Origin: Candidatus Cloacimonadales bacterium
GTDB taxonomy: Bacteria; Cloacimonadota; Cloacimonadia; Cloacimonadales; JAIOQZ01
Reading direction: 5' to 3'
Assembly (NCBI GenBank): GCA_963665815.1
Contig: OY762463.1
Coordinates: forward strand, 576,001 to 640,000
DNA length: 64,000 nucleotides
Both the position numbers and the translations under genes were made by a program. Below are positions 1 through 64,000 of the stretch, piece after piece (position 1 is the stretch's first letter; every line of letters begins with the position of its first letter). The notes below the pieces were generated by a model that did no database searches, was not told where the DNA came from, and was given only the letters and a program-made list of their open reading frames with translations.

Positions 1-2294
1 CGAGTAACTATCATCAGATCATCGCTGTCAACAACTTCCATAAGAGAAATTAATGCTCCGTTTCTATCGGAGGTTTTAAGAGTAATTACACCTTTTGAAC
101 CTCGCTTGGTTGCTTTGTAGCTGCTTACGTCTGTTCTCTTACCATAACCGTTTTCACTGATAGCAAGTAATGTACCTGTTCTTCTTACTACAACCATTGC
201 AACAACTTCATCGTCGCCTCTTAAGCTGATTCCGCGAACACCCTGAGAATTTCTTCCCATTGATCTGACATCCATTTCATTGAAACGATTTGCATAACCA
301 CCTTTAGTTGCAAGGATAATGTCGTTGGAACCTTCTGTGATTTGTGCATCAATAAGTTCATCACCGTCAACAAGTTTTATTGCGATAATACCACTGATTC
401 TTGGTCTGGAGTAAGCAGAAAGTTCTGATTTCTTGATTGTTCCGTTTTTAGTAATCATTGTTACATAATGTGGATCTTCAAAGTTTCTTACTGTAACGTA
501 AGCTCTGATCTTTTCATCTTTTTCAAGTTGAAGAAGATTGATTATAGCTTTTCCGCGTGCAAGGCGTCCAACCTTAGGGATTTTATGTACTTTAAGCCAG
601 TAGCACTTACCATAATCAGTAAAGAACAGAATATATGAGTGAGTTGATGCGATAAAAATGCTTTCAACAAAGTCTTCATCTTTAAGGTTAGAGCCCGAAA
701 GTCCCTTACCACCTCTTCCCTGTTTTCTGTATGTATCTACCGGGAGTCTCTTTATATAACCCTGATGAGAAATTGTTACAACCATTTCCTCATCTGCTAT
801 CATATCTTCTGTTTCAATATCAGCTGATCCTTCAAGAATCTGGGTTCTTCTTATATCAGAATATTTATCTTTAATATATTGCGTTTCTTCTTTCATAATA
901 TCAAGACGCAATTGTTTGTGATCAAGAATTCCTTTAAGTTTTTTTACGGTATCAAGAATCTCGTTATATTCCTGCTCAACCTTTTCTCTTTCAAGTCCGG
1001 TCAATCTCTGCAATCTCATCTCGAGAATAGCTTTTGCCTGAATCTCACTTAACTTGAATTTTGCCTGTAATGCCTGATTAGCGTCTGTAGTTGTTTTGGA
1101 AGCTCTGATCGTGGCTATTACTTCATCAATATTATCCAGAGCGATTCTGTAACCTTCTAAAATATGAAGTCTTCTTTCGGCATTCTTCAATAAAAACTTA
1201 GTTCTTCGTACAACAACTTCATGTCTGAAATCAATGAAATGCTGGAGAAGCTGTTTTATGTTTAGAACATGAGGAACCGTACCGATAAGAGCTCTGTTAT
1301 TAACGCTGAATGTTTCCTGTAACTGAGAATATTTGTAAAGCTGTTGAAGAACAACGTTAGCCTCGTTATTTCTCTTAATCGCTATAACAAGCCTCATTCC
1401 CTGTCTACCGGACTCATCTCTAATATCACTGATACCATCAATTCTCTTATCTTTAACAAGTTTAACAATCCTGTCAATCAGGAGGGTCTTGTTCAGCTGA
1501 TATGGGATTTCTGTAATAACAATAAATTCAGAGCCATTCTGTTTGGTTTCAATTGCAGCTTTACCTCTTAGTGTTATCTTTCCGTGACCTGTTTCAAAAT
1601 ATGATCTTATTCCGGCTGTACCAATAATGTATCCACCTGTAGGGAAATCCGGTCCTTTGATATATTTCATCAGTTCGAGAGGTTCCATATCCGGATTATC
1701 TATCAAGGCAACAATACCGTCACAAACTTCATTAATATTATGAGGAGCCATATTGGTTGCCATTCCGACTGCAATACCGGAACAACCATTAACAATAAGA
1801 TTAGGAAACTTAGAGGGAAAAACTACAGGTTCCTTTCTTGTATCATCATAGTTTGAGCGGTAATCAACGGTTTCTTTTTCAATATCTTCCAGAAGGTCTA
1901 CAGATGCCTTCTGAAGTCTTGCTTCGGTATAACGCATAGCAGCAGGTGGATCACCATCCTGTGATCCAAAGTTTCCCTGTCCATCTACCAGCATATATCT
2001 CAGACTCCATGGTTGAGCCATTCTCACAAGAGTAGGATATACAACCTGCTCACCATGAGGGTGATAGTTACCTGATGTATCACCGGCAATCTTTGCGCAT
2101 TTACGAAATCCTCTTCCCGGAGTAAGATTAAGTTCATGCATTGCATAAAGTATTCTTCTTTGAGAAGGCTTAAGACCATCTCGTACATCCGGAAGAGCTC
2201 TGGAGGCTATCACACTGAGAGAATACTCCAGGTACGACTTCTTCATTACATCTTCAATCTCTATTAATTCTATTCTTGATCTATCGTGAATCAT
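1..2294 (-). CDS. gyrA: DNA gyrase subunit A (3' end runs off the window)
   Basis: Not in the ORF track; read manually from ATG at 2294 (GGAGGA RBS): [48 protein letters not shown], catalytic AAMRYTEA, GyrA-box QGRGGKG near 704-724. Confidence 0.97.
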
Positions 2295-2304
2295 TTATCC
2301 TCCA

Positions 2305-4212
<1,908 letters not shown>

Positions 4213-4360
4213 CTATTTATGTTTAACTGTTTCAAATACTTAAATCATATAGGTAAAAAAAACATACTGAGTAAATATGTCAACGTATTTTTATGATGAA
4301 ATCAAGAATTGTTTTAGATTTGTATCTAATATATTTTTCAGGCAGTTATGACTCTCATTT

Positions 4361-5566
4361 TTACTCGTTATTTGCCTCGTCGAGAATTTCCCAGTGCTGA
4401 GATTTCATACCATCAGTTTTTGGCAGTTTTCCGGAACTGATAACAAGATCGATTTTGCTTTTTCGAGGTACAGGAGTCACAGCCTGCGGACTGCTGTAAA
4501 TTATCTTATTCTTCTTCACTTCGTCCGAATACCTGTAGTTTATCTTTCCCGGCTGCAAATCGGCGTTCTTAAGTCTTAATTTTGCCTGACTTAAACTGAT
4601 ATTATCGAGATGAGGTACATAAACCATCTCAGGACCGTTACTTACAACAACCTCAATGGATCTGTTCTTCTTTGTTTTCATTCCAACACCAGGCACTTGA
4701 GAAATAATCTTACCTTTTGGGATATCATTGTCGTGAACTCGCTTCTTTTCCTGAACGTAAAGCCCAAGACTTTTCAGCTCTTTTCTGGCAACATCGAAAT
4801 TTTTCATTTTTATGTCCGGGACATCTACTTCTTTACCCTGTTTTGTCACAAGTTTCATGGAAAAGTTTGCACCCCAGAATCCAACAAGTATAGTTGCAAG
4901 AATAACACCAAGAACAATCGAATATGATATAATATGACTTAGGATTTTATTCGGAGCTTCATTTTCGTGTTCCTCTTCAAATACAACTGTGTTTTCCAGA
5001 TCATTTATAATTCCGCTTTCAGGAATTTCTTCTTGTTTTACCTGTTTGCTGTGAGTAACTTTTTTTACAGGTACTTTTATGGCAACAGGCTTCTTCTCTG
5101 TTTCATTTTCAGGGATCTCTTCTTCAGGTTCTCTGCCTTCAATTGATTTCAATTTGAGCATTTTTTTCTCAAACTTCTTCTGAAGCTCTTCCTGCCTTTT
5201 CAGCTCTTTCTGCCTTCTGGCTTCCTCCAGCTCTTTTTTCTGTTCTTCTTCCCTGCGTTTAATAATTTCCTTATCATGCTGTTCTGCAAAGTTCTGCCCC
5301 TTTTTTTTAAAAGGAGAAAAACTATCATCGATTTTACCTTGAGCATTCAGAATAACCTTGCTGAGCACATGTATGAATCTTGATTTATCTTCAACATCAA
5401 TCATATGTACTTTGAAAACATATAGATTTACTTTTGCTTCATCAATTGGAAGGTATGCTTCAAGAGACTTAATTGCATCAGCATGACTCTTGTTGTTCTT
5501 GTAATATTTAGTTTTATAATATTTGTAAACTTCTTCCATAGTTACATCTGAAAGCTTTCTGTGCAT
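4361..5566 (-). CDS. Membrane-anchored PASTA-domain protein without a kinase domain
   Basis: Charged N-terminal region, one TM helix, two PASTA repeats (VPDIK..., VPHLDN..., IISQVPG, IEVVVSNG). Confidence 0.75.
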   Translation of the reverse strand: MHRKLSDVTMEEVYKYYKTKYYKNNKSHADAIKSLEAYLPIDEAKVNLYVFKVHMIDVEDKSRFIHVLSKVILNAQGKIDDSFSPFKKKGQNFAEQHDKEIIKRREEEQKKELEEARRQKELKRQEELQKKFEKKMLKLKSIEGREPEEEIPENETEKKPVAIKVPVKKVTHSKQVKQEEIPESGIINDLENTVVFEEEHENEAPNKILSHIISYSIVLGVILATILVGFWGANFSMKLVTKQGKEVDVPDIKMKNFDVARKELKSLGLYVQEKKRVHDNDIPKGKIISQVPGVGMKTKKNRSIEVVVSNGPEMVYVPHLDNISLSQAKLRLKNADLQPGKINYRYSDEVKKNKIIYSSPQAVTPVPRKSKIDLVISSGKLPKTDGMKSQHWEILDEANNE

Positions 5567-5574
5567 CAGTTCTC

Positions 5575-6909
5575 CTAAATCTTCTTCTGTAGTTTCGCAG
5601 CAAATGCTCCATCAATATGATGAACATGAGGTGTTGTCATAATACAACCCTCATTGACGAATTCAGCAGGAACAAAACCTTTTGCGTCAATCAATGTAAA
5701 GTCCTTATGTTGTTCAAGGAATTTTTTTATCTGATCAAAATTTTCTTTTCTGTTAAGTGTACATGTACTATAAACAATATGTCCGCCGGGGGCAACAAAC
5801 TTTGCCCCGTAACTCAGTGCAGCCTCCTGTAATTTCAGGATATTATTCATATCTTGAGCTTTCTGCCATCTGAGTTCTGATTTTTTCTGGAATACACCCC
5901 AGCCGGAACATGGTACATCAAGCAGAACATGGTCATATACGGGAGCTACAGGACCATATGTATAAGAATCTGCTGTAATAAGTTTAATATTAGTAAGCTG
6001 GAGTCTTTCTGCTGTCTTTTTAATCTTTTTAACTTTATTAGGAATCTTATCTACAGCAATAACCTCTCCTGTGTTTTCTACTTTCTCAGAGATGTATGTA
6101 CATTTTCCTCCCGGACCGGCAAACAAATCCAGAATTGATTCATGTTTTTGTGGATTTAAAAGGTCAACTACCATTGCAGCAGCTGCATCCTGAATAGTGA
6201 AATATCCTTCAGAAAAAGTAACATCATTTATTACTTCTTGTGGAGAATCTGTACAGACAACAGATGGACTGGCACTGGAAGGTATAATACTGATTCCTTT
6301 TTTACTAAAGTATGATATTACCTTTTCAACAGTTGTTGCAGTCTTGTTCACTCTGATATTCAGTTTTGGTACATCATTGAAGTACATGCACAGGTATTCT
6401 GTTTGTTCCTCACCATAATATTTCAGCCATTCTTTTATAATTTCTGTAGGGAAAGAATACTCTATTCCTATTCTTTCTGCTGTATCCTTTATATCATAAG
6501 TAATTTCCGGATTTCTCAGGAAGTTCCTGATAACGGCATTTACAAAATCAGCAATTTTCTGATTCATAAGTTTTTTTGCTAATTCTACAGTCTCATGAAC
6601 TGCAGCATGATCAGGAATATTATCGCAATCTTTTATCTGGAAAATTCCCAGATAGATGAACACCTTGATTTTCAGATCTGTATTGGCAAATTTCTTTTCA
6701 TCAGCGAATCTGGAAGCAATATAATCCAGATTTCTGTGCATTTTAATGATACCTTTAACCAGAGTGTAAAACAAATCATGATTTCCATTCTGTTTCTTTA
6801 TCTTAGCTTGAGATTTCTGCAGCAGATTATCTGAGAACATGTTCTTTTTGAGAACTTTCACAATAATTTTATAAGCTTCTTCTCTTTCATTAACCATAGC
6901 ATTCCTCAC
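5575..6909 (-). CDS. rsmB: 16S rRNA m5C967 methyltransferase RsmB/Sun
   Basis: NusB-like N-terminus (AAVHETVELAK, FVNAVIR), DLFAGPGGK, LDVPCSG, VYSTCT. Confidence 0.92.
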   Translation of the reverse strand: MRNAMVNEREEAYKIIVKVLKKNMFSDNLLQKSQAKIKKQNGNHDLFYTLVKGIIKMHRNLDYIASRFADEKKFANTDLKIKVFIYLGIFQIKDCDNIPDHAAVHETVELAKKLMNQKIADFVNAVIRNFLRNPEITYDIKDTAERIGIEYSFPTEIIKEWLKYYGEEQTEYLCMYFNDVPKLNIRVNKTATTVEKVISYFSKKGISIIPSSASPSVVCTDSPQEVINDVTFSEGYFTIQDAAAAMVVDLLNPQKHESILDLFAGPGGKCTYISEKVENTGEVIAVDKIPNKVKKIKKTAERLQLTNIKLITADSYTYGPVAPVYDHVLLDVPCSGWGVFQKKSELRWQKAQDMNNILKLQEAALSYGAKFVAPGGHIVYSTCTLNRKENFDQIKKFLEQHKDFTLIDAKGFVPAEFVNEGCIMTTPHVHHIDGAFAAKLQKKI

Positions 6910-7508
6910 TATTTTTTATAAAGATGCTTTATAGATCGTTTAACAATCTCTTCTACTGAAAGCAATTCACCGGATTCTTTAACAGTTCTCAGCACATTTG
7001 CAATTTCATGTTGCTTATAGCCAAGAGTAACAAGTGCAGTAAGAGCTTCACTGTAATTTGTATCAAAATCAGTAAGCGTATCATCCTGAATTTCATGACT
7101 GATAACATCACCGACTTTATCCTTCAGTTCAATAATCAATCTCTGAGCTTTCTTCTTTCCAAGACCCGATACTGTAGAAAGTATTTTTGTGTCATTAAGA
7201 AGTATAGCATTAACTATTGAAGACACATTAAGGGTAGATAAAATTGACAGTGCAAGTTTAGGTCCTATTCCTGAAATAGAAATTACTTTTCTGAACATGT
7301 TTTTTTCAGCTTTAGTATGGAATCCGAAAAGTCTGATACCATCATCAGTCATGTGAAAGTGAACATATACATGGACATTCTGCTCAAGTTCCGGCAATCT
7401 CTCGAATGTACTTAATGGTATTTCGACTTCATACCCAACACCACTGCAATCTATACAGGCAAAATTATTTTCTTTATCTGCCAGTTTACCTTTTAAAAAA
7501 CTTATCAT
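6909..7508 (-). CDS. ruvA: Holliday junction branch migration protein RuvA
   Basis: GVGYEV, LFGF, ISGIGPKLA, GLGKKKAQRLIIELKDK, ALVTLGY. Confidence 0.95.
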   Translation of the reverse strand: MISFLKGKLADKENNFACIDCSGVGYEVEIPLSTFERLPELEQNVHVYVHFHMTDDGIRLFGFHTKAEKNMFRKVISISGIGPKLALSILSTLNVSSIVNAILLNDTKILSTVSGLGKKKAQRLIIELKDKVGDVISHEIQDDTLTDFDTNYSEALTALVTLGYKQHEIANVLRTVKESGELLSVEEIVKRSIKHLYKK

Positions 7509-7509
7509 A

Positions 7510-8004
7510 CTACCTCGATTTAATCATACTTGAAAATCTTTCTCTATTGTAATAACATAACGCAACACCCAGTGCATCTGTTGCATCTTCACTTTCAGGA
7601 AGATTTTTAATCGGGATCATTTGCTTAACCATATAACGAATCTGCTGTTTGGAGGCATTACCATTTCCCACAACAGATTTTTTCACTTCTCGTGGACTGT
7701 ATTCATATATCGGGATTCCGAATTTGGCGATTGTAAAAAGAATTACACCTCTTGCATGTCCAAGCTTAAACGAAGATTGAACATTCTTACCATTGAAGAT
7801 ATTTTCTACGGCAGCAACTTCAGGATTGTATTTACTTATCACAGATTCAAGCTCTTTATTAATGTATACGAGTCTTTCCGGAAGTGAAAGAGCCGGCGAG
7901 ATACGTATAGTATCACAACCGGCTGCTAATATTTTATTGTTTTCGAATTCCAGAAGACCGTAACCGCAGTTACGACTACCCGGATCAATTCCTAAAACGA
8001 GCAA
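7510..8004 (-). CDS. ruvC: Crossover junction endodeoxyribonuclease RuvC
   Basis: LGIDPG, AAVE, LGHARGV, EYSPREVKKSVVGNGNASK, DATDAL. Confidence 0.96.
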   Translation of the reverse strand: MLVLGIDPGSRNCGYGLLEFENNKILAAGCDTIRISPALSLPERLVYINKELESVISKYNPEVAAVENIFNGKNVQSSFKLGHARGVILFTIAKFGIPIYEYSPREVKKSVVGNGNASKQQIRYMVKQMIPIKNLPESEDATDALGVALCYYNRERFSSMIKSR

Positions 8005-8005
8005 T

Positions 8006-8749
8006 TTAAGCCAGTCCCTGAATTACTTCATCTGATATATCAAAGTTAGCATAAACTTTTTGTACATCATCAAGATCTTCAAGTTGATCTAATAATTTCA
8101 GAAGTTTTTCAGCAACGGAATCTGCATTAACTGTAGATTTTGGAACTCTTGTGAGTTCGGCTTTATCTATTTGGTATCCACCATTTTCAAGTTCGATCAT
8201 CACTTTATGAAGATCAGCACCTGATGTGTAGATTTCGAATTTATCGTCTTCCAGAACAACATCTTCAGCTCCTGCTTCCAGAGCAATCATCATGAATTCG
8301 TCTTCATCATGACCTTCAGATGGAGTTTCAATCAAACCTTTCTGTTCAAAGTTCCAGGCAACAGCACCTGTTTCAGCCATTGATCCACCATATTTAGAAA
8401 AACAATGTCTTACTTCGGCTACTGTTCTGTTCTTATTATCAGTTAAGGTCTCAACAAGAATAGCTACGCCTGCTTGACCATAACCTTCGTATGTAGCTTC
8501 TTCATAGCTGACCCCTTCAAGTTCACCTGTACCTCTTTTTATTGCTTTATCAATATTAGAGTTAGGCATATTATTATTTTTGGCGTTACTGACAGCAGTT
8601 CTCAAACGAGGATTAGAGTCAACATCTCCACCACCTTCTTTAGCGGCAATAATGATTTCCCTTACTATTCTTGTGAATAGTTTACCTCTTTTAGCATCTG
8701 CTGCGCCTTTTTTGTGCTTTATCGAGCTCCACTTACTATGTCCAGACAT
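8006..8749 (-). CDS. yebC: YebC/PmpR family protein
   Basis: MSGHSKWSSIKHKK, NPRLR, YEGYG, TDNKNRT, DDVQKVY. Confidence 0.95.
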   Translation of the reverse strand: MSGHSKWSSIKHKKGAADAKRGKLFTRIVREIIIAAKEGGGDVDSNPRLRTAVSNAKNNNMPNSNIDKAIKRGTGELEGVSYEEATYEGYGQAGVAILVETLTDNKNRTVAEVRHCFSKYGGSMAETGAVAWNFEQKGLIETPSEGHDEDEFMMIALEAGAEDVVLEDDKFEIYTSGADLHKVMIELENGGYQIDKAELTRVPKSTVNADSVAEKLLKLLDQLEDLDDVQKVYANFDISDEVIQGLA

Positions 8750-8761
8750 TAATCCTCCTGT

Positions 8762-10819
8762 CTATTCATCAGAAGATTTGTATTCATCTATTACTTTTTG
8801 AGCTATATCATTAGGAACTTTTTCATAGTGTGAGAACTTCTGATTAAATCTACCACGACCCTGTGTAAGAGACTTAAGAGCAGGGAAGTATTCGTGAAGT
8901 TCAGCAAGCGGAAGCATTGCAGTAAGAATTTGTTTCTTACCAACTTGTTCCATACCGTTGATTTTACCGCGACGTGTAGATACGTCGCCCATTACATCAC
9001 CCATGTACTCGTTAGGGATGATGATCTGCACTTCATGGATAGGCTCAAGAAGAATTGGTTTAGCTTCAGCAAACCCTTTTTGAAGAGCTTGTGATGAAGC
9101 TATTTTGAAGGCCATCTCAGAAGAGTCAACATCATGGTATGATCCGAAGTATACATCAACACTGATATCAACAACGTTGTATCCTGCGATAATACCTTTT
9201 TCCATAGTTTCTTTCACACCTTTTTCAATAGCAGGTATGAATTTACTTGGAATTGTTCCACCAACAATAGAGTTGATGAATTTGAATGCTTCACCACGTG
9301 GAAGAGCTTTAATTCTGAAGTAAACTTCACCGTATTGTCCTCTACCACCTGATTGTTTTTTGTGTTTATAACTTACATCTGCATTACCGACGATAGTTTC
9401 TTTGTAAGGAATCCTTGGGTTTTTAAGGTCTGCCCCAACTTTGTAACGAGATTTAAGACGTTTTACGAGGAGGTTAACCTGTTGTTCTCCGGCACATGAA
9501 ATAACTTGCTCATGTGTTTCACCGTTGAAGTCAGCTGAAATTGTAGGGTCTTCATCAAGAAGTCTGTTAAGAGCTGAACCAATTTTATCTTCATCACTCT
9601 GGTTAGAAGCTTTGATAGATTGCCAGAAGATTGGAGCTGGGATTTCTGGTGTTGGGAATTTGAATTCATTTCCCGGTTTTGTAAGCGTGTTGAGTCCGCG
9701 ACCATATTTCAGCTTAACAAGACCACCGATTTCACCTGCTCTGAGTTCGGATGCATCTTTACGATTTTTCCCGAAGAGGAGATAGATACCACCAATTTTG
9801 TCTTTTGTATCTTTTTCAGGAATGAAAACATCCATTCCACTTTTGATTGTTCCTGAAAGAACTCTTACATATGCAACATCACCAATATTTGGATCTGCAA
9901 ATGATTTAAAGATATAAGCTACAAGATCATCATCTGCTGAAGCAGTGATAACTTTTTCTTCATTATCTTTAACAAGAGTGATTTCTTTTTTATCTGCAGG
10001 AGAAGGAAGATAATCAACAATTGCCTGTGTCAGCTCATTGACTCCAATGTTTTTCCCTGCTGATGTAGCAAATACAGGAATAACAGCACCTTTAGTGATA
10101 CCTTTTTTGAGCCCGGTCATAATTTCAGCATCAGTGAGTTCACCTTCTTCAAAGTATTTTTCGAGAAGATCGTCATCAGCTTCAGCTACGGCTTCCATAA
10201 GCTTCATTCTTGCTTCTTCAGCAAAATCAGCAACTTCAGCAGGAATATCTACAGCCTGACCGTCTATGTAAGCTTTGTTTTTTACTAAATCTACAACACC
10301 TGAAAGAGCTGATTCTTTTCCAATTGGAATCTGTACAGGTGCTAATGTGTAGTCAGTATTTTCCTGAATAAGCTCAATGATTTTAGTAAAATCAGCTTGT
10401 TCGTTATCCATTCTGTTAATAATAACAGCAGTAGAAGCATTAGAATTTTCAATAGCTTCAAATGCAAGTTCAAGACCAACATCAAAAACAGAAGCAGTTG
10501 CACTTGCAACAACAAATGCAGTTTCAGCAGCAGTTACAGCACCAAGAACTTCACCGTAGAAGTCCGGATATCCCGGAGTATCAATAATATTAATACGATG
10601 GCTTTTGTAATCGAAGAACGCTGTACCGAGAGCAATAGACATAGTTTTTTCAATTTCATCCTGGTCATGATCCATTACAGTGTTGCCTTCTTCAATTTTA
10701 CCGACTCTGGTTATAGCTTTCATATTGTAAAGCATGTGCTCGGCAAGGCTGGTTTTTCCGGATCCACTTGAACCGCAGAATACAATGTTACGAATTTTGT
10801 TCAAATCGTAGTTCTTCAT
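8762..10819 (-). CDS. Elongation factor G paralogue (EF-G2 type)
   Basis: Full EF-G architecture (DTPG, KKQSGGRGQYG, SYHDVDSSEMAF, LLEPI) with non-canonical G1 GSSGSGKTSL and G4 NRMD; not in an rpsL-rpsG context. Confidence 0.9.
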   Translation of the reverse strand: MKNYDLNKIRNIVFCGSSGSGKTSLAEHMLYNMKAITRVGKIEEGNTVMDHDQDEIEKTMSIALGTAFFDYKSHRINIIDTPGYPDFYGEVLGAVTAAETAFVVASATASVFDVGLELAFEAIENSNASTAVIINRMDNEQADFTKIIELIQENTDYTLAPVQIPIGKESALSGVVDLVKNKAYIDGQAVDIPAEVADFAEEARMKLMEAVAEADDDLLEKYFEEGELTDAEIMTGLKKGITKGAVIPVFATSAGKNIGVNELTQAIVDYLPSPADKKEITLVKDNEEKVITASADDDLVAYIFKSFADPNIGDVAYVRVLSGTIKSGMDVFIPEKDTKDKIGGIYLLFGKNRKDASELRAGEIGGLVKLKYGRGLNTLTKPGNEFKFPTPEIPAPIFWQSIKASNQSDEDKIGSALNRLLDEDPTISADFNGETHEQVISCAGEQQVNLLVKRLKSRYKVGADLKNPRIPYKETIVGNADVSYKHKKQSGGRGQYGEVYFRIKALPRGEAFKFINSIVGGTIPSKFIPAIEKGVKETMEKGIIAGYNVVDISVDVYFGSYHDVDSSEMAFKIASSQALQKGFAEAKPILLEPIHEVQIIIPNEYMGDVMGDVSTRRGKINGMEQVGKKQILTAMLPLAELHEYFPALKSLTQGRGRFNQKFSHYEKVPNDIAQKVIDEYKSSDE

Positions 10820-11226
10820 TTTTCCCCCGTGTATTTTATGATATATTTTTAAATATTTATACTAATTTAACATAGTTATCAATTTTTTAAATTAATGCAC
10901 AACTTGTCAATGAAATAGATTTGCATTGAAATACATTATGACATTATTATGTTGAATGATCAGTACAAGTCTGCAATATCAATGTTATTCACAGATCACA
11001 TTACAAGCATTCTGTTTTATTGATTAATATTTCACATTCATTAAGTATTAAATACTACCTTTCTGATCTCTATGAAGCAAGTTGTGCTTAAAATTATTAG
11101 AATGAATTATATATGTTGATAAAAGTATCTGAAGAGATTGATTTTATAAAGTTATATTAAGTTTGCTGCAAATTTTTATTGACATATTTTTAATAAATAT
11201 CAATTTTTTTTAAAAAGGAGAAATTT

Positions 11227-11766
11227 ATGAAAAAATTTTTAGTTTCAATTTTATTTGTCTTATTTGTATTTACCGGGCTTTTTGCTGATGCTGCGGTTTT
11301 CTATAATCCGCTTGCACATTATGTTGCAAATGCGAAGAATATTGCATTTGAAGGTGAGATTAACCCTAATACCACTTTCTCTCTATATTATGCAGATACC
11401 GGAATTACAGCACCGGAATATGATGACGTTTGGGTAATATTCTCAGAGCAATACATTGGGGTAAACAGATATTTTAATAAAGCATTTCAAGGTCCATATC
11501 TTGGTCCACAACTCATTTTAACAACAGGATCAATCACAGGGAAAAGCAATTCATTTTACGATTTTTCAAATGTTACTCTCGCAGTAGAAGGCGGTTATGC
11601 TTTGAGATCAGGTAAATTATGTTTAACTCCATTTGCAAAAGTCGGTTATATCTTCACACACAACTTCTACGGACAATTACAGGAATTTGGATCAGGAGAA
11701 GTCGACAAATTAGAACTTGTTGATTTTTCATTCAACTATGGTCTCAAGATTGGAGTTGTATTCTAA
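11227..11766 (+). CDS. Secreted protein, probable small outer-membrane beta-barrel
   Basis: Signal peptide, amphipathic strands, C-terminal GLKIGVVF; AAGGAG RBS. Confidence 0.55.
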   Translation: MKKFLVSILFVLFVFTGLFADAAVFYNPLAHYVANAKNIAFEGEINPNTTFSLYYADTGITAPEYDDVWVIFSEQYIGVNRYFNKAFQGPYLGPQLILTTGSITGKSNSFYDFSNVTLAVEGGYALRSGKLCLTPFAKVGYIFTHNFYGQLQEFGSGEVDKLELVDFSFNYGLKIGVVF

Positions 11767-11787
11767 ATAGAAGCACATATATGATCA

Positions 11788-11821
11788 AAGCCTGTTGGAT
11801 ATTCAGCAGGCTTCTTTTTTT
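11788..11821. terminator. Intrinsic terminator between convergent genes
   Basis: AAGCCTGTTG-GATATT-CAGCAGGCTT stem followed by a T-run. Confidence 0.7.
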
Positions 11822-11827
11822 ATAGAA

Positions 11828-13270
11828 TTATTTAAAACTGTTATTGTAAAACTCCATCAGATTACCTGTCTTTCTCTCTCCAAGTTTTTCAAGAATGGAC
11901 AAGTACAACATAAGAGAATACTCATAAGAGTCTTTTTCTGAATTACAATTATAATAATGAGGTTTGAACTCATCATTCAGGGCAAAATGAGCATAACACA
12001 AAGAGCAAATCTCTTTTATCCAGCAATTCGAGCAGTACTTTTCTTTGAAATCAAAGAATTTCTGCAACATACTCTTTATTTTACTACGATTCACCCATGA
12101 ATCAACATTACCTATCCTGAAACTGTGATCCATCTTTTCGCATACATAGAAATCACCATTAGTTGTGACCATAAGACTTCCATCTTCTGTATCAAGACAT
12201 ATTCCGCCCTTCCTGTAACTATTCTTTCTGAAGTGTATTCTCAACAAGTTCTTCACCGTTTCATCATCAAAGAAATCAAGTCTTTTACTTATAACTCGCT
12301 CAAGTAGATTGTCAAACCTGCTTCTTTTGTATTCATTGGATAGATTTTCATAATATTCTCTATTTTCAGCGAATTTGACTCTTTCATCATGTTTACATAC
12401 AATCATTGAGATTTTCTTAAGCTTATACTCAGGGTTGTTTTCACGATATTTCATCAGTTCCAGATAATCCTCTGTTGTTTCAATTGTAGAAACAAAGTTA
12501 AGTCTTTCTTTGCAAAAATCAGGATACCTTTTCTGAAACAGCTTTATATTATTCATTACCTTATCATATGTTGGCTGATTACAAAGATCTACTCTATTTT
12601 TATTATGCATTTCTTTGGGACCATCTACAGTTACAAGAATCCTTAGATTGTTTTCAACAATGAAATCCTGCATAGCTTTTGTCATTACAGAACCATTTGT
12701 AGTAAAATGATATTCAATATCCAAATCAATTTTATTGATCTCCTCCACGAAGTACTTGATAAGATCAAAATTTAGACAAGGTTCTCCACCGTAAAATCCT
12801 ATTGTCAGCATATCTCCGGCAGTATAAATTTTTTTTATCCATCCTAAGACTTTATTGGCTGTTTCGAATGTCATATTTTCATTGGACAAGTCTTTAGTAT
12901 GGTTATAGTTTTCTCCATATATACAATATTTACATCTGAAGTTGCAGTTATCTGTAACATTAACAGTGAGTAGGTCCGGCTTATAGATACTGTTCTGTTC
13001 TATATTATCCAGAATTTCTATCTTTTTCTTGCGTATATCCTGCCGTACAAATCGTTTACTGAATTCAGAAATATAGTCATATACCTTATCTGCCCCATCT
13101 TCATTATTACTATAACTGATAAAGCTATTCTTAGATAAAGACCATACATTTTCCAGAATATCATCCAGCTTTTGATTTATTTTTAGAATTTCACTTGTAT
13201 CCGAATTATACAGATAATAGTTATCCCTTGTCTTTATTCTCTTCAAATGAGTACTTTCATTGTTTAACAT
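11828..13270 (-). CDS. Radical SAM/SPASM peptide maturase (CcpM-like)
   Basis: CNFRCKYC motif, FYGGEP, TTNGS, VDGPKEMH..NR, SPASM cysteines (GGIC...YVCEK...CSNCWIKEICSLC...C), RRE-like N-terminus (YYLYNSDTSEILKI). Confidence 0.88.
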   Translation of the reverse strand: MLNNESTHLKRIKTRDNYYLYNSDTSEILKINQKLDDILENVWSLSKNSFISYSNNEDGADKVYDYISEFSKRFVRQDIRKKKIEILDNIEQNSIYKPDLLTVNVTDNCNFRCKYCIYGENYNHTKDLSNENMTFETANKVLGWIKKIYTAGDMLTIGFYGGEPCLNFDLIKYFVEEINKIDLDIEYHFTTNGSVMTKAMQDFIVENNLRILVTVDGPKEMHNKNRVDLCNQPTYDKVMNNIKLFQKRYPDFCKERLNFVSTIETTEDYLELMKYRENNPEYKLKKISMIVCKHDERVKFAENREYYENLSNEYKRSRFDNLLERVISKRLDFFDDETVKNLLRIHFRKNSYRKGGICLDTEDGSLMVTTNGDFYVCEKMDHSFRIGNVDSWVNRSKIKSMLQKFFDFKEKYCSNCWIKEICSLCYAHFALNDEFKPHYYNCNSEKDSYEYSLMLYLSILEKLGERKTGNLMEFYNNSFK

Positions 13271-13337
13271 AAAAAATCCTTTATTAATTAAAAGAAGAAA
13301 TCTGATTGTTAATTTTGTTTATTAATTAATGATTAAT

Positions 13338-13517
13338 TTACACACCGTTTGCTGTCATTCCGCCGGTTCTTGTAAAACCACCGGTATTATCGTATGCTGA
13401 CGCTGATTTCTCGCCTGATTTTATACATGCTCTTGTGCATGTACATGTACTAGAAGTCCCTGCTTCTCCAGTAGCCCCTGAGGATACTATAGTTACATCA
13501 TTTAACAAATTTGACAT
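13338..13517 (-). CDS. Putative RiPP precursor peptide, 59 aa, CTCTRAC core
   Basis: ATG at 13517 preceded by AAAGGAG RBS; MSNLLNDVTIVSSGATGEAGTSSTCTCTRACIKSGEKSASAYDNTGGFTRTGGMTANGV; directly upstream of the rSAM gene. Confidence 0.78.
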   Translation of the reverse strand: MSNLLNDVTIVSSGATGEAGTSSTCTCTRACIKSGEKSASAYDNTGGFTRTGGMTANGV

Positions 13518-13565
13518 CTTATCTCCTTTCCCTACTACCCGAATCAGATTTCTTCTACTTTCCAT

Positions 13566-14540
13566 TTATATTGTATATTTGTATATCTTCTCCATTCTGA
13601 TATCGACAATGAACACATATTCATCAGTAATAACAACTGAAGACTCAAAAATTCTGTGTTTTTCAGGTAATTCATACTGCTTTAAAACTTTTCCATTTTT
13701 ATTGATAAGAACCAGACAGGATTGACAAGCCTCTACATTGGTTTTATAGTTTCCGTATTGAATTTCTTTACCATACTTGTTACCATTAATAAATAGCCAG
13801 ATGCCATTATCATTGCTTCCACAAATATATGCTGCCGTCCCATCATCATACTTCAAATCAAGATCAACCAGTTCAAGTATTCGGCTGCTTTCTCCCTCCT
13901 CGAAATATTTAATACTGAATTGATTATCCTTATAGGTAGACGCAAATAAACAATCATCTTCCAACCAGAATGATCGCCCATTCTGATCTTCCTTGAAGTA
14001 TTTCTCAAATCTGGAATACTCTTCAATTTTGTCTTTAGATAGTTTATAAATTTTGTTATCCGGAATCAATTTGTAACCGAAATCTCTACAGTAAACGTTA
14101 CCTCCGGAGACAATTAAATTATCTGTTCTAACATTACTGAATTCACTGATATACTTTCCATCATAATCAAATAAAGATACTCGGGAGTTTCCAATATCGC
14201 ATACATATAGTATTGAATCTTCAGTTCCTGTTATTGAAACAACCTGAAAGAATTCTCCTGGTCCACGCCCTTCATTTCCAAATTTTGAGATGAGACTTAA
14301 ATCATCAACATTGTACATGTAAATACCATTAAACTCATCTGCGACGTATAAACGATCATCAATTACAGTTAAATCCATTGCAAAAGACATATCAAAATCC
14401 AGACTATCAGCAGAGGTTAAATACTTGATTGAGTCATTACTATCAGAGCATGAAATTATGAGAAAACAATTAACTGAAAGCATGAGAAACATAACAATAA
14501 AATGAAGTCTTCCTTGTGATTCTACATTAACAATATTCAT
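13566..14540 (-). CDS. 6-bladed (NHL-like) beta-propeller lipoprotein
   Basis: Lipobox-like LIISC; LYVAD, FGNEGRGPGEF, LYVCDIGNSRVSLFDYDGKYI. Confidence 0.75.
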   Translation of the reverse strand: MNIVNVESQGRLHFIVMFLMLSVNCFLIISCSDSNDSIKYLTSADSLDFDMSFAMDLTVIDDRLYVADEFNGIYMYNVDDLSLISKFGNEGRGPGEFFQVVSITGTEDSILYVCDIGNSRVSLFDYDGKYISEFSNVRTDNLIVSGGNVYCRDFGYKLIPDNKIYKLSKDKIEEYSRFEKYFKEDQNGRSFWLEDDCLFASTYKDNQFSIKYFEEGESSRILELVDLDLKYDDGTAAYICGSNDNGIWLFINGNKYGKEIQYGNYKTNVEACQSCLVLINKNGKVLKQYELPEKHRIFESSVVITDEYVFIVDIRMEKIYKYTI

Positions 14541-14807
14541 ATTACACCTTTTTATGGATTAAGTCCATATATTTTTCTACAAGAAATGCCTTATTTGTTA
14601 AGACCTTTGCATAATTGTTAAATCAAAAAAAATCAACCAGTATGTAAGCTCTTATATTATCATTTTTTTACTAAAGATTCATTTTTATGTCAATAAAAAA
14701 AATATTCCGGATAGAGATTTATCAATACTTGAAATGAATATAAAAATGAAAGCTAAATATAGGTAAAAATTCAGAAAATACAGTATTATAAATAGTTATA
14801 TTAAATG

Positions 14808-16346
14808 CTAATTCTTAATCTTAACTGACAACTCCGTTATCCTGTTACCATTAACAGCATAAAGGCATTTTTTAACATGATCATACTCACTGATCATTTC
14901 GATATCATCCATAAAGGAATACGTTGATATTACCTTTCCGTCAACACTACTTACAAACTCTATTTTCATGCCGGTTATTCTCAACAATACACTATTCTTC
15001 AGTCTTTTCTCTTCAAAGAAAGATATCTGAATCGGGAAGACAGTCTTTCCCAGTCTTTTAACCGGATTATATTCTACTGATTTTCTCCAGATTTCTTCAC
15101 CTGTTTTTCTGTTAATGCAAATCTCTTCTTTTTTTCCGCATAACAGAATTCTATTGCCATCAATGAGTTCTGTATGTAAAATATTTTGTCCTGCTGCATA
15201 TTCCCATTTCTTTCTGAAACTCCTTCTCATATAAGCAGTCAAAGTATTACCTGTACAAACATAAAGATGTTTTATGTCAAACATTGGACTGGAGCATACA
15301 CTATTTTCCATCACAATAGAATCCGTGCTTTCAACAATAATTTCTTTCGCAGGCTGAGTCATTTTACTGAGATAATCCTGAATAAACTCTTCTACTTTTT
15401 CTTTCTCAAACTTCGGATACAATTCTTTCATTCTTGTTGTTACATTAAGAGTAATATCTTCAATATCAGTATTTCTGATGTTCTCCTGAATAAGTGTCTT
15501 AAGGATTGAAAGCTGATTCTCAACTTCTCTATTGCCGAACATATTGTACATAACAGATGATATCAGAAGAGCAGTAATAATGATTGTTCCTATAGTTTGA
15601 GCCTTTATCTTGAAGAAAGATTTCCCTTTCTCGTATTTTGCCGGAACAGTAAACAAACAGTATGGATAAGGATTAATAAGATATACTTCTTTCAGATTCT
15701 CCTCAATTGTTCTTGGATGAATTCCTTTTGCCAGAAGTTTTTCAGTTGCACCTGAAAACAGAATTGTAAACATTTCTGCATCAGTTAACTCAACTTTATA
15801 TACTGGTATTTTAATATCAACGCTTTCTGCACCTAAGAGATTAAGTTCTTTCTGGGATTTTACTCTGGCATTATCCCACTTCTCACCTATTTGACTGAAG
15901 AGATCTTCTTCAGAATTTCTTTTTACAATACCACAAAGCATTCTCCCAAACTGTACAATGTATATTCTGTTCTCATAACTCATCATGAAGCATAAAGAAA
16001 GCCCCTTCTCATTAACTTTTGAGAAGATGTTTTTGTTTTTCTCAGATAGATTCTCAGCTGTCTTGAAAGCAATCTGTTTGAACAGATTGCTTAACTGCCA
16101 GTTCAGTTTCTGAAAAACATCTTTCAACTGAGATTCAATGCCTGATTCTTTCCAGTCATTTTTCAGCAGCTCATTCAGAATAATCTGATTAATCTGTTTT
16201 AATCTGTAATCAGAGTTATATGAATGAGTAAGTAAAGCAAAATTGCGATTCCTGTTCTGAAAAAAATCAGTATATACATAGTAATTGTTTACGGAATCAT
16301 TATTCTCCTGACTATTATTCTCGGAAAATGCCTGCAGACACAGCAT
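14808..16346 (-). CDS. Membrane protein: degenerate PP2C-like N-terminus, TM helix, PQQ-type propeller-like C-terminus
   Basis: GLSLCFMM...IYIVQFGR resembles PP2C strands without the acidic metal ligands; TM near aa 250-270; INRKTGEEIWR repeat. Confidence 0.4.
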   Translation of the reverse strand: MLCLQAFSENNSQENNDSVNNYYVYTDFFQNRNRNFALLTHSYNSDYRLKQINQIILNELLKNDWKESGIESQLKDVFQKLNWQLSNLFKQIAFKTAENLSEKNKNIFSKVNEKGLSLCFMMSYENRIYIVQFGRMLCGIVKRNSEEDLFSQIGEKWDNARVKSQKELNLLGAESVDIKIPVYKVELTDAEMFTILFSGATEKLLAKGIHPRTIEENLKEVYLINPYPYCLFTVPAKYEKGKSFFKIKAQTIGTIIITALLISSVMYNMFGNREVENQLSILKTLIQENIRNTDIEDITLNVTTRMKELYPKFEKEKVEEFIQDYLSKMTQPAKEIIVESTDSIVMENSVCSSPMFDIKHLYVCTGNTLTAYMRRSFRKKWEYAAGQNILHTELIDGNRILLCGKKEEICINRKTGEEIWRKSVEYNPVKRLGKTVFPIQISFFEEKRLKNSVLLRITGMKIEFVSSVDGKVISTYSFMDDIEMISEYDHVKKCLYAVNGNRITELSVKIKN

Positions 16347-16355
16347 AATAGCCTC

Positions 16356-17438
16356 CTATGTCCACCATCTGAAAAATGATCTGTAAGTAACTCTTATTAA
16401 TGTAGGAATATCCATCAGCATGTTTGTGTAAGATGCGTTGGCAAGAGGACAATAGCATTCTTTATTTTTTATGGCTATTCTCTCTTTAACCATTTCCTTT
16501 GAGTTCCATATCTTCCTGAAGTTATATTTATGGTCCCTGAGATTCCCTACTGATTTTGCTTTTATACAACATGCCCATACTTCTCCATCCGGAGAAATCT
16601 GTACAGAAGTAATACCTGCATAACATGGAATAATCTGAGTTTTATCTCTGAGTATTTTCTTTACCAGATTGTAATATTCTATCCTGAATGCCTGAGTAAT
16701 CTTGGACATCCCGGTGTATTTGTTGTTTTTAATCCTGTGAATAAGAAAATCTATGGCAGAACGATAATCCAAAACCGTTGGAGTAATTCCGGAACCAATA
16801 GTATCCAGCTCAACTCGTTCTTCTGCAATCTCAGTAATGTAAGAATCAGGTTCCATATTCATTAGGGTATTTGCTATTTTTGCAAAGTTCTTAACATTGA
16901 ATCTGGAGATGACAGTATGGAATCCTATTGAGAAGTTAGGAGATTCTATCTCTCTGAGACGCTTATAAGTAGCAAGGACTTTCTCATAATTACCTTTAAC
17001 ATTTCTGATATTATCATGTTCTTCAGCAATGCCATCAATTGAGAGATTTATAATGATCTGTGTTTTCTTACAGTAATTTACTATTTCCAATACGCTCTGA
17101 GCAATTTTATCTGTCAAAATTCCGTTTGTTGGAATATTAATTATTTTAGGGCGACAGTAATCATATGCCATTTTGCAGATTTCTACTATTTCCTTATGAA
17201 GAAATGGTTCCCCACCACTTAATGTAAACCAGTATGGAGAATGACTGATGGACTTAAATACTTTTCTGTATTCATCCAGAGTAAAATTATCTGCTTTTTT
17301 GCGATAGATATTACATGTACTGCACTTTGAGTTACATCTATATGTAAGACTGATTGTGTAATTCATCGGCATTATTCTTGGAAAACCAAGAGCTCTGAAA
17401 CATTTATAAGCAAATATTTTAGGAATTATTTCCAACAT
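16356..17438 (-). CDS. Radical SAM protein with SPASM/twitch domain
   Basis: CNSKCSTC, LSGGEPF, PTNG, SIDG, CYAG...DGEVWACC, CYCP. Confidence 0.85.
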   Translation of the reverse strand: MLEIIPKIFAYKCFRALGFPRIMPMNYTISLTYRCNSKCSTCNIYRKKADNFTLDEYRKVFKSISHSPYWFTLSGGEPFLHKEIVEICKMAYDYCRPKIINIPTNGILTDKIAQSVLEIVNYCKKTQIIINLSIDGIAEEHDNIRNVKGNYEKVLATYKRLREIESPNFSIGFHTVISRFNVKNFAKIANTLMNMEPDSYITEIAEERVELDTIGSGITPTVLDYRSAIDFLIHRIKNNKYTGMSKITQAFRIEYYNLVKKILRDKTQIIPCYAGITSVQISPDGEVWACCIKAKSVGNLRDHKYNFRKIWNSKEMVKERIAIKNKECYCPLANASYTNMLMDIPTLIRVTYRSFFRWWT

Positions 17439-17441
17439 AAC

Positions 17442-18332
17442 TTAGACCTTCCTGGATAAATTCTTTGTAGACTCGGCAATATCCCATTTAAAAGGATTCT
17501 TCTTGAGCAGATTGAAATCAATCCAGCCAAGAACTCTTCCGTATATTTCAAGCATCATTGTTGCTGCAAGTCTGCAAGTATTCATTGGGTGAATTGCAAT
17601 CTCTGCCAACATAATTTCCAGAAGAAGCATGGAATTTTGAGATGTAACCTGATAATTGTGCTCTTTCTTCAACCAGATATGACCGGCAGCAATTCTTCTT
17701 CTCTGCTTAATAAAATCTTCGATATTTTCAGGACCTTTATTGTGTACAATTGCTGAAGGAATATAAACTTTCCTGAGACCCTGTTCTTTTATCACAGCTT
17801 CTATACTGGCTTCATCAACCGCACTTTCTTCCGGAATGGATTTTACAACATTCCTGAAAGCAATCATTTCACCCAGTTTGGGCTCATGTAATGCCATAAT
17901 ATGATGAAAATGCCACATGATATTTACAGCATAGCCTACCAGTGTATCATCCGGGTTTTCAGGTACAGGTCTTCCCCCGCTCATGCCAACTTCGGGATTA
18001 TCAAACACTGAAATCATTTTTTCTACCGTTGTTGGAGCAGGAATAGTATCACCGCTCTCAATTACGAGTGTTTCTGAATTTGCAGCTTCCAGAAACATGT
18101 TTATTGCAGCGGATTTTCCACGTCTTTCAGGTTCTGTAATCAACTTTATACGCTTATCTTTCTGTTCATATTCTTTGACAATATCATCTGTTCGATCTGT
18201 ACAGGCACTGGATACAACGAAAATTTCTTTAATACAGACTTTCTCAAGCTCCTGTTTCAAAAGTGCATCAAGCAGCTTGGAAATATTCTTTTCCTCATTG
18301 TATACAATAACGCCTATACTACAGTTAATCAT
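17442..18332 (-). CDS. Glycosyltransferase family 2
   Basis: SIGVIVYNEEKNI, CTDRT, GKSAAIN, QRRRI; start placed at MINCS (18332), overlapping the nusB stop. Confidence 0.85.
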   Translation of the reverse strand: MINCSIGVIVYNEEKNISKLLDALLKQELEKVCIKEIFVVSSACTDRTDDIVKEYEQKDKRIKLITEPERRGKSAAINMFLEAANSETLVIESGDTIPAPTTVEKMISVFDNPEVGMSGGRPVPENPDDTLVGYAVNIMWHFHHIMALHEPKLGEMIAFRNVVKSIPEESAVDEASIEAVIKEQGLRKVYIPSAIVHNKGPENIEDFIKQRRRIAAGHIWLKKEHNYQVTSQNSMLLLEIMLAEIAIHPMNTCRLAATMMLEIYGRVLGWIDFNLLKKNPFKWDIAESTKNLSRKV

Positions 18333-18789
18333 CTTTCTTTCCCTTATCATCCCTGTTTTCATGGGCGATTGTATTCAATACACCATTTATGAATTTCCCG
18401 GATTTATCAGAACAGAATTTCTTGGCCACTTCTATAGCCTCATTTATGATTATCGGAGACGGTACCTCTGAAAAAAGAATCTCACCTGTAGCAATTCTCA
18501 TAATATTTTTGTCGAGAATAGCTATTCTGTCAAACTTCCAGTTCTTGGCGTATTTACCGATTTCTTCATCTATTGCTTCTATGTTTGATAAAGTTGTTTT
18601 TAGAAGATTATCGGCAAAAGTGAATATTCCACTTTCGATTTCAATATTGTTTGACTCTGCCACATCGTTCAACACTTCAGTATATTGTCCGATGTATGCC
18701 AGATTGCCAAGAACCGGATCCTCTTCGTTGAAGTCCAGTATGTATAATGTCTGTAAAGCTACTTCTCGAGCTTTTCTGCGAATTCCCAT
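18325..18789 (-). CDS. nusB: Transcription antitermination factor NusB
   Basis: RRKAREVALQTLY, DKNIMRIA, INEAIEVAKKF, FINGVL. Confidence 0.93.
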   Translation of the reverse strand: MGIRRKAREVALQTLYILDFNEEDPVLGNLAYIGQYTEVLNDVAESNNIEIESGIFTFADNLLKTTLSNIEAIDEEIGKYAKNWKFDRIAILDKNIMRIATGEILFSEVPSPIIINEAIEVAKKFCSDKSGKFINGVLNTIAHENRDDKGKKDD

Positions 18790-18794
18790 AATTC

Positions 18795-19256
18795 TTATAT
18801 TTCCTTGTAAAGATTAATCATTTCAATACAACTTAACGCTGCATCCCAGCCTTTATTTCCTACTTTTGTTCCTGCTCTTTCAATTGCCTGCTCTATACTG
18901 TCAGTTGTAAGAACACCAAATAGTACTGGAATACCTGTCTGGAGACTCACGTTTGCAATACCTTTACTTACTTCCGCACTTACATAATCAAAATGAGGAG
19001 TTGCTCCACGAATAACAGTACCAAGACAGATTACGGCATCATATTTCTTTGTGTCTGCAATCTTTTTAGCTGTAAGAGGTATTTCAAAAGCACCGGGTAC
19101 CCAGTAAATACTCATATCATCATTGTCTACTCCATGTCTGACAAGACAATCTATAGCACCATCCATAAGTTTGGAATTGATGAACTCATTAAATCTGCTG
19201 ACAACTAATGCAACCTTGATTCCTTCAGCATTAAGTTTTCCTTCTATAATTTTCAT
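18795..19256 (-). CDS. ribH: 6,7-dimethyl-8-ribityllumazine synthase
   Basis: [44 protein letters not shown]. Confidence 0.97.
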
Positions 19257-19426
19257 TATATCTCCTTGAGTAATAAGATTACGTCAATTCTGAAACCGAT
19301 TTAAAGCATTCAATTCATAACATTTCAGTCTCGGAATTTCAATATTGTATAATCATTCAACATTGTTTTTCTGTCAATAATCATTTTCAGCAACCATGAT
19401 CAAACTGATTCAAAACAGTAATTGAC

Positions 19427-20548
19427 TTACTGGACAAAATCGTATTTGTATTTGTATTTCCTGATTGATTCCGCAATTGCATTTACAAGCTTGTCCTGGA
19501 AATTTGATGAACTGAGTAGTTTTGCTTCTTTGTAATTAGTGATAAATCCCAATTCCACCAGAACTGCAGGCATGAATGCGCCACGCAATACATAGAAATT
19601 AGCCTGTTTAACTCCTCTGTCCTTCAATCCGCTGACTGATACGAGACTCTTCTGCAATCTGACCGCAAGGTCACTGCTTTCTCTTAACTGCTCTGTCTGC
19701 TCCATATCCATCAGGATAAATGATAAGTCATCGTACTTTTTAAGAGCTGATTCACCACCCTCATACTTTGAAACAACAGAGTTCTCCAGAGCTTCAACAG
19801 CTCGAGCTTCGTCTGTTTTAGCGGTAGAAAGGAAAAATACTTCTATTCCTGAAGCTTTCTTAGATCGAGATGCATTGCAGTGTAGAGAAATGAATAAATC
19901 GCTATGAGTGTCATTTGCCATTTTTGTTCTGTTCTGCAAGGATACAAATTTATCTGAATCTCTGGTGAGAATAACCTCTACATTGAGTTCTTTCTGAAGC
20001 TTGGCTTTCAGCTTTCGAGCAACATCCAGAACAATCTTCTTTTCTCTTGTTCCTGTTGATCGACCTACTGCACCAGGGTCCTTTCCACCATGTCCGGCAT
20101 CTAATACAATTCGTCGAATAGAGTTATCAATCGGAGTCTTGACATGAATAGAGAAATCTTTCTGTCTGATGAAATTTTCTTTGAACAGTTCAGGAAAAAC
20201 TCTTTGGAAGAAAGTAAGAGGAAGATACATCTTACCGCTGTGGTATTTTAAAGGGTAAGTCATATTGTAAAAATCTGAAGATGCCTGTAAGTATGGAGAA
20301 TTGATCAGAAAAATAATCTGCTGATTGTAAAGAGTTACGTACAACCTCTGATCATCAATATCTTCTCTGATAGATGCATGAAAAGCTTTGTTCAGCTCAA
20401 ACGCATTGAAATAGTACAGAGAATCGATACTTACTACCTTGATTTCCTCAGTGTTTACCGGTTTATCAAAATGAATATTATAGCAGGAACTACTGAATAA
20501 CAATCCTGCTAACATTACAATAATTATTAATAATACAAGTTTTCTCAA
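19427..20548 (-). CDS. N-acetylmuramoyl-L-alanine amidase (Amidase_3)
   Basis: Signal peptide, LDAGHGGKDPGA, EK, FISLHCNA, VLVELGF. Confidence 0.93.
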   Translation of the reverse strand: MRKLVLLIIIVMLAGLLFSSSCYNIHFDKPVNTEEIKVVSIDSLYYFNAFELNKAFHASIREDIDDQRLYVTLYNQQIIFLINSPYLQASSDFYNMTYPLKYHSGKMYLPLTFFQRVFPELFKENFIRQKDFSIHVKTPIDNSIRRIVLDAGHGGKDPGAVGRSTGTREKKIVLDVARKLKAKLQKELNVEVILTRDSDKFVSLQNRTKMANDTHSDLFISLHCNASRSKKASGIEVFFLSTAKTDEARAVEALENSVVSKYEGGESALKKYDDLSFILMDMEQTEQLRESSDLAVRLQKSLVSVSGLKDRGVKQANFYVLRGAFMPAVLVELGFITNYKEAKLLSSSNFQDKLVNAIAESIRKYKYKYDFVQ

Positions 20549-20768
20549 ATCTTTACCTCATGAAATGAAAAAATTTAAGATTTACAAAATTGTCAATAAT
20601 ATGTTGTAATTAATGGTGTTTATTGTCGATGAATTTAATATGCACTACTTCAGGCAGAACAGAATATATAGTACGCTAGCATCCCTGCTCGCTTTATCAC
20701 AGCCTGTTAGTTCAGAGAAATATTATTATTGATTCATTTATTCTCAGATATTCAAAGGATTATATTTA

Positions 20769-23606
20769 TTACTCCTTAACAGCGGTAACATAATAGAATT
20801 TCTTAGAGCTGTTTACAGGTGCTGTCCAGCTTGTCCCGGAAAATGTACCCGTTGTATCTTCTGTAAATCCAGCATTTTCCTGATCGGAAGAATAAACTTT
20901 ATAAGATTGAGCAAAAGCAACAGGTTCCCAAGTAATAAGAACATCATTTGCATTGATTGATACTTCAGTATTAACAGGGATATCAAGAGCAGAAACATCA
21001 TACTGCCAACTGAGTATCGGATAACCATTATTAATAGCCGGATCAATATGCCAGACACTGTTGTTCAACGTATCATTGTTTGTATTATAGGCGAAATCCC
21101 AGGCACTTGTTAAACCGGATGACAGTGTATCCGTAAATGTTGCTATGTTTTGCATTTCTGACATAGTTTTCCCTGTACCATGACTACTGGATATTCCAAT
21201 TACCTCATTCTCCTCCCAGAAACAATTTGTTACAATAGCAACACCATTGGCTGCTGGTTCAATAAGACAATCATAATATCCTTCATTACGGGTAGGTATA
21301 CTGGCGGAGTAACAATTATTCAGGATAGAGGTATTATGAGCAAGACCTATCAGTCCGGCTGAATTAGATCCCTCTATAGTATTCACTGTGAAACAGTTTG
21401 ATAGCGTGAGATATGAACCGCCTCCTATTAATCCCCCGATGAAATGACTACCTTTAACATGACAACCACTACAACAATTAATTATTTGACAATTATTAGC
21501 CCCTCCAATAAGACCTCCAACATTATATCTTCCTGATACATATCCATTAGATCCACAATTTTCGATTATAGAATTGCTTGCTTTAGCGACCAATGCACCT
21601 GAAAGAGTTCCACCATTGATATTAATATTGGAAAGCGAAAGGTTTTTTATAACTGCGTAATTAGTTTCACCAAAAACACCACACTTCTGATCTCCAAATA
21701 TCAGGTTCATATTTGAAATTGAATGACCTTTGCCATCGTAATTTCCTTCAAACATCAGCCCACTTACACCAATGGACGAATAGCCAATTCTTGCAAGCCA
21801 TAAACTTACCTGATTAGCATCAATGTCACAAGTTTGTTCAATGTAAGTACCACTACTCCATGTTTGTGAATTATATGCAATCCAATACAGGCAGTTCATA
21901 GAATTAACAATGTAAGGATCATCTTGAGTTCCCATCCCTGTTATATCTGTTACAAAACCTTCATTTTCTCCATAATATATCCCTGTTGAATCAATTGCAT
22001 AAGCTCGAACATAATACTGTGTACAAGATGGTAATAAACCGTTAATTGTAGATGAAAACTGTCCACTGCCTGATCCTAAATCAATGTTATAATCATCAAT
22101 TAACGGATTTATATCTGTGCTAAAGCAGACCCCCTTGTTTGTAATGGCTGCAACTCCGGATTCTGTAGCTTCTCCCCCTATTAATGCACCATTCTGAGTA
22201 TTTGAAGTAACAACAGATGTAACAACCGTAGGTTGTAGAGAAATACTTTCGTTGATTAATGACAAACTATCCATGTTTGATAGAAAACCATAAACAATTC
22301 TATCACTATCAAATACGACATTATCATGTACTTGATTAAACTGCCAATATACCAGCAAAAATCCATCAAATGGATTCGCTACCGAATTCATGTTAGCTCT
22401 AACTTCGTCTATGGATCTTTCAGCTTGCCAAATTCTCACTTCATCAATCTTTCCATCAAAATATGTTGGAGAAGATGAAAAATCAGCTCCTATTGTAATG
22501 TCGCTTGAATTATAATAATTGTCATATGGATTCCCTATTAGAAAAACTTCATTACCATTAACATAAAGTCTCCTCGTGTTACCATTCTTAACTGCGGCTA
22601 TATGCGTCCACTGACCCGCATGCAATATTCCATTTCCTGTAGTCATCCCATTGAAGTTGATTCCGGTATAAGGTGCTGTATTGTTCAATTTCAAGCTAAA
22701 ACCATTACTAATTCCGTCATTATTTGAGATAAGTCCTGCTGAGTTACTGAATGAGTCGGGTTTTATCCATAATTCAATCGTATATCTGGTGGCAACATTA
22801 GTTGTAGAATTATTTCCTATCAATACATAATCATCAATACCATCAAAATCGAGACAATTCCCGGAAAATGGACCGGGAGCTTCCCAATGATCAAAAATTA
22901 TATCAGATGCAATCCAATCAGCATCCGTCATATTATTCAATGTATAGTTTGTAGATCTAACATAATCATATGCCGTATTTCCGGAACTTTCGTTAAACTG
23001 TAGATAACACAAGAAAGCACTATGTATACGTTCCACAGCATGATGTCTATGGTGTATCAATTCATGCTGTGTCCTGACATAACTCCATATCCTTATTTCA
23101 TCCATTTCGCCCTGAAAAAACTGTGTTGCACTTGCTGATGATCTACCAATCGCTAAATTGAAGACTGTATCCTGATTGCCAGGAACACTGCCATAAATAT
23201 ATTCTGTTCCATCAACATAACATCTAACTTCTCCAGGTTCAAAAACAACAGCAACATGAGCCCATTCATTTTCAGTCAAAACAGCATGAGTATTCCAGCC
23301 ATTGCCGCCTATTCCTATAATAATTTCATTTGTTATTGGAGTAATCCAGATCGCTCTGTCCCATCCACCATCATCTGTAGAGAGAATTGCCTGATACTCA
23401 TTATGATTCAACCTTGTAGGTTTCACCCATACTTCCCAGGTTGACACGGGTATAGTAGATGGCTGCACATCTAAATCGGTATATATATAGTCATCATTAC
23501 CATCAAAACTCAAACAATTACCGGCATTGAGATCAACAGCGTTAAGGTGTGTAAGAACAATCAATAGTAACATTAGAAATGTAAATTTTTTCATCATTTT
23601 CTCCAA
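20769..23606 (-). CDS. Large secreted protein: two LamG-like domains, FN3-like, GLUG-type repeats, conserved-looking C-terminal domain
   Basis: Signal peptide; two CLxFDGxDDY...WxHxAxV...FxGxxDExRIW modules; YYVRAYA; VGGLIG repeats. Confidence 0.8.
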   Translation of the reverse strand: MEKMMKKFTFLMLLLIVLTHLNAVDLNAGNCLSFDGNDDYIYTDLDVQPSTIPVSTWEVWVKPTRLNHNEYQAILSTDDGGWDRAIWITPITNEIIIGIGGNGWNTHAVLTENEWAHVAVVFEPGEVRCYVDGTEYIYGSVPGNQDTVFNLAIGRSSASATQFFQGEMDEIRIWSYVRTQHELIHHRHHAVERIHSAFLCYLQFNESSGNTAYDYVRSTNYTLNNMTDADWIASDIIFDHWEAPGPFSGNCLDFDGIDDYVLIGNNSTTNVATRYTIELWIKPDSFSNSAGLISNNDGISNGFSLKLNNTAPYTGINFNGMTTGNGILHAGQWTHIAAVKNGNTRRLYVNGNEVFLIGNPYDNYYNSSDITIGADFSSSPTYFDGKIDEVRIWQAERSIDEVRANMNSVANPFDGFLLVYWQFNQVHDNVVFDSDRIVYGFLSNMDSLSLINESISLQPTVVTSVVTSNTQNGALIGGEATESGVAAITNKGVCFSTDINPLIDDYNIDLGSGSGQFSSTINGLLPSCTQYYVRAYAIDSTGIYYGENEGFVTDITGMGTQDDPYIVNSMNCLYWIAYNSQTWSSGTYIEQTCDIDANQVSLWLARIGYSSIGVSGLMFEGNYDGKGHSISNMNLIFGDQKCGVFGETNYAVIKNLSLSNININGGTLSGALVAKASNSIIENCGSNGYVSGRYNVGGLIGGANNCQIINCCSGCHVKGSHFIGGLIGGGSYLTLSNCFTVNTIEGSNSAGLIGLAHNTSILNNCYSASIPTRNEGYYDCLIEPAANGVAIVTNCFWEENEVIGISSSHGTGKTMSEMQNIATFTDTLSSGLTSAWDFAYNTNNDTLNNSVWHIDPAINNGYPILSWQYDVSALDIPVNTEVSINANDVLITWEPVAFAQSYKVYSSDQENAGFTEDTTGTFSGTSWTAPVNSSKKFYYVTAVKE

Positions 23607-23857
23607 TTGCAGGTTAAAATAGGTTTAGATCATGCAAAGTTAAAGATTTGATACTAATTGTCAAATAAAAAAAATGGTAAGCAATGATTTTATATATATG
23701 TTCTGACTTTCAAATGAAGATCAGTCAATTTGTCGAAATAATGGATTAATTCAGTAAAATTATAACGAAATCGTATACTTGCTTTTTCTGTAGGAGAATT
23801 GATGTTCTTTTCTTCTTTTCACCATTTCCACGATTAATTCTGTGGTCAACCAAAATC

Positions 23858-23882
23858 CAGGGAGCAGAAAACTGCCCCCTGA
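23858..23882 (-). terminator. Hairpin downstream of the NFACT-R gene
   Basis: CAGGGAGCAG-AAAA-CTGCCCCCTG imperfect stem. Confidence 0.45.
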
Positions 23883-23886
23883 TAAA

Positions 23887-24252
23887 TCAGTCTATCCCGG
23901 GTATTACCTTAATTGTCTTTTCTCGTCTGGTTAATACAGAGCCAGGCTTCATTCCGCTTTTTTTACTTACATTGCCTGTCTGAGTATATGTAACGGGTGC
24001 AGATTTGGCTGTTCTGTACTTACTGTGGTAAGCTGCCACCTCGGCTGCTTTGGTTATATCGGATTTCTCAGCATCAGCAGCATTACAAAGTAAAACAACA
24101 TGACTCCCGGGAACCCCCTTAGCATGGAACCAAAGGTTATATGGTTTTGCCACTTTGAATGTCAGATAATCATTATCATAGTCTGTTTTGCCTGCCAACA
24201 CTATGTGACCGTTCTCAGTCTTATACTCCCAGTATTTGCATTTGATTTCCAT
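23887..24252 (-). CDS. Stand-alone NFACT RNA-binding domain (DUF814) protein
   Basis: GKTDYDNDYLT, WFHAKGVPGSHV, AAYHSK. Confidence 0.85.
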   Translation of the reverse strand: MEIKCKYWEYKTENGHIVLAGKTDYDNDYLTFKVAKPYNLWFHAKGVPGSHVVLLCNAADAEKSDITKAAEVAAYHSKYRTAKSAPVTYTQTGNVSKKSGMKPGSVLTRREKTIKVIPGID

Positions 24253-24314
24253 TTTTCCTCATTTCTTTATCAGTGATCTCAAACTGTCTACTCTGACAGT
24301 TTAAAATTTTCCAA

Positions 24315-24650
24315 TTATGTGACAAAATTATTCTCCTCAATTGAGTCAATAAGTTCCTCAACATCATGTAAAGAATGAATGATATGATTCACGATGTCAA
24401 TTCTTTCATCCTTAACAGCCCTGATTTCCTGATCATAATGATGCCTTTCCGTATTGTTTTCTGTTATCTGTGACTGGCTCCAGAACTTTTTCTCTCTTAT
24501 TACTGCCAGATATTTACCAAAATCAATTGATGCATGTTCCTCATAAATAGGAATCCTGATATTCAGTCTGTTTCTGTATTTAACTACCCTTAATTTAAGT
24601 TTAGTTAACAGATCTTTCCTGATATTAACCTGAATTAACTCTTTCGTCAT
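24315..24650 (-). CDS. Hypothetical protein translationally coupled to the Cro-like gene
   Basis: 111-aa ORF; TAATG stop/start overlap at 24650. Confidence 0.6.
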   Translation of the reverse strand: MTKELIQVNIRKDLLTKLKLRVVKYRNRLNIRIPIYEEHASIDFGKYLAVIREKKFWSQSQITENNTERHHYDQEIRAVKDERIDIVNHIIHSLHDVEELIDSIEENNFVT

Positions 24651-24844
24651 TATTCCTTCCCCGATTCAAGATTAAAAAAATAAATTGATGCTCTGGTTCT
24701 TAAAGGTAAAGCTTTTACTCTCTGATTCTCTACAAGGGAAAGCCAAGTACGGCTGATATTCAATTCTTCAGAAAGCTGCTTCATGCTAATGTTGTGTAAA
24801 ATCCTCTTAATCCTTACTTCTTTGCCTGTCAATATTCTCATCAT
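24650..24844 (-). CDS. Small XRE-family HTH regulator (Cro-like)
   Basis: RILHNISMKQLSEELNISRTWLSLVEN; GGAGGA RBS places the start at 24844 or 24841 rather than 24892. Confidence 0.8.
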   Translation of the reverse strand: MMRILTGKEVRIKRILHNISMKQLSEELNISRTWLSLVENQRVKALPLRTRASIYFFNLESGKE

Positions 24845-24878
24845 TCCTCCACAAAATATTTTAGTTTGAAAAAAGTAT

Positions 24879-24956
24879 TTGACAATTAACATAAATTAAT
24901 ATATATTAATCAACGATAACTAAGAGTCTTATATTTAACTTTAATTAAATTGTCAA
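24879..24956. promoter_or_regulatory. Face-to-face sigma70-type promoters and palindromic candidate operator
   Basis: + strand TTGACA(24879)-N17-TATATT(24902); - strand TTGACA(24956)-N17-TATAAG(24933); perfect palindrome ATTAATATATATTAAT at 24895-24910. Confidence 0.65.
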
Positions 24957-24987
24957 GAATATATTTTACTTTTATTAAGGAAGTGTA

Positions 24988-25422
24988 ATGATAGGTGATA
25001 GATTTAAAGAACTACGTAGTACGCTTAACATGCGTCAATCAGACTTTGCAGCTAAGCTTGGAGTATCTTCTGCTGCACTTTCGAAAATCGAAAATAATCT
25101 AACCGTAAACCCCAGAACTGAAATAGTGAATTCTTTAATTCATGAGTTCAAAGTTAACATGGAATGGCTTTTTTCGGGTACAGGAGAAATGTTTACTAAT
25201 TCTGAAATACATGAGGATAATGGTACTATTGAAGAGTACAGACAGAAAACCATGGAACTTCAGGAAGAACTCTCAAATGTACAAAAAAAACTGATCAGCG
25301 AAATTGAAGAAAACAAGCTTATGAGAAAAGAGTTTAACAGCAAACTGCGCGAAATTGTGAAAAGCATCAAAAAAGGTGAAATAGATATAGAACGACTGCT
25401 CAGTCTTAGTTTTCTGGATTAA
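24988..25422 (+). CDS. XRE-family HTH regulator (CI-like) with coiled-coil C-terminus
   Basis: IGDRFKELR...QSDFAAKLGVSSAALSKIEN...VNMEWLFSGTGEMF. Confidence 0.88.
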   Translation: MIGDRFKELRSTLNMRQSDFAAKLGVSSAALSKIENNLTVNPRTEIVNSLIHEFKVNMEWLFSGTGEMFTNSEIHEDNGTIEEYRQKTMELQEELSNVQKKLISEIEENKLMRKEFNSKLREIVKSIKKGEIDIERLLSLSFLD

Positions 25423-25424
25423 AT

Positions 25425-27539
25425 CTATAAACTGACTTTGAGACTGACAGATCCCGCAAATGTTGTTCCGGGTTGAGGTTCATGACTCTGGATTTCGTAT
25501 TCGGTGTTGAGGATATTATCTACAGAAAGGTTGCAATTAACAATGTACCTCTTCCCTGCTTCTATTCTATATGAAATAATGGCATTCAAAAGTTCGTAAG
25601 GTGTGATAACTCCATTAAGATTGTCATTGGTTTTCCATTGTCTGCCGAAGCGTTCCCAGTATAAACCTGATTCAAGATTTGTAATTTTGCATTTCAGAGA
25701 AAGTCTGGTCTCGGAAGAAAAGATATTCGGAATATTCTTATCATAATGATCAGAGCCATCTGTTTTGTTAACTGCGAAGTTTCGTTTCCAGTCAAAACCT
25801 GCAGAAAAACCATATGGGAGTTTCTGCGTTATATTTATGTGCCAGATTTCATATTCAGCATCAGCAATATTACCAGTTGTCCAGGAATTCAGAGATTTAT
25901 ACCAGAATATCATATCCTTTAACTCTGATTTCTGTAATTCTACTGTAAACTCAGTATATTGCATTTTTATTCTAAGGAAAGTATTGATTCCGGTAAGTTT
26001 CTCTTCTTTTAAATCAGGATTACCTTTTACTCTTGAATCTCCTTTCCAGTAAAGTTCATAAAATGAAGGCACAGTGTATGCCTGTCCATAGTTTACACCT
26101 GAATGAACTCCGAATAAATCCGGAAAATCTTTGCTTAGCTCAATACTACCACTATAGTTTAAATATCTACTGTCATTTTCAAAGGCATAACCCGAGCTGA
26201 TTTCCCCCTTGATACTCCCAATGGATTTTACTTCAAATGTCATAAGGGTGTCTGATCTGCTAAGGTTTATGTATTCTCCCAGTTTCTGCATTGTCAGTGA
26301 CTCTGAATTTTTAAAGACCGGAATTGTTAAATCCTGCTGTTTATAATACTCGTTTGTGTAGTTTGCAACTTGACTGATTTTCAGGTATTTAATATCAATT
26401 TCAGTATTGAATCTAATGTCATTTTTCCTGTATTTTTCTTTTGTAAGACTTCGGGAAGCAGGCACTTTTGAAGCCATATTATCGTATCTCGTATGTTGAT
26501 CTGAGAATAAATATGACAAGGTGCAAACACTTTTCCCAAAAGAATCTCTATAGCTTAATAGGTAATTTCCATTGTGACCGGATAGTCTGCTATTCTCATA
26601 CTTGGTTACATTGGTGACTGCTCCGGGAGTACCTCTCTCAAACTCATTGTAAAATGCTGTAATCCCAAATTTTTGGGTTTTCAATGCTCCGGAAAAAGTA
26701 TACTCTTCTATGTCATTATTGCTTCTTTCGTGAGTGACATCTTGAAGATTGATATAATCAAAATTGTTTTTCCCCGTGTTGTATTCCCCTGATATAACCG
26801 AACTGAACATTGAGTTACTGGTGCTTAAATGAAGCTTTTCAGTATAGTTTTTGAATGAACCCATTGAAGTAGTCGCAGTCAATGATGATTTACCTGAAGT
26901 ACTTTTAGATCTTGTTTTTATAGAAATTATTCCACCTGCTGCACCGGAAGAATATGTAGAATTCCCTTCCAGTATATCAATGCTTTCAACTATGTTAAGG
27001 GGAATTGCCGAAAGATCATATGCCTGACCTGATTTGTTCAGGGGAACACCATCCAGAAGTATCAAAGTATGCTTTGCAGATTTTCCCTTAAGAGATACTT
27101 TCTGCTCTCCTCCATCTGTGAATTTGTTTCCTTTCACATAAATTCCGGCTGAATCTTTTAGAAGAGTCTCCAAAGTACTGTTTTCTCTATCATTGTCATT
27201 GAGCTCAATAGACTTTACATTTCCAGCATCAATGTAAGAACTCTTATTTCGTGATTCGACAACTTTTATTTGTTTTCCTTTCAGCGCATTGCTTTTCAAC
27301 GATACTGTACGAGGAACCGGTTTAAAAACTGCGGACTCGAAACCCAGCTTAATTATTGTTACCGAATCCGGTTTTGCCTGAAAACGTACAATTCCTTTTT
27401 CATTTGTCAGATATATTTTTCCCAAATAGATAACAGCGGCGTTTTCTACAGGTTTATTATCTGAATCATATACTGCTAAATTAAAAGCACCGGCATAAAT
27501 GGGAATTACAAGGATAAGGAATAAAAGTAGTGTTTTCAT
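25425..27539 (-). CDS. TonB-dependent outer-membrane receptor (BtuB-like)
   Basis: Plug motifs LILLDGVPLN, VESIDILEG, AGGIISIKT; barrel motifs GNPDLKEE, VDNILNTEY. Confidence 0.88.
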   Translation of the reverse strand: MKTLLLFLILVIPIYAGAFNLAVYDSDNKPVENAAVIYLGKIYLTNEKGIVRFQAKPDSVTIIKLGFESAVFKPVPRTVSLKSNALKGKQIKVVESRNKSSYIDAGNVKSIELNDNDRENSTLETLLKDSAGIYVKGNKFTDGGEQKVSLKGKSAKHTLILLDGVPLNKSGQAYDLSAIPLNIVESIDILEGNSTYSSGAAGGIISIKTRSKSTSGKSSLTATTSMGSFKNYTEKLHLSTSNSMFSSVISGEYNTGKNNFDYINLQDVTHERSNNDIEEYTFSGALKTQKFGITAFYNEFERGTPGAVTNVTKYENSRLSGHNGNYLLSYRDSFGKSVCTLSYLFSDQHTRYDNMASKVPASRSLTKEKYRKNDIRFNTEIDIKYLKISQVANYTNEYYKQQDLTIPVFKNSESLTMQKLGEYINLSRSDTLMTFEVKSIGSIKGEISSGYAFENDSRYLNYSGSIELSKDFPDLFGVHSGVNYGQAYTVPSFYELYWKGDSRVKGNPDLKEEKLTGINTFLRIKMQYTEFTVELQKSELKDMIFWYKSLNSWTTGNIADAEYEIWHINITQKLPYGFSAGFDWKRNFAVNKTDGSDHYDKNIPNIFSSETRLSLKCKITNLESGLYWERFGRQWKTNDNLNGVITPYELLNAIISYRIEAGKRYIVNCNLSVDNILNTEYEIQSHEPQPGTTFAGSVSLKVSL

Positions 27540-28315
27540 TATTTATATAGGACATGCGGAATATTGGAATCTTTGTAATTCATAATATTGATATTATGGT
27601 CGTACAAAGTTTTAAGATTTTCACTGTTTATAACTGAAGCAGGAGAACCATCTGCAATTATCGATCCTTTTTTTAACATGATGATACGATCACAATATGA
27701 AGATGCCAGATTGATATTATGGGAAACAAGAATAATAAGCATGTTTCGTTCTTTCTTAAGTTTTTTCAGCAAGTTCATCAGTTCGATCTGGTGATTGAGA
27801 TCCAGATTGGAAAAGCTTTCATCCATCAGCAGGATTGGAGTTTTCTGAATTAGTGATCTGGCAATAGATACTCTCTGTTTTTCTCCACCGGAAAGAGATC
27901 TGTAAAAGTCCTTTCTCTTATGAGTCAGTTCAAGTCTGCTGAGTACTTCTTCAACATCATCTTGAATATCATTATCATTAAGCTGAAACAAACTGCTGTG
28001 TGGATAATTACCCATTATTATAAGATCTTCCACAAGATAACTGAATTGAGGAAAAAATTCCTGAGGAATTATTGAAATTTGCTTTGCCAACTCTTTTCTT
28101 TTCCATTTAGCAACGGATTTTTCAAAAACGTCTACCCCGCCGGATGTAGTTGGAATTGTACCAATAAGGGTGTGCAGCAAAGTTGTCTTACCACTTCCGT
28201 TAGGACCGATAATTCCAACAAAGCTGTTTAAAGTGAAGTCCAGATTCAGATCCTTCAACACAATTTTATCAGGATATCCGGCTGTAACGTTGTTGACTTT
28301 CAAACATTTTTGCAT
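27539..28315 (-). CDS. ABC transporter ATP-binding protein (BtuD/FecE-like)
   Basis: GPNGSGKT, LSGGEKQR, LLMDE, NLDLNHQ, SH switch. Confidence 0.9.
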   Translation of the reverse strand: MQKCLKVNNVTAGYPDKIVLKDLNLDFTLNSFVGIIGPNGSGKTTLLHTLIGTIPTTSGGVDVFEKSVAKWKRKELAKQISIIPQEFFPQFSYLVEDLIIMGNYPHSSLFQLNDNDIQDDVEEVLSRLELTHKRKDFYRSLSGGEKQRVSIARSLIQKTPILLMDESFSNLDLNHQIELMNLLKKLKKERNMLIILVSHNINLASSYCDRIIMLKKGSIIADGSPASVINSENLKTLYDHNINIMNYKDSNIPHVLYK

Positions 28316-28468
28316 AAGCCAATAAATTGAAGATGTGAAAAAGTTACAAGTTTTAAATCAGAACTTGCAAAAACAGCATTTATGTATTATAGTTTTTTTG
28401 AGACAAAAATCATTGACTTTTATGATAGAAAGCTTGGTCTTGGTTACTTAGAAAAAAAAGGATTAATT

Positions 28469-29638
28469 ATGAACAGAATATATATGAATAATTGTGTGAC
28501 AACCAGAATAGACGATGAAGTTCTGGATCACATGATTCCTTACATGAAGGAGAGTTTTTACTTTCCTGCCAACTTTATTAAAACAGGTGAAGAGGCCAAC
28601 GATATGATAGCTGCTGCCAAACAAGCAATTGCAAAAACAATCAATGCAGATGCAAATGAAATACACTTTACTAAAGGTGGAACATCAGCAAACAATCTGG
28701 CAATAAAGGGTTTCCTCACAGCAAATGCATCTAAGGGAACACACATAATCTGCTCAGTTGTAGATTATCCTGATATTCTCACAAACGCATCTTTCTTTGA
28801 AAGCAGTGGATTTGATGTATCATACATTTCTTGTGATGACAAAGGATTCATTAACCTGGATGAACTTAAAGAAGCAATTAGAGAAGACACTGTCCTGTTT
28901 ATGACCACTCTTGCCAATCATACCTCAGGAACAATCCAACCGATTGCGAAAATCAGAGAAATTCTCGATACTGCGGATCATAGAATATACTTCCATGTGG
29001 ATGCTTGTCAGGCATACGGAAAAATTGATATTGATGTCAACGATCCTAAGATTGATATGATGTCATTATCAGCACATAAAATACACGGACCTCAGGGAGT
29101 CGGTGCATTATATCAACGAAAAGGTGTTGTGCTAGGTCAGATGCATCATGGGATTTCCAGAATAGATAATCTTGAGAACGGTGGCATAAGCATAGCAGGG
29201 ATTGCCGGTTTCCATAAAGCCGTGGAAGTGTTGTTCAGGGACATAGAAGGATACAGAAACCATCTTAAGGAAATGTCTGATTACCTGTTCAGCAAAGTTA
29301 AGAATGACATTCCTTATATTCTTATTAATGGTCCTGAAGGAGATGAAAGAATTCTCCATAATGTGAATATCTCTTTCGATTATATTGAAGGAGAAGCTAT
29401 CATGATGATGCTTGATATTCAGGATATTATAGTAGCTACAGGTTCTGCCTGTGCTTCTCAGGGTCTCAAACCTAATTATATTCTGATGGCAATGGGAAGA
29501 TCCCATGAACAATCACATGGTTCAATCAAATTTACACTTAGCAAATATACAACCAAAGAAGAAATAGACCGAACAGTTTCCAGCCTGGCTGAAATTGTTG
29601 AAAAATTGAGATTAAGAAGTCCTCTTTACAATAAGTAA
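28469..29638 (+). CDS. iscS: Cysteine desulfurase (IscS/NifS family), divergent
   Basis: HVDACQA, SAHKIHGP (PLP Lys), GSACAS (catalytic Cys); start moved to MNRIY at 28469. Confidence 0.82.
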   Translation: MNRIYMNNCVTTRIDDEVLDHMIPYMKESFYFPANFIKTGEEANDMIAAAKQAIAKTINADANEIHFTKGGTSANNLAIKGFLTANASKGTHIICSVVDYPDILTNASFFESSGFDVSYISCDDKGFINLDELKEAIREDTVLFMTTLANHTSGTIQPIAKIREILDTADHRIYFHVDACQAYGKIDIDVNDPKIDMMSLSAHKIHGPQGVGALYQRKGVVLGQMHHGISRIDNLENGGISIAGIAGFHKAVEVLFRDIEGYRNHLKEMSDYLFSKVKNDIPYILINGPEGDERILHNVNISFDYIEGEAIMMMLDIQDIIVATGSACASQGLKPNYILMAMGRSHEQSHGSIKFTLSKYTTKEEIDRTVSSLAEIVEKLRLRSPLYNK

Positions 29639-29654
29639 ATAACAGGGAGATAAT

Positions 29655-30275
29655 ATGCAGTATTCACAGAAAGTCTTAGATCACTTCATGAATCCTCATA
29701 ATGTTGGTAAACTTGAACATGCAGATATCATTGCTACAGAAGGTTCACCGGCTTGTGGAGATCAGGTTACATTGTACTTAAAAATAAATGATGATACAAA
29801 AGTCATAGAAGATATATCTTTTCAGTCATACGGATGCGCTTCCAATATCGCAACCGGATCAATTATAACCGACCTTGCCAAAGGCAAAACACTTGATGAA
29901 GCAAAAAACATTACATGGAAGGATGCTGCCGCAGAACTTGATGGACTCCCTCCTCAAAAAATGCACTGCTCAGTTCTGGCAGTTGATACTCTTATGACTG
30001 CAATTAAGCAATATGAGATTGAGCATAGTTTATCTGAGAAGGATGTGTTTTCTAAGGATCAGATTATCGAAGAGCTTCATAAAATCATTTACCCTAAAGT
30101 AGGTGAAGATATTATTGCTCTGAAAATGGTGAAATATGTTGGTTTTGATCATGGTGTAGCAACAATTGATATTGAGATTCCGAAGTTTGATACATACCGT
30201 GATAATGTAGCAGAAGAAATTAGAGAACACCTCGAAAAATTCCCGGAAATCAAAGATATTAAGATAAATATGTAA
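29655..30275 (+). CDS. iscU: IscU/NifU-type scaffold fused to a DUF59/MIP18-like domain
   Basis: YSQKVLDHFMNPHNVG, ACGD, YGCAS, KMHCS; extra C-terminal ~75 aa (IEELHKIIYPKVGEDIIALKMV). Confidence 0.85.
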   Translation: MQYSQKVLDHFMNPHNVGKLEHADIIATEGSPACGDQVTLYLKINDDTKVIEDISFQSYGCASNIATGSIITDLAKGKTLDEAKNITWKDAAAELDGLPPQKMHCSVLAVDTLMTAIKQYEIEHSLSEKDVFSKDQIIEELHKIIYPKVGEDIIALKMVKYVGFDHGVATIDIEIPKFDTYRDNVAEEIREHLEKFPEIKDIKINM

Positions 30276-30337
30276 ATTTTGTTAAAGTTTATTTATGATT
30301 GTTCGATATTGTATTGAAAACAATATTGGAGGATACG

Positions 30338-30583
30338 ATGATAATATCAGGAGTAAGTTCACTAGCCAATGCCTACACAGCAGGCTCAGTAACTAATAAC
30401 ACTAATAATACAGATTCTGTTAAAGAAAACGATGGAGCTGTAAAACTAGAAGATAAAGAAGAAGAAGAAGTTGATTATGCTAATGAAGATGTTGAAGATG
30501 TAGATCCTTATAACTATCATAACCCAAAGCCTCAGAAAATTCTTTCTGCTGCCGGTAACGAGCAAATCGATATTCTTTTGTAG
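30338..30583 (+). CDS. Small acidic hypothetical protein
   Basis: GGAGG RBS before ATG 30338; followed by a terminator. Confidence 0.6.
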   Translation: MIISGVSSLANAYTAGSVTNNTNNTDSVKENDGAVKLEDKEEEEVDYANEDVEDVDPYNYHNPKPQKILSAAGNEQIDILL

Positions 30584-30600
30584 AGTGGTCTTAATTTAAT

Positions 30601-30634
30601 GAAGGTTATCCTTTCGGGTGACCTTCTTTTTTTT
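30601..30634 (+). terminator. Intrinsic terminator
   Basis: GAAGGTTATCC-TTTC-GGGTGACCTTC followed by T8. Confidence 0.85.
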
Positions 30635-30642
30635 ATCTTTTA

Positions 30643-30797
30643 GAGACCTTCTAATAATTGGAGTAGTTGATTAGTTTATAGACTTCATCATACTCTGACA
30701 AAATTAGTCTACTCTAAGAAGTTATTTTGATGATTTCATAAATCTCATTGAAACTGCTTACTCAATACTGCTTAATTTTGCTATTATGCAAACTCTC
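30643..30797 (-). mobile_element. MITE family A copy
   Basis: Ends GAGACCTTCTAATAATTGGAGTAGTTGA ... GCTATTATGCAAACTCTC; internal similarity to the 166-bp array unit and to 63471-63618. Confidence 0.65.
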
Positions 30798-30880
30798 ATT
30801 TATTTTCAATGAGAAAATTATTTGACAAATTTCTAGTGGGATTTAGGTTTATAATAAATACTATTTTTAAGGAGTTAGTA

Positions 30881-30955
30881 ATGAAAAAAATCATTTTTGC
30901 CGCATTAATACTGATTGTTGGAATCGCAGTATTAAAAAAAATAAAGAAAAACTAA
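30881..30955 (+). CDS. 24-aa hydrophobic, cationic small peptide MKKIIFAALILIVGIAVLKKIKKN
   Basis: TAAGGAG RBS 6 nt before ATG; TTGACA at 30822; below the ORF-track cut-off. Confidence 0.7.
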   Translation: MKKIIFAALILIVGIAVLKKIKKN

Positions 30956-31073
30956 TTTTCTGCTAAAGCTTTTTTTAGCATCGACGATCATTAACTGAGC
31001 GACGGCTCGGACAGATAAGCAGGTTAAGAAAGAATGAATCACATCACGTAATGTTCTTTCTTGATTGGAAAAG

Positions 31074-31100
31074 AAAAACCCCGCATTGCGGGGTTTTTTT
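31074..31100. terminator. Bidirectional intrinsic terminator
   Basis: AAAAACCCCGCA-T-TGCGGGGTTTTTTT. Confidence 0.9.
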
Positions 31101-31121
31101 TGCCCAAAATCAGGTGCAAAA

Positions 31122-32003
31122 TTATTTATACTTCAAATTACCAAAACCGTAATTGATTTTACTTGATATTTTTATGGAATATTCTTTCTTGCTGTCTGGA
31201 TATACTCCTTTGCCTTCAAGATTCTGTTCAAGGATACCTTCCCAGAAATTAGTATTTTCCAGTTGATATCTAATATTCCCATCTGATTTTCCCTTCAGAG
31301 TGATTAGCTCTTTCCCGTTTTCTGAAACAGATTGAAGCTTTCCTTTTACCTGAATTTTTCCCACGTCAATAGAGATTTTATCCACAGAATATTCTTCATC
31401 AGTATCAATTGAAATTCCGGTGCGTTTTTGTCCTGAGTAATTCCATTTCATCCCGGGCTTGATACTCCCTGAAGGAATTGTATCGAATATTCTTTTAAAC
31501 TCTTCGGTCACAGCATTGTCGTTAAACTGCTTAATGATGACATCTTTTAGATTCAGGTTACCGGGCATATTGTGAAGCTTATCAGCTGTTTTAGTAATAA
31601 TATCATTAAGTCCGAACACTCTTTCTACTTTCAGCTCTTTGTTAAGCTTAAGAGAGAAAGATTTACTTTTCAGCTCACTCAGAAATACTTTCAGGAAGTG
31701 TTTGCTGTCATTTGATTCTGAATCATATGCAAGTTTTGTACTTCCGTCACTGCTACTGTAATAGAGAGAATCAATTATTACCCTTGCATTGTATTTATCA
31801 AGAGGAATAATATTGTAAAGAGCAATATACTCTATATTGTAGTTAAGTGTATCGTTAATTGTAGTCTTCTGGTTGATTTTGTACAACACTTTACTGTTTA
31901 CATCTTTTGAAAAAGGAACTTTAACTTCAGTTGACTTGGAACTACAGGCAAAAATGACATAGACTAATGTCATAAATAATAAATAATGTGTTAATTTTTT
32001 CAT
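31122..32003 (-). CDS. Lipoprotein of unknown function
   Basis: Lipobox VIFAC; YDSE and IKPGMKW segments reminiscent of DUF6263-type proteins. Confidence 0.6.
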   Translation of the reverse strand: MKKLTHYLLFMTLVYVIFACSSKSTEVKVPFSKDVNSKVLYKINQKTTINDTLNYNIEYIALYNIIPLDKYNARVIIDSLYYSSSDGSTKLAYDSESNDSKHFLKVFLSELKSKSFSLKLNKELKVERVFGLNDIITKTADKLHNMPGNLNLKDVIIKQFNDNAVTEEFKRIFDTIPSGSIKPGMKWNYSGQKRTGISIDTDEEYSVDKISIDVGKIQVKGKLQSVSENGKELITLKGKSDGNIRYQLENTNFWEGILEQNLEGKGVYPDSKKEYSIKISSKINYGFGNLKYK

Positions 32004-32081
32004 GATCGTATGAAATGTTAATCTGGCAATTCTTGTCTATAAAAATTTTTAGGGTGTATATAACTTGATTCCTGACTCTGA

Positions 32082-32669
32082 CTATATCTTTGTTTTTATT
32101 TCATTTAAGAGACTCTTCTGCTCTGCTCCAAGTAAATTCAGTTTATGTATAGCATTTAAAACACTGTCCAGTTCCTGATGTCTGATAATCAAAGTCCTGA
32201 GCCAGATGTCGTTTATGACAAGATTTGCGATTTCAACAGCAGCATCTTCTACTGAGTAGTATGACTCTTTCTTGTATATGTCATAACGTTTGAGCTTTGA
32301 TTGTCCCGGTATAACATTCTGTATAAAATCTTCATAGGTGATAATTTCATCGGATGAAGCTTGAAATGGAATTCTGAAACACTTACAGATCAGCAGAAGC
32401 TCCTGAATATAGATGGGAAACCTGGCTTTATAGATAGTAGCCCATTGATGAAGTCCATATTTATTGGAACGCAGTATGACTCTGATTTCTATTGTCTGGT
32501 CAGTAATCTTATCACTGATCTGCACATACTCACTGTCCGACTCAGAAAGTAGATAGCAAATATTGAAACTCTTTGTTTTAAGTTCTTTATAAGGCATCAG
32601 ATTAACCAGTGCCTGTTTATCAGTATCCAGTATCGTACACCATTCCCATTCAGGTCTTTTGTGTTGCAT
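32082..32669 (-). CDS. Hypothetical protein, possibly CYTH-like
   Basis: WEW N-terminal motif, YLLS, GLHQW...KARFP; GGAGG RBS. Confidence 0.45.
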   Translation of the reverse strand: MQHKRPEWEWCTILDTDKQALVNLMPYKELKTKSFNICYLLSESDSEYVQISDKITDQTIEIRVILRSNKYGLHQWATIYKARFPIYIQELLLICKCFRIPFQASSDEIITYEDFIQNVIPGQSKLKRYDIYKKESYYSVEDAAVEIANLVINDIWLRTLIIRHQELDSVLNAIHKLNLLGAEQKSLLNEIKTKI

Positions 32670-33156
32670 AAATCCTCCGGTATCTTATAACATAATATAA
32701 GTAAATGTTTTAGAATAATAAAGGAATTATTAAGAATGTGTTATTGGATGACAGACTAAGTAAAAATTGCAAGTTAGCTTAAAGGTAGTATAAATTTATG
32801 TCGTAGGTTTTCCGATTCTTCTGATCTCAGTTTACTTAACCTACAGATAAAGAAAGGTTTGAGAGCTCCCGAGTTTGGATATTAAAAGGCTCAAATACTT
32901 CATGGAAATCCAAAATAATAGTCTTAAAGTAATAAATAATCTAGGAGGTTCAATTCAGTAATCCTATTCTTTAAACCATACAATGACACTCAATTACTCC
33001 TAGTAGTAAGAATTTATAAATCAATAAGGTTAGCCCCTTCTATTTCATCCTCTTTCTCACTAACTCTGACACTGCTAAGAACAGTACGCCCATATTAATT
33101 GACAATTTGACTACACTGTCAATACTTGAATCAAATTAAATCAAAGGAAAAATACT

Positions 33157-34995
33157 ATGTGTGGAATAGTTGGATATATTGGTTACAGAAACTCTGTACC
33201 GCTCATTATAGAAGGAATTAAAAGACTGGAATATAGAGGTTACGACAGCTCGGGAACTGCTGTTATCAACGATAACAAAGAACTGCAATTCGTAAAACGT
33301 AAAGGTAAAATCATTGAGCTTGAAAGGGCGTTACCTGCCCCAAGCAAGTTTTCAGGAACTATTGGCATTGCTCATACACGCTGGGCAACTCACGGAGAAC
33401 CGAACGAAGTCAACTCTCACCCGCATTTCAACAAAGAAAATACTATTGCTCTAGTCCATAATGGTATCATAGAAAACTATGAAGCCATTAAGAAGAGACT
33501 GGAAAAAGAAGGATACTCCTTTGTTTCCGAAACAGACTCTGAGGTTCTTGTTCAGCTTATAGATTATTTCTACAAAAAAGATAATGATATGAAGTCTGCC
33601 GTACAAACCGCCTGCAGAATGGTAGAAGGTACATTCGGGATTGCGGTGATAAACTCTGATACACCGGATTATATTTATGCGGCCAGAAAAGGTTCCCCTC
33701 TTATTCTCGGAATTGGCAATAACGAGTATTTCATTACATCAGACGTTAATGCTACGATTGTACATACAAACAAAGTCATATACATCAACGACAACGAAAT
33801 GGTTACAATTAACAGAAAGAGTTATGAGATTACAACTTTGGAGAATGAAGCTGTAAAAGCAAAGATCTCTGAGATTGACTGGGACATATCTTCTATAGAA
33901 AAAGGTGATTATAAGCACTTTATGCTGAAGGAAATATTCGAGCAACCTGTTTCTGTATCAAATGCCTATAGAGGAAGGCTTATTGAAAAGCTTTCTACAA
34001 CAAAGCTTGGCGGACTGGCAATGTCAAATGAACAGTTACGTAAAGTCAAGAAAGTGCAGATTATTGCCTGCGGAACTTCATGGCATGCCGGAATGATTGG
34101 AAAATATCTAATAGAGATGCTGGCAAGAATCCCTGTAGAAGTTGAATATGCAGGAGAATACCGTTATAGAAACCCCATTATCCCTGAAGACACAATTGTC
34201 TTTGTAATCAGTCAATCCGGCGAAACAGCAGACACTCTTGCTGCATTGCGGGAAGCTCAGGCACGTGGAGCTAAGGTTCTGGGTATCACTAACACAATAG
34301 GCTCTACAATTGCCCGTGAATCAGATGGCGGTGTCTACATTCATGCCGGAACAGAAATCGGGGTGGCTTCAACCAAAGCTTTCACCTCTCAAGTGACAGT
34401 GTTATCTTTGTTCGCTGTTCTGATGGGGAGAATGAGAAACCTTTCTCCTACATATGGTTCTGAATTTATCAAGGAAATAAAGAACATTCCTTCTAAAATA
34501 AAGCAGATTCTCGCACTCAATGATGAAATCAGAGACTTTGCCCGATCTATCAAAGACTCTACGAATGCATTGTTTCTGGGCAGAGGATTGCACTATCCTG
34601 TTGCCCTGGAAGGAGCTTTGAAACTTAAGGAAATCTCGTATATACATGCAGAAGGTTATCCGGCGGCAGAGATGAAACACGGTCCTATTGCTCTAATTGA
34701 TGAAAACATGCCAGTTGTAGCAATTGCTATGAATGATGCAATATACGATAAGGTGATATCCAATCTGCAGGAAGTTAAAGCAAGAAAAGGTCGTATCTTT
34801 GCAATAGCGACTGAAGGAGACACTCAGATTGCTGAACTTGCTGAAAAGGTTATCTATATCCCTGATACAAAATATGCACTGCAGCCGTTACTATCTGTTA
34901 TTCCACTCCAGATGTTGTCATATCATGTAGCAGATCTGAAAGAGCTGGATGTTGATCAACCTAGAAATCTTGCTAAAAGCGTTACAGTTGAATAG
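33157..34995 (+). CDS. glmS: Glutamine--fructose-6-phosphate aminotransferase
   Basis: MCGIVG, LEYRGYDS, HTRWATHG, SQSGETADT, VASTKAF, PRNLAKSVTVE. Confidence 0.98.
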   Translation: MCGIVGYIGYRNSVPLIIEGIKRLEYRGYDSSGTAVINDNKELQFVKRKGKIIELERALPAPSKFSGTIGIAHTRWATHGEPNEVNSHPHFNKENTIALVHNGIIENYEAIKKRLEKEGYSFVSETDSEVLVQLIDYFYKKDNDMKSAVQTACRMVEGTFGIAVINSDTPDYIYAARKGSPLILGIGNNEYFITSDVNATIVHTNKVIYINDNEMVTINRKSYEITTLENEAVKAKISEIDWDISSIEKGDYKHFMLKEIFEQPVSVSNAYRGRLIEKLSTTKLGGLAMSNEQLRKVKKVQIIACGTSWHAGMIGKYLIEMLARIPVEVEYAGEYRYRNPIIPEDTIVFVISQSGETADTLAALREAQARGAKVLGITNTIGSTIARESDGGVYIHAGTEIGVASTKAFTSQVTVLSLFAVLMGRMRNLSPTYGSEFIKEIKNIPSKIKQILALNDEIRDFARSIKDSTNALFLGRGLHYPVALEGALKLKEISYIHAEGYPAAEMKHGPIALIDENMPVVAIAMNDAIYDKVISNLQEVKARKGRIFAIATEGDTQIAELAEKVIYIPDTKYALQPLLSVIPLQMLSYHVADLKELDVDQPRNLAKSVTVE

Positions 34996-34997
34996 AA

Positions 34998-35669
34998 ATG
35001 ATTAACTTTGCTGATTACTCTCAGTATTTTCAGTATGAATACGGAGATGTTGTTTATGATTCTGAGAACTTAAAGATTTTTGTTTCGAAGAACAGATCTC
35101 ATGTAAATCCGCATGGAGTATCATTTCCTTGCATCTTCTATGAAGATAATGGTATACTGTATCTTTCAGTATCTCCAAATGTATTTGGCAAAATAGAGAA
35201 TATGACATTCCCAGTAGATAAGTTGTCAAATAATCCTGTTAATTCCCTGGAGAATCTCTTTCCCAAAGACGTGAAATGGCTGAGAATAAACAGATATATT
35301 TCTAATTATGATTCTATAATAGATAATGTAGATGTGACTAAATACTTTAACAATAAAGATATAATTGTACGTATAGAAAGTAATACTACAATACTCATGA
35401 ATTCAGATAACGATATGATTGGAAAAGCATTTATTACTCGTGACTCCAAAGAATGGAGCGAAATTTCTATAAGAATCAGCAAAGAGTATCGTAATAACTC
35501 TCTTGGCTATTTTCTGGCAAAGTATATGCTTCTTAAAATTACTGAATCAGGTAAAAATATTATATATGTATGCGAGTCGGCAAATATTCCTTTCGTAAGA
35601 ATAGCTGAAAAACTAGGACTATCCTTAGTTTCTGAAGAAAAAATTGCATATCTTAAACATCAACCATAG
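34998..35669 (+). CDS. GNAT-family acetyltransferase-like protein
   Basis: C-terminal EYRNNSLG...NIPFVRIAEKLG motif. Confidence 0.6.
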   Translation: MINFADYSQYFQYEYGDVVYDSENLKIFVSKNRSHVNPHGVSFPCIFYEDNGILYLSVSPNVFGKIENMTFPVDKLSNNPVNSLENLFPKDVKWLRINRYISNYDSIIDNVDVTKYFNNKDIIVRIESNTTILMNSDNDMIGKAFITRDSKEWSEISIRISKEYRNNSLGYFLAKYMLLKITESGKNIIYVCESANIPFVRIAEKLGLSLVSEEKIAYLKHQP

Positions 35670-35686
35670 CAAACACTGGAGCTTTC

Positions 35687-38062
35687 ATGAGCATTAAAAC
35701 CATATACCTCCTTCCCCACTCTCACACGGATATTGGCTACACTGAATATCAGAAGAAGATTGAGCTGTGGCAGATTGATTTTATCAGACAAGTATTGAGA
35801 ATACAGGATAGTCCTGAATATGCTTCTTTTAAGTGGAATTGCGAAAGTTTCTGGGTGGTTGAAAAATTTCTGAGATCAGCTTCTCCTGATGAGAAATTAT
35901 CGTTTGTAAATGCTGTCAGAGAAGAAAAAATTGGAGTTTCAGCCAGTTATCTTAATTTCTCAGAGATACTTGACTTCGACTTGCTTAAATCTTTGACAAA
36001 ACGTTCTGTTGACTGGGGTAAGTCAAATGGAATAAATATTGATACAGCCATGACAGCTGATATAAACGGTTATGGTTGGGGATTTGCCAGAGTATTATCG
36101 GAACTTGGTGTCAAAAATCTGTTTTCATGCGTACATACTCACCATGGGATGTTTCCTGCTTTTGCCAAGCAGCGACCATTCTGGTGGGAAGAGTCTAATA
36201 AAGACAGAATTCTGGTATGGAACGGAGAACATTATCACTTTGGTAACGAATTCGGAATTGCTCCTGATGCAGGTGCATGTTATCTGATAAAAGACGAATT
36301 TGATCTGGACCATATCTTCCATAAACTGGATGTTGTGATGAAAACCAGAATTCCACGCTATATAGAAAATCTTGAGAAAGAAGGCTATCCATTCGATTTC
36401 GCTCCTGTAATGATATCCGGATTACGTACAGATAATTCACCTCCGGGAAAAGAAATAGTTAAAGCGATTTCGGTATGGAATGCAAAAAATGATGTTAAAT
36501 TAGAGTTGATTACATTGTCTGACTTTTTCAGCAAAGTTGATAGAGAAAGTACAGATATTCCTGTGTATCATGGAGACTGGCCCGATTGGTGGACAGATGG
36601 AGCTGCAAGTAAGCCTGCCGAACTCAAGCTTTATAAATCTACTCAACGCAAAAGAAACCTCATGAAGAAAATCTATGGAGCAAAATCATTGAAAATAGTT
36701 GATGAGAAACTCGGACTCTATGCAGAGCATACTTACGGTCATTCTGATTCTGTGTCGCAACCCTGGAATGAAGAAGTAAGTCTTATTTCAACACGCAAGA
36801 ATGCATATATAACAGAGGCTATAGATATTCTGGATGAAATGCAATACAAATATGAACTGGAGCACGGAGGCAGTGCTTTACAATATGAAAGAACACTCAA
36901 ATACATGATATGTAATCTGTCATCTGAATCGGTAAATGATCTGGTATATTTAAAAGTCAATCACTTTGAAATCAATGAGTTGTACCTGAATGAAGGTGCC
37001 GACATTATTGATTGTGAATCAGGAGAAAAGCTAAACTACTCCAAAGAGGGAACTCCCGGAGGAGTACACTTTGTTGTTAAGATGGAGCTTGCAGGTAAAT
37101 CAGAACGAATGCTGGAGATAATTCCTGTAAAAAAAGACAGATTTGTCACAGTGAACAGCTATTCTCTTAAAGGCTCAGATGGCATAGATGACATTGTCCT
37201 TGAATCGAAACTGATAAGCAATTCTTACAGCAATGATAGAGTAAAGATATTCTGGTCATTTCCTGGAGGTATAACATCCATTCTTGATACAGATAATGAT
37301 ATTGAGCTTATCAATCAGGAGAATGATCATCCCCTGTTTACCCCTGTTTATGACGTTACTCCAGTAAAAGATATAAATCAAATGTGTTCAGTACGAAGCG
37401 CAATGGGCAGAAACCGTAAAGGTAAGAATTTTCAACAGCATTCAGGAAAGCTTAATTCTGTAGACTTAACATTCACATCTGACCTCTATGACAAACTTCA
37501 GTTTGATTATGAGATAGAAGGAGCACGCTTCTACAGAATGATTCTCACTGTTCATAATTATGAAGGTAGGATTGACGTAAATGTTATCATGCATAAAGAC
37601 TCCATCTGGGAACCGGAAAATATGTATTTGTCTATTCCATTACAGGTTAGTAATTCGGAAATATTTTTATGTAAAGCCGGTGAATTTGTGCAACCATTGA
37701 AAGATCAGCTTCCGGGAACTTGTATTGACTATTACAGTGTTGAACATGGGATTTTATTTAGTTCTGATTCTTATGGAATCGGTCTACGTACTCCTGACAC
37801 TTCATTATTACAGCTTGGTGATCTCAGACACAAAAGTAGAATACTCTTTAATGGAGAAGACAAATACTATGGTAAACGTCTCCCCTATATCTGGCTAATG
37901 ACCAACTACTGGGAAACAAACTTTGCCGCAGAACTCGGAGGTTTCCACAAGTTTAACTTCAATCTGCTTTTTGGGAAAGATTATACTGATAATGAAGTTT
38001 CAAGACAAAGAATGAAAGGTTTATCCGAATCACTCATTGTTGTAAGGCAAAAAACTGATTAA
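35687..38062 (+). CDS. Glycoside hydrolase family 38-like protein
   Basis: HSHTDIGY, DINGYGW, DNSPP, WPDWWTDG, AEHTYG, NYWETNF. Confidence 0.8.
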   Translation: MSIKTIYLLPHSHTDIGYTEYQKKIELWQIDFIRQVLRIQDSPEYASFKWNCESFWVVEKFLRSASPDEKLSFVNAVREEKIGVSASYLNFSEILDFDLLKSLTKRSVDWGKSNGINIDTAMTADINGYGWGFARVLSELGVKNLFSCVHTHHGMFPAFAKQRPFWWEESNKDRILVWNGEHYHFGNEFGIAPDAGACYLIKDEFDLDHIFHKLDVVMKTRIPRYIENLEKEGYPFDFAPVMISGLRTDNSPPGKEIVKAISVWNAKNDVKLELITLSDFFSKVDRESTDIPVYHGDWPDWWTDGAASKPAELKLYKSTQRKRNLMKKIYGAKSLKIVDEKLGLYAEHTYGHSDSVSQPWNEEVSLISTRKNAYITEAIDILDEMQYKYELEHGGSALQYERTLKYMICNLSSESVNDLVYLKVNHFEINELYLNEGADIIDCESGEKLNYSKEGTPGGVHFVVKMELAGKSERMLEIIPVKKDRFVTVNSYSLKGSDGIDDIVLESKLISNSYSNDRVKIFWSFPGGITSILDTDNDIELINQENDHPLFTPVYDVTPVKDINQMCSVRSAMGRNRKGKNFQQHSGKLNSVDLTFTSDLYDKLQFDYEIEGARFYRMILTVHNYEGRIDVNVIMHKDSIWEPENMYLSIPLQVSNSEIFLCKAGEFVQPLKDQLPGTCIDYYSVEHGILFSSDSYGIGLRTPDTSLLQLGDLRHKSRILFNGEDKYYGKRLPYIWLMTNYWETNFAAELGGFHKFNFNLLFGKDYTDNEVSRQRMKGLSESLIVVRQKTD

Positions 38063-38063
38063 A

Positions 38064-38094
38064 AAAGTCAGGCTCATGGAGTAAGCCTGACTTT
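38064..38094. terminator. Bidirectional terminator
   Basis: AAAGTCAGGCT...AGCCTGACTTT between convergent genes. Confidence 0.8.
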
Positions 38095-38139
38095 CGGGTG
38101 TATTATGTTAGAAATAAAGTAACGTTTATATCTGATTAG

Positions 38140-39417
38140 CTATTTCATCATAATAAGTTTTTTAGTTGCTGATCCTTCACTTGTGATAATTCTGGCAAAG
38201 TACACACCGGAAGCTGAATTGCCACCATTATCATCTTTACCGTTCCATTTTACACTGTGATTACCTGAAGTGAAATGTCTGTCTGCAAGAGTTCTTACTT
38301 TCTGACCTCTGATGTTGTATATTGAGATGTTTACGTTTGATTCATTTTTAAGGTTAAAAGCCAGATTGGTTTCCGGATTAAATGGATTAGGGTATACACT
38401 GAGTTCAATGTTAAAATGAACAACTTCATTCTGTTCGTTTGCAACAGGCATCGGATTATGGTAAACAATATCTGTTACACCAACGCCAACCGTGAAAGTC
38501 AAAGTCTGATTAAATGCGTTATTAATATCATATACGTAAATATGAGAGTTCTGGATATAATCTACAGCATCTGCTGAAACAAGCAGGTTGTCATGACCTG
38601 TAATTACGTTTCCACCGGAGAAAGAACCTGTTGCAGAACTCAGATCAGACATATTGAATGCGAAAACATCTGCAGGGTAAGAATTACCGAGGAAGAGATA
38701 GTTGTCTGTCAAGTAGATTGAACCCGGGGCATTCTGACAATCGAAAGTCTGTTCCAGAGAATCTGAGGATGCATTGTAAATGTCCACTTTACCTGTTTCA
38801 GTATCGAAGTTTCCTGTGCAGACAACATAGTATTTATCATTTCTGAAAACTACATTTCGCGGATTAGTTGAGCAGTTGATGATTGAGTCTGATGTGAAAT
38901 CATTCAGGTTGATTTTATAAACTTCACCCTGTCCATAACTCCAGTCACCAGGATTGAAACCTGTGCAGGCGACATACAGGTAGTTATTATAGATAGCCAT
39001 TCCTTCCGGTGCTCTACCAACGTTAACTGTACCGAGAATTGTACCGTTCTGCAGATCGACTTTGTATACTTTATCCAGGTCGTTACTGTTAACATAGGCT
39101 GTATCACCATCGATCACGAAGTAGTTAGGACTTGAGCTATCTTCCATATAGATGTAACAGGTGTTTGACGGATTATCCAGATCGATTTTCTGAAGAGCGT
39201 TTTCGTAAGTTATTACAACAATAGCATAGTTGTTCCAGATTCGAACGATGTTTGGAGCTGATTCCTGTCCCTGCCCCAGCATGGCAAAAGCATTGTTGAC
39301 CTGACTGGTAGCAGCATCATATTTACTGAGTGTTTCGGACTCGGAGTTAACAACATAATAATCGGCAAATAATAATGATGTGATAAAAAGTATTGTTAAG
39401 AGAATTCTGATTCGCAT
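38140..39417 (-). CDS. YncE/BtuG-like beta-propeller with C-terminal PNPFNP FlgD-Ig domain
   Basis: Signal peptide, VGRAPEGMAIY..YLYVA repeats, YPNPFNPET...WNGKDD..SGVYF CTD; directly downstream of the cobalamin riboswitch. Confidence 0.8.
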   Translation of the reverse strand: MRIRILLTILFITSLLFADYYVVNSESETLSKYDAATSQVNNAFAMLGQGQESAPNIVRIWNNYAIVVITYENALQKIDLDNPSNTCYIYMEDSSSPNYFVIDGDTAYVNSNDLDKVYKVDLQNGTILGTVNVGRAPEGMAIYNNYLYVACTGFNPGDWSYGQGEVYKINLNDFTSDSIINCSTNPRNVVFRNDKYYVVCTGNFDTETGKVDIYNASSDSLEQTFDCQNAPGSIYLTDNYLFLGNSYPADVFAFNMSDLSSATGSFSGGNVITGHDNLLVSADAVDYIQNSHIYVYDINNAFNQTLTFTVGVGVTDIVYHNPMPVANEQNEVVHFNIELSVYPNPFNPETNLAFNLKNESNVNISIYNIRGQKVRTLADRHFTSGNHSVKWNGKDDNGGNSASGVYFARIITSEGSATKKLIMMK

Positions 39418-39423
39418 ATTAAA

Positions 39424-39440
39424 TCTCCTTATGCAGGAGA
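39424..39440 (-). promoter_or_regulatory. RBS-sequestering hairpin (riboswitch expression platform)
   Basis: On the transcript UCUCCU-GCAUA-AGGAGA pairs over the AGGAG RBS just upstream of the ATG at 39417. Confidence 0.7.
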
Positions 39441-39493
39441 AAGGCCAAATAGTTGTGCCTATCTGACTTTCCCACCGAAAGTATTATAGATTT

Positions 39494-39652
39494 GCACTGG
39501 CATGTTTCCTGACTCGAAAGGATTACCTCGATCTAACCTTCCCATTCTTGCGAACAGTGGAATTCAGATCTCGCCTTTCTTACAGTAGCGGGGGCTGTTA
39601 CGGCTTTTCACCGTATTCCATCTTAGCACTTCAGAACGAAGTGAACCAACAC
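39494..39652 (-). ncRNA. Cobalamin riboswitch
   Basis: Minus strand: TTGGTT...AAGATGGAATACGGTGAAAAGCCGTAACAGCCCCCGCTACTGTAA...CCACTG...GGGAAGG...AGTCAGGAAACATGCCA (B12 box). Confidence 0.93.
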
Positions 39653-39702
39653 ATATATGTACAGAAATTTTAATACTGGTTGATGCGTCAAGCAAATTGT
39701 AA

Positions 39703-40611
39703 AATGAAAAATGCATTACGAAAGGTTGAAAACCTTTGGGAAGCTTTGCATAATATCAAAATCGGTTAGCTTTTGCGAAATAAATTCGATGAGATTTTAG
39801 AATATATTAAGAAAACCATATTGTCCTGAAATGTTTTTAATTCTAAAATCGAATCAACTACTCCCAATAATGAAAAATGCATTACGAAAGGTTGAAAACC
39901 TTTGGGAAGCTTTGCATAATATCAAAATCGGTTAGCTTTTGCGAAATAAATTCGATGAGATTTTAGAATATATTAAGAAAACCATATTGTCCTGAAATCT
40001 GATTAATTCTAAAATCGAGTCAACTACTCCCAATAATGAAAAATGCATTACGAAAGGTTGAAAACCTTTAGAAAGCTTTGCATAATATCAAAATCGGTTA
40101 GCTTTTGCAAAATAAATTCGATGAGATTTTAGAATATATTAAGAAAACCATATTGTCCTGAAATGTGATTAATTCTAAAATCGAGTCAACTACTCCCAAT
40201 AATGAAAAATGCATTACGAAAGGTTGAAAACCTTTAGAAAGCTTTGTATAATATCAAAATCGGTTAGCTTTTGCGAAATAAATTCGATGAGATTTTAGAA
40301 TATATTAAGAAAACCATATTGTCCTGAAATGTGATTAATTCTAAAATTGAGTCAACTACTCCCAATAATGAAAAATGCATTACGAAAGGTTGAAAACCTT
40401 TGGAGAGCTTTGCATAATGACAAAACATGTAGCTTTTGCAAAATAAATTCGATGAGATTTTAGAATATATTAAGAAAACCATATTGTCCTGAAATGTGAT
40501 TAATTCTAAAATCGAGTCAACTACTCCCAATAATGAAAAATGCATTACGAAAGGTTGAAAACCTTTAGAAAGCTTTGTATAATATCAAAAATAGGTTAGC
40601 TTTTGCGAAAA
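39703..40611. repeat. Tandem array of ~5.5 near-identical 166-bp units
   Basis: Unit starts AATGAAAAATGCATTACG at 39703, 39869, 40035, 40201, 40367, 40532. Confidence 0.97.
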
Positions 40612-40727
40612 AAATTGATCCTGATAATTCTTACAATCAACATCGTCTATTTAAACAAAAATTACTTCTTTTAAATTTTCTTGCAGTAATCATGGGAACA
40701 ACAATATTTTGTTTTAAGGAGTAATGA

Positions 40728-41426
40728 ATGATATCCAAAGAAATGATCACAGTTCCAGCCTCTATAGAAGAAAAATGGCAGGAGATTATTGATTTAATGG
40801 CGAAAATAATCGGTGTTCCATCCGGTTTAATAATGAGGATCAATGGCAGCAACATTGAAGTCTTCATTGCCAGTCAAACACAAAATAACCCCTATAAACC
40901 CGGAGATCGTGAATATCTGCCAAATTCCGGTTTATATTGTGAAACTGTTATAAACACATCTGATAAATTGATTGTACCAAATGCCTTGAATGATCCTGAC
41001 TGGTGTAGCAATCCGGATGTAAAACTGAACATGATTTCCTATATGGGATTTCCAATTCTGCTTCCGGATAATACTCCATTTGGCACAATATGCGTTCTTG
41101 ATAACAAGGAGAATAAATATTCAGAATTGTTTTCTGATTTAGTTGAAAAGTTCCGGAATATTATTAACAGAGATATTGAACTACTTTACTTAAACCAGGA
41201 ACTTGGGCTGAAGAACAAGCAATTGACTGACATTATAAGCGAAATTAAAACTCTCAAAGGATTGATTCCGATTTGCTCCTGGTGCAGAAAAGTCAGAGAT
41301 GATGATGGTTTCTGGAAAAGTGTTGAAACATATCTTGAAGAACATTCGGCAGCAGAATTTACACATGGAATCTGCGAGGAATGCAAGAAGAAACTGTTTG
41401 ATTCACCGATAAAAAGTAATACATAA
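40728..41426 (+). CDS. GAF-domain protein with C-terminal Zn-ribbon
   Basis: YCETVI..., SYMGFPILLPDNTPFGTICVLD; PICSWCRKVRDDDGFW...FTHGICEEC. Confidence 0.85.
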   Translation: MISKEMITVPASIEEKWQEIIDLMAKIIGVPSGLIMRINGSNIEVFIASQTQNNPYKPGDREYLPNSGLYCETVINTSDKLIVPNALNDPDWCSNPDVKLNMISYMGFPILLPDNTPFGTICVLDNKENKYSELFSDLVEKFRNIINRDIELLYLNQELGLKNKQLTDIISEIKTLKGLIPICSWCRKVRDDDGFWKSVETYLEEHSAAEFTHGICEECKKKLFDSPIKSNT

Positions 41427-41429
41427 TTT

Positions 41430-41787
41430 TTAACATCAATGCTAATTATCCAAAAGATGAAGTGACTACCATATACTACTTTAATGCTGGATATAATTTT
41501 CCTCAAAGTTCCAGAGTATCCACTTTATCATCCTTGGCAGAGGCAAGACAACGAGGGATGATGCCGTTATTCAAGCTCTGGACAAAGGATTTCTGCGACA
41601 TGCCACTCTCGATGTTGTTGAAAATGAGCAATTGGCTTCATCTTCCCCACTCTGGGACAGGCCTGATGTGACTATTACTCCCCACCAGGCAGCCCTGACG
41701 GAACTTGATGATGTGATCAAGTCATTCAACAAAGTCCTGAATGGCAAGGCAAAAGAGCTTGAGGTTGATATTAAGAGAGGGTATTAA
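41430..41787 (+). pseudogene. 3' fragment of a D-2-hydroxyacid dehydrogenase
   Basis: Frame from 41521 reads HFIILGRGKTTRDDAVIQALDKGFLRHATLDVVENEQLASSSPLWDRPDVTITPHQA...VDIKRGY*; in-frame stops upstream, no start codon. Confidence 0.8.
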
Positions 41788-41825
41788 GTTGTGTCATAAA
41801 GAGTACTGTGCATAGAAACTGCTCA

Positions 41826-42012
41826 CAGACTGTGTAAAAACGGTTTGTGATAGAAAATTAATACTTATTTTTATAGCAGATTTTCCCGATTATTCGGGAC
41901 TCAATCAGCTTAAATTACTGATAAATTTAGGGATGAAAGATCCCTGAGCGGAGTCGAAGGAATTAGTTTTTGAGTGAATGAAGCGACAAAAACTATGTTT
42001 TTACACACACTG
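41826..42012. mobile_element. MITE family B (IS1182-like ends) containing a REP-like motif
   Basis: TIRs CAGACTGTGTAAAAAC / GTTTTTACACACACTG, flanked by TCA on both sides; internal TCCCTGAGCGGAGTCGAAGG. Confidence 0.7.
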
Positions 42013-42104
42013 TCAGGAGAAACAAAGTAATATTGCACAATTATAAATAAACTTGACTTACTTTCATCCCGCATCTTTTATTTACATATACTCAAGGAGG
42101 AATT

Positions 42105-42794
42105 ATGAGAAAATTGTTTTTATTTGTTTTTTTAGTTTGTCTTAGCACTGTTTGTATTGCTGAAGAAAGACCGGATTCAATATTGGCCGTTACTCTTGTA
42201 TCATTTAATTTAAGCACTTCCATAGGATTAGACCTTCAAGTATCATGGTCTACTGCTCAGGAGACAAATGTTCTAGGATATAGAATTTATCGAAATACAA
42301 CGAATGATTTTACTACAGCCCTTCCCTTGTTCAATGATTTGATAAGTGCAACAAACACAGATTCCATGGCTTACTACACATATAATGATCTTACCGTACA
42401 AAACAGTCATACTTACTATTACTGGCTCAGTGCTGTTGATTTTGCTAATACGAATTTACTGTTCGGACCTTTGGATGTTGAGTTTGCAATAATAGGTTAT
42501 GATGATAATTATTTGGCAGAAAGTCTCACAAACCTCAAAAACGCTTACCCGAATCCATTCAACCCGGAGACCAAAATAGAACTTTCCATTAAAGATAACG
42601 AAACCGGCGAACTCACTATCCTGAATATTAAAGGGCAGGTAATAAGACGAATTACCAATCTTACTGCCGGAAACCATACTTATACATGGAACGGCACAGA
42701 TGAAACAGGTAAGGACGTAGCTTCCGGAATTTACTACTACAGTCTTAAAACCCAAACTACTGATATACTGAAGAAAATGGTGTTGATTAAGTAG
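42105..42794 (+). CDS. Secreted protein with PNPFNP FlgD-Ig C-terminal domain
   Basis: Signal peptide, VTLVSF...WSTAQETNVLGYRIYR, AYPNPFNPET...WNGTDETG..ASGIYYY. Confidence 0.8.
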   Translation: MRKLFLFVFLVCLSTVCIAEERPDSILAVTLVSFNLSTSIGLDLQVSWSTAQETNVLGYRIYRNTTNDFTTALPLFNDLISATNTDSMAYYTYNDLTVQNSHTYYYWLSAVDFANTNLLFGPLDVEFAIIGYDDNYLAESLTNLKNAYPNPFNPETKIELSIKDNETGELTILNIKGQVIRRITNLTAGNHTYTWNGTDETGKDVASGIYYYSLKTQTTDILKKMVLIK

Positions 42795-42804
42795 GGGAAA
42801 ATTT

Positions 42805-42830
42805 AAGGGCTGCAGTTTTTGCAGCCCTTT
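42805..42830 (+). terminator. Intrinsic terminator
   Basis: AAGGGCTGCA-GTTTT-TGCAGCCCTTT. Confidence 0.8.
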
Positions 42831-42945
42831 GTATATAAAGTTCCTCTCTAGTTTTGATCTTAAGATATTTCATTTTAGTATATAATGTTTTATCCTTTCT
42901 AATAACCTGTAGATACGACTTTTCCTTTCTTGAAAAATCCAACTC

Positions 42946-43395
42946 TCACTCTGCATATTCCTGTTTTCCATCTTGAGAAGTACTTATAAATCTATTACTG
43001 ACAAACAAATCCCAGCCTACAGAGAATGATATCGAAGTCAGGAAGTAACATACATAGTCTTTCCAGAATCTTTTTAGTAAATAGACGATATCAGGTGGAA
43101 AATGTTTAAAACCAACACATAGGATTGTTATAAAAGAAAAAGAGTAGAAAACAGCAAAAACAATTTGTAACACAATGATTAAACTTCTACTCCTCAGCTT
43201 GCAGATGAAAAAATTTGCTGGTGTAAAAATGAGTAAAATCACACAAAGTATTGCTAAATACAATACACATAATTCCAAGAGATCTGATAATGAAGTGAAA
43301 CTAGTAAAAAAAGTATATATTATCAATAAAAAAGTCAACACAAGGATAGCGAAATTCCGGTGTTTAATCTTCTTGTTTACAGGTTCTTTATCCAA
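42946..43395 (-). CDS. Hypothetical multi-pass membrane protein
   Basis: About four hydrophobic segments. Confidence 0.55.
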   Translation of the reverse strand: MDKEPVNKKIKHRNFAILVLTFLLIIYTFFTSFTSLSDLLELCVLYLAILCVILLIFTPANFFICKLRSRSLIIVLQIVFAVFYSFSFITILCVGFKHFPPDIVYLLKRFWKDYVCYFLTSISFSVGWDLFVSNRFISTSQDGKQEYAE

Positions 43396-43418
43396 AACAT
43401 CCCCCTCATAAGATTTTT

Positions 43419-43796
43419 TCAGAGACTGTCAATTCCTGTTCCGATAACATAAGAAAACTGTATATACAACGCTAAAATCATCGATATCACAACATTGAAC
43501 AAAAACAACAGGATTCTTGAGAGTTTTTTCTCAATACCCTTAAGATTCCATAAAATCATGAGCAGACTCATTATCCCTAAAGCAATCATCAGGCTTATTT
43601 CTGTTAATTCAGGTATTCCATGAGACGGTAATGAATATACTGCTCCTTTTCCAAACTCATTCCCTTGAAGAGACGGATTCATTTTTAATCTTAAATAGTA
43701 ATCCAATAGAAGAATTAGCAAGTGTCCTATTGTCCAGACAAGTGCTCCTGAGAAGAGTTTAACGATTTTTGACAATTTATTTAAATCTGTTCTCAT
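43419..43796 (-). CDS. Hypothetical membrane protein
   Basis: About three hydrophobic segments, C-terminal GIDSL. Confidence 0.55.
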   Translation of the reverse strand: MRTDLNKLSKIVKLFSGALVWTIGHLLILLLDYYLRLKMNPSLQGNEFGKGAVYSLPSHGIPELTEISLMIALGIMSLLMILWNLKGIEKKLSRILLFLFNVVISMILALYIQFSYVIGTGIDSL

Positions 43797-43980
43797 CTAT
43801 TTTGATTTTCCTTCCAGTATCAATTGTAAATTGATCATTTCCCTCAACATATTCCAAATCATCTCTCCGTTCTACGTATAAACCAACATCTTCATTTAGA
43901 TTCAACATTTCAATCAAAGCAAGTCTCGATTGATAAAGGAAACCAAGGTTTTGCTCTTTAGCTGAATATTTATCACACAT
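43777..43980 (-). pseudogene. N-terminal fragment of a Cap4/ABC-three-component-type PD-(D/E)xK nuclease
   Basis: YSAKEQNLGFLYQSRLALIEML...VGLYVERRDDLEY fits the A...GF/YxYQ...AL...E..DD start of these nucleases; ends before any QxK motif. Confidence 0.55.
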
Positions 43981-44334
43981 TTTTTTTTCTACTAATCCTT
44001 AAGTTACTATTAGAAACAATCATACAAGTATATTTAAAGTATTTAGTTAATAAAATTTGATAATATGTAAAAAAAATGTCAAGTGAATATTTAATCCATG
44101 TTTTTTTCAAAATCCCTTCTCCCCTTCCCCCAACAAATTTTACTTTACAGAAAACCTGTCTGCAAATTACTTTTCTTTGAAAAGTACGAGATATCTATTA
44201 TATTATCAATCAATAAGTTATAGGTTGAGTCGTTTTAGGTTCATGTTTCGTACTTACATAATCTACTGATTTACAGAATAAAATTTTGCTGTTCCGCATC
44301 ATATTTTTTTGCGGGATATATATAAGGAGTAAAA

Positions 44335-45711
44335 ATGAAAGTTGGATTTAAATTTCCTGCAGAACCTCGTCAAACTGCACTTCATAATGTTGAAGAATGG
44401 TATCAGAAATTAATTTGTGAAAAACTCGGACGCGAATACGAACCTATCAAGCGTTCTAACTTCGGTCAATACTCCATGGCAGTTAACTACATAACATCCG
44501 TTATGGAAGAAGCTGTTGCTATAGAAAAAGTTGCCATATTCAATATCGACCATATGGCACAGATTCAGTTCAAGGGTGCTGATGCGGAAGCTCTTCTCGA
44601 CAGAGTTCTCCCTGCGAATATCCCTTCCATGAAGATCGGTCAGTGTAAATATACTCTCCTGCTTACCGAGCAGGGAACTGTTCTCGATGACCTTATCATC
44701 ATGAAACAGGCTGACGATGACTTTATCCTGGTTATCAACGCCGGACACGACATTACAGATACAGCCGAAGATCATGGCGAAATGAAAGAATTCACTGCAG
44801 ATGCAGATTTCATTCTTTCCTATAAAAAAGACAACGAAGATGTGGACGTAAAAGATATTTCTGCTGAGCTCGTAAAAATCGATGTTCAGGGTCCGCTCTC
44901 CTATAAATTACTGAAAGAACTCTACGGTCAGGAAGTTCTGAGAAACAGGAACAAACCAGCTAAAAACATGGGATTCTTCTCATTCAATAACTTCACTTAC
45001 GAAGGAAATGACTATATTCTCAGCAGAACCGGTTACACAAACCGTTGGGGATGGGAATTATACGTTCCTGTAGCTGTTGCTGAAGATCAGTTCAAGAGAA
45101 TCGCAGAAAAAGCTCTGGAGCTTGGCGGTCTGGTTGTTGGTCTTGGCGGTAGAGATGAAAACAGAATCTCAGCCGGACAGTACGGTCTACCGTTAAACGG
45201 ATCAGAATACGATCCTCAGCATACTCCGACTAACTCACCTCTGTTCAACGCAGCAGTTGATATGACTAAAGAAAACTTTGTCGGTAAAAAAGCCCTCGAA
45301 GAAGATGATACAACTCAGAAAATGGTTGTAGTAATCAGCGAAGGTATTGTTGTGGGCAGAGCTGTTTATAAAGACGGACAGAGACTTGGAAAGGTAACTT
45401 CCAGCATTAATTCACCTAACGTTTCTCTTGAGAAAAGACTGCTTATCGGCTCAAAGAGAAAGTATGTGAATCAGGAAAACGGTTACGCGGCAATCGGACT
45501 TGCCTGGTTGAATAACACACCTTTCGAGGTTGATGCCGATGGTAAAGAAATAATGGAAAAAGACGGTAAACCTGTTTACATTCCTGTGGAATTCTTTACA
45601 GAACTGGAAGACGGATCAATAAAAGGAAAAGCTTTAAAAGGATTTATCAGCAGTGACGGAATCAATCCTGCAACTGCTCCAAGACCTTTAAAAAACATAG
45701 AAAAATTATAA
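44335..45711 (+). CDS. GcvT-family aminomethyltransferase (divergent)
   Basis: FNIDHM, KYTLLLTEQGTVLDDLII, VINAG, DVQGP, SRTGYT, GLGGRD. Confidence 0.8.
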   Translation: MKVGFKFPAEPRQTALHNVEEWYQKLICEKLGREYEPIKRSNFGQYSMAVNYITSVMEEAVAIEKVAIFNIDHMAQIQFKGADAEALLDRVLPANIPSMKIGQCKYTLLLTEQGTVLDDLIIMKQADDDFILVINAGHDITDTAEDHGEMKEFTADADFILSYKKDNEDVDVKDISAELVKIDVQGPLSYKLLKELYGQEVLRNRNKPAKNMGFFSFNNFTYEGNDYILSRTGYTNRWGWELYVPVAVAEDQFKRIAEKALELGGLVVGLGGRDENRISAGQYGLPLNGSEYDPQHTPTNSPLFNAAVDMTKENFVGKKALEEDDTTQKMVVVISEGIVVGRAVYKDGQRLGKVTSSINSPNVSLEKRLLIGSKRKYVNQENGYAAIGLAWLNNTPFEVDADGKEIMEKDGKPVYIPVEFFTELEDGSIKGKALKGFISSDGINPATAPRPLKNIEKL

Positions 45712-45718
45712 GATTGGT

Positions 45719-46252
45719 ATGGAATTAACAGAAAAGAACTATAGAGGTATAAAATATTGTATTAAATGCGGATCAGACCTGGATATCAGGAACGATCGAG
45801 AAGGGAAACTTCGTCCGCACTGTGACTCCTGCGGCTGGATTTACTACCGTAACCCGGTACCGGCAGCAGCCTGTATCGTGTTTAAGGATGATCAGCTTTT
45901 GATCATCAAGCGTAAGTTTGAACCGAAAGCAGGAGAATGGGCTCTACCGAGTGGTTATATAGAACTGTATGACACACCCGCAGAGACTGCTGTTACAGAG
46001 CTGGAAGAAGAGACCGGACTGATTGGTGAATCGGATATTTCACTTGGTCATTACGCAGGTAATTCTCCATTGTATGATCGTATAATATCTTTCGGATATA
46101 TCATGAAGGTAACCGGAGGTAAGCTTCAGGCAGGCGATGACGCTGCTGAAGCGTGCTATGTCAACATTAACGAAATACCGGAACTTGCATTTGATTCACA
46201 CGAATATTTCGTTGAGGAAGCTTTAAAAATACGAGCTTTGCATAATAGCTGA
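45719..46252 (+). CDS. NUDIX hydrolase with N-terminal Zn-ribbon
   Basis: CIKCG...CDSCG, YRNP, WALPSG...ELEEETGL. Confidence 0.9.
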   Translation: MELTEKNYRGIKYCIKCGSDLDIRNDREGKLRPHCDSCGWIYYRNPVPAAACIVFKDDQLLIIKRKFEPKAGEWALPSGYIELYDTPAETAVTELEEETGLIGESDISLGHYAGNSPLYDRIISFGYIMKVTGGKLQAGDDAAEACYVNINEIPELAFDSHEYFVEEALKIRALHNS

Positions 46253-46318
46253 AAATTGAATCGACACTTTGACTTTCAACTGAAAGTATGAGAAGAGACT
46301 ATTCCGGTTATGCAAAGC
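46233..46318 (+). mobile_element. Short MITE family A derivative overlapping the NUDIX stop codon
   Basis: GAGCTTTGCATAATAGC ... GTTATGCAAAGC inverted ends. Confidence 0.55.
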
Positions 46319-46343
46319 ATAAAACTACAAAAAGGATTAAAAG

Positions 46344-48992
46344 ATGGATATAAGTAAAACATATCAACCGAATGAAATAGAAAAAAAATGGTATAATTAC
46401 TGGATGGAAAACAAATATTTCCATGCGGAAAAAGATGAAACGAAGAAACCGTTTTCAATCCTGATTCCACCACCAAACGTTACCGGAATCCTGCACATGG
46501 GACACGTTCTCAATAATACTCTTCAGGATACATTAATCCGCTATAAGAGAATGACAGGTGTTCCGACTCTCTGGCTGCCGGGTGTAGACCATGCCGGAAT
46601 CGCAACCCAGAACGTTGTTGAAAAAGGACTCAAAGCAGAAGGTCTTACCAGACACCAGCTTGGTAGAGAAAAACTGCTGGAAAGAATCTGGAAATGGAAA
46701 GATGAAAAGGGCGGAAGAATAATTGAGCAGCTTAAACAGCTTGGTTGTTCCTGCGACTGGGACAGAGAACGTTTCACTATGGACGAAGTTCTCTCCAAAG
46801 CAGTTAAAGAAGTTTTCGTTCACCTGTACGAAAAAGACCTTATATATAAAGGTAAATACATTATCAACTGGTGTCCACGCTGTACAACAGCTCTCGCAAA
46901 CGATGAAGTTGATTACGAAGACGAAAAAGGCAAGCTCTGGAATATCAAATATCCTCTTAAGAGCGGTAAAGGATTCCTCACAATTGCCACAACCAGACCT
47001 GAAACAATGCTGGGTGATGTTGCAGTAGCTGTTAATCCTAAAGACGAACGTTATGCAGATTTAATCGGTGAGACACTGATTCTGCCATTCGTTGAAAGAG
47101 AAATTCCTATCATCGCAGATGATTATGTAGAAAAAGATTTCGGAAGCGGATGTGTTAAGATTACGCCTGCTCATGATCCTAATGATTTTGAAGTAGGTCT
47201 GAGACACGATCTTGAGCGTATCCTTATTATGGATGAGCACGGTGTAATGAATGAAAAAGCCGGAAAGGATTTTGAAGGTATGGACCGTTATGAATGCCGT
47301 AAGAAAATCCTTGAAATGCTTAAAGAACGCGATCTGCTTGCTGAGATAGAAGATCATGACCATCAGGTTGGACACTGCTACAGATGTGCAACTGTTATAG
47401 AACCGTACTTGTCAGATCAGTGGTTTGTACGCATGAAGCCTCTTGCAGAAAGAGCAATTGATGTTGTTAAGAGCGGAGAAATCAAGCTTGTTCCCGAGCG
47501 ATGGACTAAGGTTTACCTGCACTGGATGGATAACATTCGTGATTGGTGTATTTCCCGTCAGATCTGGTGGGGACACAGAATCCCTGTATTCTATTGTGAT
47601 GAATGTGGTGAGATGACTGTGACTACCGAAGACATTACAGAATGTCCAAAGTGTAAAAACGGTAATATCAGACAGGACGAAGACGTTCTTGATACCTGGT
47701 TCTCATCATGGTTATGGCCTTTTTCAACAATGGGCTGGCCGGAAGAAACAGAAGATCTGAACTACTTCCTTCCTACGAGCACGCTTGTAACAGCACCGGG
47801 AATTATCTATCTGTGGGTTGCCAGAATGATTATGTCTACTCTAGAATTCAGAGATGTAATTCCATTTGATACAGTACTTCTGCACGGTATGGTCCTGGAT
47901 GAAACCGGAAGAAAAATGAGTAAATCTTTCGGGAACTCACCTGATCCTATCGATATCATCGAATCACACGGAGCAGACGCTCTCAGATTCAGCATGATAT
48001 TCAATACACCTCGTGGTCAGGACAGTTATTATTCAGAAGCTATTCTCGATAACGGACGTAACTTTGCCAATAAAATCTGGAATGCTTACCGTTACATTAT
48101 GGGTAATGTTGAGAACATCGAAGGGCTCCAAACTAAGGATGAGCTTAAGATGGAACTGGCTGATCACTGGATTTACAGCCGTCTTAACAACACAGTAAAA
48201 ACTGTAATAGATAATCTTGAGAAACTCAGATTCAACGATGCTGCTTCTGCTATGCAGGACTTCATCTGGAAGGAATATTGTTCCTGGTATCTTGAGCTTT
48301 CCAAAGAACGTATATATGATAAGGAAAATGCTGAAGGTCAGAAAACGGCTAAATACATTCTGCTTGATATTCTGGAAAAATCCATGCGTTTACTGCATCC
48401 GATTATGCCGTTTATCACAGAGGAAATCTGGCAGTCACTTAAGAGCGTCTTCCCAATGGACGAAGAAGCATTGATTATTGCGAAATATCCTGTAGCAGAT
48501 GAAAACGCAATTGATCTTGAGATCGAAGCTCAGATGTCAAAGATACAGGAATGTATCTCAACGGTAAGAAACCTGAGAAAGCAGGTTAACATTGCTCCGG
48601 GTAAGAAAGTTAATATAAGTATTAAAACTGTTTCTGATGCAGATACTGAACTGACTGAGAAGTATTCTTACTACTTCCGTAAGCTTGCTAACATTGAAGA
48701 CATTAATGTTGGAACAGAGATTGATAAGCCAAAGTCTTCTATTGCTTCAGTTGCAGTAGATATGGAGATTTATCTTCATCTTGACGGATTGATTGATCTG
48801 GAAGCGGAAAAAGCAAGAATCAACAAGCAGCTTGGAAAACTGGAAGGTGAACTGAAGAGAATCAACGGAAAGCTTAATAACAAGAAGTTTGTAGATAATG
48901 CCCCGGAACAGGTAGTAACTAAGGAAAAAGAGAAATTCGAGGAAGTTTCCACTAAAGTAAACAAATTGAAGGAAATGCTCGATAACTTATAA
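46344..48992 (+). CDS. valS: Valine--tRNA ligase
   Basis: PPPNVTG, HMGH, DHAGIATQ, DWCISRQIWWGH, KMSKS, C-terminal coiled coil. Confidence 0.98.
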   Translation: MDISKTYQPNEIEKKWYNYWMENKYFHAEKDETKKPFSILIPPPNVTGILHMGHVLNNTLQDTLIRYKRMTGVPTLWLPGVDHAGIATQNVVEKGLKAEGLTRHQLGREKLLERIWKWKDEKGGRIIEQLKQLGCSCDWDRERFTMDEVLSKAVKEVFVHLYEKDLIYKGKYIINWCPRCTTALANDEVDYEDEKGKLWNIKYPLKSGKGFLTIATTRPETMLGDVAVAVNPKDERYADLIGETLILPFVEREIPIIADDYVEKDFGSGCVKITPAHDPNDFEVGLRHDLERILIMDEHGVMNEKAGKDFEGMDRYECRKKILEMLKERDLLAEIEDHDHQVGHCYRCATVIEPYLSDQWFVRMKPLAERAIDVVKSGEIKLVPERWTKVYLHWMDNIRDWCISRQIWWGHRIPVFYCDECGEMTVTTEDITECPKCKNGNIRQDEDVLDTWFSSWLWPFSTMGWPEETEDLNYFLPTSTLVTAPGIIYLWVARMIMSTLEFRDVIPFDTVLLHGMVLDETGRKMSKSFGNSPDPIDIIESHGADALRFSMIFNTPRGQDSYYSEAILDNGRNFANKIWNAYRYIMGNVENIEGLQTKDELKMELADHWIYSRLNNTVKTVIDNLEKLRFNDAASAMQDFIWKEYCSWYLELSKERIYDKENAEGQKTAKYILLDILEKSMRLLHPIMPFITEEIWQSLKSVFPMDEEALIIAKYPVADENAIDLEIEAQMSKIQECISTVRNLRKQVNIAPGKKVNISIKTVSDADTELTEKYSYYFRKLANIEDINVGTEIDKPKSSIASVAVDMEIYLHLDGLIDLEAEKARINKQLGKLEGELKRINGKLNNKKFVDNAPEQVVTKEKEKFEEVSTKVNKLKEMLDNL

Positions 48993-48999
48993 ACTTGAT

Positions 49000-49026
49000 G
49001 AGACAGGTGTGATGCCTGTCTCTTTT
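49000..49026 (+). terminator. valS terminator
   Basis: GAGACAGGT-GTGA-TGCCTGTCTC followed by TTTT. Confidence 0.8.
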
Positions 49027-49037
49027 ATTATTTTCCC

Positions 49038-49063
49038 TTGCGAATGGTTGCAGACCTTCGCAA
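49038..49063. repeat. REP-like palindrome
   Basis: TTGCGAATGGTTGCAGACCTTCGCAA, related to the CGAAAGGTTGAAAACCTTT hairpin in the 166-bp unit. Confidence 0.5.
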
Positions 49064-49103
49064 TGGTGTGAAAGAATAGTGATCATCTCAAAGGAGAAAA
49101 GAT

Positions 49104-49307
49104 ATGAGAACAGTACTTGAAGTTTCAGACTCAAGCGGACACAGCACATTTGTTGTTGTACCTAAAATACGCGAATTTTTTATAGGACTTGGCAACGTAA
49201 TCCTTGTTTTTGACAATGGAGACAAACGTACTCTCAACACAAACGAACCTAAAGAACTTGTAAAACAACTGACAGAAACTATAGAGACTTATTATAAGAA
49301 TAAGTAA
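49104..49307 (+). CDS. Small hypothetical protein (67 aa)
   Basis: AAGGAG RBS; terminator at 49332-49351; its 3' end is duplicated at 50683-50756. Confidence 0.7.
   Translation: MRTVLEVSDSSGHSTFVVVPKIREFFIGLGNVILVFDNGDKRTLNTNEPKELVKQLTETIETYYKNK
49233..49306 (+). repeat. 74-bp direct repeat, copy 1
   Basis: CTCAACACAAACGAACC...TATAAGAATAAGTA; 3 mismatches against 50683-50756. Confidence 0.92.
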
Positions 49308-49331
49308 TGTTATCTGGCAAAATAATATATT

Positions 49332-49351
49332 AACCACTCGAAAGAGTGGTT
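49332..49351. terminator. Hairpin terminator between convergent genes
   Basis: AACCACTC-GAAA-GAGTGGTT. Confidence 0.75.
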
Positions 49352-49369
49352 TCTATTGTGTAATGATTT

Positions 49370-50566
49370 TTATTTAACAATCCTGTATTTCCTGTAAAGA
49401 TTATTGAAAATAACTGAAATCTCTTCCCCATTTCCGGAAATCTGAAGATTAGGGTTGAAGTCAAGGTGTTTCCAAGATTTTATTGTTGTAAGTTTGTCCT
49501 TGAAAAGTAACTTTGATTTGCGGTAATCAATTATATATAAGGATTCTTCGAAAATTTCAGCAGCTATACCGGAGTCACTGTCTGCAAGAAATAGACAACC
49601 TCCCCCTTTTAGTTCAACAACATCCCCACTGTTAATATCGACTATCATTCCCTCTTCACTGTTACTGCAGAAGAATAATTTCTCATCTATTGAAAAACCG
49701 GCATTACAGAAATTACCCTGCACCCTTGCACATTCTTTACCACGTTTATCAATTAGAACAGTTTCACTGTTACAACATATCAGAACATAATCCTTACTTT
49801 CACTTGTAACAAATTTGTGATGCGTTTTCTCTGGAGCAAAATACTTATGTGATACTGAATCATTTCTGCTAATGAAGAATACTCCTTCATTACTGTTTAC
49901 ATTATCACTCCCCTCACTTATATCATCATTAATAAAAATCCTTGCTTCAATATCGTTCATGTAATATGCAATACATCCAGAAGTTCCGGCATCAACGATA
50001 TTCATCTCATCCTCATAGACTCTAACCCTTTCACCGGTTTTGATGTTGAAAATTCTGTTTTGATCAAGAGAATAAAATGAATTATAGAACCCATTTTCGT
50101 TAATCCTTAATGGTGCATGATTCTTTACAGATGATTTAATTTTTTTGTAGGATGAAGCATTAAATGAATAGAAATCTGCAAATGTCTCATAGCTAATGAA
50201 ATCATTTGTATCAACTTCATAGGAGCAAACGTATTTCCCATACTCAGAAAAAGCCACATGTTCTGCAGAAATAACTTCAGGTGAGGACAAAATCCCACCA
50301 AACAGCAAAAGCTCAGATACATCCTGTCCCTGATTCAGTTTATAAAGATCATGACTATACCAGACAAGCATCAAATCTCCACTGTTATGTTCATCTGGTT
50401 CTGTAAAAGCTGATTTAACTACCGGATAACTGAATCTATATTCCTCGGTGACAGTATAATTGCAGATTTGTTCTTGTGATCTGATATAACTCATGTTAAT
50501 GAGTAAAGAATCATTTGCGAACATATTGGACACTACAAAAAACATAAAATATCTTATCAACTTCAT
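49370..50566 (-). CDS. Hypothetical secreted protein, possibly beta-propeller
   Basis: Signal-like N-terminus; FSxxG-type blade motifs (AFSEYGKY, GFSIDEK, ISGNGEE). Confidence 0.5.
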   Translation of the reverse strand: MKLIRYFMFFVVSNMFANDSLLINMSYIRSQEQICNYTVTEEYRFSYPVVKSAFTEPDEHNSGDLMLVWYSHDLYKLNQGQDVSELLLFGGILSSPEVISAEHVAFSEYGKYVCSYEVDTNDFISYETFADFYSFNASSYKKIKSSVKNHAPLRINENGFYNSFYSLDQNRIFNIKTGERVRVYEDEMNIVDAGTSGCIAYYMNDIEARIFINDDISEGSDNVNSNEGVFFISRNDSVSHKYFAPEKTHHKFVTSESKDYVLICCNSETVLIDKRGKECARVQGNFCNAGFSIDEKLFFCSNSEEGMIVDINSGDVVELKGGGCLFLADSDSGIAAEIFEESLYIIDYRKSKLLFKDKLTTIKSWKHLDFNPNLQISGNGEEISVIFNNLYRKYRIVK

Positions 50567-50682
50567 TATTCCTCACTTACCCTGAATACTGTTAACAAAT
50601 TTCTATAATATAATTATAAGATAATTGAGAAATGTTTTACAGCAAGTGCTAAAACAGAAAAATTACAGGATTTTGGTCATTC

Positions 50683-50756
50683 CTCAACACAAACGAACCC
50701 AAAGAACTTGTAAAACAACTGACGGAAACTATAGAGACTTATTATAAGAATAGGTA
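50683..50756 (+). repeat. 74-bp direct repeat, copy 2
   Basis: Near-identical to 49233-49306. Confidence 0.92.
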
Positions 50757-50825
50757 GGTAACAATTAGCTTTATGCAATCATCTTTCAAGACTAGTAGTT
50801 TAAAACATTGAAAATTTGAATATAC

Positions 50826-50853
50826 AAAAAAGGAGTAACGAATTACTCCTTTT
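50826..50853 (-). terminator. Intrinsic terminator
   Basis: AAAAAAGGAGTAA-CGAA-TTACTCCTTTT. Confidence 0.8.
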
Positions 50854-50872
50854 AAATTTATAAGATAGTTTT

Positions 50873-51640
50873 CTATCTAGCTGTTTCTTCATGAACCTTA
50901 TTTCTGTAATAATCAACCATTCTTTCTTTCATTTTCTTGTTTTCTTCAAAAATGCGCTCAGCATTTTTTCCGGATGAAACAATATTCCCTGTTCCTCCGG
51001 CATGTTCGTATATTAGTTCATATACCCAGAAAACATCATTCAGAAAATAAACTAACTGTCCTAATGACAGATAGTAATCAGTATATCTTTCCTGTGATGA
51101 AGGCAGCCAGTTGGCAGGCAATGTAACTCCTCTATCCGAGGAATCCAGCATTTTATATTTATCACCAGATTCATCATCAATAAAATAAGAACCCCATATA
51201 CACAATTCATCAGGATTATTATCCAGATCCCATGATATTGGATAAGACGATGAAGGATCATACGTTTCGGGATACGATATGTTCTGAAATTCTGATGCTC
51301 TGACAAAGTCTACATTAATTTCATCTGTACTATCTATAAGACAGGATATGCTCAGAGTATCACCATAATTTGACTCAATACTGCCGTAGCAATAGTAGTT
51401 TCGACTTGAAAGATCAACTTCTACAGTTTGTCCATTTACTTCTAATTCAACTGACTGCATATCTGTTTCGTCAACCTTAGACACATAAAACATCGCATCT
51501 TCACCAACCTGGAATATGCTGATTTCGTATTTCGATCTGTCTTCTTCAAATCCGGTAATAAGATAGTTCTTGCTACCTCCATCATCCTTACAAGCAAAGA
51601 TTGAGATTAACAGTAATACAATTAATAAATGTTTTAACAT
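50873..51640 (-). CDS. Lipoprotein, paralogue of 51679-52455
   Basis: Lipobox IFAC; shares EDRSKYEI, INVDFxR, WxLxNNPDEL, FWxYE. Confidence 0.75.
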   Translation of the reverse strand: MLKHLLIVLLLISIFACKDDGGSKNYLITGFEEDRSKYEISIFQVGEDAMFYVSKVDETDMQSVELEVNGQTVEVDLSSRNYYCYGSIESNYGDTLSISCLIDSTDEINVDFVRASEFQNISYPETYDPSSSYPISWDLDNNPDELCIWGSYFIDDESGDKYKMLDSSDRGVTLPANWLPSSQERYTDYYLSLGQLVYFLNDVFWVYELIYEHAGGTGNIVSSGKNAERIFEENKKMKERMVDYYRNKVHEETAR

Positions 51641-51678
51641 ACTTTCTCCTTATTTTGTTTCTTACTATTCGTTAATTA

Positions 51679-52455
51679 TCAATATCTTATCTTTTCTCGA
51701 AACTCCTCAACAATCATCTTCTTAATATTCTCCTTATATTCCTCTTCCTCAGGAGATTTCATTGATTCGGACTTATTCTCCCCGGAAACATAGTAGGTTC
51801 CAAGAACCTTATCTTCTATCTCGTATATCCAGAATGTATCGTCCAGATAGTAGTTCATGCTTCCTAAAGCAAGATAAAAAGAATAGGTTGAGTGAATTTC
51901 TCCTAGCCAACCACCGGGAACAGTGTAAGAACGAGCGGAATTAGAGAGAATTTTATATTTAGTCAAAAGATGATCAGTATTATCTGTACCATCATCCCGC
52001 ATACCTACTATGTACAGTTCATCTGGATTATTTGCCAGTTCCCAGGAAGCATCAACCTGGTTATTGGGATTGTACTTGGGAGTAAATTCCAGATTCACAA
52101 AATTTGAACGACGCTGAAAGTCTACATTTATCGAATCAACCCCGTCAATAACACAATTTATATTCAGCATTTCATCATAATCTGAGTCAATGAGACTATA
52201 TCCTGAATTACCTGATTCACCTATATTAAATCCGACAGGTGTATCGTTTATTATCAAGTCAATTGTTTGAAACTGCGTTTTATCAACTTTATATACAAAC
52301 AGATATGTACTGCTTGAAATCTGCTGAATCTCTATTTCGTACTTTGATCTGTCCTCGCCCAATGAGGTTACTAAATACATTTTGCTTGATTTATCATCAC
52401 TGCATCCTAAGAAAGTAAGGACAACTGCTAACAAAAATATTTTTTTTAACATCAT
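51679..52455 (-). CDS. Lipoprotein, paralogue of 50873-51640
   Basis: Lipobox FLGC; same shared motifs. Confidence 0.75.
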   Translation of the reverse strand: MMLKKIFLLAVVLTFLGCSDDKSSKMYLVTSLGEDRSKYEIEIQQISSSTYLFVYKVDKTQFQTIDLIINDTPVGFNIGESGNSGYSLIDSDYDEMLNINCVIDGVDSINVDFQRRSNFVNLEFTPKYNPNNQVDASWELANNPDELYIVGMRDDGTDNTDHLLTKYKILSNSARSYTVPGGWLGEIHSTYSFYLALGSMNYYLDDTFWIYEIEDKVLGTYYVSGENKSESMKSPEEEEYKENIKKMIVEEFREKIRY

Positions 52456-52476
52456 ACTTCCAATGGAATATAACTA

Positions 52477-53703
52477 TCATTCAACATCTTCAAATTTATA
52501 ATACATTCTATTGCTATAATTACTTGCACAGTTCTCGGTATCCGTAAATACAGGAACATAGGTAGAATCTTCACAAGCTGAAATTTCTATTCGGCTATAA
52601 TTGTTAGTTTTGTAAAAGGCAATAGAGTTCCATTCATTACTATAATCATACTCAAATCTATCCTCGGTTACCAGGTACTCAGGATTGCCCCGATAACCTT
52701 TTATAATGAAATGTCTGTAAGAACTATTGTTCCACATCATTATTTTCATCATATTTTCCGGTATATTAAAAAGGTAAGTATAATTTCTATCACTTAAATT
52801 GAGTCTCTCAGATATCTCAATATCAGATCCTAATCGTCCATTTTCTGACTTGATTCCGCAAGTTCTCCATGTAACATTAAAAGAGTTCTGATAAAATCCA
52901 ACCGGATAGTATTTACTTTCTACATTTGTGTCAATAAAAAAAGAATCAATGTTTGAAACTTCGACATCAACGCGAGAGTCGAATAGTTGTTTCTGAAAAT
53001 ATATACATCTATTAAAAACTATTTCTCTTTGCAATTCAGCATATTCACCGGTATTATCCCAGCATTTAATTAAAAGATCTTTCTTCCCCGGAGGATGGAT
53101 AAAAACATTCCAACTGGCTGATGTAGGTTGGTTGTTATAAATTTGTCGAACAATTTCATCATTACAATGAACTTCTATATAACCGTGTCCGTTTTCGTCA
53201 AAAACACCAATATCCAGATCTACCAGTCCATATATCGTATCTGCTTCAGAAGAAGGACTATTAAACCATACTTCAGGAGGAACCCCATCTTTACTGCATG
53301 TTGTAAACGTATGGATATCCGTGTAATATCTGATTTCATTATAATTATCATCATCTAATGCAGCATATTCCCAGTAGTACTGAGTATTATTCTTAAGCTG
53401 TATCTCTGCAATATATATTGAGTCTACATCCGACCATATGTCATTTGGACTATCTAAAAACGGCGGATTAGAAGTATCGAGATAGAAATAGTGCTGATTA
53501 GTATTTATGTTTTTTCTTTTAATCCTGAAAACGGGAAATACCGACACACTGTCAGCACCTGCTTCAGGAGCAAATTCAGTTATGTAGTTGTTTTCATAAT
53601 TTGAATAATAATCACAGCATTCATCATAACAACCTGCAAGAATGAACATAACTACAAAGAGCATTAAAATTTTGACTGAAAGTGATAGTTTGAAGATACT
53701 CAT
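52477..53703 (-). CDS. Lipoprotein with FN3/Ig-like domains, paralogue of 53700-54956
   Basis: Lipobox LAGC; VSVFPVF, FYLDTSNPP, LKNNTQYYWE, FTT, PEVWFNSP. Confidence 0.7.
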   Translation of the reverse strand: MSIFKLSLSVKILMLFVVMFILAGCYDECCDYYSNYENNYITEFAPEAGADSVSVFPVFRIKRKNINTNQHYFYLDTSNPPFLDSPNDIWSDVDSIYIAEIQLKNNTQYYWEYAALDDDNYNEIRYYTDIHTFTTCSKDGVPPEVWFNSPSSEADTIYGLVDLDIGVFDENGHGYIEVHCNDEIVRQIYNNQPTSASWNVFIHPPGKKDLLIKCWDNTGEYAELQREIVFNRCIYFQKQLFDSRVDVEVSNIDSFFIDTNVESKYYPVGFYQNSFNVTWRTCGIKSENGRLGSDIEISERLNLSDRNYTYLFNIPENMMKIMMWNNSSYRHFIIKGYRGNPEYLVTEDRFEYDYSNEWNSIAFYKTNNYSRIEISACEDSTYVPVFTDTENCASNYSNRMYYKFEDVE

Positions 53704-54956
53704 CGTGTCTCCCGAAGTTCAAATTTAACATGGTTACTGCCATTATTCAATCCTGAATCTCTGATAAGAGTTTTTGAAGGTGTATAACTTGAATCCATAC
53801 AGCATTCTAACTGGAAGTAGTCAAATGAAGAAAACTTCAAATAACCCAGATTGTAGACTTCATTATTCCCGGAAGCGAGATGTAGTTTTCTCTTGTATTT
53901 CAAGTGTTCATTTCCGCTGTATGGTACGCCGGTGAAAATAAAATAACTGTAGTTAGATGTGTTAGTAAATATTGATATAAGCCCATACTCATCCGGAGAC
54001 TCAAATCTCAGAGTCTCCCCTATACTGCTGCTGTAAATTGTTCCTGAATGATTTATCACTTCTCCGAACAATAAACCATTATAATTGTTTCCATGCATAC
54101 TATATGTGTAGTTTATCTGATCACAATACTGAGGGAAGTACACTCGAAATTCACAATTGGGTGAAAGACTGAAGCCCTGATTAAAATCAAAATCAAATAC
54201 CATCGTATGATATGTATTGTTATAAACCGTTGTATAATAACTACTCAAAGTCCCATTATTTATTGTTACGGAATCAGTTCCAAAATCACCATCAACCTCA
54301 TAACATATTACTGTAAATGTATTCAAACCTGTTGGGAAATAGTCCAAATCAATAGTAAAAGTTTCATTTTCAGTAACATCATAATTTTCATAAATGATTT
54401 CATTGTTATCATCGATGCACTGCAATAATTCCATTTCTTTTTCTGAAGTGATTTGAACATTAAACTCTACATGATGATGTTCAGTTATATTGCTTTCAGG
54501 ACTTGTAATTTCAACAACAGGGATACTGTCGTCTCTATCAATTGTTGTAAATTCCTGAATTCCTGTTCTGTAAGTACTTGTAAAAATTTTCGTTTTACTC
54601 TCAAGAACTGCTTCCCAGTAATATGTTGTATTATTTTTAAGATTTCTAACTCTAAACTCAGGTGTGTAATTAGTAAAATCAACAAAGTTCAAAGTGTCGA
54701 TAGTTGAAGGTGGGTTTGTCTCACTAAGATAGAATGAATAAGAATAACTGATTTCTGAAAGATTATTCATTTTGAAAACCGGCAATACACTCACATCAAT
54801 TGCAAGACTGTCAGGTTCAAAATCTCTTATAGTGTAAATCCTTTCTAATGGTGGAACATATGGATTTCCATCGTTATTATCATTATCATCACCAAAGTCA
54901 ATATCAGTACAGCCGAAAAGAGCAAATACAATTACGAAAATTAGTAATATTCTCAT
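53700..54956 (-). CDS. Lipoprotein with FN3/Ig-like domains, paralogue of 52477-53703
   Basis: Lipobox LFGC; VSVLPVF, FYLSETNPP, LKNNTTYYWE, FTT, PVVEITSP. Confidence 0.7.
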   Translation of the reverse strand: MRILLIFVIVFALFGCTDIDFGDDNDNNDGNPYVPPLERIYTIRDFEPDSLAIDVSVLPVFKMNNLSEISYSYSFYLSETNPPSTIDTLNFVDFTNYTPEFRVRNLKNNTTYYWEAVLESKTKIFTSTYRTGIQEFTTIDRDDSIPVVEITSPESNITEHHHVEFNVQITSEKEMELLQCIDDNNEIIYENYDVTENETFTIDLDYFPTGLNTFTVICYEVDGDFGTDSVTINNGTLSSYYTTVYNNTYHTMVFDFDFNQGFSLSPNCEFRVYFPQYCDQINYTYSMHGNNYNGLLFGEVINHSGTIYSSSIGETLRFESPDEYGLISIFTNTSNYSYFIFTGVPYSGNEHLKYKRKLHLASGNNEVYNLGYLKFSSFDYFQLECCMDSSYTPSKTLIRDSGLNNGSNHVKFELRETR

Positions 54957-54982
54957 AAACCCTCCATCTATATAATAAATTA

Positions 54983-55855
54983 TCAGTTCATATATAAAGC
55001 CGGAATATCCTTCTCACTAATGCTGTTTAACAGAACTTTCTTCTGAAACTCTTTTATTTTCTCTGTGTATTGAATAACATAGGAGACACTTCTCAAGGCT
55101 TGCTGAGAAAATTTGTGGTGTATACCAAAAGCTTTGTTAAAGTTTATATAGCTGGCATCGGGATATGTATTAATAATAGAATTTGCATGTTTCATTCTTT
55201 CAATAAGAAACTTAACTTCTTCATTTACAGCAGTTTTATTAACAAGTAAATCATAAGATGTATATAATGGATATTTCTCAAGAAAGTAATTGCTGACAAT
55301 AGATGAATCAGTGTATTTGAAAGCATCGGGGATATCAAGAATCATAATTTCAAGGTTACCTTCAGAATAAGCTTTTTTCATTTTTCTAACATTCTTGAAT
55401 TGTACGAATTCTGTATCTTTCATGTCCTTACCAATTAAATTACACAATTCTTTCTGAAGTCCTTTATCAACATAACCTACTCTTGCATTGAGAAATGACT
55501 TATCATCTCCGGGATCATTCTTTGCAATGAGGAAATTTCCTCCTCTTAAAACAGGCATTGCCAGATTAACCTTCCCTGAAAGCCTTGTATCTACTGTTCT
55601 GGAAAACGGAAGAACCGCCAAGTGAACCTTTCCTTTTGCCATTGCGTTAACGAGATCATCCTCATTTCTATAGTATTTCATAACAAATTTACTATTATCA
55701 TATTCACTGTCACTAAGAGTCAGGATAACCGTGAAATTTGCTATATTTTTCCTTATCAATCCAATAGTTATCTTTCCATCACTATTACTACTACATGCAA
55801 AAAGTATTGCTGATAAAATAATCATTAAGATTAATTTTGTTCCTGTGTTTTTCAT
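54983..55855 (-). CDS. Periplasmic binding protein-like lipoprotein (SsuA/NlpA-like)
   Basis: Lipobox LFAC; ITIG..., DLVNAMAKGKVHLAVLP. Confidence 0.55.
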   Translation of the reverse strand: MKNTGTKLILMIILSAILFACSSNSDGKITIGLIRKNIANFTVILTLSDSEYDNSKFVMKYYRNEDDLVNAMAKGKVHLAVLPFSRTVDTRLSGKVNLAMPVLRGGNFLIAKNDPGDDKSFLNARVGYVDKGLQKELCNLIGKDMKDTEFVQFKNVRKMKKAYSEGNLEIMILDIPDAFKYTDSSIVSNYFLEKYPLYTSYDLLVNKTAVNEEVKFLIERMKHANSIINTYPDASYINFNKAFGIHHKFSQQALRSVSYVIQYTEKIKEFQKKVLLNSISEKDIPALYMN

Positions 55856-55860
55856 TATGC

Positions 55861-58800
55861 CTACTTATATACCGGAAGTTTTCCAAGTTTTTCTGCTTTT
55901 TTACCAGTGTTAACTGATGTTGCTATCACTTTATATAAATATGTGTTATTCGCTATTTCATCACCATCATCATCCCTGAGATCCCATTCTATCTGATTGT
56001 AACCGCTTGCAAAATCATCCAGTCCTTCAATTGTCTTTATCTTCTTTCCGGTCAATGTATAAACTTTGATCTTCACATTAGCTTTTTCAGATAACACAAA
56101 CGTAAAATTGAAATCTCCTTTTCCGGCAGGACTTGGGTATGGTAAAACATCTGTTACTGAAATATCTGCATCTGCGGATCCACCAGAAACATTACAGTCT
56201 ATCTTTTGAAATCCCGGTTCATTGAAATTATCGAATGCAATGAGATAGAATTCCTGTTTACCTGATGGAATATTCTCAAGTCTGGTTCTCAGTTCACCTC
56301 TTGTATAACTGTTATTGTAATAGTAAAAGTCCTCTGTGACATCCCATAAGTCATTATATCCTGTGAATCCTGCAAGAATCTTGTGTCCTGGTTTGGATAG
56401 AATATTTACACCATTTGAGTCAGATATTTCCGCAATAAGTAAAGGATTACTTGAAATGGACTGCCCCGGCTGATATTCTTTATTCTCAAACCAGATGTTT
56501 ATCTCAGGCTGATCAGTATTAACTGAACCTGTATCCTGTCCTCTGAAAGTCACTTCAGGGTTATAAGCAATATATTCTTCATGAGTTTGCTCGTCTTCAA
56601 GATAGACAATTACTCTACCAAGATCTCCTCCATATATATCAAACGGGACATAGAATTCAACATCATTGAATTCTCCATTAACAACATCTATTGTACCGCG
56701 ATATAGAGCTTTTCCGTTTTTGTAATATGTAACTGCATCATTAGGAGTTCTGTAAATTGTTGAAACGTCAGTATCCATAACAAAAACTGTTGCTTCACCA
56801 CTGATATCATTATTATTGAATGATCCGCTTATGGAAGCTTTGGAAAGAGCTTTTATAGTGTCTGACTGAGCACTGAATGTTACTGTATTGAATTTCTGAG
56901 GAGGATATGATGGAGTATAAGGATCACCAAAAAGTTGATAATAAAGTACTTGTGAACGAGAAGTTGATCCTGATTTTATCTCAAACATCGATTGACCTAT
57001 AGTTTTTCTTTCATTAATAGTTTTTCTAAGTAGAGTTCCAAAAAAAGTTGTATTTGCTCCTCCTGCTGTCGGTCTGGAAGCAGCAATTGACACTATAGAT
57101 CCGCCACTGGGTAACTCATGAATAAGCTCTGCAAGACTGAGTCCTGAATATTTGTCATATAGTCCCACAGAACAAGAAGCTGCCATGAAAACCGGAAGAT
57201 AGTCAATATTATCCAATCTGGCTAAATCAGGTACTGCAAAATACTTCTCATCACCAAGGGATGATTCAGAACCATGACCGTTATAATACCAGTAAAGATA
57301 ACCATCATTCAAGGCATCAACAATAATGTTTCTAACCTGCGGTTTATGTGCAAATTCATCAAGTTCGTATTCAATTGAATAAACTTTGTTTATCATAAAT
57401 GATCTATCAATCACTCCACTGTTACTTTCTGCATTCTCTGTGTGGTATACTTGATCAACCGATCCACCATTGTATTCATCATCAGCAATAATTAGACATC
57501 TGTTTCTCCATAAACCAGTTGCTCTGTCCAGAAAATAGCTTTCTGTTTTATTGATCATCTTTTCAAGAGCTGTTTCACTGATAGCTGAATACCTTCCTGT
57601 CATTATACTTGCCTTTGAATTATTTTCGAGGAAAGTATAAAAGTCATCAGATGCTGTAATACCGTTTGTAAGAATCGGAATAATTACCCTTCTCTTTTCT
57701 GTGTTTGATGAATTTGCAAAGTTTCTCCAGTCTTTTACTCCTGCTCCGAGAATAACAAGACTCTCAAGCTGGTTATGTGTTTCAAGTAGATACTTGCAAT
57801 ATAACTGAACTGCAACAGGATCCGGCATTCCGCAGTTGAACTGATCAAAAACTTTCTGCTGATCAACAACTTTTGCATTTATTCCCATAGATTCTTGGTA
57901 GATATCAACTAATCTTTGACCCTGACTTAGGAACTCTTCAGGAGCAAGTATTATACTCTGGATATTCTCCGTACCGGATATTAAATCTTCTGCCTGATAT
58001 TTGCTGATAGATGCCACACTTTCCAGATCATTCTGATTAACAATATAATATTTCTGCTCAGCATCTCCATTAAATGTAAAACCATCAGATGTTGTTTCAT
58101 AAGGTCTGAGTACAACATCATGAAAATTATCTACTTCAAAAATCAGCATATCAGATTCAGGTGTACCTGTAAATCTATACGTATTTGCAATAGACTCATA
58201 ATCTTTGTTATTTAGCATGAATGTTTCATTTTGATGCTTCACAAAGCTCTGCATGTAAGAGAATTGTAGATAATCAAGATAAATAGAAATACCTGCTGCA
58301 CGAGTAACTTTGATTTTTACATTATTATTACCTTCAGTCAGAAGGTCTCCTTCTTTAATGAATCTGAGGGCATTTGTTGTGTTAACCATACCTTCATAAG
58401 TACTTTCACCGAATATCTGGTTATTATTAGAGAAAACTTCTATTTTATGGCTGTAGCTTGAATTAGAGCCATGCTCCTGTCTTACGCGCATAAACATCGT
58501 CTGGGGATCTGTTGTAACAATATCCTTTATGGGAATGTCATAATCATGATTAGTAATCAGGTTACCGAGATACGCAAAGTTATCGGAGTACCATTCTAGA
58601 GTATTATAATAGTATTCTACAGCTTCCTGCTCATATCTGTATGTTGCTTTATGCTTTTCCTGAGTATATTCCTGCATTGATATTGATTGAGTCTCAATCC
58701 TTTCTGATGGTTCTGAATCTGAATCCAATTGCAGCCAGTAAACACCATTAGCGGAATAAGGATTAAAATAACTTTCGTCATTAAGATTTTTATCACCATC

Positions 58801-59733
58801 TCTGTTCTCAGCATAGAATAGAATGTAATCTCCTGAATCAAAACTGTGATCATCTTCCCCACTGATCATTAATGGAATCTCTTCTATTGGTAATCCGGTA
58901 TTAGTATTGTATGTACCCTCATTCTTTACTTCCATCTGTCTTCCGCTGTTAGAGTACATTCTGAACTCTGTTGGATCCTTATCAGATAAATTACTGATAA
59001 CATTATTTAACTCACTGTATGTTAATTTATGGATTCCTGTTTCAGAAACTTCTATTTTATACCAGATACTGTGATCTCTGAAGTTCAAATGCTCAACGGT
59101 TGATTCTCGCATTGTATTCCATGTACGTAATCCTTCCGGATTAATAAAATTTCCTGCAACTGTTTTAACAATGGTTTCAGAAATCTGACCTGTTTGAATG
59201 CCTCTGCTTTCTCCTGCAATAGTAACTTCCAGAGTTAAACCTGTATATACTTCAAGATCACCTGAACCTGCATTATATATAAAAGGATGAATTTCTATAG
59301 GTATATATTCTGCATTTCTGAATTTTGCTTTAACTCCAAGCTTTATAACTTGCTGAGCAGATGAATTCTTATCAGAATCTATATTGTATACAGGAACAAA
59401 ACTTTCACCGTCCTCTTTTATGGATGGATGAGGTTGAGGAGGAAGCTCAAGTTTATGGGTTTTACTTTGCTGATCAATAATCCTGTATGTAATATGACCA
59501 CCGGGAGGAATTACAGCATTCCGTGTAAGATATGGAAGATAGTATTTCCCGGGCACATTATTATAGTCAGCGATATCGCTTTTTATCTCTGTATATTCGC
59601 TATTTTCAAACAGTTGATAATCAATGTTTGTTAGTTCAATCAAAAATCTGTTTTTATCTAATTCTGTAGTTTTTACGTTTACCGCATTAAGTATCGAAAA
59701 CGAAACAAGCATAATTATTAATGCTATTCTCAT
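55861..59733 (-). CDS. C25 (gingipain-family) peptidase, PorU sortase-like
   Basis: Propeptide-like N-terminus, WYKIEVSETGIHKL, DYILFYA, VFDQFNCG, ASDDFY, catalytic YNGHG and AASCS, LFGDP, FlgD-like CTD. Confidence 0.85.
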   Translation of the reverse strand: MRIALIIMLVSFSILNAVNVKTTELDKNRFLIELTNIDYQLFENSEYTEIKSDIADYNNVPGKYYLPYLTRNAVIPPGGHITYRIIDQQSKTHKLELPPQPHPSIKEDGESFVPVYNIDSDKNSSAQQVIKLGVKAKFRNAEYIPIEIHPFIYNAGSGDLEVYTGLTLEVTIAGESRGIQTGQISETIVKTVAGNFINPEGLRTWNTMRESTVEHLNFRDHSIWYKIEVSETGIHKLTYSELNNVISNLSDKDPTEFRMYSNSGRQMEVKNEGTYNTNTGLPIEEIPLMISGEDDHSFDSGDYILFYAENRDGDKNLNDESYFNPYSANGVYWLQLDSDSEPSERIETQSISMQEYTQEKHKATYRYEQEAVEYYYNTLEWYSDNFAYLGNLITNHDYDIPIKDIVTTDPQTMFMRVRQEHGSNSSYSHKIEVFSNNNQIFGESTYEGMVNTTNALRFIKEGDLLTEGNNNVKIKVTRAAGISIYLDYLQFSYMQSFVKHQNETFMLNNKDYESIANTYRFTGTPESDMLIFEVDNFHDVVLRPYETTSDGFTFNGDAEQKYYIVNQNDLESVASISKYQAEDLISGTENIQSIILAPEEFLSQGQRLVDIYQESMGINAKVVDQQKVFDQFNCGMPDPVAVQLYCKYLLETHNQLESLVILGAGVKDWRNFANSSNTEKRRVIIPILTNGITASDDFYTFLENNSKASIMTGRYSAISETALEKMINKTESYFLDRATGLWRNRCLIIADDEYNGGSVDQVYHTENAESNSGVIDRSFMINKVYSIEYELDEFAHKPQVRNIIVDALNDGYLYWYYNGHGSESSLGDEKYFAVPDLARLDNIDYLPVFMAASCSVGLYDKYSGLSLAELIHELPSGGSIVSIAASRPTAGGANTTFFGTLLRKTINERKTIGQSMFEIKSGSTSRSQVLYYQLFGDPYTPSYPPQKFNTVTFSAQSDTIKALSKASISGSFNNNDISGEATVFVMDTDVSTIYRTPNDAVTYYKNGKALYRGTIDVVNGEFNDVEFYVPFDIYGGDLGRVIVYLEDEQTHEEYIAYNPEVTFRGQDTGSVNTDQPEINIWFENKEYQPGQSISSNPLLIAEISDSNGVNILSKPGHKILAGFTGYNDLWDVTEDFYYYNNSYTRGELRTRLENIPSGKQEFYLIAFDNFNEPGFQKIDCNVSGGSADADISVTDVLPYPSPAGKGDFNFTFVLSEKANVKIKVYTLTGKKIKTIEGLDDFASGYNQIEWDLRDDDGDEIANNTYLYKVIATSVNTGKKAEKLGKLPVYK

Positions 59734-59868
59734 TTATCCTCCACAATAATAATCTCTATTAATAATCTTTATCAAAGATTAAGCATATTTTAATCCAAAC
59801 AGAAAATTGACAACAACATTAAAAATGTCAACCTCTAAGAAAAGTTATGTATTTTCTATACAATTATA

Positions 59869-59949
59869 GAGCTCTGCATAATAGCAAATAAAAACGAGTT
59901 GCTTTGGTGGAAAAAATCGAGTCAACTACTCCATTTAAACAAAGCACTC
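59869..59949 (+). mobile_element. Internally deleted MITE family A copy
   Basis: GAGCTCTGCATAATAGCAAA ... AAAATCGAGTCAACTACTCC (identical to the array unit). Confidence 0.65.
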
Positions 59950-60137
59950 AATTGAAATTAATGATATTCTTGCATAATTAATGTAAATGAATTTTTTCCG
60001 TTCATCAGATTTTAATGTAAAATGGTTGTTACCCTGTAAAGTTAACAATATATTTAGTTGCCGCTCCCTTATTTATGGTTTTGAGAAAACATTATCCCTA
60101 TATCCGAAAAATGTATTCTCGGAAATAGCTGATACTA

Positions 60138-60353
60138 TTACATAGCTTTCAGTTCATAATTACCAAAACGATTTTTCAAATGATCATCTAAAACAACTGA
60201 GAGATTTAAAGCAGGGATATCTTTGATGTCAGTTTTGCCATTATACTGATCAAAAATCATTGCCTCATACTTATCTTCTGCAACGTCTCTATCGATAATC
60301 AAAGACCCAACACCTTTCAGCCCTTGTTTAATAAGATAAATACCTTGTTTCAT
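60138..60353 (-). CDS. Small hypothetical protein (71 aa)
   Basis: AGGAG RBS upstream; plausible composition. Confidence 0.55.
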   Translation of the reverse strand: MKQGIYLIKQGLKGVGSLIIDRDVAEDKYEAMIFDQYNGKTDIKDIPALNLSVVLDDHLKNRFGNYELKAM

Positions 60354-60698
60354 ATTCTCTCCTGTTACTTATTAAACTTAAAATTAAATATCTTGTTACT
60401 GAAAAAATGAATCATTTTATTAACCACTATTTTAAAATAAAATATAAATTACTTTTTTTTATCAGTGAAAGTATCAAAAATTCAAAGTTTTAATTGTAAA
60501 AAAAACTTAGCATTACATATAATTTGAAATGAGATATAAATTTTCCTGCTTCTTCAATTTTTATTTTGTGAATCTGTAACTTATACGTTATCAATTACTA
60601 ATAAAACTCACATATAAGATAATAGAAACTCTTTGAAAAAGCAAAAAAAAGTGAAGATATTTATTGCGTAAAAATAGGGCATTTTTAATTTAGATTGT

Positions 60699-61514
60699 AT
60701 GAGAAACAATGAATTAGCAATTACTTTTGAGTCAAACTACAATATGTTTTTTACGGCAGCCTTCAGAGTTACAGGAAATGTTGAAGATACGGAAGATGCT
60801 ATCCAGAATTCAATGATTAAAGCGTACTTGAATTTGAAAGCTTTTCGATCCGAATCTAAGTTAAGTACATGGATATTCAGAATAATATTGAATGAAGCAT
60901 TAAACCTTTCAAGAGACAGAAAAAAACTACCTACAACAAAATACGCAGAAACTCATAACATGACAGAAAACCAGGTATATGATTATATAAATTCTTTTGG
61001 ATTATGCGATAATAATGTTATAAATGAAAAAACTCGTGAATCCTGTCTGCAAATGTTTATGAATTGCATGCCCGGTTTATTGAGGGTCACATACACACTA
61101 AGAATAATCCTAGAATTTTCTACAGCTGAGACTGCCGAAATACTGAAGATTAGTCAAAATAATGTTAAAACTCGATTATACAGAGCCAGAAAAATCATTC
61201 GTGATCATTTTACAGGTAGATGTTCTCTTATAAAAAAAGATTCAATGTGTAATTGCAGAAGTTATGCAAAATTTCTGGTTCTGAATGACAAAGCTGATAA
61301 ACTGATTCGTGTTGACATCTTGAGAAACGATGAAAAAGAAGCTGTTCTTGAATTTGAAGATGAGATAAAGAAAATAAATGAAATAGATGATTTTTACAGA
61401 AATAGTTTCTGTATTGATAGTGATGACAATTTTAAAAGAAGAATCATAAATATCATAAAATCAGGTGAGTTACGAATATTACAGAACTCAGATCTCAAAG
61501 CTGATAAACTCTGA
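60699..61514 (+). CDS. ECF RNA polymerase sigma factor with Cys-containing C-terminal extension
   Basis: DTEDAIQ, FRSESKLSTWIFRI, STAETAEILKISQNNVKTRLYRARK; extension CSLIKKDSMCNC. Confidence 0.88.
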   Translation: MRNNELAITFESNYNMFFTAAFRVTGNVEDTEDAIQNSMIKAYLNLKAFRSESKLSTWIFRIILNEALNLSRDRKKLPTTKYAETHNMTENQVYDYINSFGLCDNNVINEKTRESCLQMFMNCMPGLLRVTYTLRIILEFSTAETAEILKISQNNVKTRLYRARKIIRDHFTGRCSLIKKDSMCNCRSYAKFLVLNDKADKLIRVDILRNDEKEAVLEFEDEIKKINEIDDFYRNSFCIDSDDNFKRRIINIIKSGELRILQNSDLKADKL

Positions 61515-61594
61515 GTTATTTGAAATCAAAATTTAAACTCTTAAGGGAATCCCACACCCGTTTATTCTATGTGCTCTTTAATATATTCGTATCC

Positions 61595-62104
61595 CTACTT
61601 CTTTATAGCCTTTAATCTTTCTAAAACAGAGTCCTTATGTCTTCGGACAAATTCAGATGCCGGCTCGTGTTTACACTTTCTGCATGATACATCATATGCT
61701 GAGTTCATGGTTCCACATTCAGGGCATGTATGCAATTGTTCCATTAATTCATTCCATTCTGTCAGATCTTCTTTTTTTAACAGTTCCAGACTTTCCCATA
61801 ATTCGATTCTGTGAACAGCGTTTTTCTGAAACTCCTCTAATTGTGAACATGGATAATCTTTACACCTTGAGCAAAATTTTACATCTCTGCTCTGGGAGCA
61901 TTTGAGAAATTCACATTCCCGGCATTCAACATATCTCGTATCTGATCCACATCCATAGCAGAGAGCTTCATCAGTACTTATTCCAAGCATATCAGCCAGT
62001 GTTTGCAATCTGACTCTGTCATCTGTAGATGCTATATACAAAGTACAGGCAGCACAATTAAGTCCACAAACAGCAATAAGCTTTTCATTAATATTCATTA
62101 ACAA
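61595..62104 (-). CDS. DUF3795-like Cys-rich metal-binding protein
   Basis: CGLNCAAC, CYGC, CRECEFLKC, CSRCKDYPC, CPECG. Confidence 0.8.
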   Translation of the reverse strand: MLMNINEKLIAVCGLNCAACTLYIASTDDRVRLQTLADMLGISTDEALCYGCGSDTRYVECRECEFLKCSQSRDVKFCSRCKDYPCSQLEEFQKNAVHRIELWESLELLKKEDLTEWNELMEQLHTCPECGTMNSAYDVSCRKCKHEPASEFVRRHKDSVLERLKAIKK

Positions 62105-62543
62105 CCCCCTTGGAACTACTCACAATTGTAAATTCTGTATTTATAGCTACCCGTGTACTCAGCATATCTGTAACAGGACATAGATTGTGAATTGCATAAT
62201 CTGAGATCTCGGTAAGCATATCTTTATTTATATCTTCTGAGTTTACTCTGATATGGATATCGATATTTTTTAATGAAGTAGGATGCTCAATTCTCCTTTC
62301 CCCTGAAACGGTTATGAACATACCATTTACAGATTTACTGTATTTACATACGATGATAGCCTTTAATGTTGTAGAAATGCAGCTTGCAACACTCATAAGC
62401 AGCAATTCCAGAGATGTGTAGCCTTCTCCTGACCCCAATGGTGGAAAGTAATCAATAACTATACCGGGATTATCTCTAACAGAACCTTCAAATTTTACCT
62501 TATTATCAATAAGTCTCAATTCACAACTAAGTAAATTTTCCAT
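62088..62543 (-). CDS. OsmC-family protein
   Basis: SLELLLMSVASC, LCPV. Confidence 0.85.
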   Translation of the reverse strand: MENLLSCELRLIDNKVKFEGSVRDNPGIVIDYFPPLGSGEGYTSLELLLMSVASCISTTLKAIIVCKYSKSVNGMFITVSGERRIEHPTSLKNIDIHIRVNSEDINKDMLTEISDYAIHNLCPVTDMLSTRVAINTEFTIVSSSKGVVNEY

Positions 62544-62587
62544 ATTTTCTCCTAATTTTACAGTATGCTAAAATCATTTTTTTAAAA

Positions 62588-62616
62588 TTAGACAACTGAG
62601 AACAAAAAAGGTTACA
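62588..62616 (-). promoter_or_regulatory. Candidate ECF-sigma promoter upstream of the OsmC-family gene
   Basis: Minus strand TGTAAC-N16-TGTCTAA. Confidence 0.55.
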
Positions 62617-62650
62617 TTCGAAATATATTTTTTTTAAAAATTATGTAATC

Positions 62651-63301
62651 TTACAGATTATCGTTTTTCTGAGGGAAAAAATCATTCAGAATTTCAATTT
62701 GCTTCAACACTTTGATTACTTCACCGGTTGAATTATAATATTCCCATTTTGAATATCCGTCTATAGTAACGAAGCGTTTAGTTTTCAACTCTCCTGCTTC
62801 ACCAAATTCACTTTGCAGATACGCATTGTATTTCTTACCGGCTAACTCAATATTCTCAACTTCTTCAATGTAAAGTGAATCAAAATGACACAGAAAACCA
62901 TTATCAATTAAATCATCACTTGTGAAAGAGCCCACACGTGAGCTATATGACCAGAAAACCGGAGTATCATAGATGTTTACTTCACTAAAATACTTTGCTC
63001 CAATTTTGTACACCATACCATTCTCCTGCTTAATTATTGCAGAATATCCATCTTCATTGTCCCAGCTATAGAGAAAAGCATCCTGATAAGTTCCATGAAT
63101 ATAAAGAGTATCAAGGAAAGTCTGAGATTCATCCAGGATTCCATTATTATAGAATGTGTTTTCATATACCCATGCTTTCCCAACAGTCAATGGAAACTCA
63201 TTGGGTAGAGAAACAACGTTCTCTGGTCCTGTTGAATTATTACAAGCGATAAATGATAATCCCCAAATTATCATTATACAGAAATAAATTATTTTCTTCA
63301 T
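62651..63301 (-). CDS. Lipoprotein of unknown function
   Basis: Lipobox FIAC, STGPE, FPLTVGKAWVY. Confidence 0.7.
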   Translation of the reverse strand: MKKIIYFCIMIIWGLSFIACNNSTGPENVVSLPNEFPLTVGKAWVYENTFYNNGILDESQTFLDTLYIHGTYQDAFLYSWDNEDGYSAIIKQENGMVYKIGAKYFSEVNIYDTPVFWSYSSRVGSFTSDDLIDNGFLCHFDSLYIEEVENIELAGKKYNAYLQSEFGEAGELKTKRFVTIDGYSKWEYYNSTGEVIKVLKQIEILNDFFPQKNDNL

Positions 63302-63470
63302 TATAAGACCCCTATGCTTATTTTAAGAATATTTTAATGATAATTACTCCTCTACTTATGTCAAACAATAAATTTAATTTACAAAAATTACTTACTTTTA
63401 AGTATATACATTTCACAATCTACTATATATCTTTGAAAATTATGTATTTTAATATTAAACATATATAATA

Positions 63471-63618
63471 GAGGCCTTTGCACAATTGGTGCAGTTGACT
63501 CGATTTCAGTGTCCATCAAAATCTGACTATAATAAGCTTTCCCTTAAATATTTCATTTTGATTTCAAAAATCTCGTCGATGCTTTTTAATCAGCTTGATT
63601 AGCTATTGAGCAAAGCTC
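63471..63618 (-). mobile_element. MITE family A copy (most complete)
   Basis: Ends GAGGCCTTTGCACAATTGGTGCAGTTGACTCGATTT ... GCTATTGAGCAAAGCTC, flanked by TAATA on both sides. Confidence 0.7.
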
Positions 63619-63725
63619 TAATATTCGTATATCAAACAGTATTTTAATTTGAGTTTACTATTGAATATTAGCAATGATTCGGATTTATTGTTGACATGTT
63701 CAAAGGTTAAATCAATATTAACAAT

Positions 63726-64000
63726 ATGGAAAAAAACGATATTCAAGCAGACATAGAAGAAATAACAAATCACAATACGGATTCGTTTATCAATTCTCTT
63801 TATTCCCTCCGCCATACATTACACATGAATGCAGAATTATCACACAGGGAGAAGAAGACTTCTGGTATACTGAAAGATTTTGTGAAATCATATAACCCTG
63901 ATGAGATTATTGATTTTGACTTTGGTTTTGCTATCATCTGGGATAGTGGAAAGCCCGGGAAGACATTAATGTTCAGAGCTGATATTGACGCTCTACCAAT
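63726..64000 (+). CDS. M20D-family amidohydrolase (3' end runs off the window)
   Basis: Manual translation: ...LRHTLHMNAELSHREKKT...GKTLMFRADIDALP. Confidence 0.85.
   Translation, partial: MEKNDIQADIEEITNHNTDSFINSLYSLRHTLHMNAELSHREKKTSGILKDFVKSYNPDEIIDFDFGFAIIWDSGKPGKTLMFRADIDALP

Follow-up and report, generated by a model that had tools for sequence, protein, structure and literature searches.

Gene cassettes in which a radical SAM/SPASM enzyme accompanies a cysteine peptide are common, and most of them are assumed to yield secreted antimicrobials. The cassette described here, located in a 64-kb stretch of Candidatus Cloacimonadales DNA (hereafter the window), raises the question of what such a system produces and what part a beta-propeller lipoprotein plays in it. 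Its unusual points are a maturase that stands alone in its lineage, an orphan precursor with only three cysteines and a propeller lipoprotein as the sole accessory gene; the same kind of propeller stands beside related maturases in distant phyla. We classify the cassette as a divergent, new sactipeptide- or ranthipeptide-like type of cysteine-peptide radical SAM system, in which the propeller is held in common with the Bacteroidales system of the TIGR04148 maturases and the chemistry is probably thioether formation.

The preliminary description of this DNA had proposed a three-gene unit, and all three open reading frames were found, co-oriented on the minus strand at 14540..11828 in the order propeller, peptide, enzyme (Table 1). 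The intergenic gaps are short, 48 nt between the propeller gene and the peptide start codon and 67 nt between the peptide and enzyme genes, and the only long spacer lies 5' of the propeller gene, with none between propeller and peptide. A sigma-70 consensus scan gave 41 sites vs 39.1 expected from shuffles, so that it points to no promoter. The window agrees with the earlier remark that no protease or exporter is adjacent: a survey of its ORFs of 90 aa or more revealed neither an exporter nor a leader protease nor an immunity gene, the sole exception being an ABC ATPase that adjoins a TonB-type receptor at a distance of 13 kb. An Rfam scan of 10800-15200 gave nothing at E up to 0.1, and flanking direct repeats, the mark of a mobile insertion, were represented by just short, chance-like pairs.

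Table 1. Features of the cassette and its borders (positions within the window)
Feature	Position	Strand	Evidence or remark
GC-rich hairpin between convergent genes	11788..11813		11 pairs, 5 GC, loop of 4
Radical SAM/SPASM peptide-maturase-like enzyme, 480 aa	11828..13270	-	Pfam/NCBIfam models, alignment, fold
Inverted repeat, 3' arm, 15 nt	13293..13307	-	pairs with 13542..13556
Precursor-like peptide, 59 aa	13338..13517	-	Shine-Dalgarno site, GC, context
Inverted repeat, 5' arm, perfect 15 nt	13542..13556	-	brackets the peptide gene
NHL/DUF5128-type six-bladed beta-propeller lipoprotein, 324 aa	13566..14540	-	Pfam, NHL structures, alignment
AT-rich spacer, 267 nt, presumed cassette promoter region	14541..14807	-	5' of the propeller gene

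The sequence of the enzyme supports its assignment as a peptide-maturase-type radical SAM/SPASM protein. The Radical_SAM domain (PF04055) was recognized with 59 bits (E 8.3e-16, cut-off 29.5) and the SPASM model TIGR04085 with 34.5 bits on residues 340-480 (cut-off 27), while PF13186 gave 22.0 bits with the same residues and 21.1 with the whole protein (cut-off 21.5). Since none of the closest relatives among 5.8 billion protein clusters exceeded 32% identity over most of the length, comparison was made with relatives of 22-31% identity. The CxxxCxxC cysteines (C109, C113, C116) and the SPASM cysteines C358, C377, C413, C416, C422 and C425 are unchanged in all 27 aligned relatives, and a seventh SPASM cysteine, C442, is conserved in at least 90% of them; in a pairwise alignment all seven SPASM cysteines of CteB are paired with cysteines of the enzyme. 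Both cysteine sets named in the preliminary description are thereby borne out, and the motif strings that it quoted are present. Its RRE-like N-terminus fared less evenly. The AlphaFold model of the enzyme (pLDDT 78.3) has strands E9-13, E18-22 and E27-31 and helices H33-42, H47-54 and H60-72 in this part (block pLDDT 59-91), so that residues 9-72 would form an RRE-like beta3-alpha3 domain, judging from predicted topology only, but no RRE sequence model matched even with the E limit raised to 1 (NCBIfam) and 10 (Pfam).

Among the family models, the best was CcpM (TIGR04068, Clostridia), which shares its domain plan with the enzyme and matched it end to end (residues 10-463, E 1.2e-63), but with 215.6 bits vs a cut-off of 500; the earlier label "CcpM-like" is therefore apt for the best-scoring model and fails for membership. 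RumMC (sactipeptide maturases of the ruminococcin C type, NF035951; E 1.2e-47, 162.8 bits vs cut-off 720), TIGR04148 (9.5e-47, 160.1 vs 300) and PapB (ranthipeptides, NF047865; 1.1e-37, 130.0 vs 340) came next, QhpD reached 121.4 bits (E 3.8e-35, cut-off 453) and the SCIFF maturase model TIGR03974, likewise of the ranthipeptide class, 97.4 bits (cut-off 425). YhhB, GrrM and AmcB, which form cyclophanes, matched more weakly (E 1e-14 to 1e-17). When the SPASM part alone was used, RumMC was the best model. Assignment to CcpM, RumMC, PapB, SCIFF, QhpD or TIGR04148 was rejected, every score being under its cut-off; the CcpM cut-off is reached by 30 of the 76 relatives scanned. In the enzyme tree, the window enzyme is not part of the core clade of CcpM (37 rows, SH-aLRT 97); the deep nodes are weak, with SH-aLRT 80 for the group that contains this enzyme. 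Because the enzyme falls under all curated cut-offs and sits on a long branch without a well-supported sister, the chemistry of any one family is not confidently transferable to it. The nearest solved structure by both sequence and fold is CteB, the thioether synthase of thermocellin: it was the closest by sequence, with the anaerobic sulfatase maturase anSME second (E 3e-14), and Foldseek placed CteB 5wgg first (E 1.8e-20; 17% identity in the structural alignment), followed by anSME, ChlB, TigE, SuiB and SkfB, with the epimerase EpeE among the weaker fold matches.

The peptide gene is preceded by an AAAGGAG Shine-Dalgarno site 5 nt ahead of its ATG, in agreement with the ribosome-binding site first ascribed to it, and a longer 75-aa reading (ATG at 13565) has no such site. 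The GC content of the ORF is coding-like, 0.42 vs 0.13 in the downstream spacer; the chance of a same-strand ORF of at least 59 codons is 2-3%, such an ORF having been present in 405 of 20000 shuffled versions of the 295-nt spacer and 607 of 20000 Markov sequences. The peptide has a putative leader of about 20 residues, a cysteine core in which Cys25, Cys27 and Cys31 form the string CTCTRAC, and a tail rich in Gly, Thr, Ser and Ala; the core includes Tyr42 and Phe48, and neither Trp nor a GG leader is present. A Sec signal was considered and rejected, the N-terminus having neither a basic n-region nor a long hydrophobic stretch. The peptide itself was the only match both in a word-index search of 5.8e9 clusters and in a full phmmer search of 1.84e9 representatives, and tblastn against 79 related loci gave no match, so that the "new precursor family" inferred earlier is not supported, the peptide being a singleton, and conservation backs neither the cysteines of the peptide nor its expression. 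Aligned by MAFFT with 7 peptides of related loci, the peptide shows 13-27% identity and a single invariant Cys, a vaguely alike layout of no evidential weight. No known precursor model of NCBIfam or Pfam matched, in keeping with the view that the peptide is neither a SCIFF nor a CLI_3235 precursor; the models without a match include those for Cys-rich precursors of the CLI_3235 type, with TIGR04065 being the partner precursor model of CcpM. In many CcpM-type loci a Cys-rich peptide that begins MKKLGKK is encoded upstream, whereas the window peptide has 3 Cys only and another leader, and the propeller lipoprotein is a further difference from the CcpM/CLI_3235-type system.

The inverted repeat forms an exact frame around the peptide ORF. 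MFE and centroid folds alike retain the long-range stem between its arms (z -4.24), and none of 300 flank shuffles contained a 15-nt inverted repeat. The hairpin beyond the enzyme gene, which had been taken for a terminator closing the cassette, is oriented for the opposite gene: its T-run is on the plus strand (tail CTTTTTTTAT), so it serves the convergent gene 11227-11766, and in the minus-strand reading an A-run comes before the hairpin, which is consequently a bidirectional terminator at best.

The description of the first gene product as an NHL-type propeller lipoprotein holds. The protein has a signal peptide with lipobox Cys31, which is invariant, as is a G-x-GPG motif, in 11 of 11 aligned propellers; Pfam DUF5128 scored 25.5 bits (cut-off 22.9), the NHL repeats in residues 65-157 match TRIM/Thin NHL structures (E 2e-15), and the closest atlas clusters are labelled "6-bladed beta-propeller" (score 0.94). 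Since the single-sequence structure model is poor (pLDDT 55.1), the number of blades rests on the family models and not on the fold. When the mature propeller (residues 32-324, 11-row alignment) was co-folded with the 59-aa peptide, without controls, the score was 0.01 and the mark 0.32, values that give no verdict on binding either way. A paralogue of the propeller with 40% identity, P0076, is encoded elsewhere on the same contig, for which the enzyme-relative search found no paralogue of the enzyme; hence propellers of this kind also occur without such an enzyme. Many atlas clusters of such propellers belong to Bacteroidota, Rhodothermota and Aminicenantota.

The gene neighbourhoods of 79 related enzymes were compared, where a clustered-Cys small ORF had to share the strand of the enzyme gene, to lie no more than 500 nt from it and to have 3 or more Cys in a stretch of 12 residues. 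Such ORFs are found beside the enzyme in 44 of the loci, at a density of 5.78 per 10 kb near the enzymes vs 0.76 in the distal flanks, a 7.6-fold enrichment that agrees with the earlier statement that short Cys peptides accompany enzymes of this kind. A propeller homologue adjoins the enzyme in 6/79 loci, from Bacteroidales, Aminicenantes and Heimdallarchaeota, and is missing from 73; five of the six reach the Pfam DUF5128 cut-off. Of the first-neighbour ORFs, 6 of 143 match the propeller, vs 1 of 355 among the remaining ORFs (Fisher p 0.003), and the matches are without exception on the strand of the enzyme; in each of the propeller-bearing related loci examined, a small Cys ORF accompanies the enzyme as well. 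Mapped onto the enzyme tree, the propeller label requires 4 changes vs 6.8 in shuffles, and a value equally low was seen in 1 of 500 shuffles. Because the propeller recurs beside related enzymes, its link with the cassette is more than a local accident, and its inclusion in the system, as first suggested, gains ground from these counts.

The closest parallel in gene content is the Bacteroidales TIGR04148/TIGR04149/TIGR04150 cassette, whose maturase belongs to the same broad clade as the window enzyme. True TIGR04148 maturases were identified in four related loci (L014, L019, L042 and L076; 418-538 bits). As in the window, a small C-x-C peptide stands beside the enzyme in L014 and L019, and a DUF5128 propeller (55-79 bits) belongs to the cassette in L014, L019 and L076, i.e., in all three TIGR04148 loci with usable upstream sequence; L019 also has the gene order propeller, peptide, enzyme. 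To our knowledge, a propeller lipoprotein is not among the curated criteria of the TIGR04148 system. The differences are equally clear. The window peptide has no match to the GG-leader precursor model TIGR04149, whereas the L014 peptide scores 33.4 bits (cut-off 25); no TIGR04150 match (pseudo-radical SAM partner, 293.2 bits in L014) was listed for the seven neighbouring window proteins scanned, the listing for the second radical SAM protein covering its best 25 families, and what follows 3' of the enzyme is the hairpin and the convergent gene rather than such a partner. The window, surveyed for ORFs of 90 aa or more, shows no counterpart of the C39-peptidase ABC exporter of the Bacteroidales propeller cassettes, and the host is not a member of the Bacteroidales and uses Shine-Dalgarno sites, unlike the TIGR04148 system. 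In Bacteroides fragilis, a lipoprotein gene occupies the position of the propeller and is mentioned in passing as a "putative lipoprotein" in an excerpt of the corresponding paper (PMC4573289).

The explanation towards which we lean, by a modest degree, is that the locus directs, as a compact cassette, the ribosomal synthesis and radical SAM modification of a thioether-linked peptide, with the propeller as the binder of the product. Its host would be a diderm of the FCB group, probably one of the Cloacimonadota, with the cassette in the chromosome. Gene structure, enzyme class, cofactor-binding residues and the repeated pairing of such enzymes with peptides and with propellers are shown; the rest of the picture is inferred. 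The 59-aa peptide would be the substrate of the enzyme, with the first ~20 residues acting as a leader that is held by the RRE-like winged-helix domain. SAM would be cleaved at the CxxxCxxC cluster and hydrogen abstracted from a downstream residue of the peptide, and two auxiliary SPASM clusters may assist in joining the sulfurs of Cys25, Cys27 and Cys31 to carbons of tail residues. The links would be thioethers of the sactipeptide or ranthipeptide type, and the product a small knotted hairpin. The sulfurs may be linked to Calpha, Cbeta or Cgamma. A precedent is offered by ruminococcin C, in which, according to an excerpt of PMC8172795, a Cys-x-Cys donor pair forms nested thioether hairpins and the acceptors are carried by a small-residue tail after the pair; the window peptide has the layout given there, a Cys-x-Cys followed by a small-residue tail. 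The propeller lipoprotein is predicted to be extracytoplasmic and to be a third component that recurs in some of these cassettes. Its most likely task is to bind the finished peptide, whether to retain it, to protect the producer or to receive it as a signal, and leader removal and export would have to rely on genes elsewhere.

The role of the propeller could be conceived differently. One subunit of quinohemoprotein amine dehydrogenase is a beta-propeller, and the cross-linked peptide may likewise be no free secreted product but a small subunit, structural or bearing a cofactor, in a complex with the propeller lipoprotein. QhpD, a radical SAM/SPASM enzyme, introduces thioethers into a small subunit, which goes on to join the other subunits, its substrate being a small polypeptide that ends outside the cytoplasm with larger partner proteins (excerpt of PMC8172795). 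The QhpD match of the window enzyme, the propeller as the sole conserved extra gene with no bacteriocin-type exporter or immunity gene seen in the window, and the presence of propellers beside related enzymes in several phyla all suit this model, which we nevertheless consider unlikely: the QhpD score is far under its cut-off, the peptide lacks a Trp from which a quinone cofactor could be made, and the window shows no quinone logic and none of the dehydrogenase, protease and exporter genes of the QhpD/QhpC system, nor was a cytochrome or dehydrogenase partner found. Moreover, in Bacteroidales cassettes the same propeller type is accompanied by a C39-peptidase ABC exporter (L076 encodes a Peptidase_C39/ABC protein; L014 has a 773-aa ABC-type ORF, taken without a family scan), which suggests a secreted product there. 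Alternatively, the propeller may be a mere neighbour of a peptide and enzyme pair, one of many DUF5128-type lipoproteins of the FCB group and without a role. The paralogue unaccompanied by a detectable enzyme paralogue, the many atlas clusters and the 73 related loci lacking a propeller fit such a reading, yet it is rendered improbable by the co-orientation and the 48-nt distance to the peptide start with the long spacer upstream of the propeller, by the concentration of propellers among first neighbours on the strand of the enzyme, by their adjacency in Bacteroidales, Aminicenantes and a Heimdallarchaeote, and by their occurrence in all the usable TIGR04148 loci.

The remaining alternatives concern the reaction and its substrate. 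SPASM maturases are chemically diverse, and the enzyme, a member of no curated family, has weaker matches to YhhB, GrrM and AmcB and to the EpeE fold; with Tyr42 and Phe48 in the peptide core, C-C (cyclophane) links, epimerisation or another radical reaction could be proposed, the cysteines then serving as disulfides or metal ligands. The top five family models and the top solved fold are, however, those of enzymes for Cys-rich or Cys-thioether peptides, and clustered-Cys peptides are what the related loci have in common, so we regard a different chemistry as decidedly unlikely. Anaerobic sulfatase maturases are radical SAM enzymes that mature a protein, and anSME is the second-best solved relative of the window enzyme; the small ORF, a singleton of a length whose chance occurrence is not vanishingly rare, might accordingly be no gene or no substrate, and the enzyme might mature the propeller itself or an unlinked target. 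Against this highly improbable reading stand the strong, well-spaced Shine-Dalgarno site and coding-like GC, the N-terminal beta3-alpha3 domain on the enzyme, the Cys small ORF beside the enzyme in the propeller-bearing related loci and the perfect inverted repeat exactly around the ORF.

A 2023 survey of Bacteroidales RiPPs mentions "propeller" and "lipoprotein" 0 times, and a literature search on the DUF5128 propeller and the TIGR04149/TIGR04150 families gave nothing on the propeller. If the propeller is a functional partner, the locus offers a new class of RiPP accessory protein together with a minimal three-gene model; otherwise, it is one more uncharacterised sactipeptide- or ranthipeptide-like cluster. 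A broader reading, to which we assign a low probability, joins these observations: propellers would be a cross-phylum third component that captures the cross-linked peptide, making it a tethered ligand or subunit and not a free bacteriocin, and the window would hold the minimal module with a stem-bounded peptide mRNA. The propellers of Bacteroidales, Aminicenantes, a Heimdallarchaeote and the window genome may then be extracytoplasmic partners at the cell envelope, and the 15-bp stem would set off the peptide mRNA as a processing or stabilising element. The gene upstream of the cassette (14808-16346) is a member of a family that is conserved among probable Cloacimonadota.

The propeller, peptide and enzyme genes are co-oriented, as the preliminary description had placed them, and are separated by gaps of 48 nt (propeller-peptide) and 67 nt (peptide-enzyme). 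A terminator had also been proposed to close the cassette; this assignment was revised, since the T-run of the hairpin lies on the plus strand and the terminator therefore belongs to the convergent gene, an A-run preceding the hairpin when it is read from the cassette side. No family was matched by the convergent protein. On the other side, an AT-rich spacer of 267 nt lies between the propeller gene and its upstream neighbor, the nearest of three genes (14808-18362) tightly packed with ribH and nusB. Given this spacer, and given that the 512-aa protein (nearest atlas cluster commonest in Candidatus Cloacimonadota) is conserved, the upstream trio may form a unit separate from the cassette.

Coordinates of the cassette and of the features around it
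Feature	Position	Strand	Remarks
Propeller protein, 324 aa	14540..13566	minus	
Cys peptide, 59 aa	13517..13338	minus	
rSAM enzyme, 480 aa	13270..11828	minus	
Inverted repeat, 15 nt	13542-13556, 13293-13307		perfect; brackets the peptide gene
Hairpin	11788-11813		T-run on plus strand
Convergent protein, 179 aa	11227-11766	plus	signal peptide, C-terminal aromatic residue
Membrane protein, 512 aa	14808-16346	minus	PQQ-like propeller part
Second rSAM/SPASM protein, 360 aa	16356-17438	minus	under every NCBIfam cut-off
Family-2 glycosyltransferase	17442-18362	minus	overlaps nusB
Type IX secretion sorting domain genes	38140-39417, 42105-42794		
Six lipoprotein-like genes in a run	49370-59733	minus	without Pfam matches

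The enzyme is a CxxxCxxC radical SAM protein with a SPASM domain, in agreement with the first reading: the Radical_SAM domain was matched at E 8e-16, and the C-terminal 141 residues were matched by TIGR04085 (34.5 bits, cut-off 27) and PF13186 (22.0 bits, cut-off 21.5). When the enzyme is aligned to 26 relatives, C109, C113 and C116 as well as C358, C377, C413, C416, C422 and C425 are invariant, and C442 is at least 90% conserved. By sequence, the thioether synthase CteB (5wgg; E 6.8e-19) is nearest among solved structures, all seven SPASM cysteines aligning with it, and an anaerobic sulfatase maturase ranks second. A structural model built from the 27-row alignment (pLDDT 78.3) retrieved CteB as the top Foldseek match (E 1.8e-20, TM 0.56), followed by anSME, ChlB, TigE, SuiB and SkfB. 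Residues 1-72 of this model are predicted to form three strands and then three helices, the topology of a RiPP recognition element; the sequence models of this element did not match the enzyme N-terminus.

The best NCBIfam models for the enzyme all describe Cys-peptide maturases, and every score is far under its cut-off: CcpM (215.6 bits, cut-off 500), RumMC (162.8, 720), TIGR04148, the Bacteroidales maturase (160.1, 300), PapB (130, 340), QhpD (121.4, 453) and the SCIFF maturase (97.4, 425). The CcpM resemblance pointed out previously thus stands as that of the best-scoring model and fails as family membership. A search of 5.8 billion protein clusters yielded 73 proteins at E <=1e-3 among 4645 candidates, the top non-self match being 31% identical across 76% of the query. 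GTDB genomes were scanned with the enzyme alignment; at least 600 stretches were matched and at least 588 confirmed, the best 80 of which provided 79 related loci (denoted by L numbers), with the window's own genome absent among them. Across these 79 loci, from the best 80 of at least 588 stretches, the enzymes share 22-31% identity with that of the window; for two partial matches, the best segment is 38-40% identical. NCBIfam models were scanned against 76 of the 79 locus enzymes (L003 was excluded for an internal stop, L023 and L046 for masked residues). Among the matches listed, the CcpM cut-off was reached by 30 of these 76 enzymes, that of TIGR04148 by four (L014, L019, L042 and L076) and that of RumMC by none, and 14 were, as the window enzyme is, without a match at E 1e-75. 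A quick maximum-likelihood tree was computed for 75 enzymes, without the partial or masked L003, L012, L023, L043 and L049. In it, the branch of the window enzyme is long (1.08) and falls outside the 37 rows of the core CcpM clade (SH-aLRT 97); the group of 14 to which it belongs has weak support (SH-aLRT 80) and also includes L079 plus the TIGR04148 clade (SH-aLRT 94), as well as several unclassified enzymes.

The proposed NHL-type beta-propeller lipoprotein was borne out: residues 65-157 resemble the NHL repeats of TRIM/Thin proteins (E 2e-15), Pfam DUF5128 '6-bladed beta-propeller' was matched at 25.5 bits (cut-off 22.9), TolB_like fell slightly under its cut-off, and a signal peptide ends at a lipobox cysteine, Cys31. 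In the protein atlas, its neighbors are '6-bladed beta-propeller' clusters (score 0.94). Three relatives were found (40%, 41% and 31% identity): the first, P0076, is a paralogue on the same 3.96-Mb contig outside the window, and the second, P0077, lies on a different, 92.7-kb contig; among the cluster-search matches of the enzyme, no paralogue came from the window's contig. Direct searches placed propeller homologues next to the enzyme in three loci, L014, L064 and L076 (two copies in the last); a local HMM of eight propellers, five of them from these loci and hence matching by construction, added L019, L075 and L079. The DUF5128 cut-off was passed by L014, L019, L064, L075 and both L076 copies (37-79 bits), and the L079 propeller, with no Pfam match, was assigned by the local HMM only. 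A signal peptide starts all seven locus propellers and a lipobox-like Cys is present in six, L075 being unclear; all 11 aligned propellers have a Cys at the position of Cys31. The gene order of the window (propeller, peptide, enzyme) recurs in L019, and L014 contains a complete TIGR04148/04149/04150 cassette whose propeller gene separates those of precursor and maturase; a 773-aa ABC-type ORF comes next. L076 also carries a LanC-like fragment, a glycosyltransferase and a C39 ABC exporter. In L064 (Heimdallarchaeote), the maturase (439-1900) is seemingly split, its ORF 439-1617 being without the SPASM end, which is encoded by a small ORF of its own (1709-1900); either a frameshift or an assembly error could account for the split. 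Downstream are two lipoprotein genes, 1897-2892 (DUF5128) and 3047-4042 (no family), and then ABC transporter pieces.

An improbable rival reading is that the small ORF of the cassette is non-genic. An ORF of its length arose in 405 of 20000 spacer shuffles and 607 of 20000 Markov sequences; on length alone a chance product is therefore unlikely, though not impossible. Neither among 5.8 billion protein clusters nor in a complete HMMER search of 1.84 billion representatives was anything but the peptide itself retrieved. In metagenomes, small ORFs are often left uncalled, so the missing relatives are weaker evidence than they appear. The ATG is preceded by AAAGGAG five bases upstream, which the alternative 75-aa reading (ATG at 13565) does not have, and GC content is 0.42 in the ORF versus 0.13 in the spacer behind it. 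The peptide contains Cys25, Cys27 and Cys31, followed by a tail high in Gly, Thr, Ser and Ala. Whether homologous enzymes have a conserved small Cys ORF beside them had been posed as a refuting test in the preliminary description; an ORF of 30-110 aa on the same strand, outside larger ORFs and containing three or more Cys in a 12-residue stretch, was found within 500 nt of the enzyme gene in 44 of the 79 loci (best 80 of at least 588), with a density of 5.78 per 10 kb near the enzyme versus 0.76 in flanks more than 1.5 kb away. By this criterion the related loci leave the proposal unrefuted. The window peptide answers the same description; the locus peptides are not alignable with it and therefore lend support by kind, not by homology. 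The enzymes of L004, L022 and L068 fall within one clade (SH-aLRT 100), and each has beside it a two-Cys peptide ending in a common C-x-[DE]-E-C-V-G-G-T-A motif; few-Cys precursors thus exist in the superfamily.

The best-supported reading is leader binding followed by thioether installation: the N-terminal domain of the enzyme would bind the peptide leader, and Cys25, Cys27 and Cys31 would then be joined to C-terminal tail residues by up to three thioethers. According to a passage of PMC8172795, links Cys3-Asn16 and Cys5-Ala12 form a hairpin in ruminococcin C, where the Cys-x-Cys pair thus gives nested links, a precedent for the donor pair proposed here. Less probable alternatives are a non-thioether chemistry, a QHNDH-like subunit model and a propeller that is a bystander. 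The propeller adjoins the enzyme in 6 of the 79 loci (best 80 of at least 588), namely three Bacteroidales, all TIGR04148 members, two Aminicenantes and one Heimdallarchaeote; L042, the fourth TIGR04148 locus, has 191 nt of upstream sequence only and is not judgeable. Among the matches listed, propeller hits account for 6 of 143 first-neighbor ORFs (at least 150 aa) versus 1 of 355 other ORFs (one-sided Fisher p 0.003), this single hit being the tandem copy in L076, and all hits lie on the enzyme's strand. On the tree, the propeller-adjacent label requires 4 changes versus a shuffle mean of 6.8 (1 of 500 shuffles as low), only 2 of them forced by well-supported branches, which is compatible with a shared origin of propeller-bearing cassettes and does not prove it. 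The lipoprotein folds extracytoplasmically and would most likely meet the peptide only after export; binding it for retention, self-protection or reception are candidate roles.

The cassette would operate like the Cys-peptide rSAM systems CcpM, RumMC, CteB and TIGR04148, although it misses the curated membership score of each. The propeller is common to it and the Bacteroidales TIGR04148 cassette, whereas the GG leader (TIGR04149), pseudo-rSAM partner (TIGR04150) and exporter of the latter were not seen in the window. In Bacteroides fragilis, a passage of PMC4573289 places 'a putative lipoprotein' after the TIGR04149 peptide. A term search of the 2023 Bacteroidales RiPP survey (PMC10352776) returned neither 'propeller' nor 'lipoprotein', and 'propeller' is absent from PMC8939145; the searched literature does not discuss the propeller as a cassette part, and Haft and Basu (2011) and the TIGRFAM/Pfam texts, outside this scope, may mention it.

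The inverted repeat occurs at just these two sites within the window, and when the 70-nt flanks were shuffled 300 times, 15 nt was never reached (maximum 11). In the RNA fold of 13575..13275 (z -4.24; 0 of 100 shuffles equally stable), the long-range stem is kept in both the minimum-energy structure and the centroid, and is predicted to surround the Shine-Dalgarno site and the peptide ORF. It could be a processing or stabilizing element decoupling the peptide mRNA level from that of the enzyme. Among the matches listed, 36 candidate precursors of related loci have brackets of 4-9 nt, except for a long one of 12 nt around that of L079 (1026-1223), a locus that is also propeller-bearing.

Among ORFs of at least 90 aa in the 64-kb window, no C39 exporter, leader protease or immunity-type gene was seen, as already remarked for an adjacent protease or exporter; the sole ABC ATPase in this set is beside a TonB-type receptor (25.4-28.3 kb). 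The window bears marks of an FCB-group diderm, including type IX secretion sorting domains, FlgD_ig domains, a C25 peptidase and the TonB-type receptor. Upstream of the run of lipoprotein-like genes, a 1290-aa C25-peptidase protein is encoded, whose C-terminal domain is of the FlgD_ig type.
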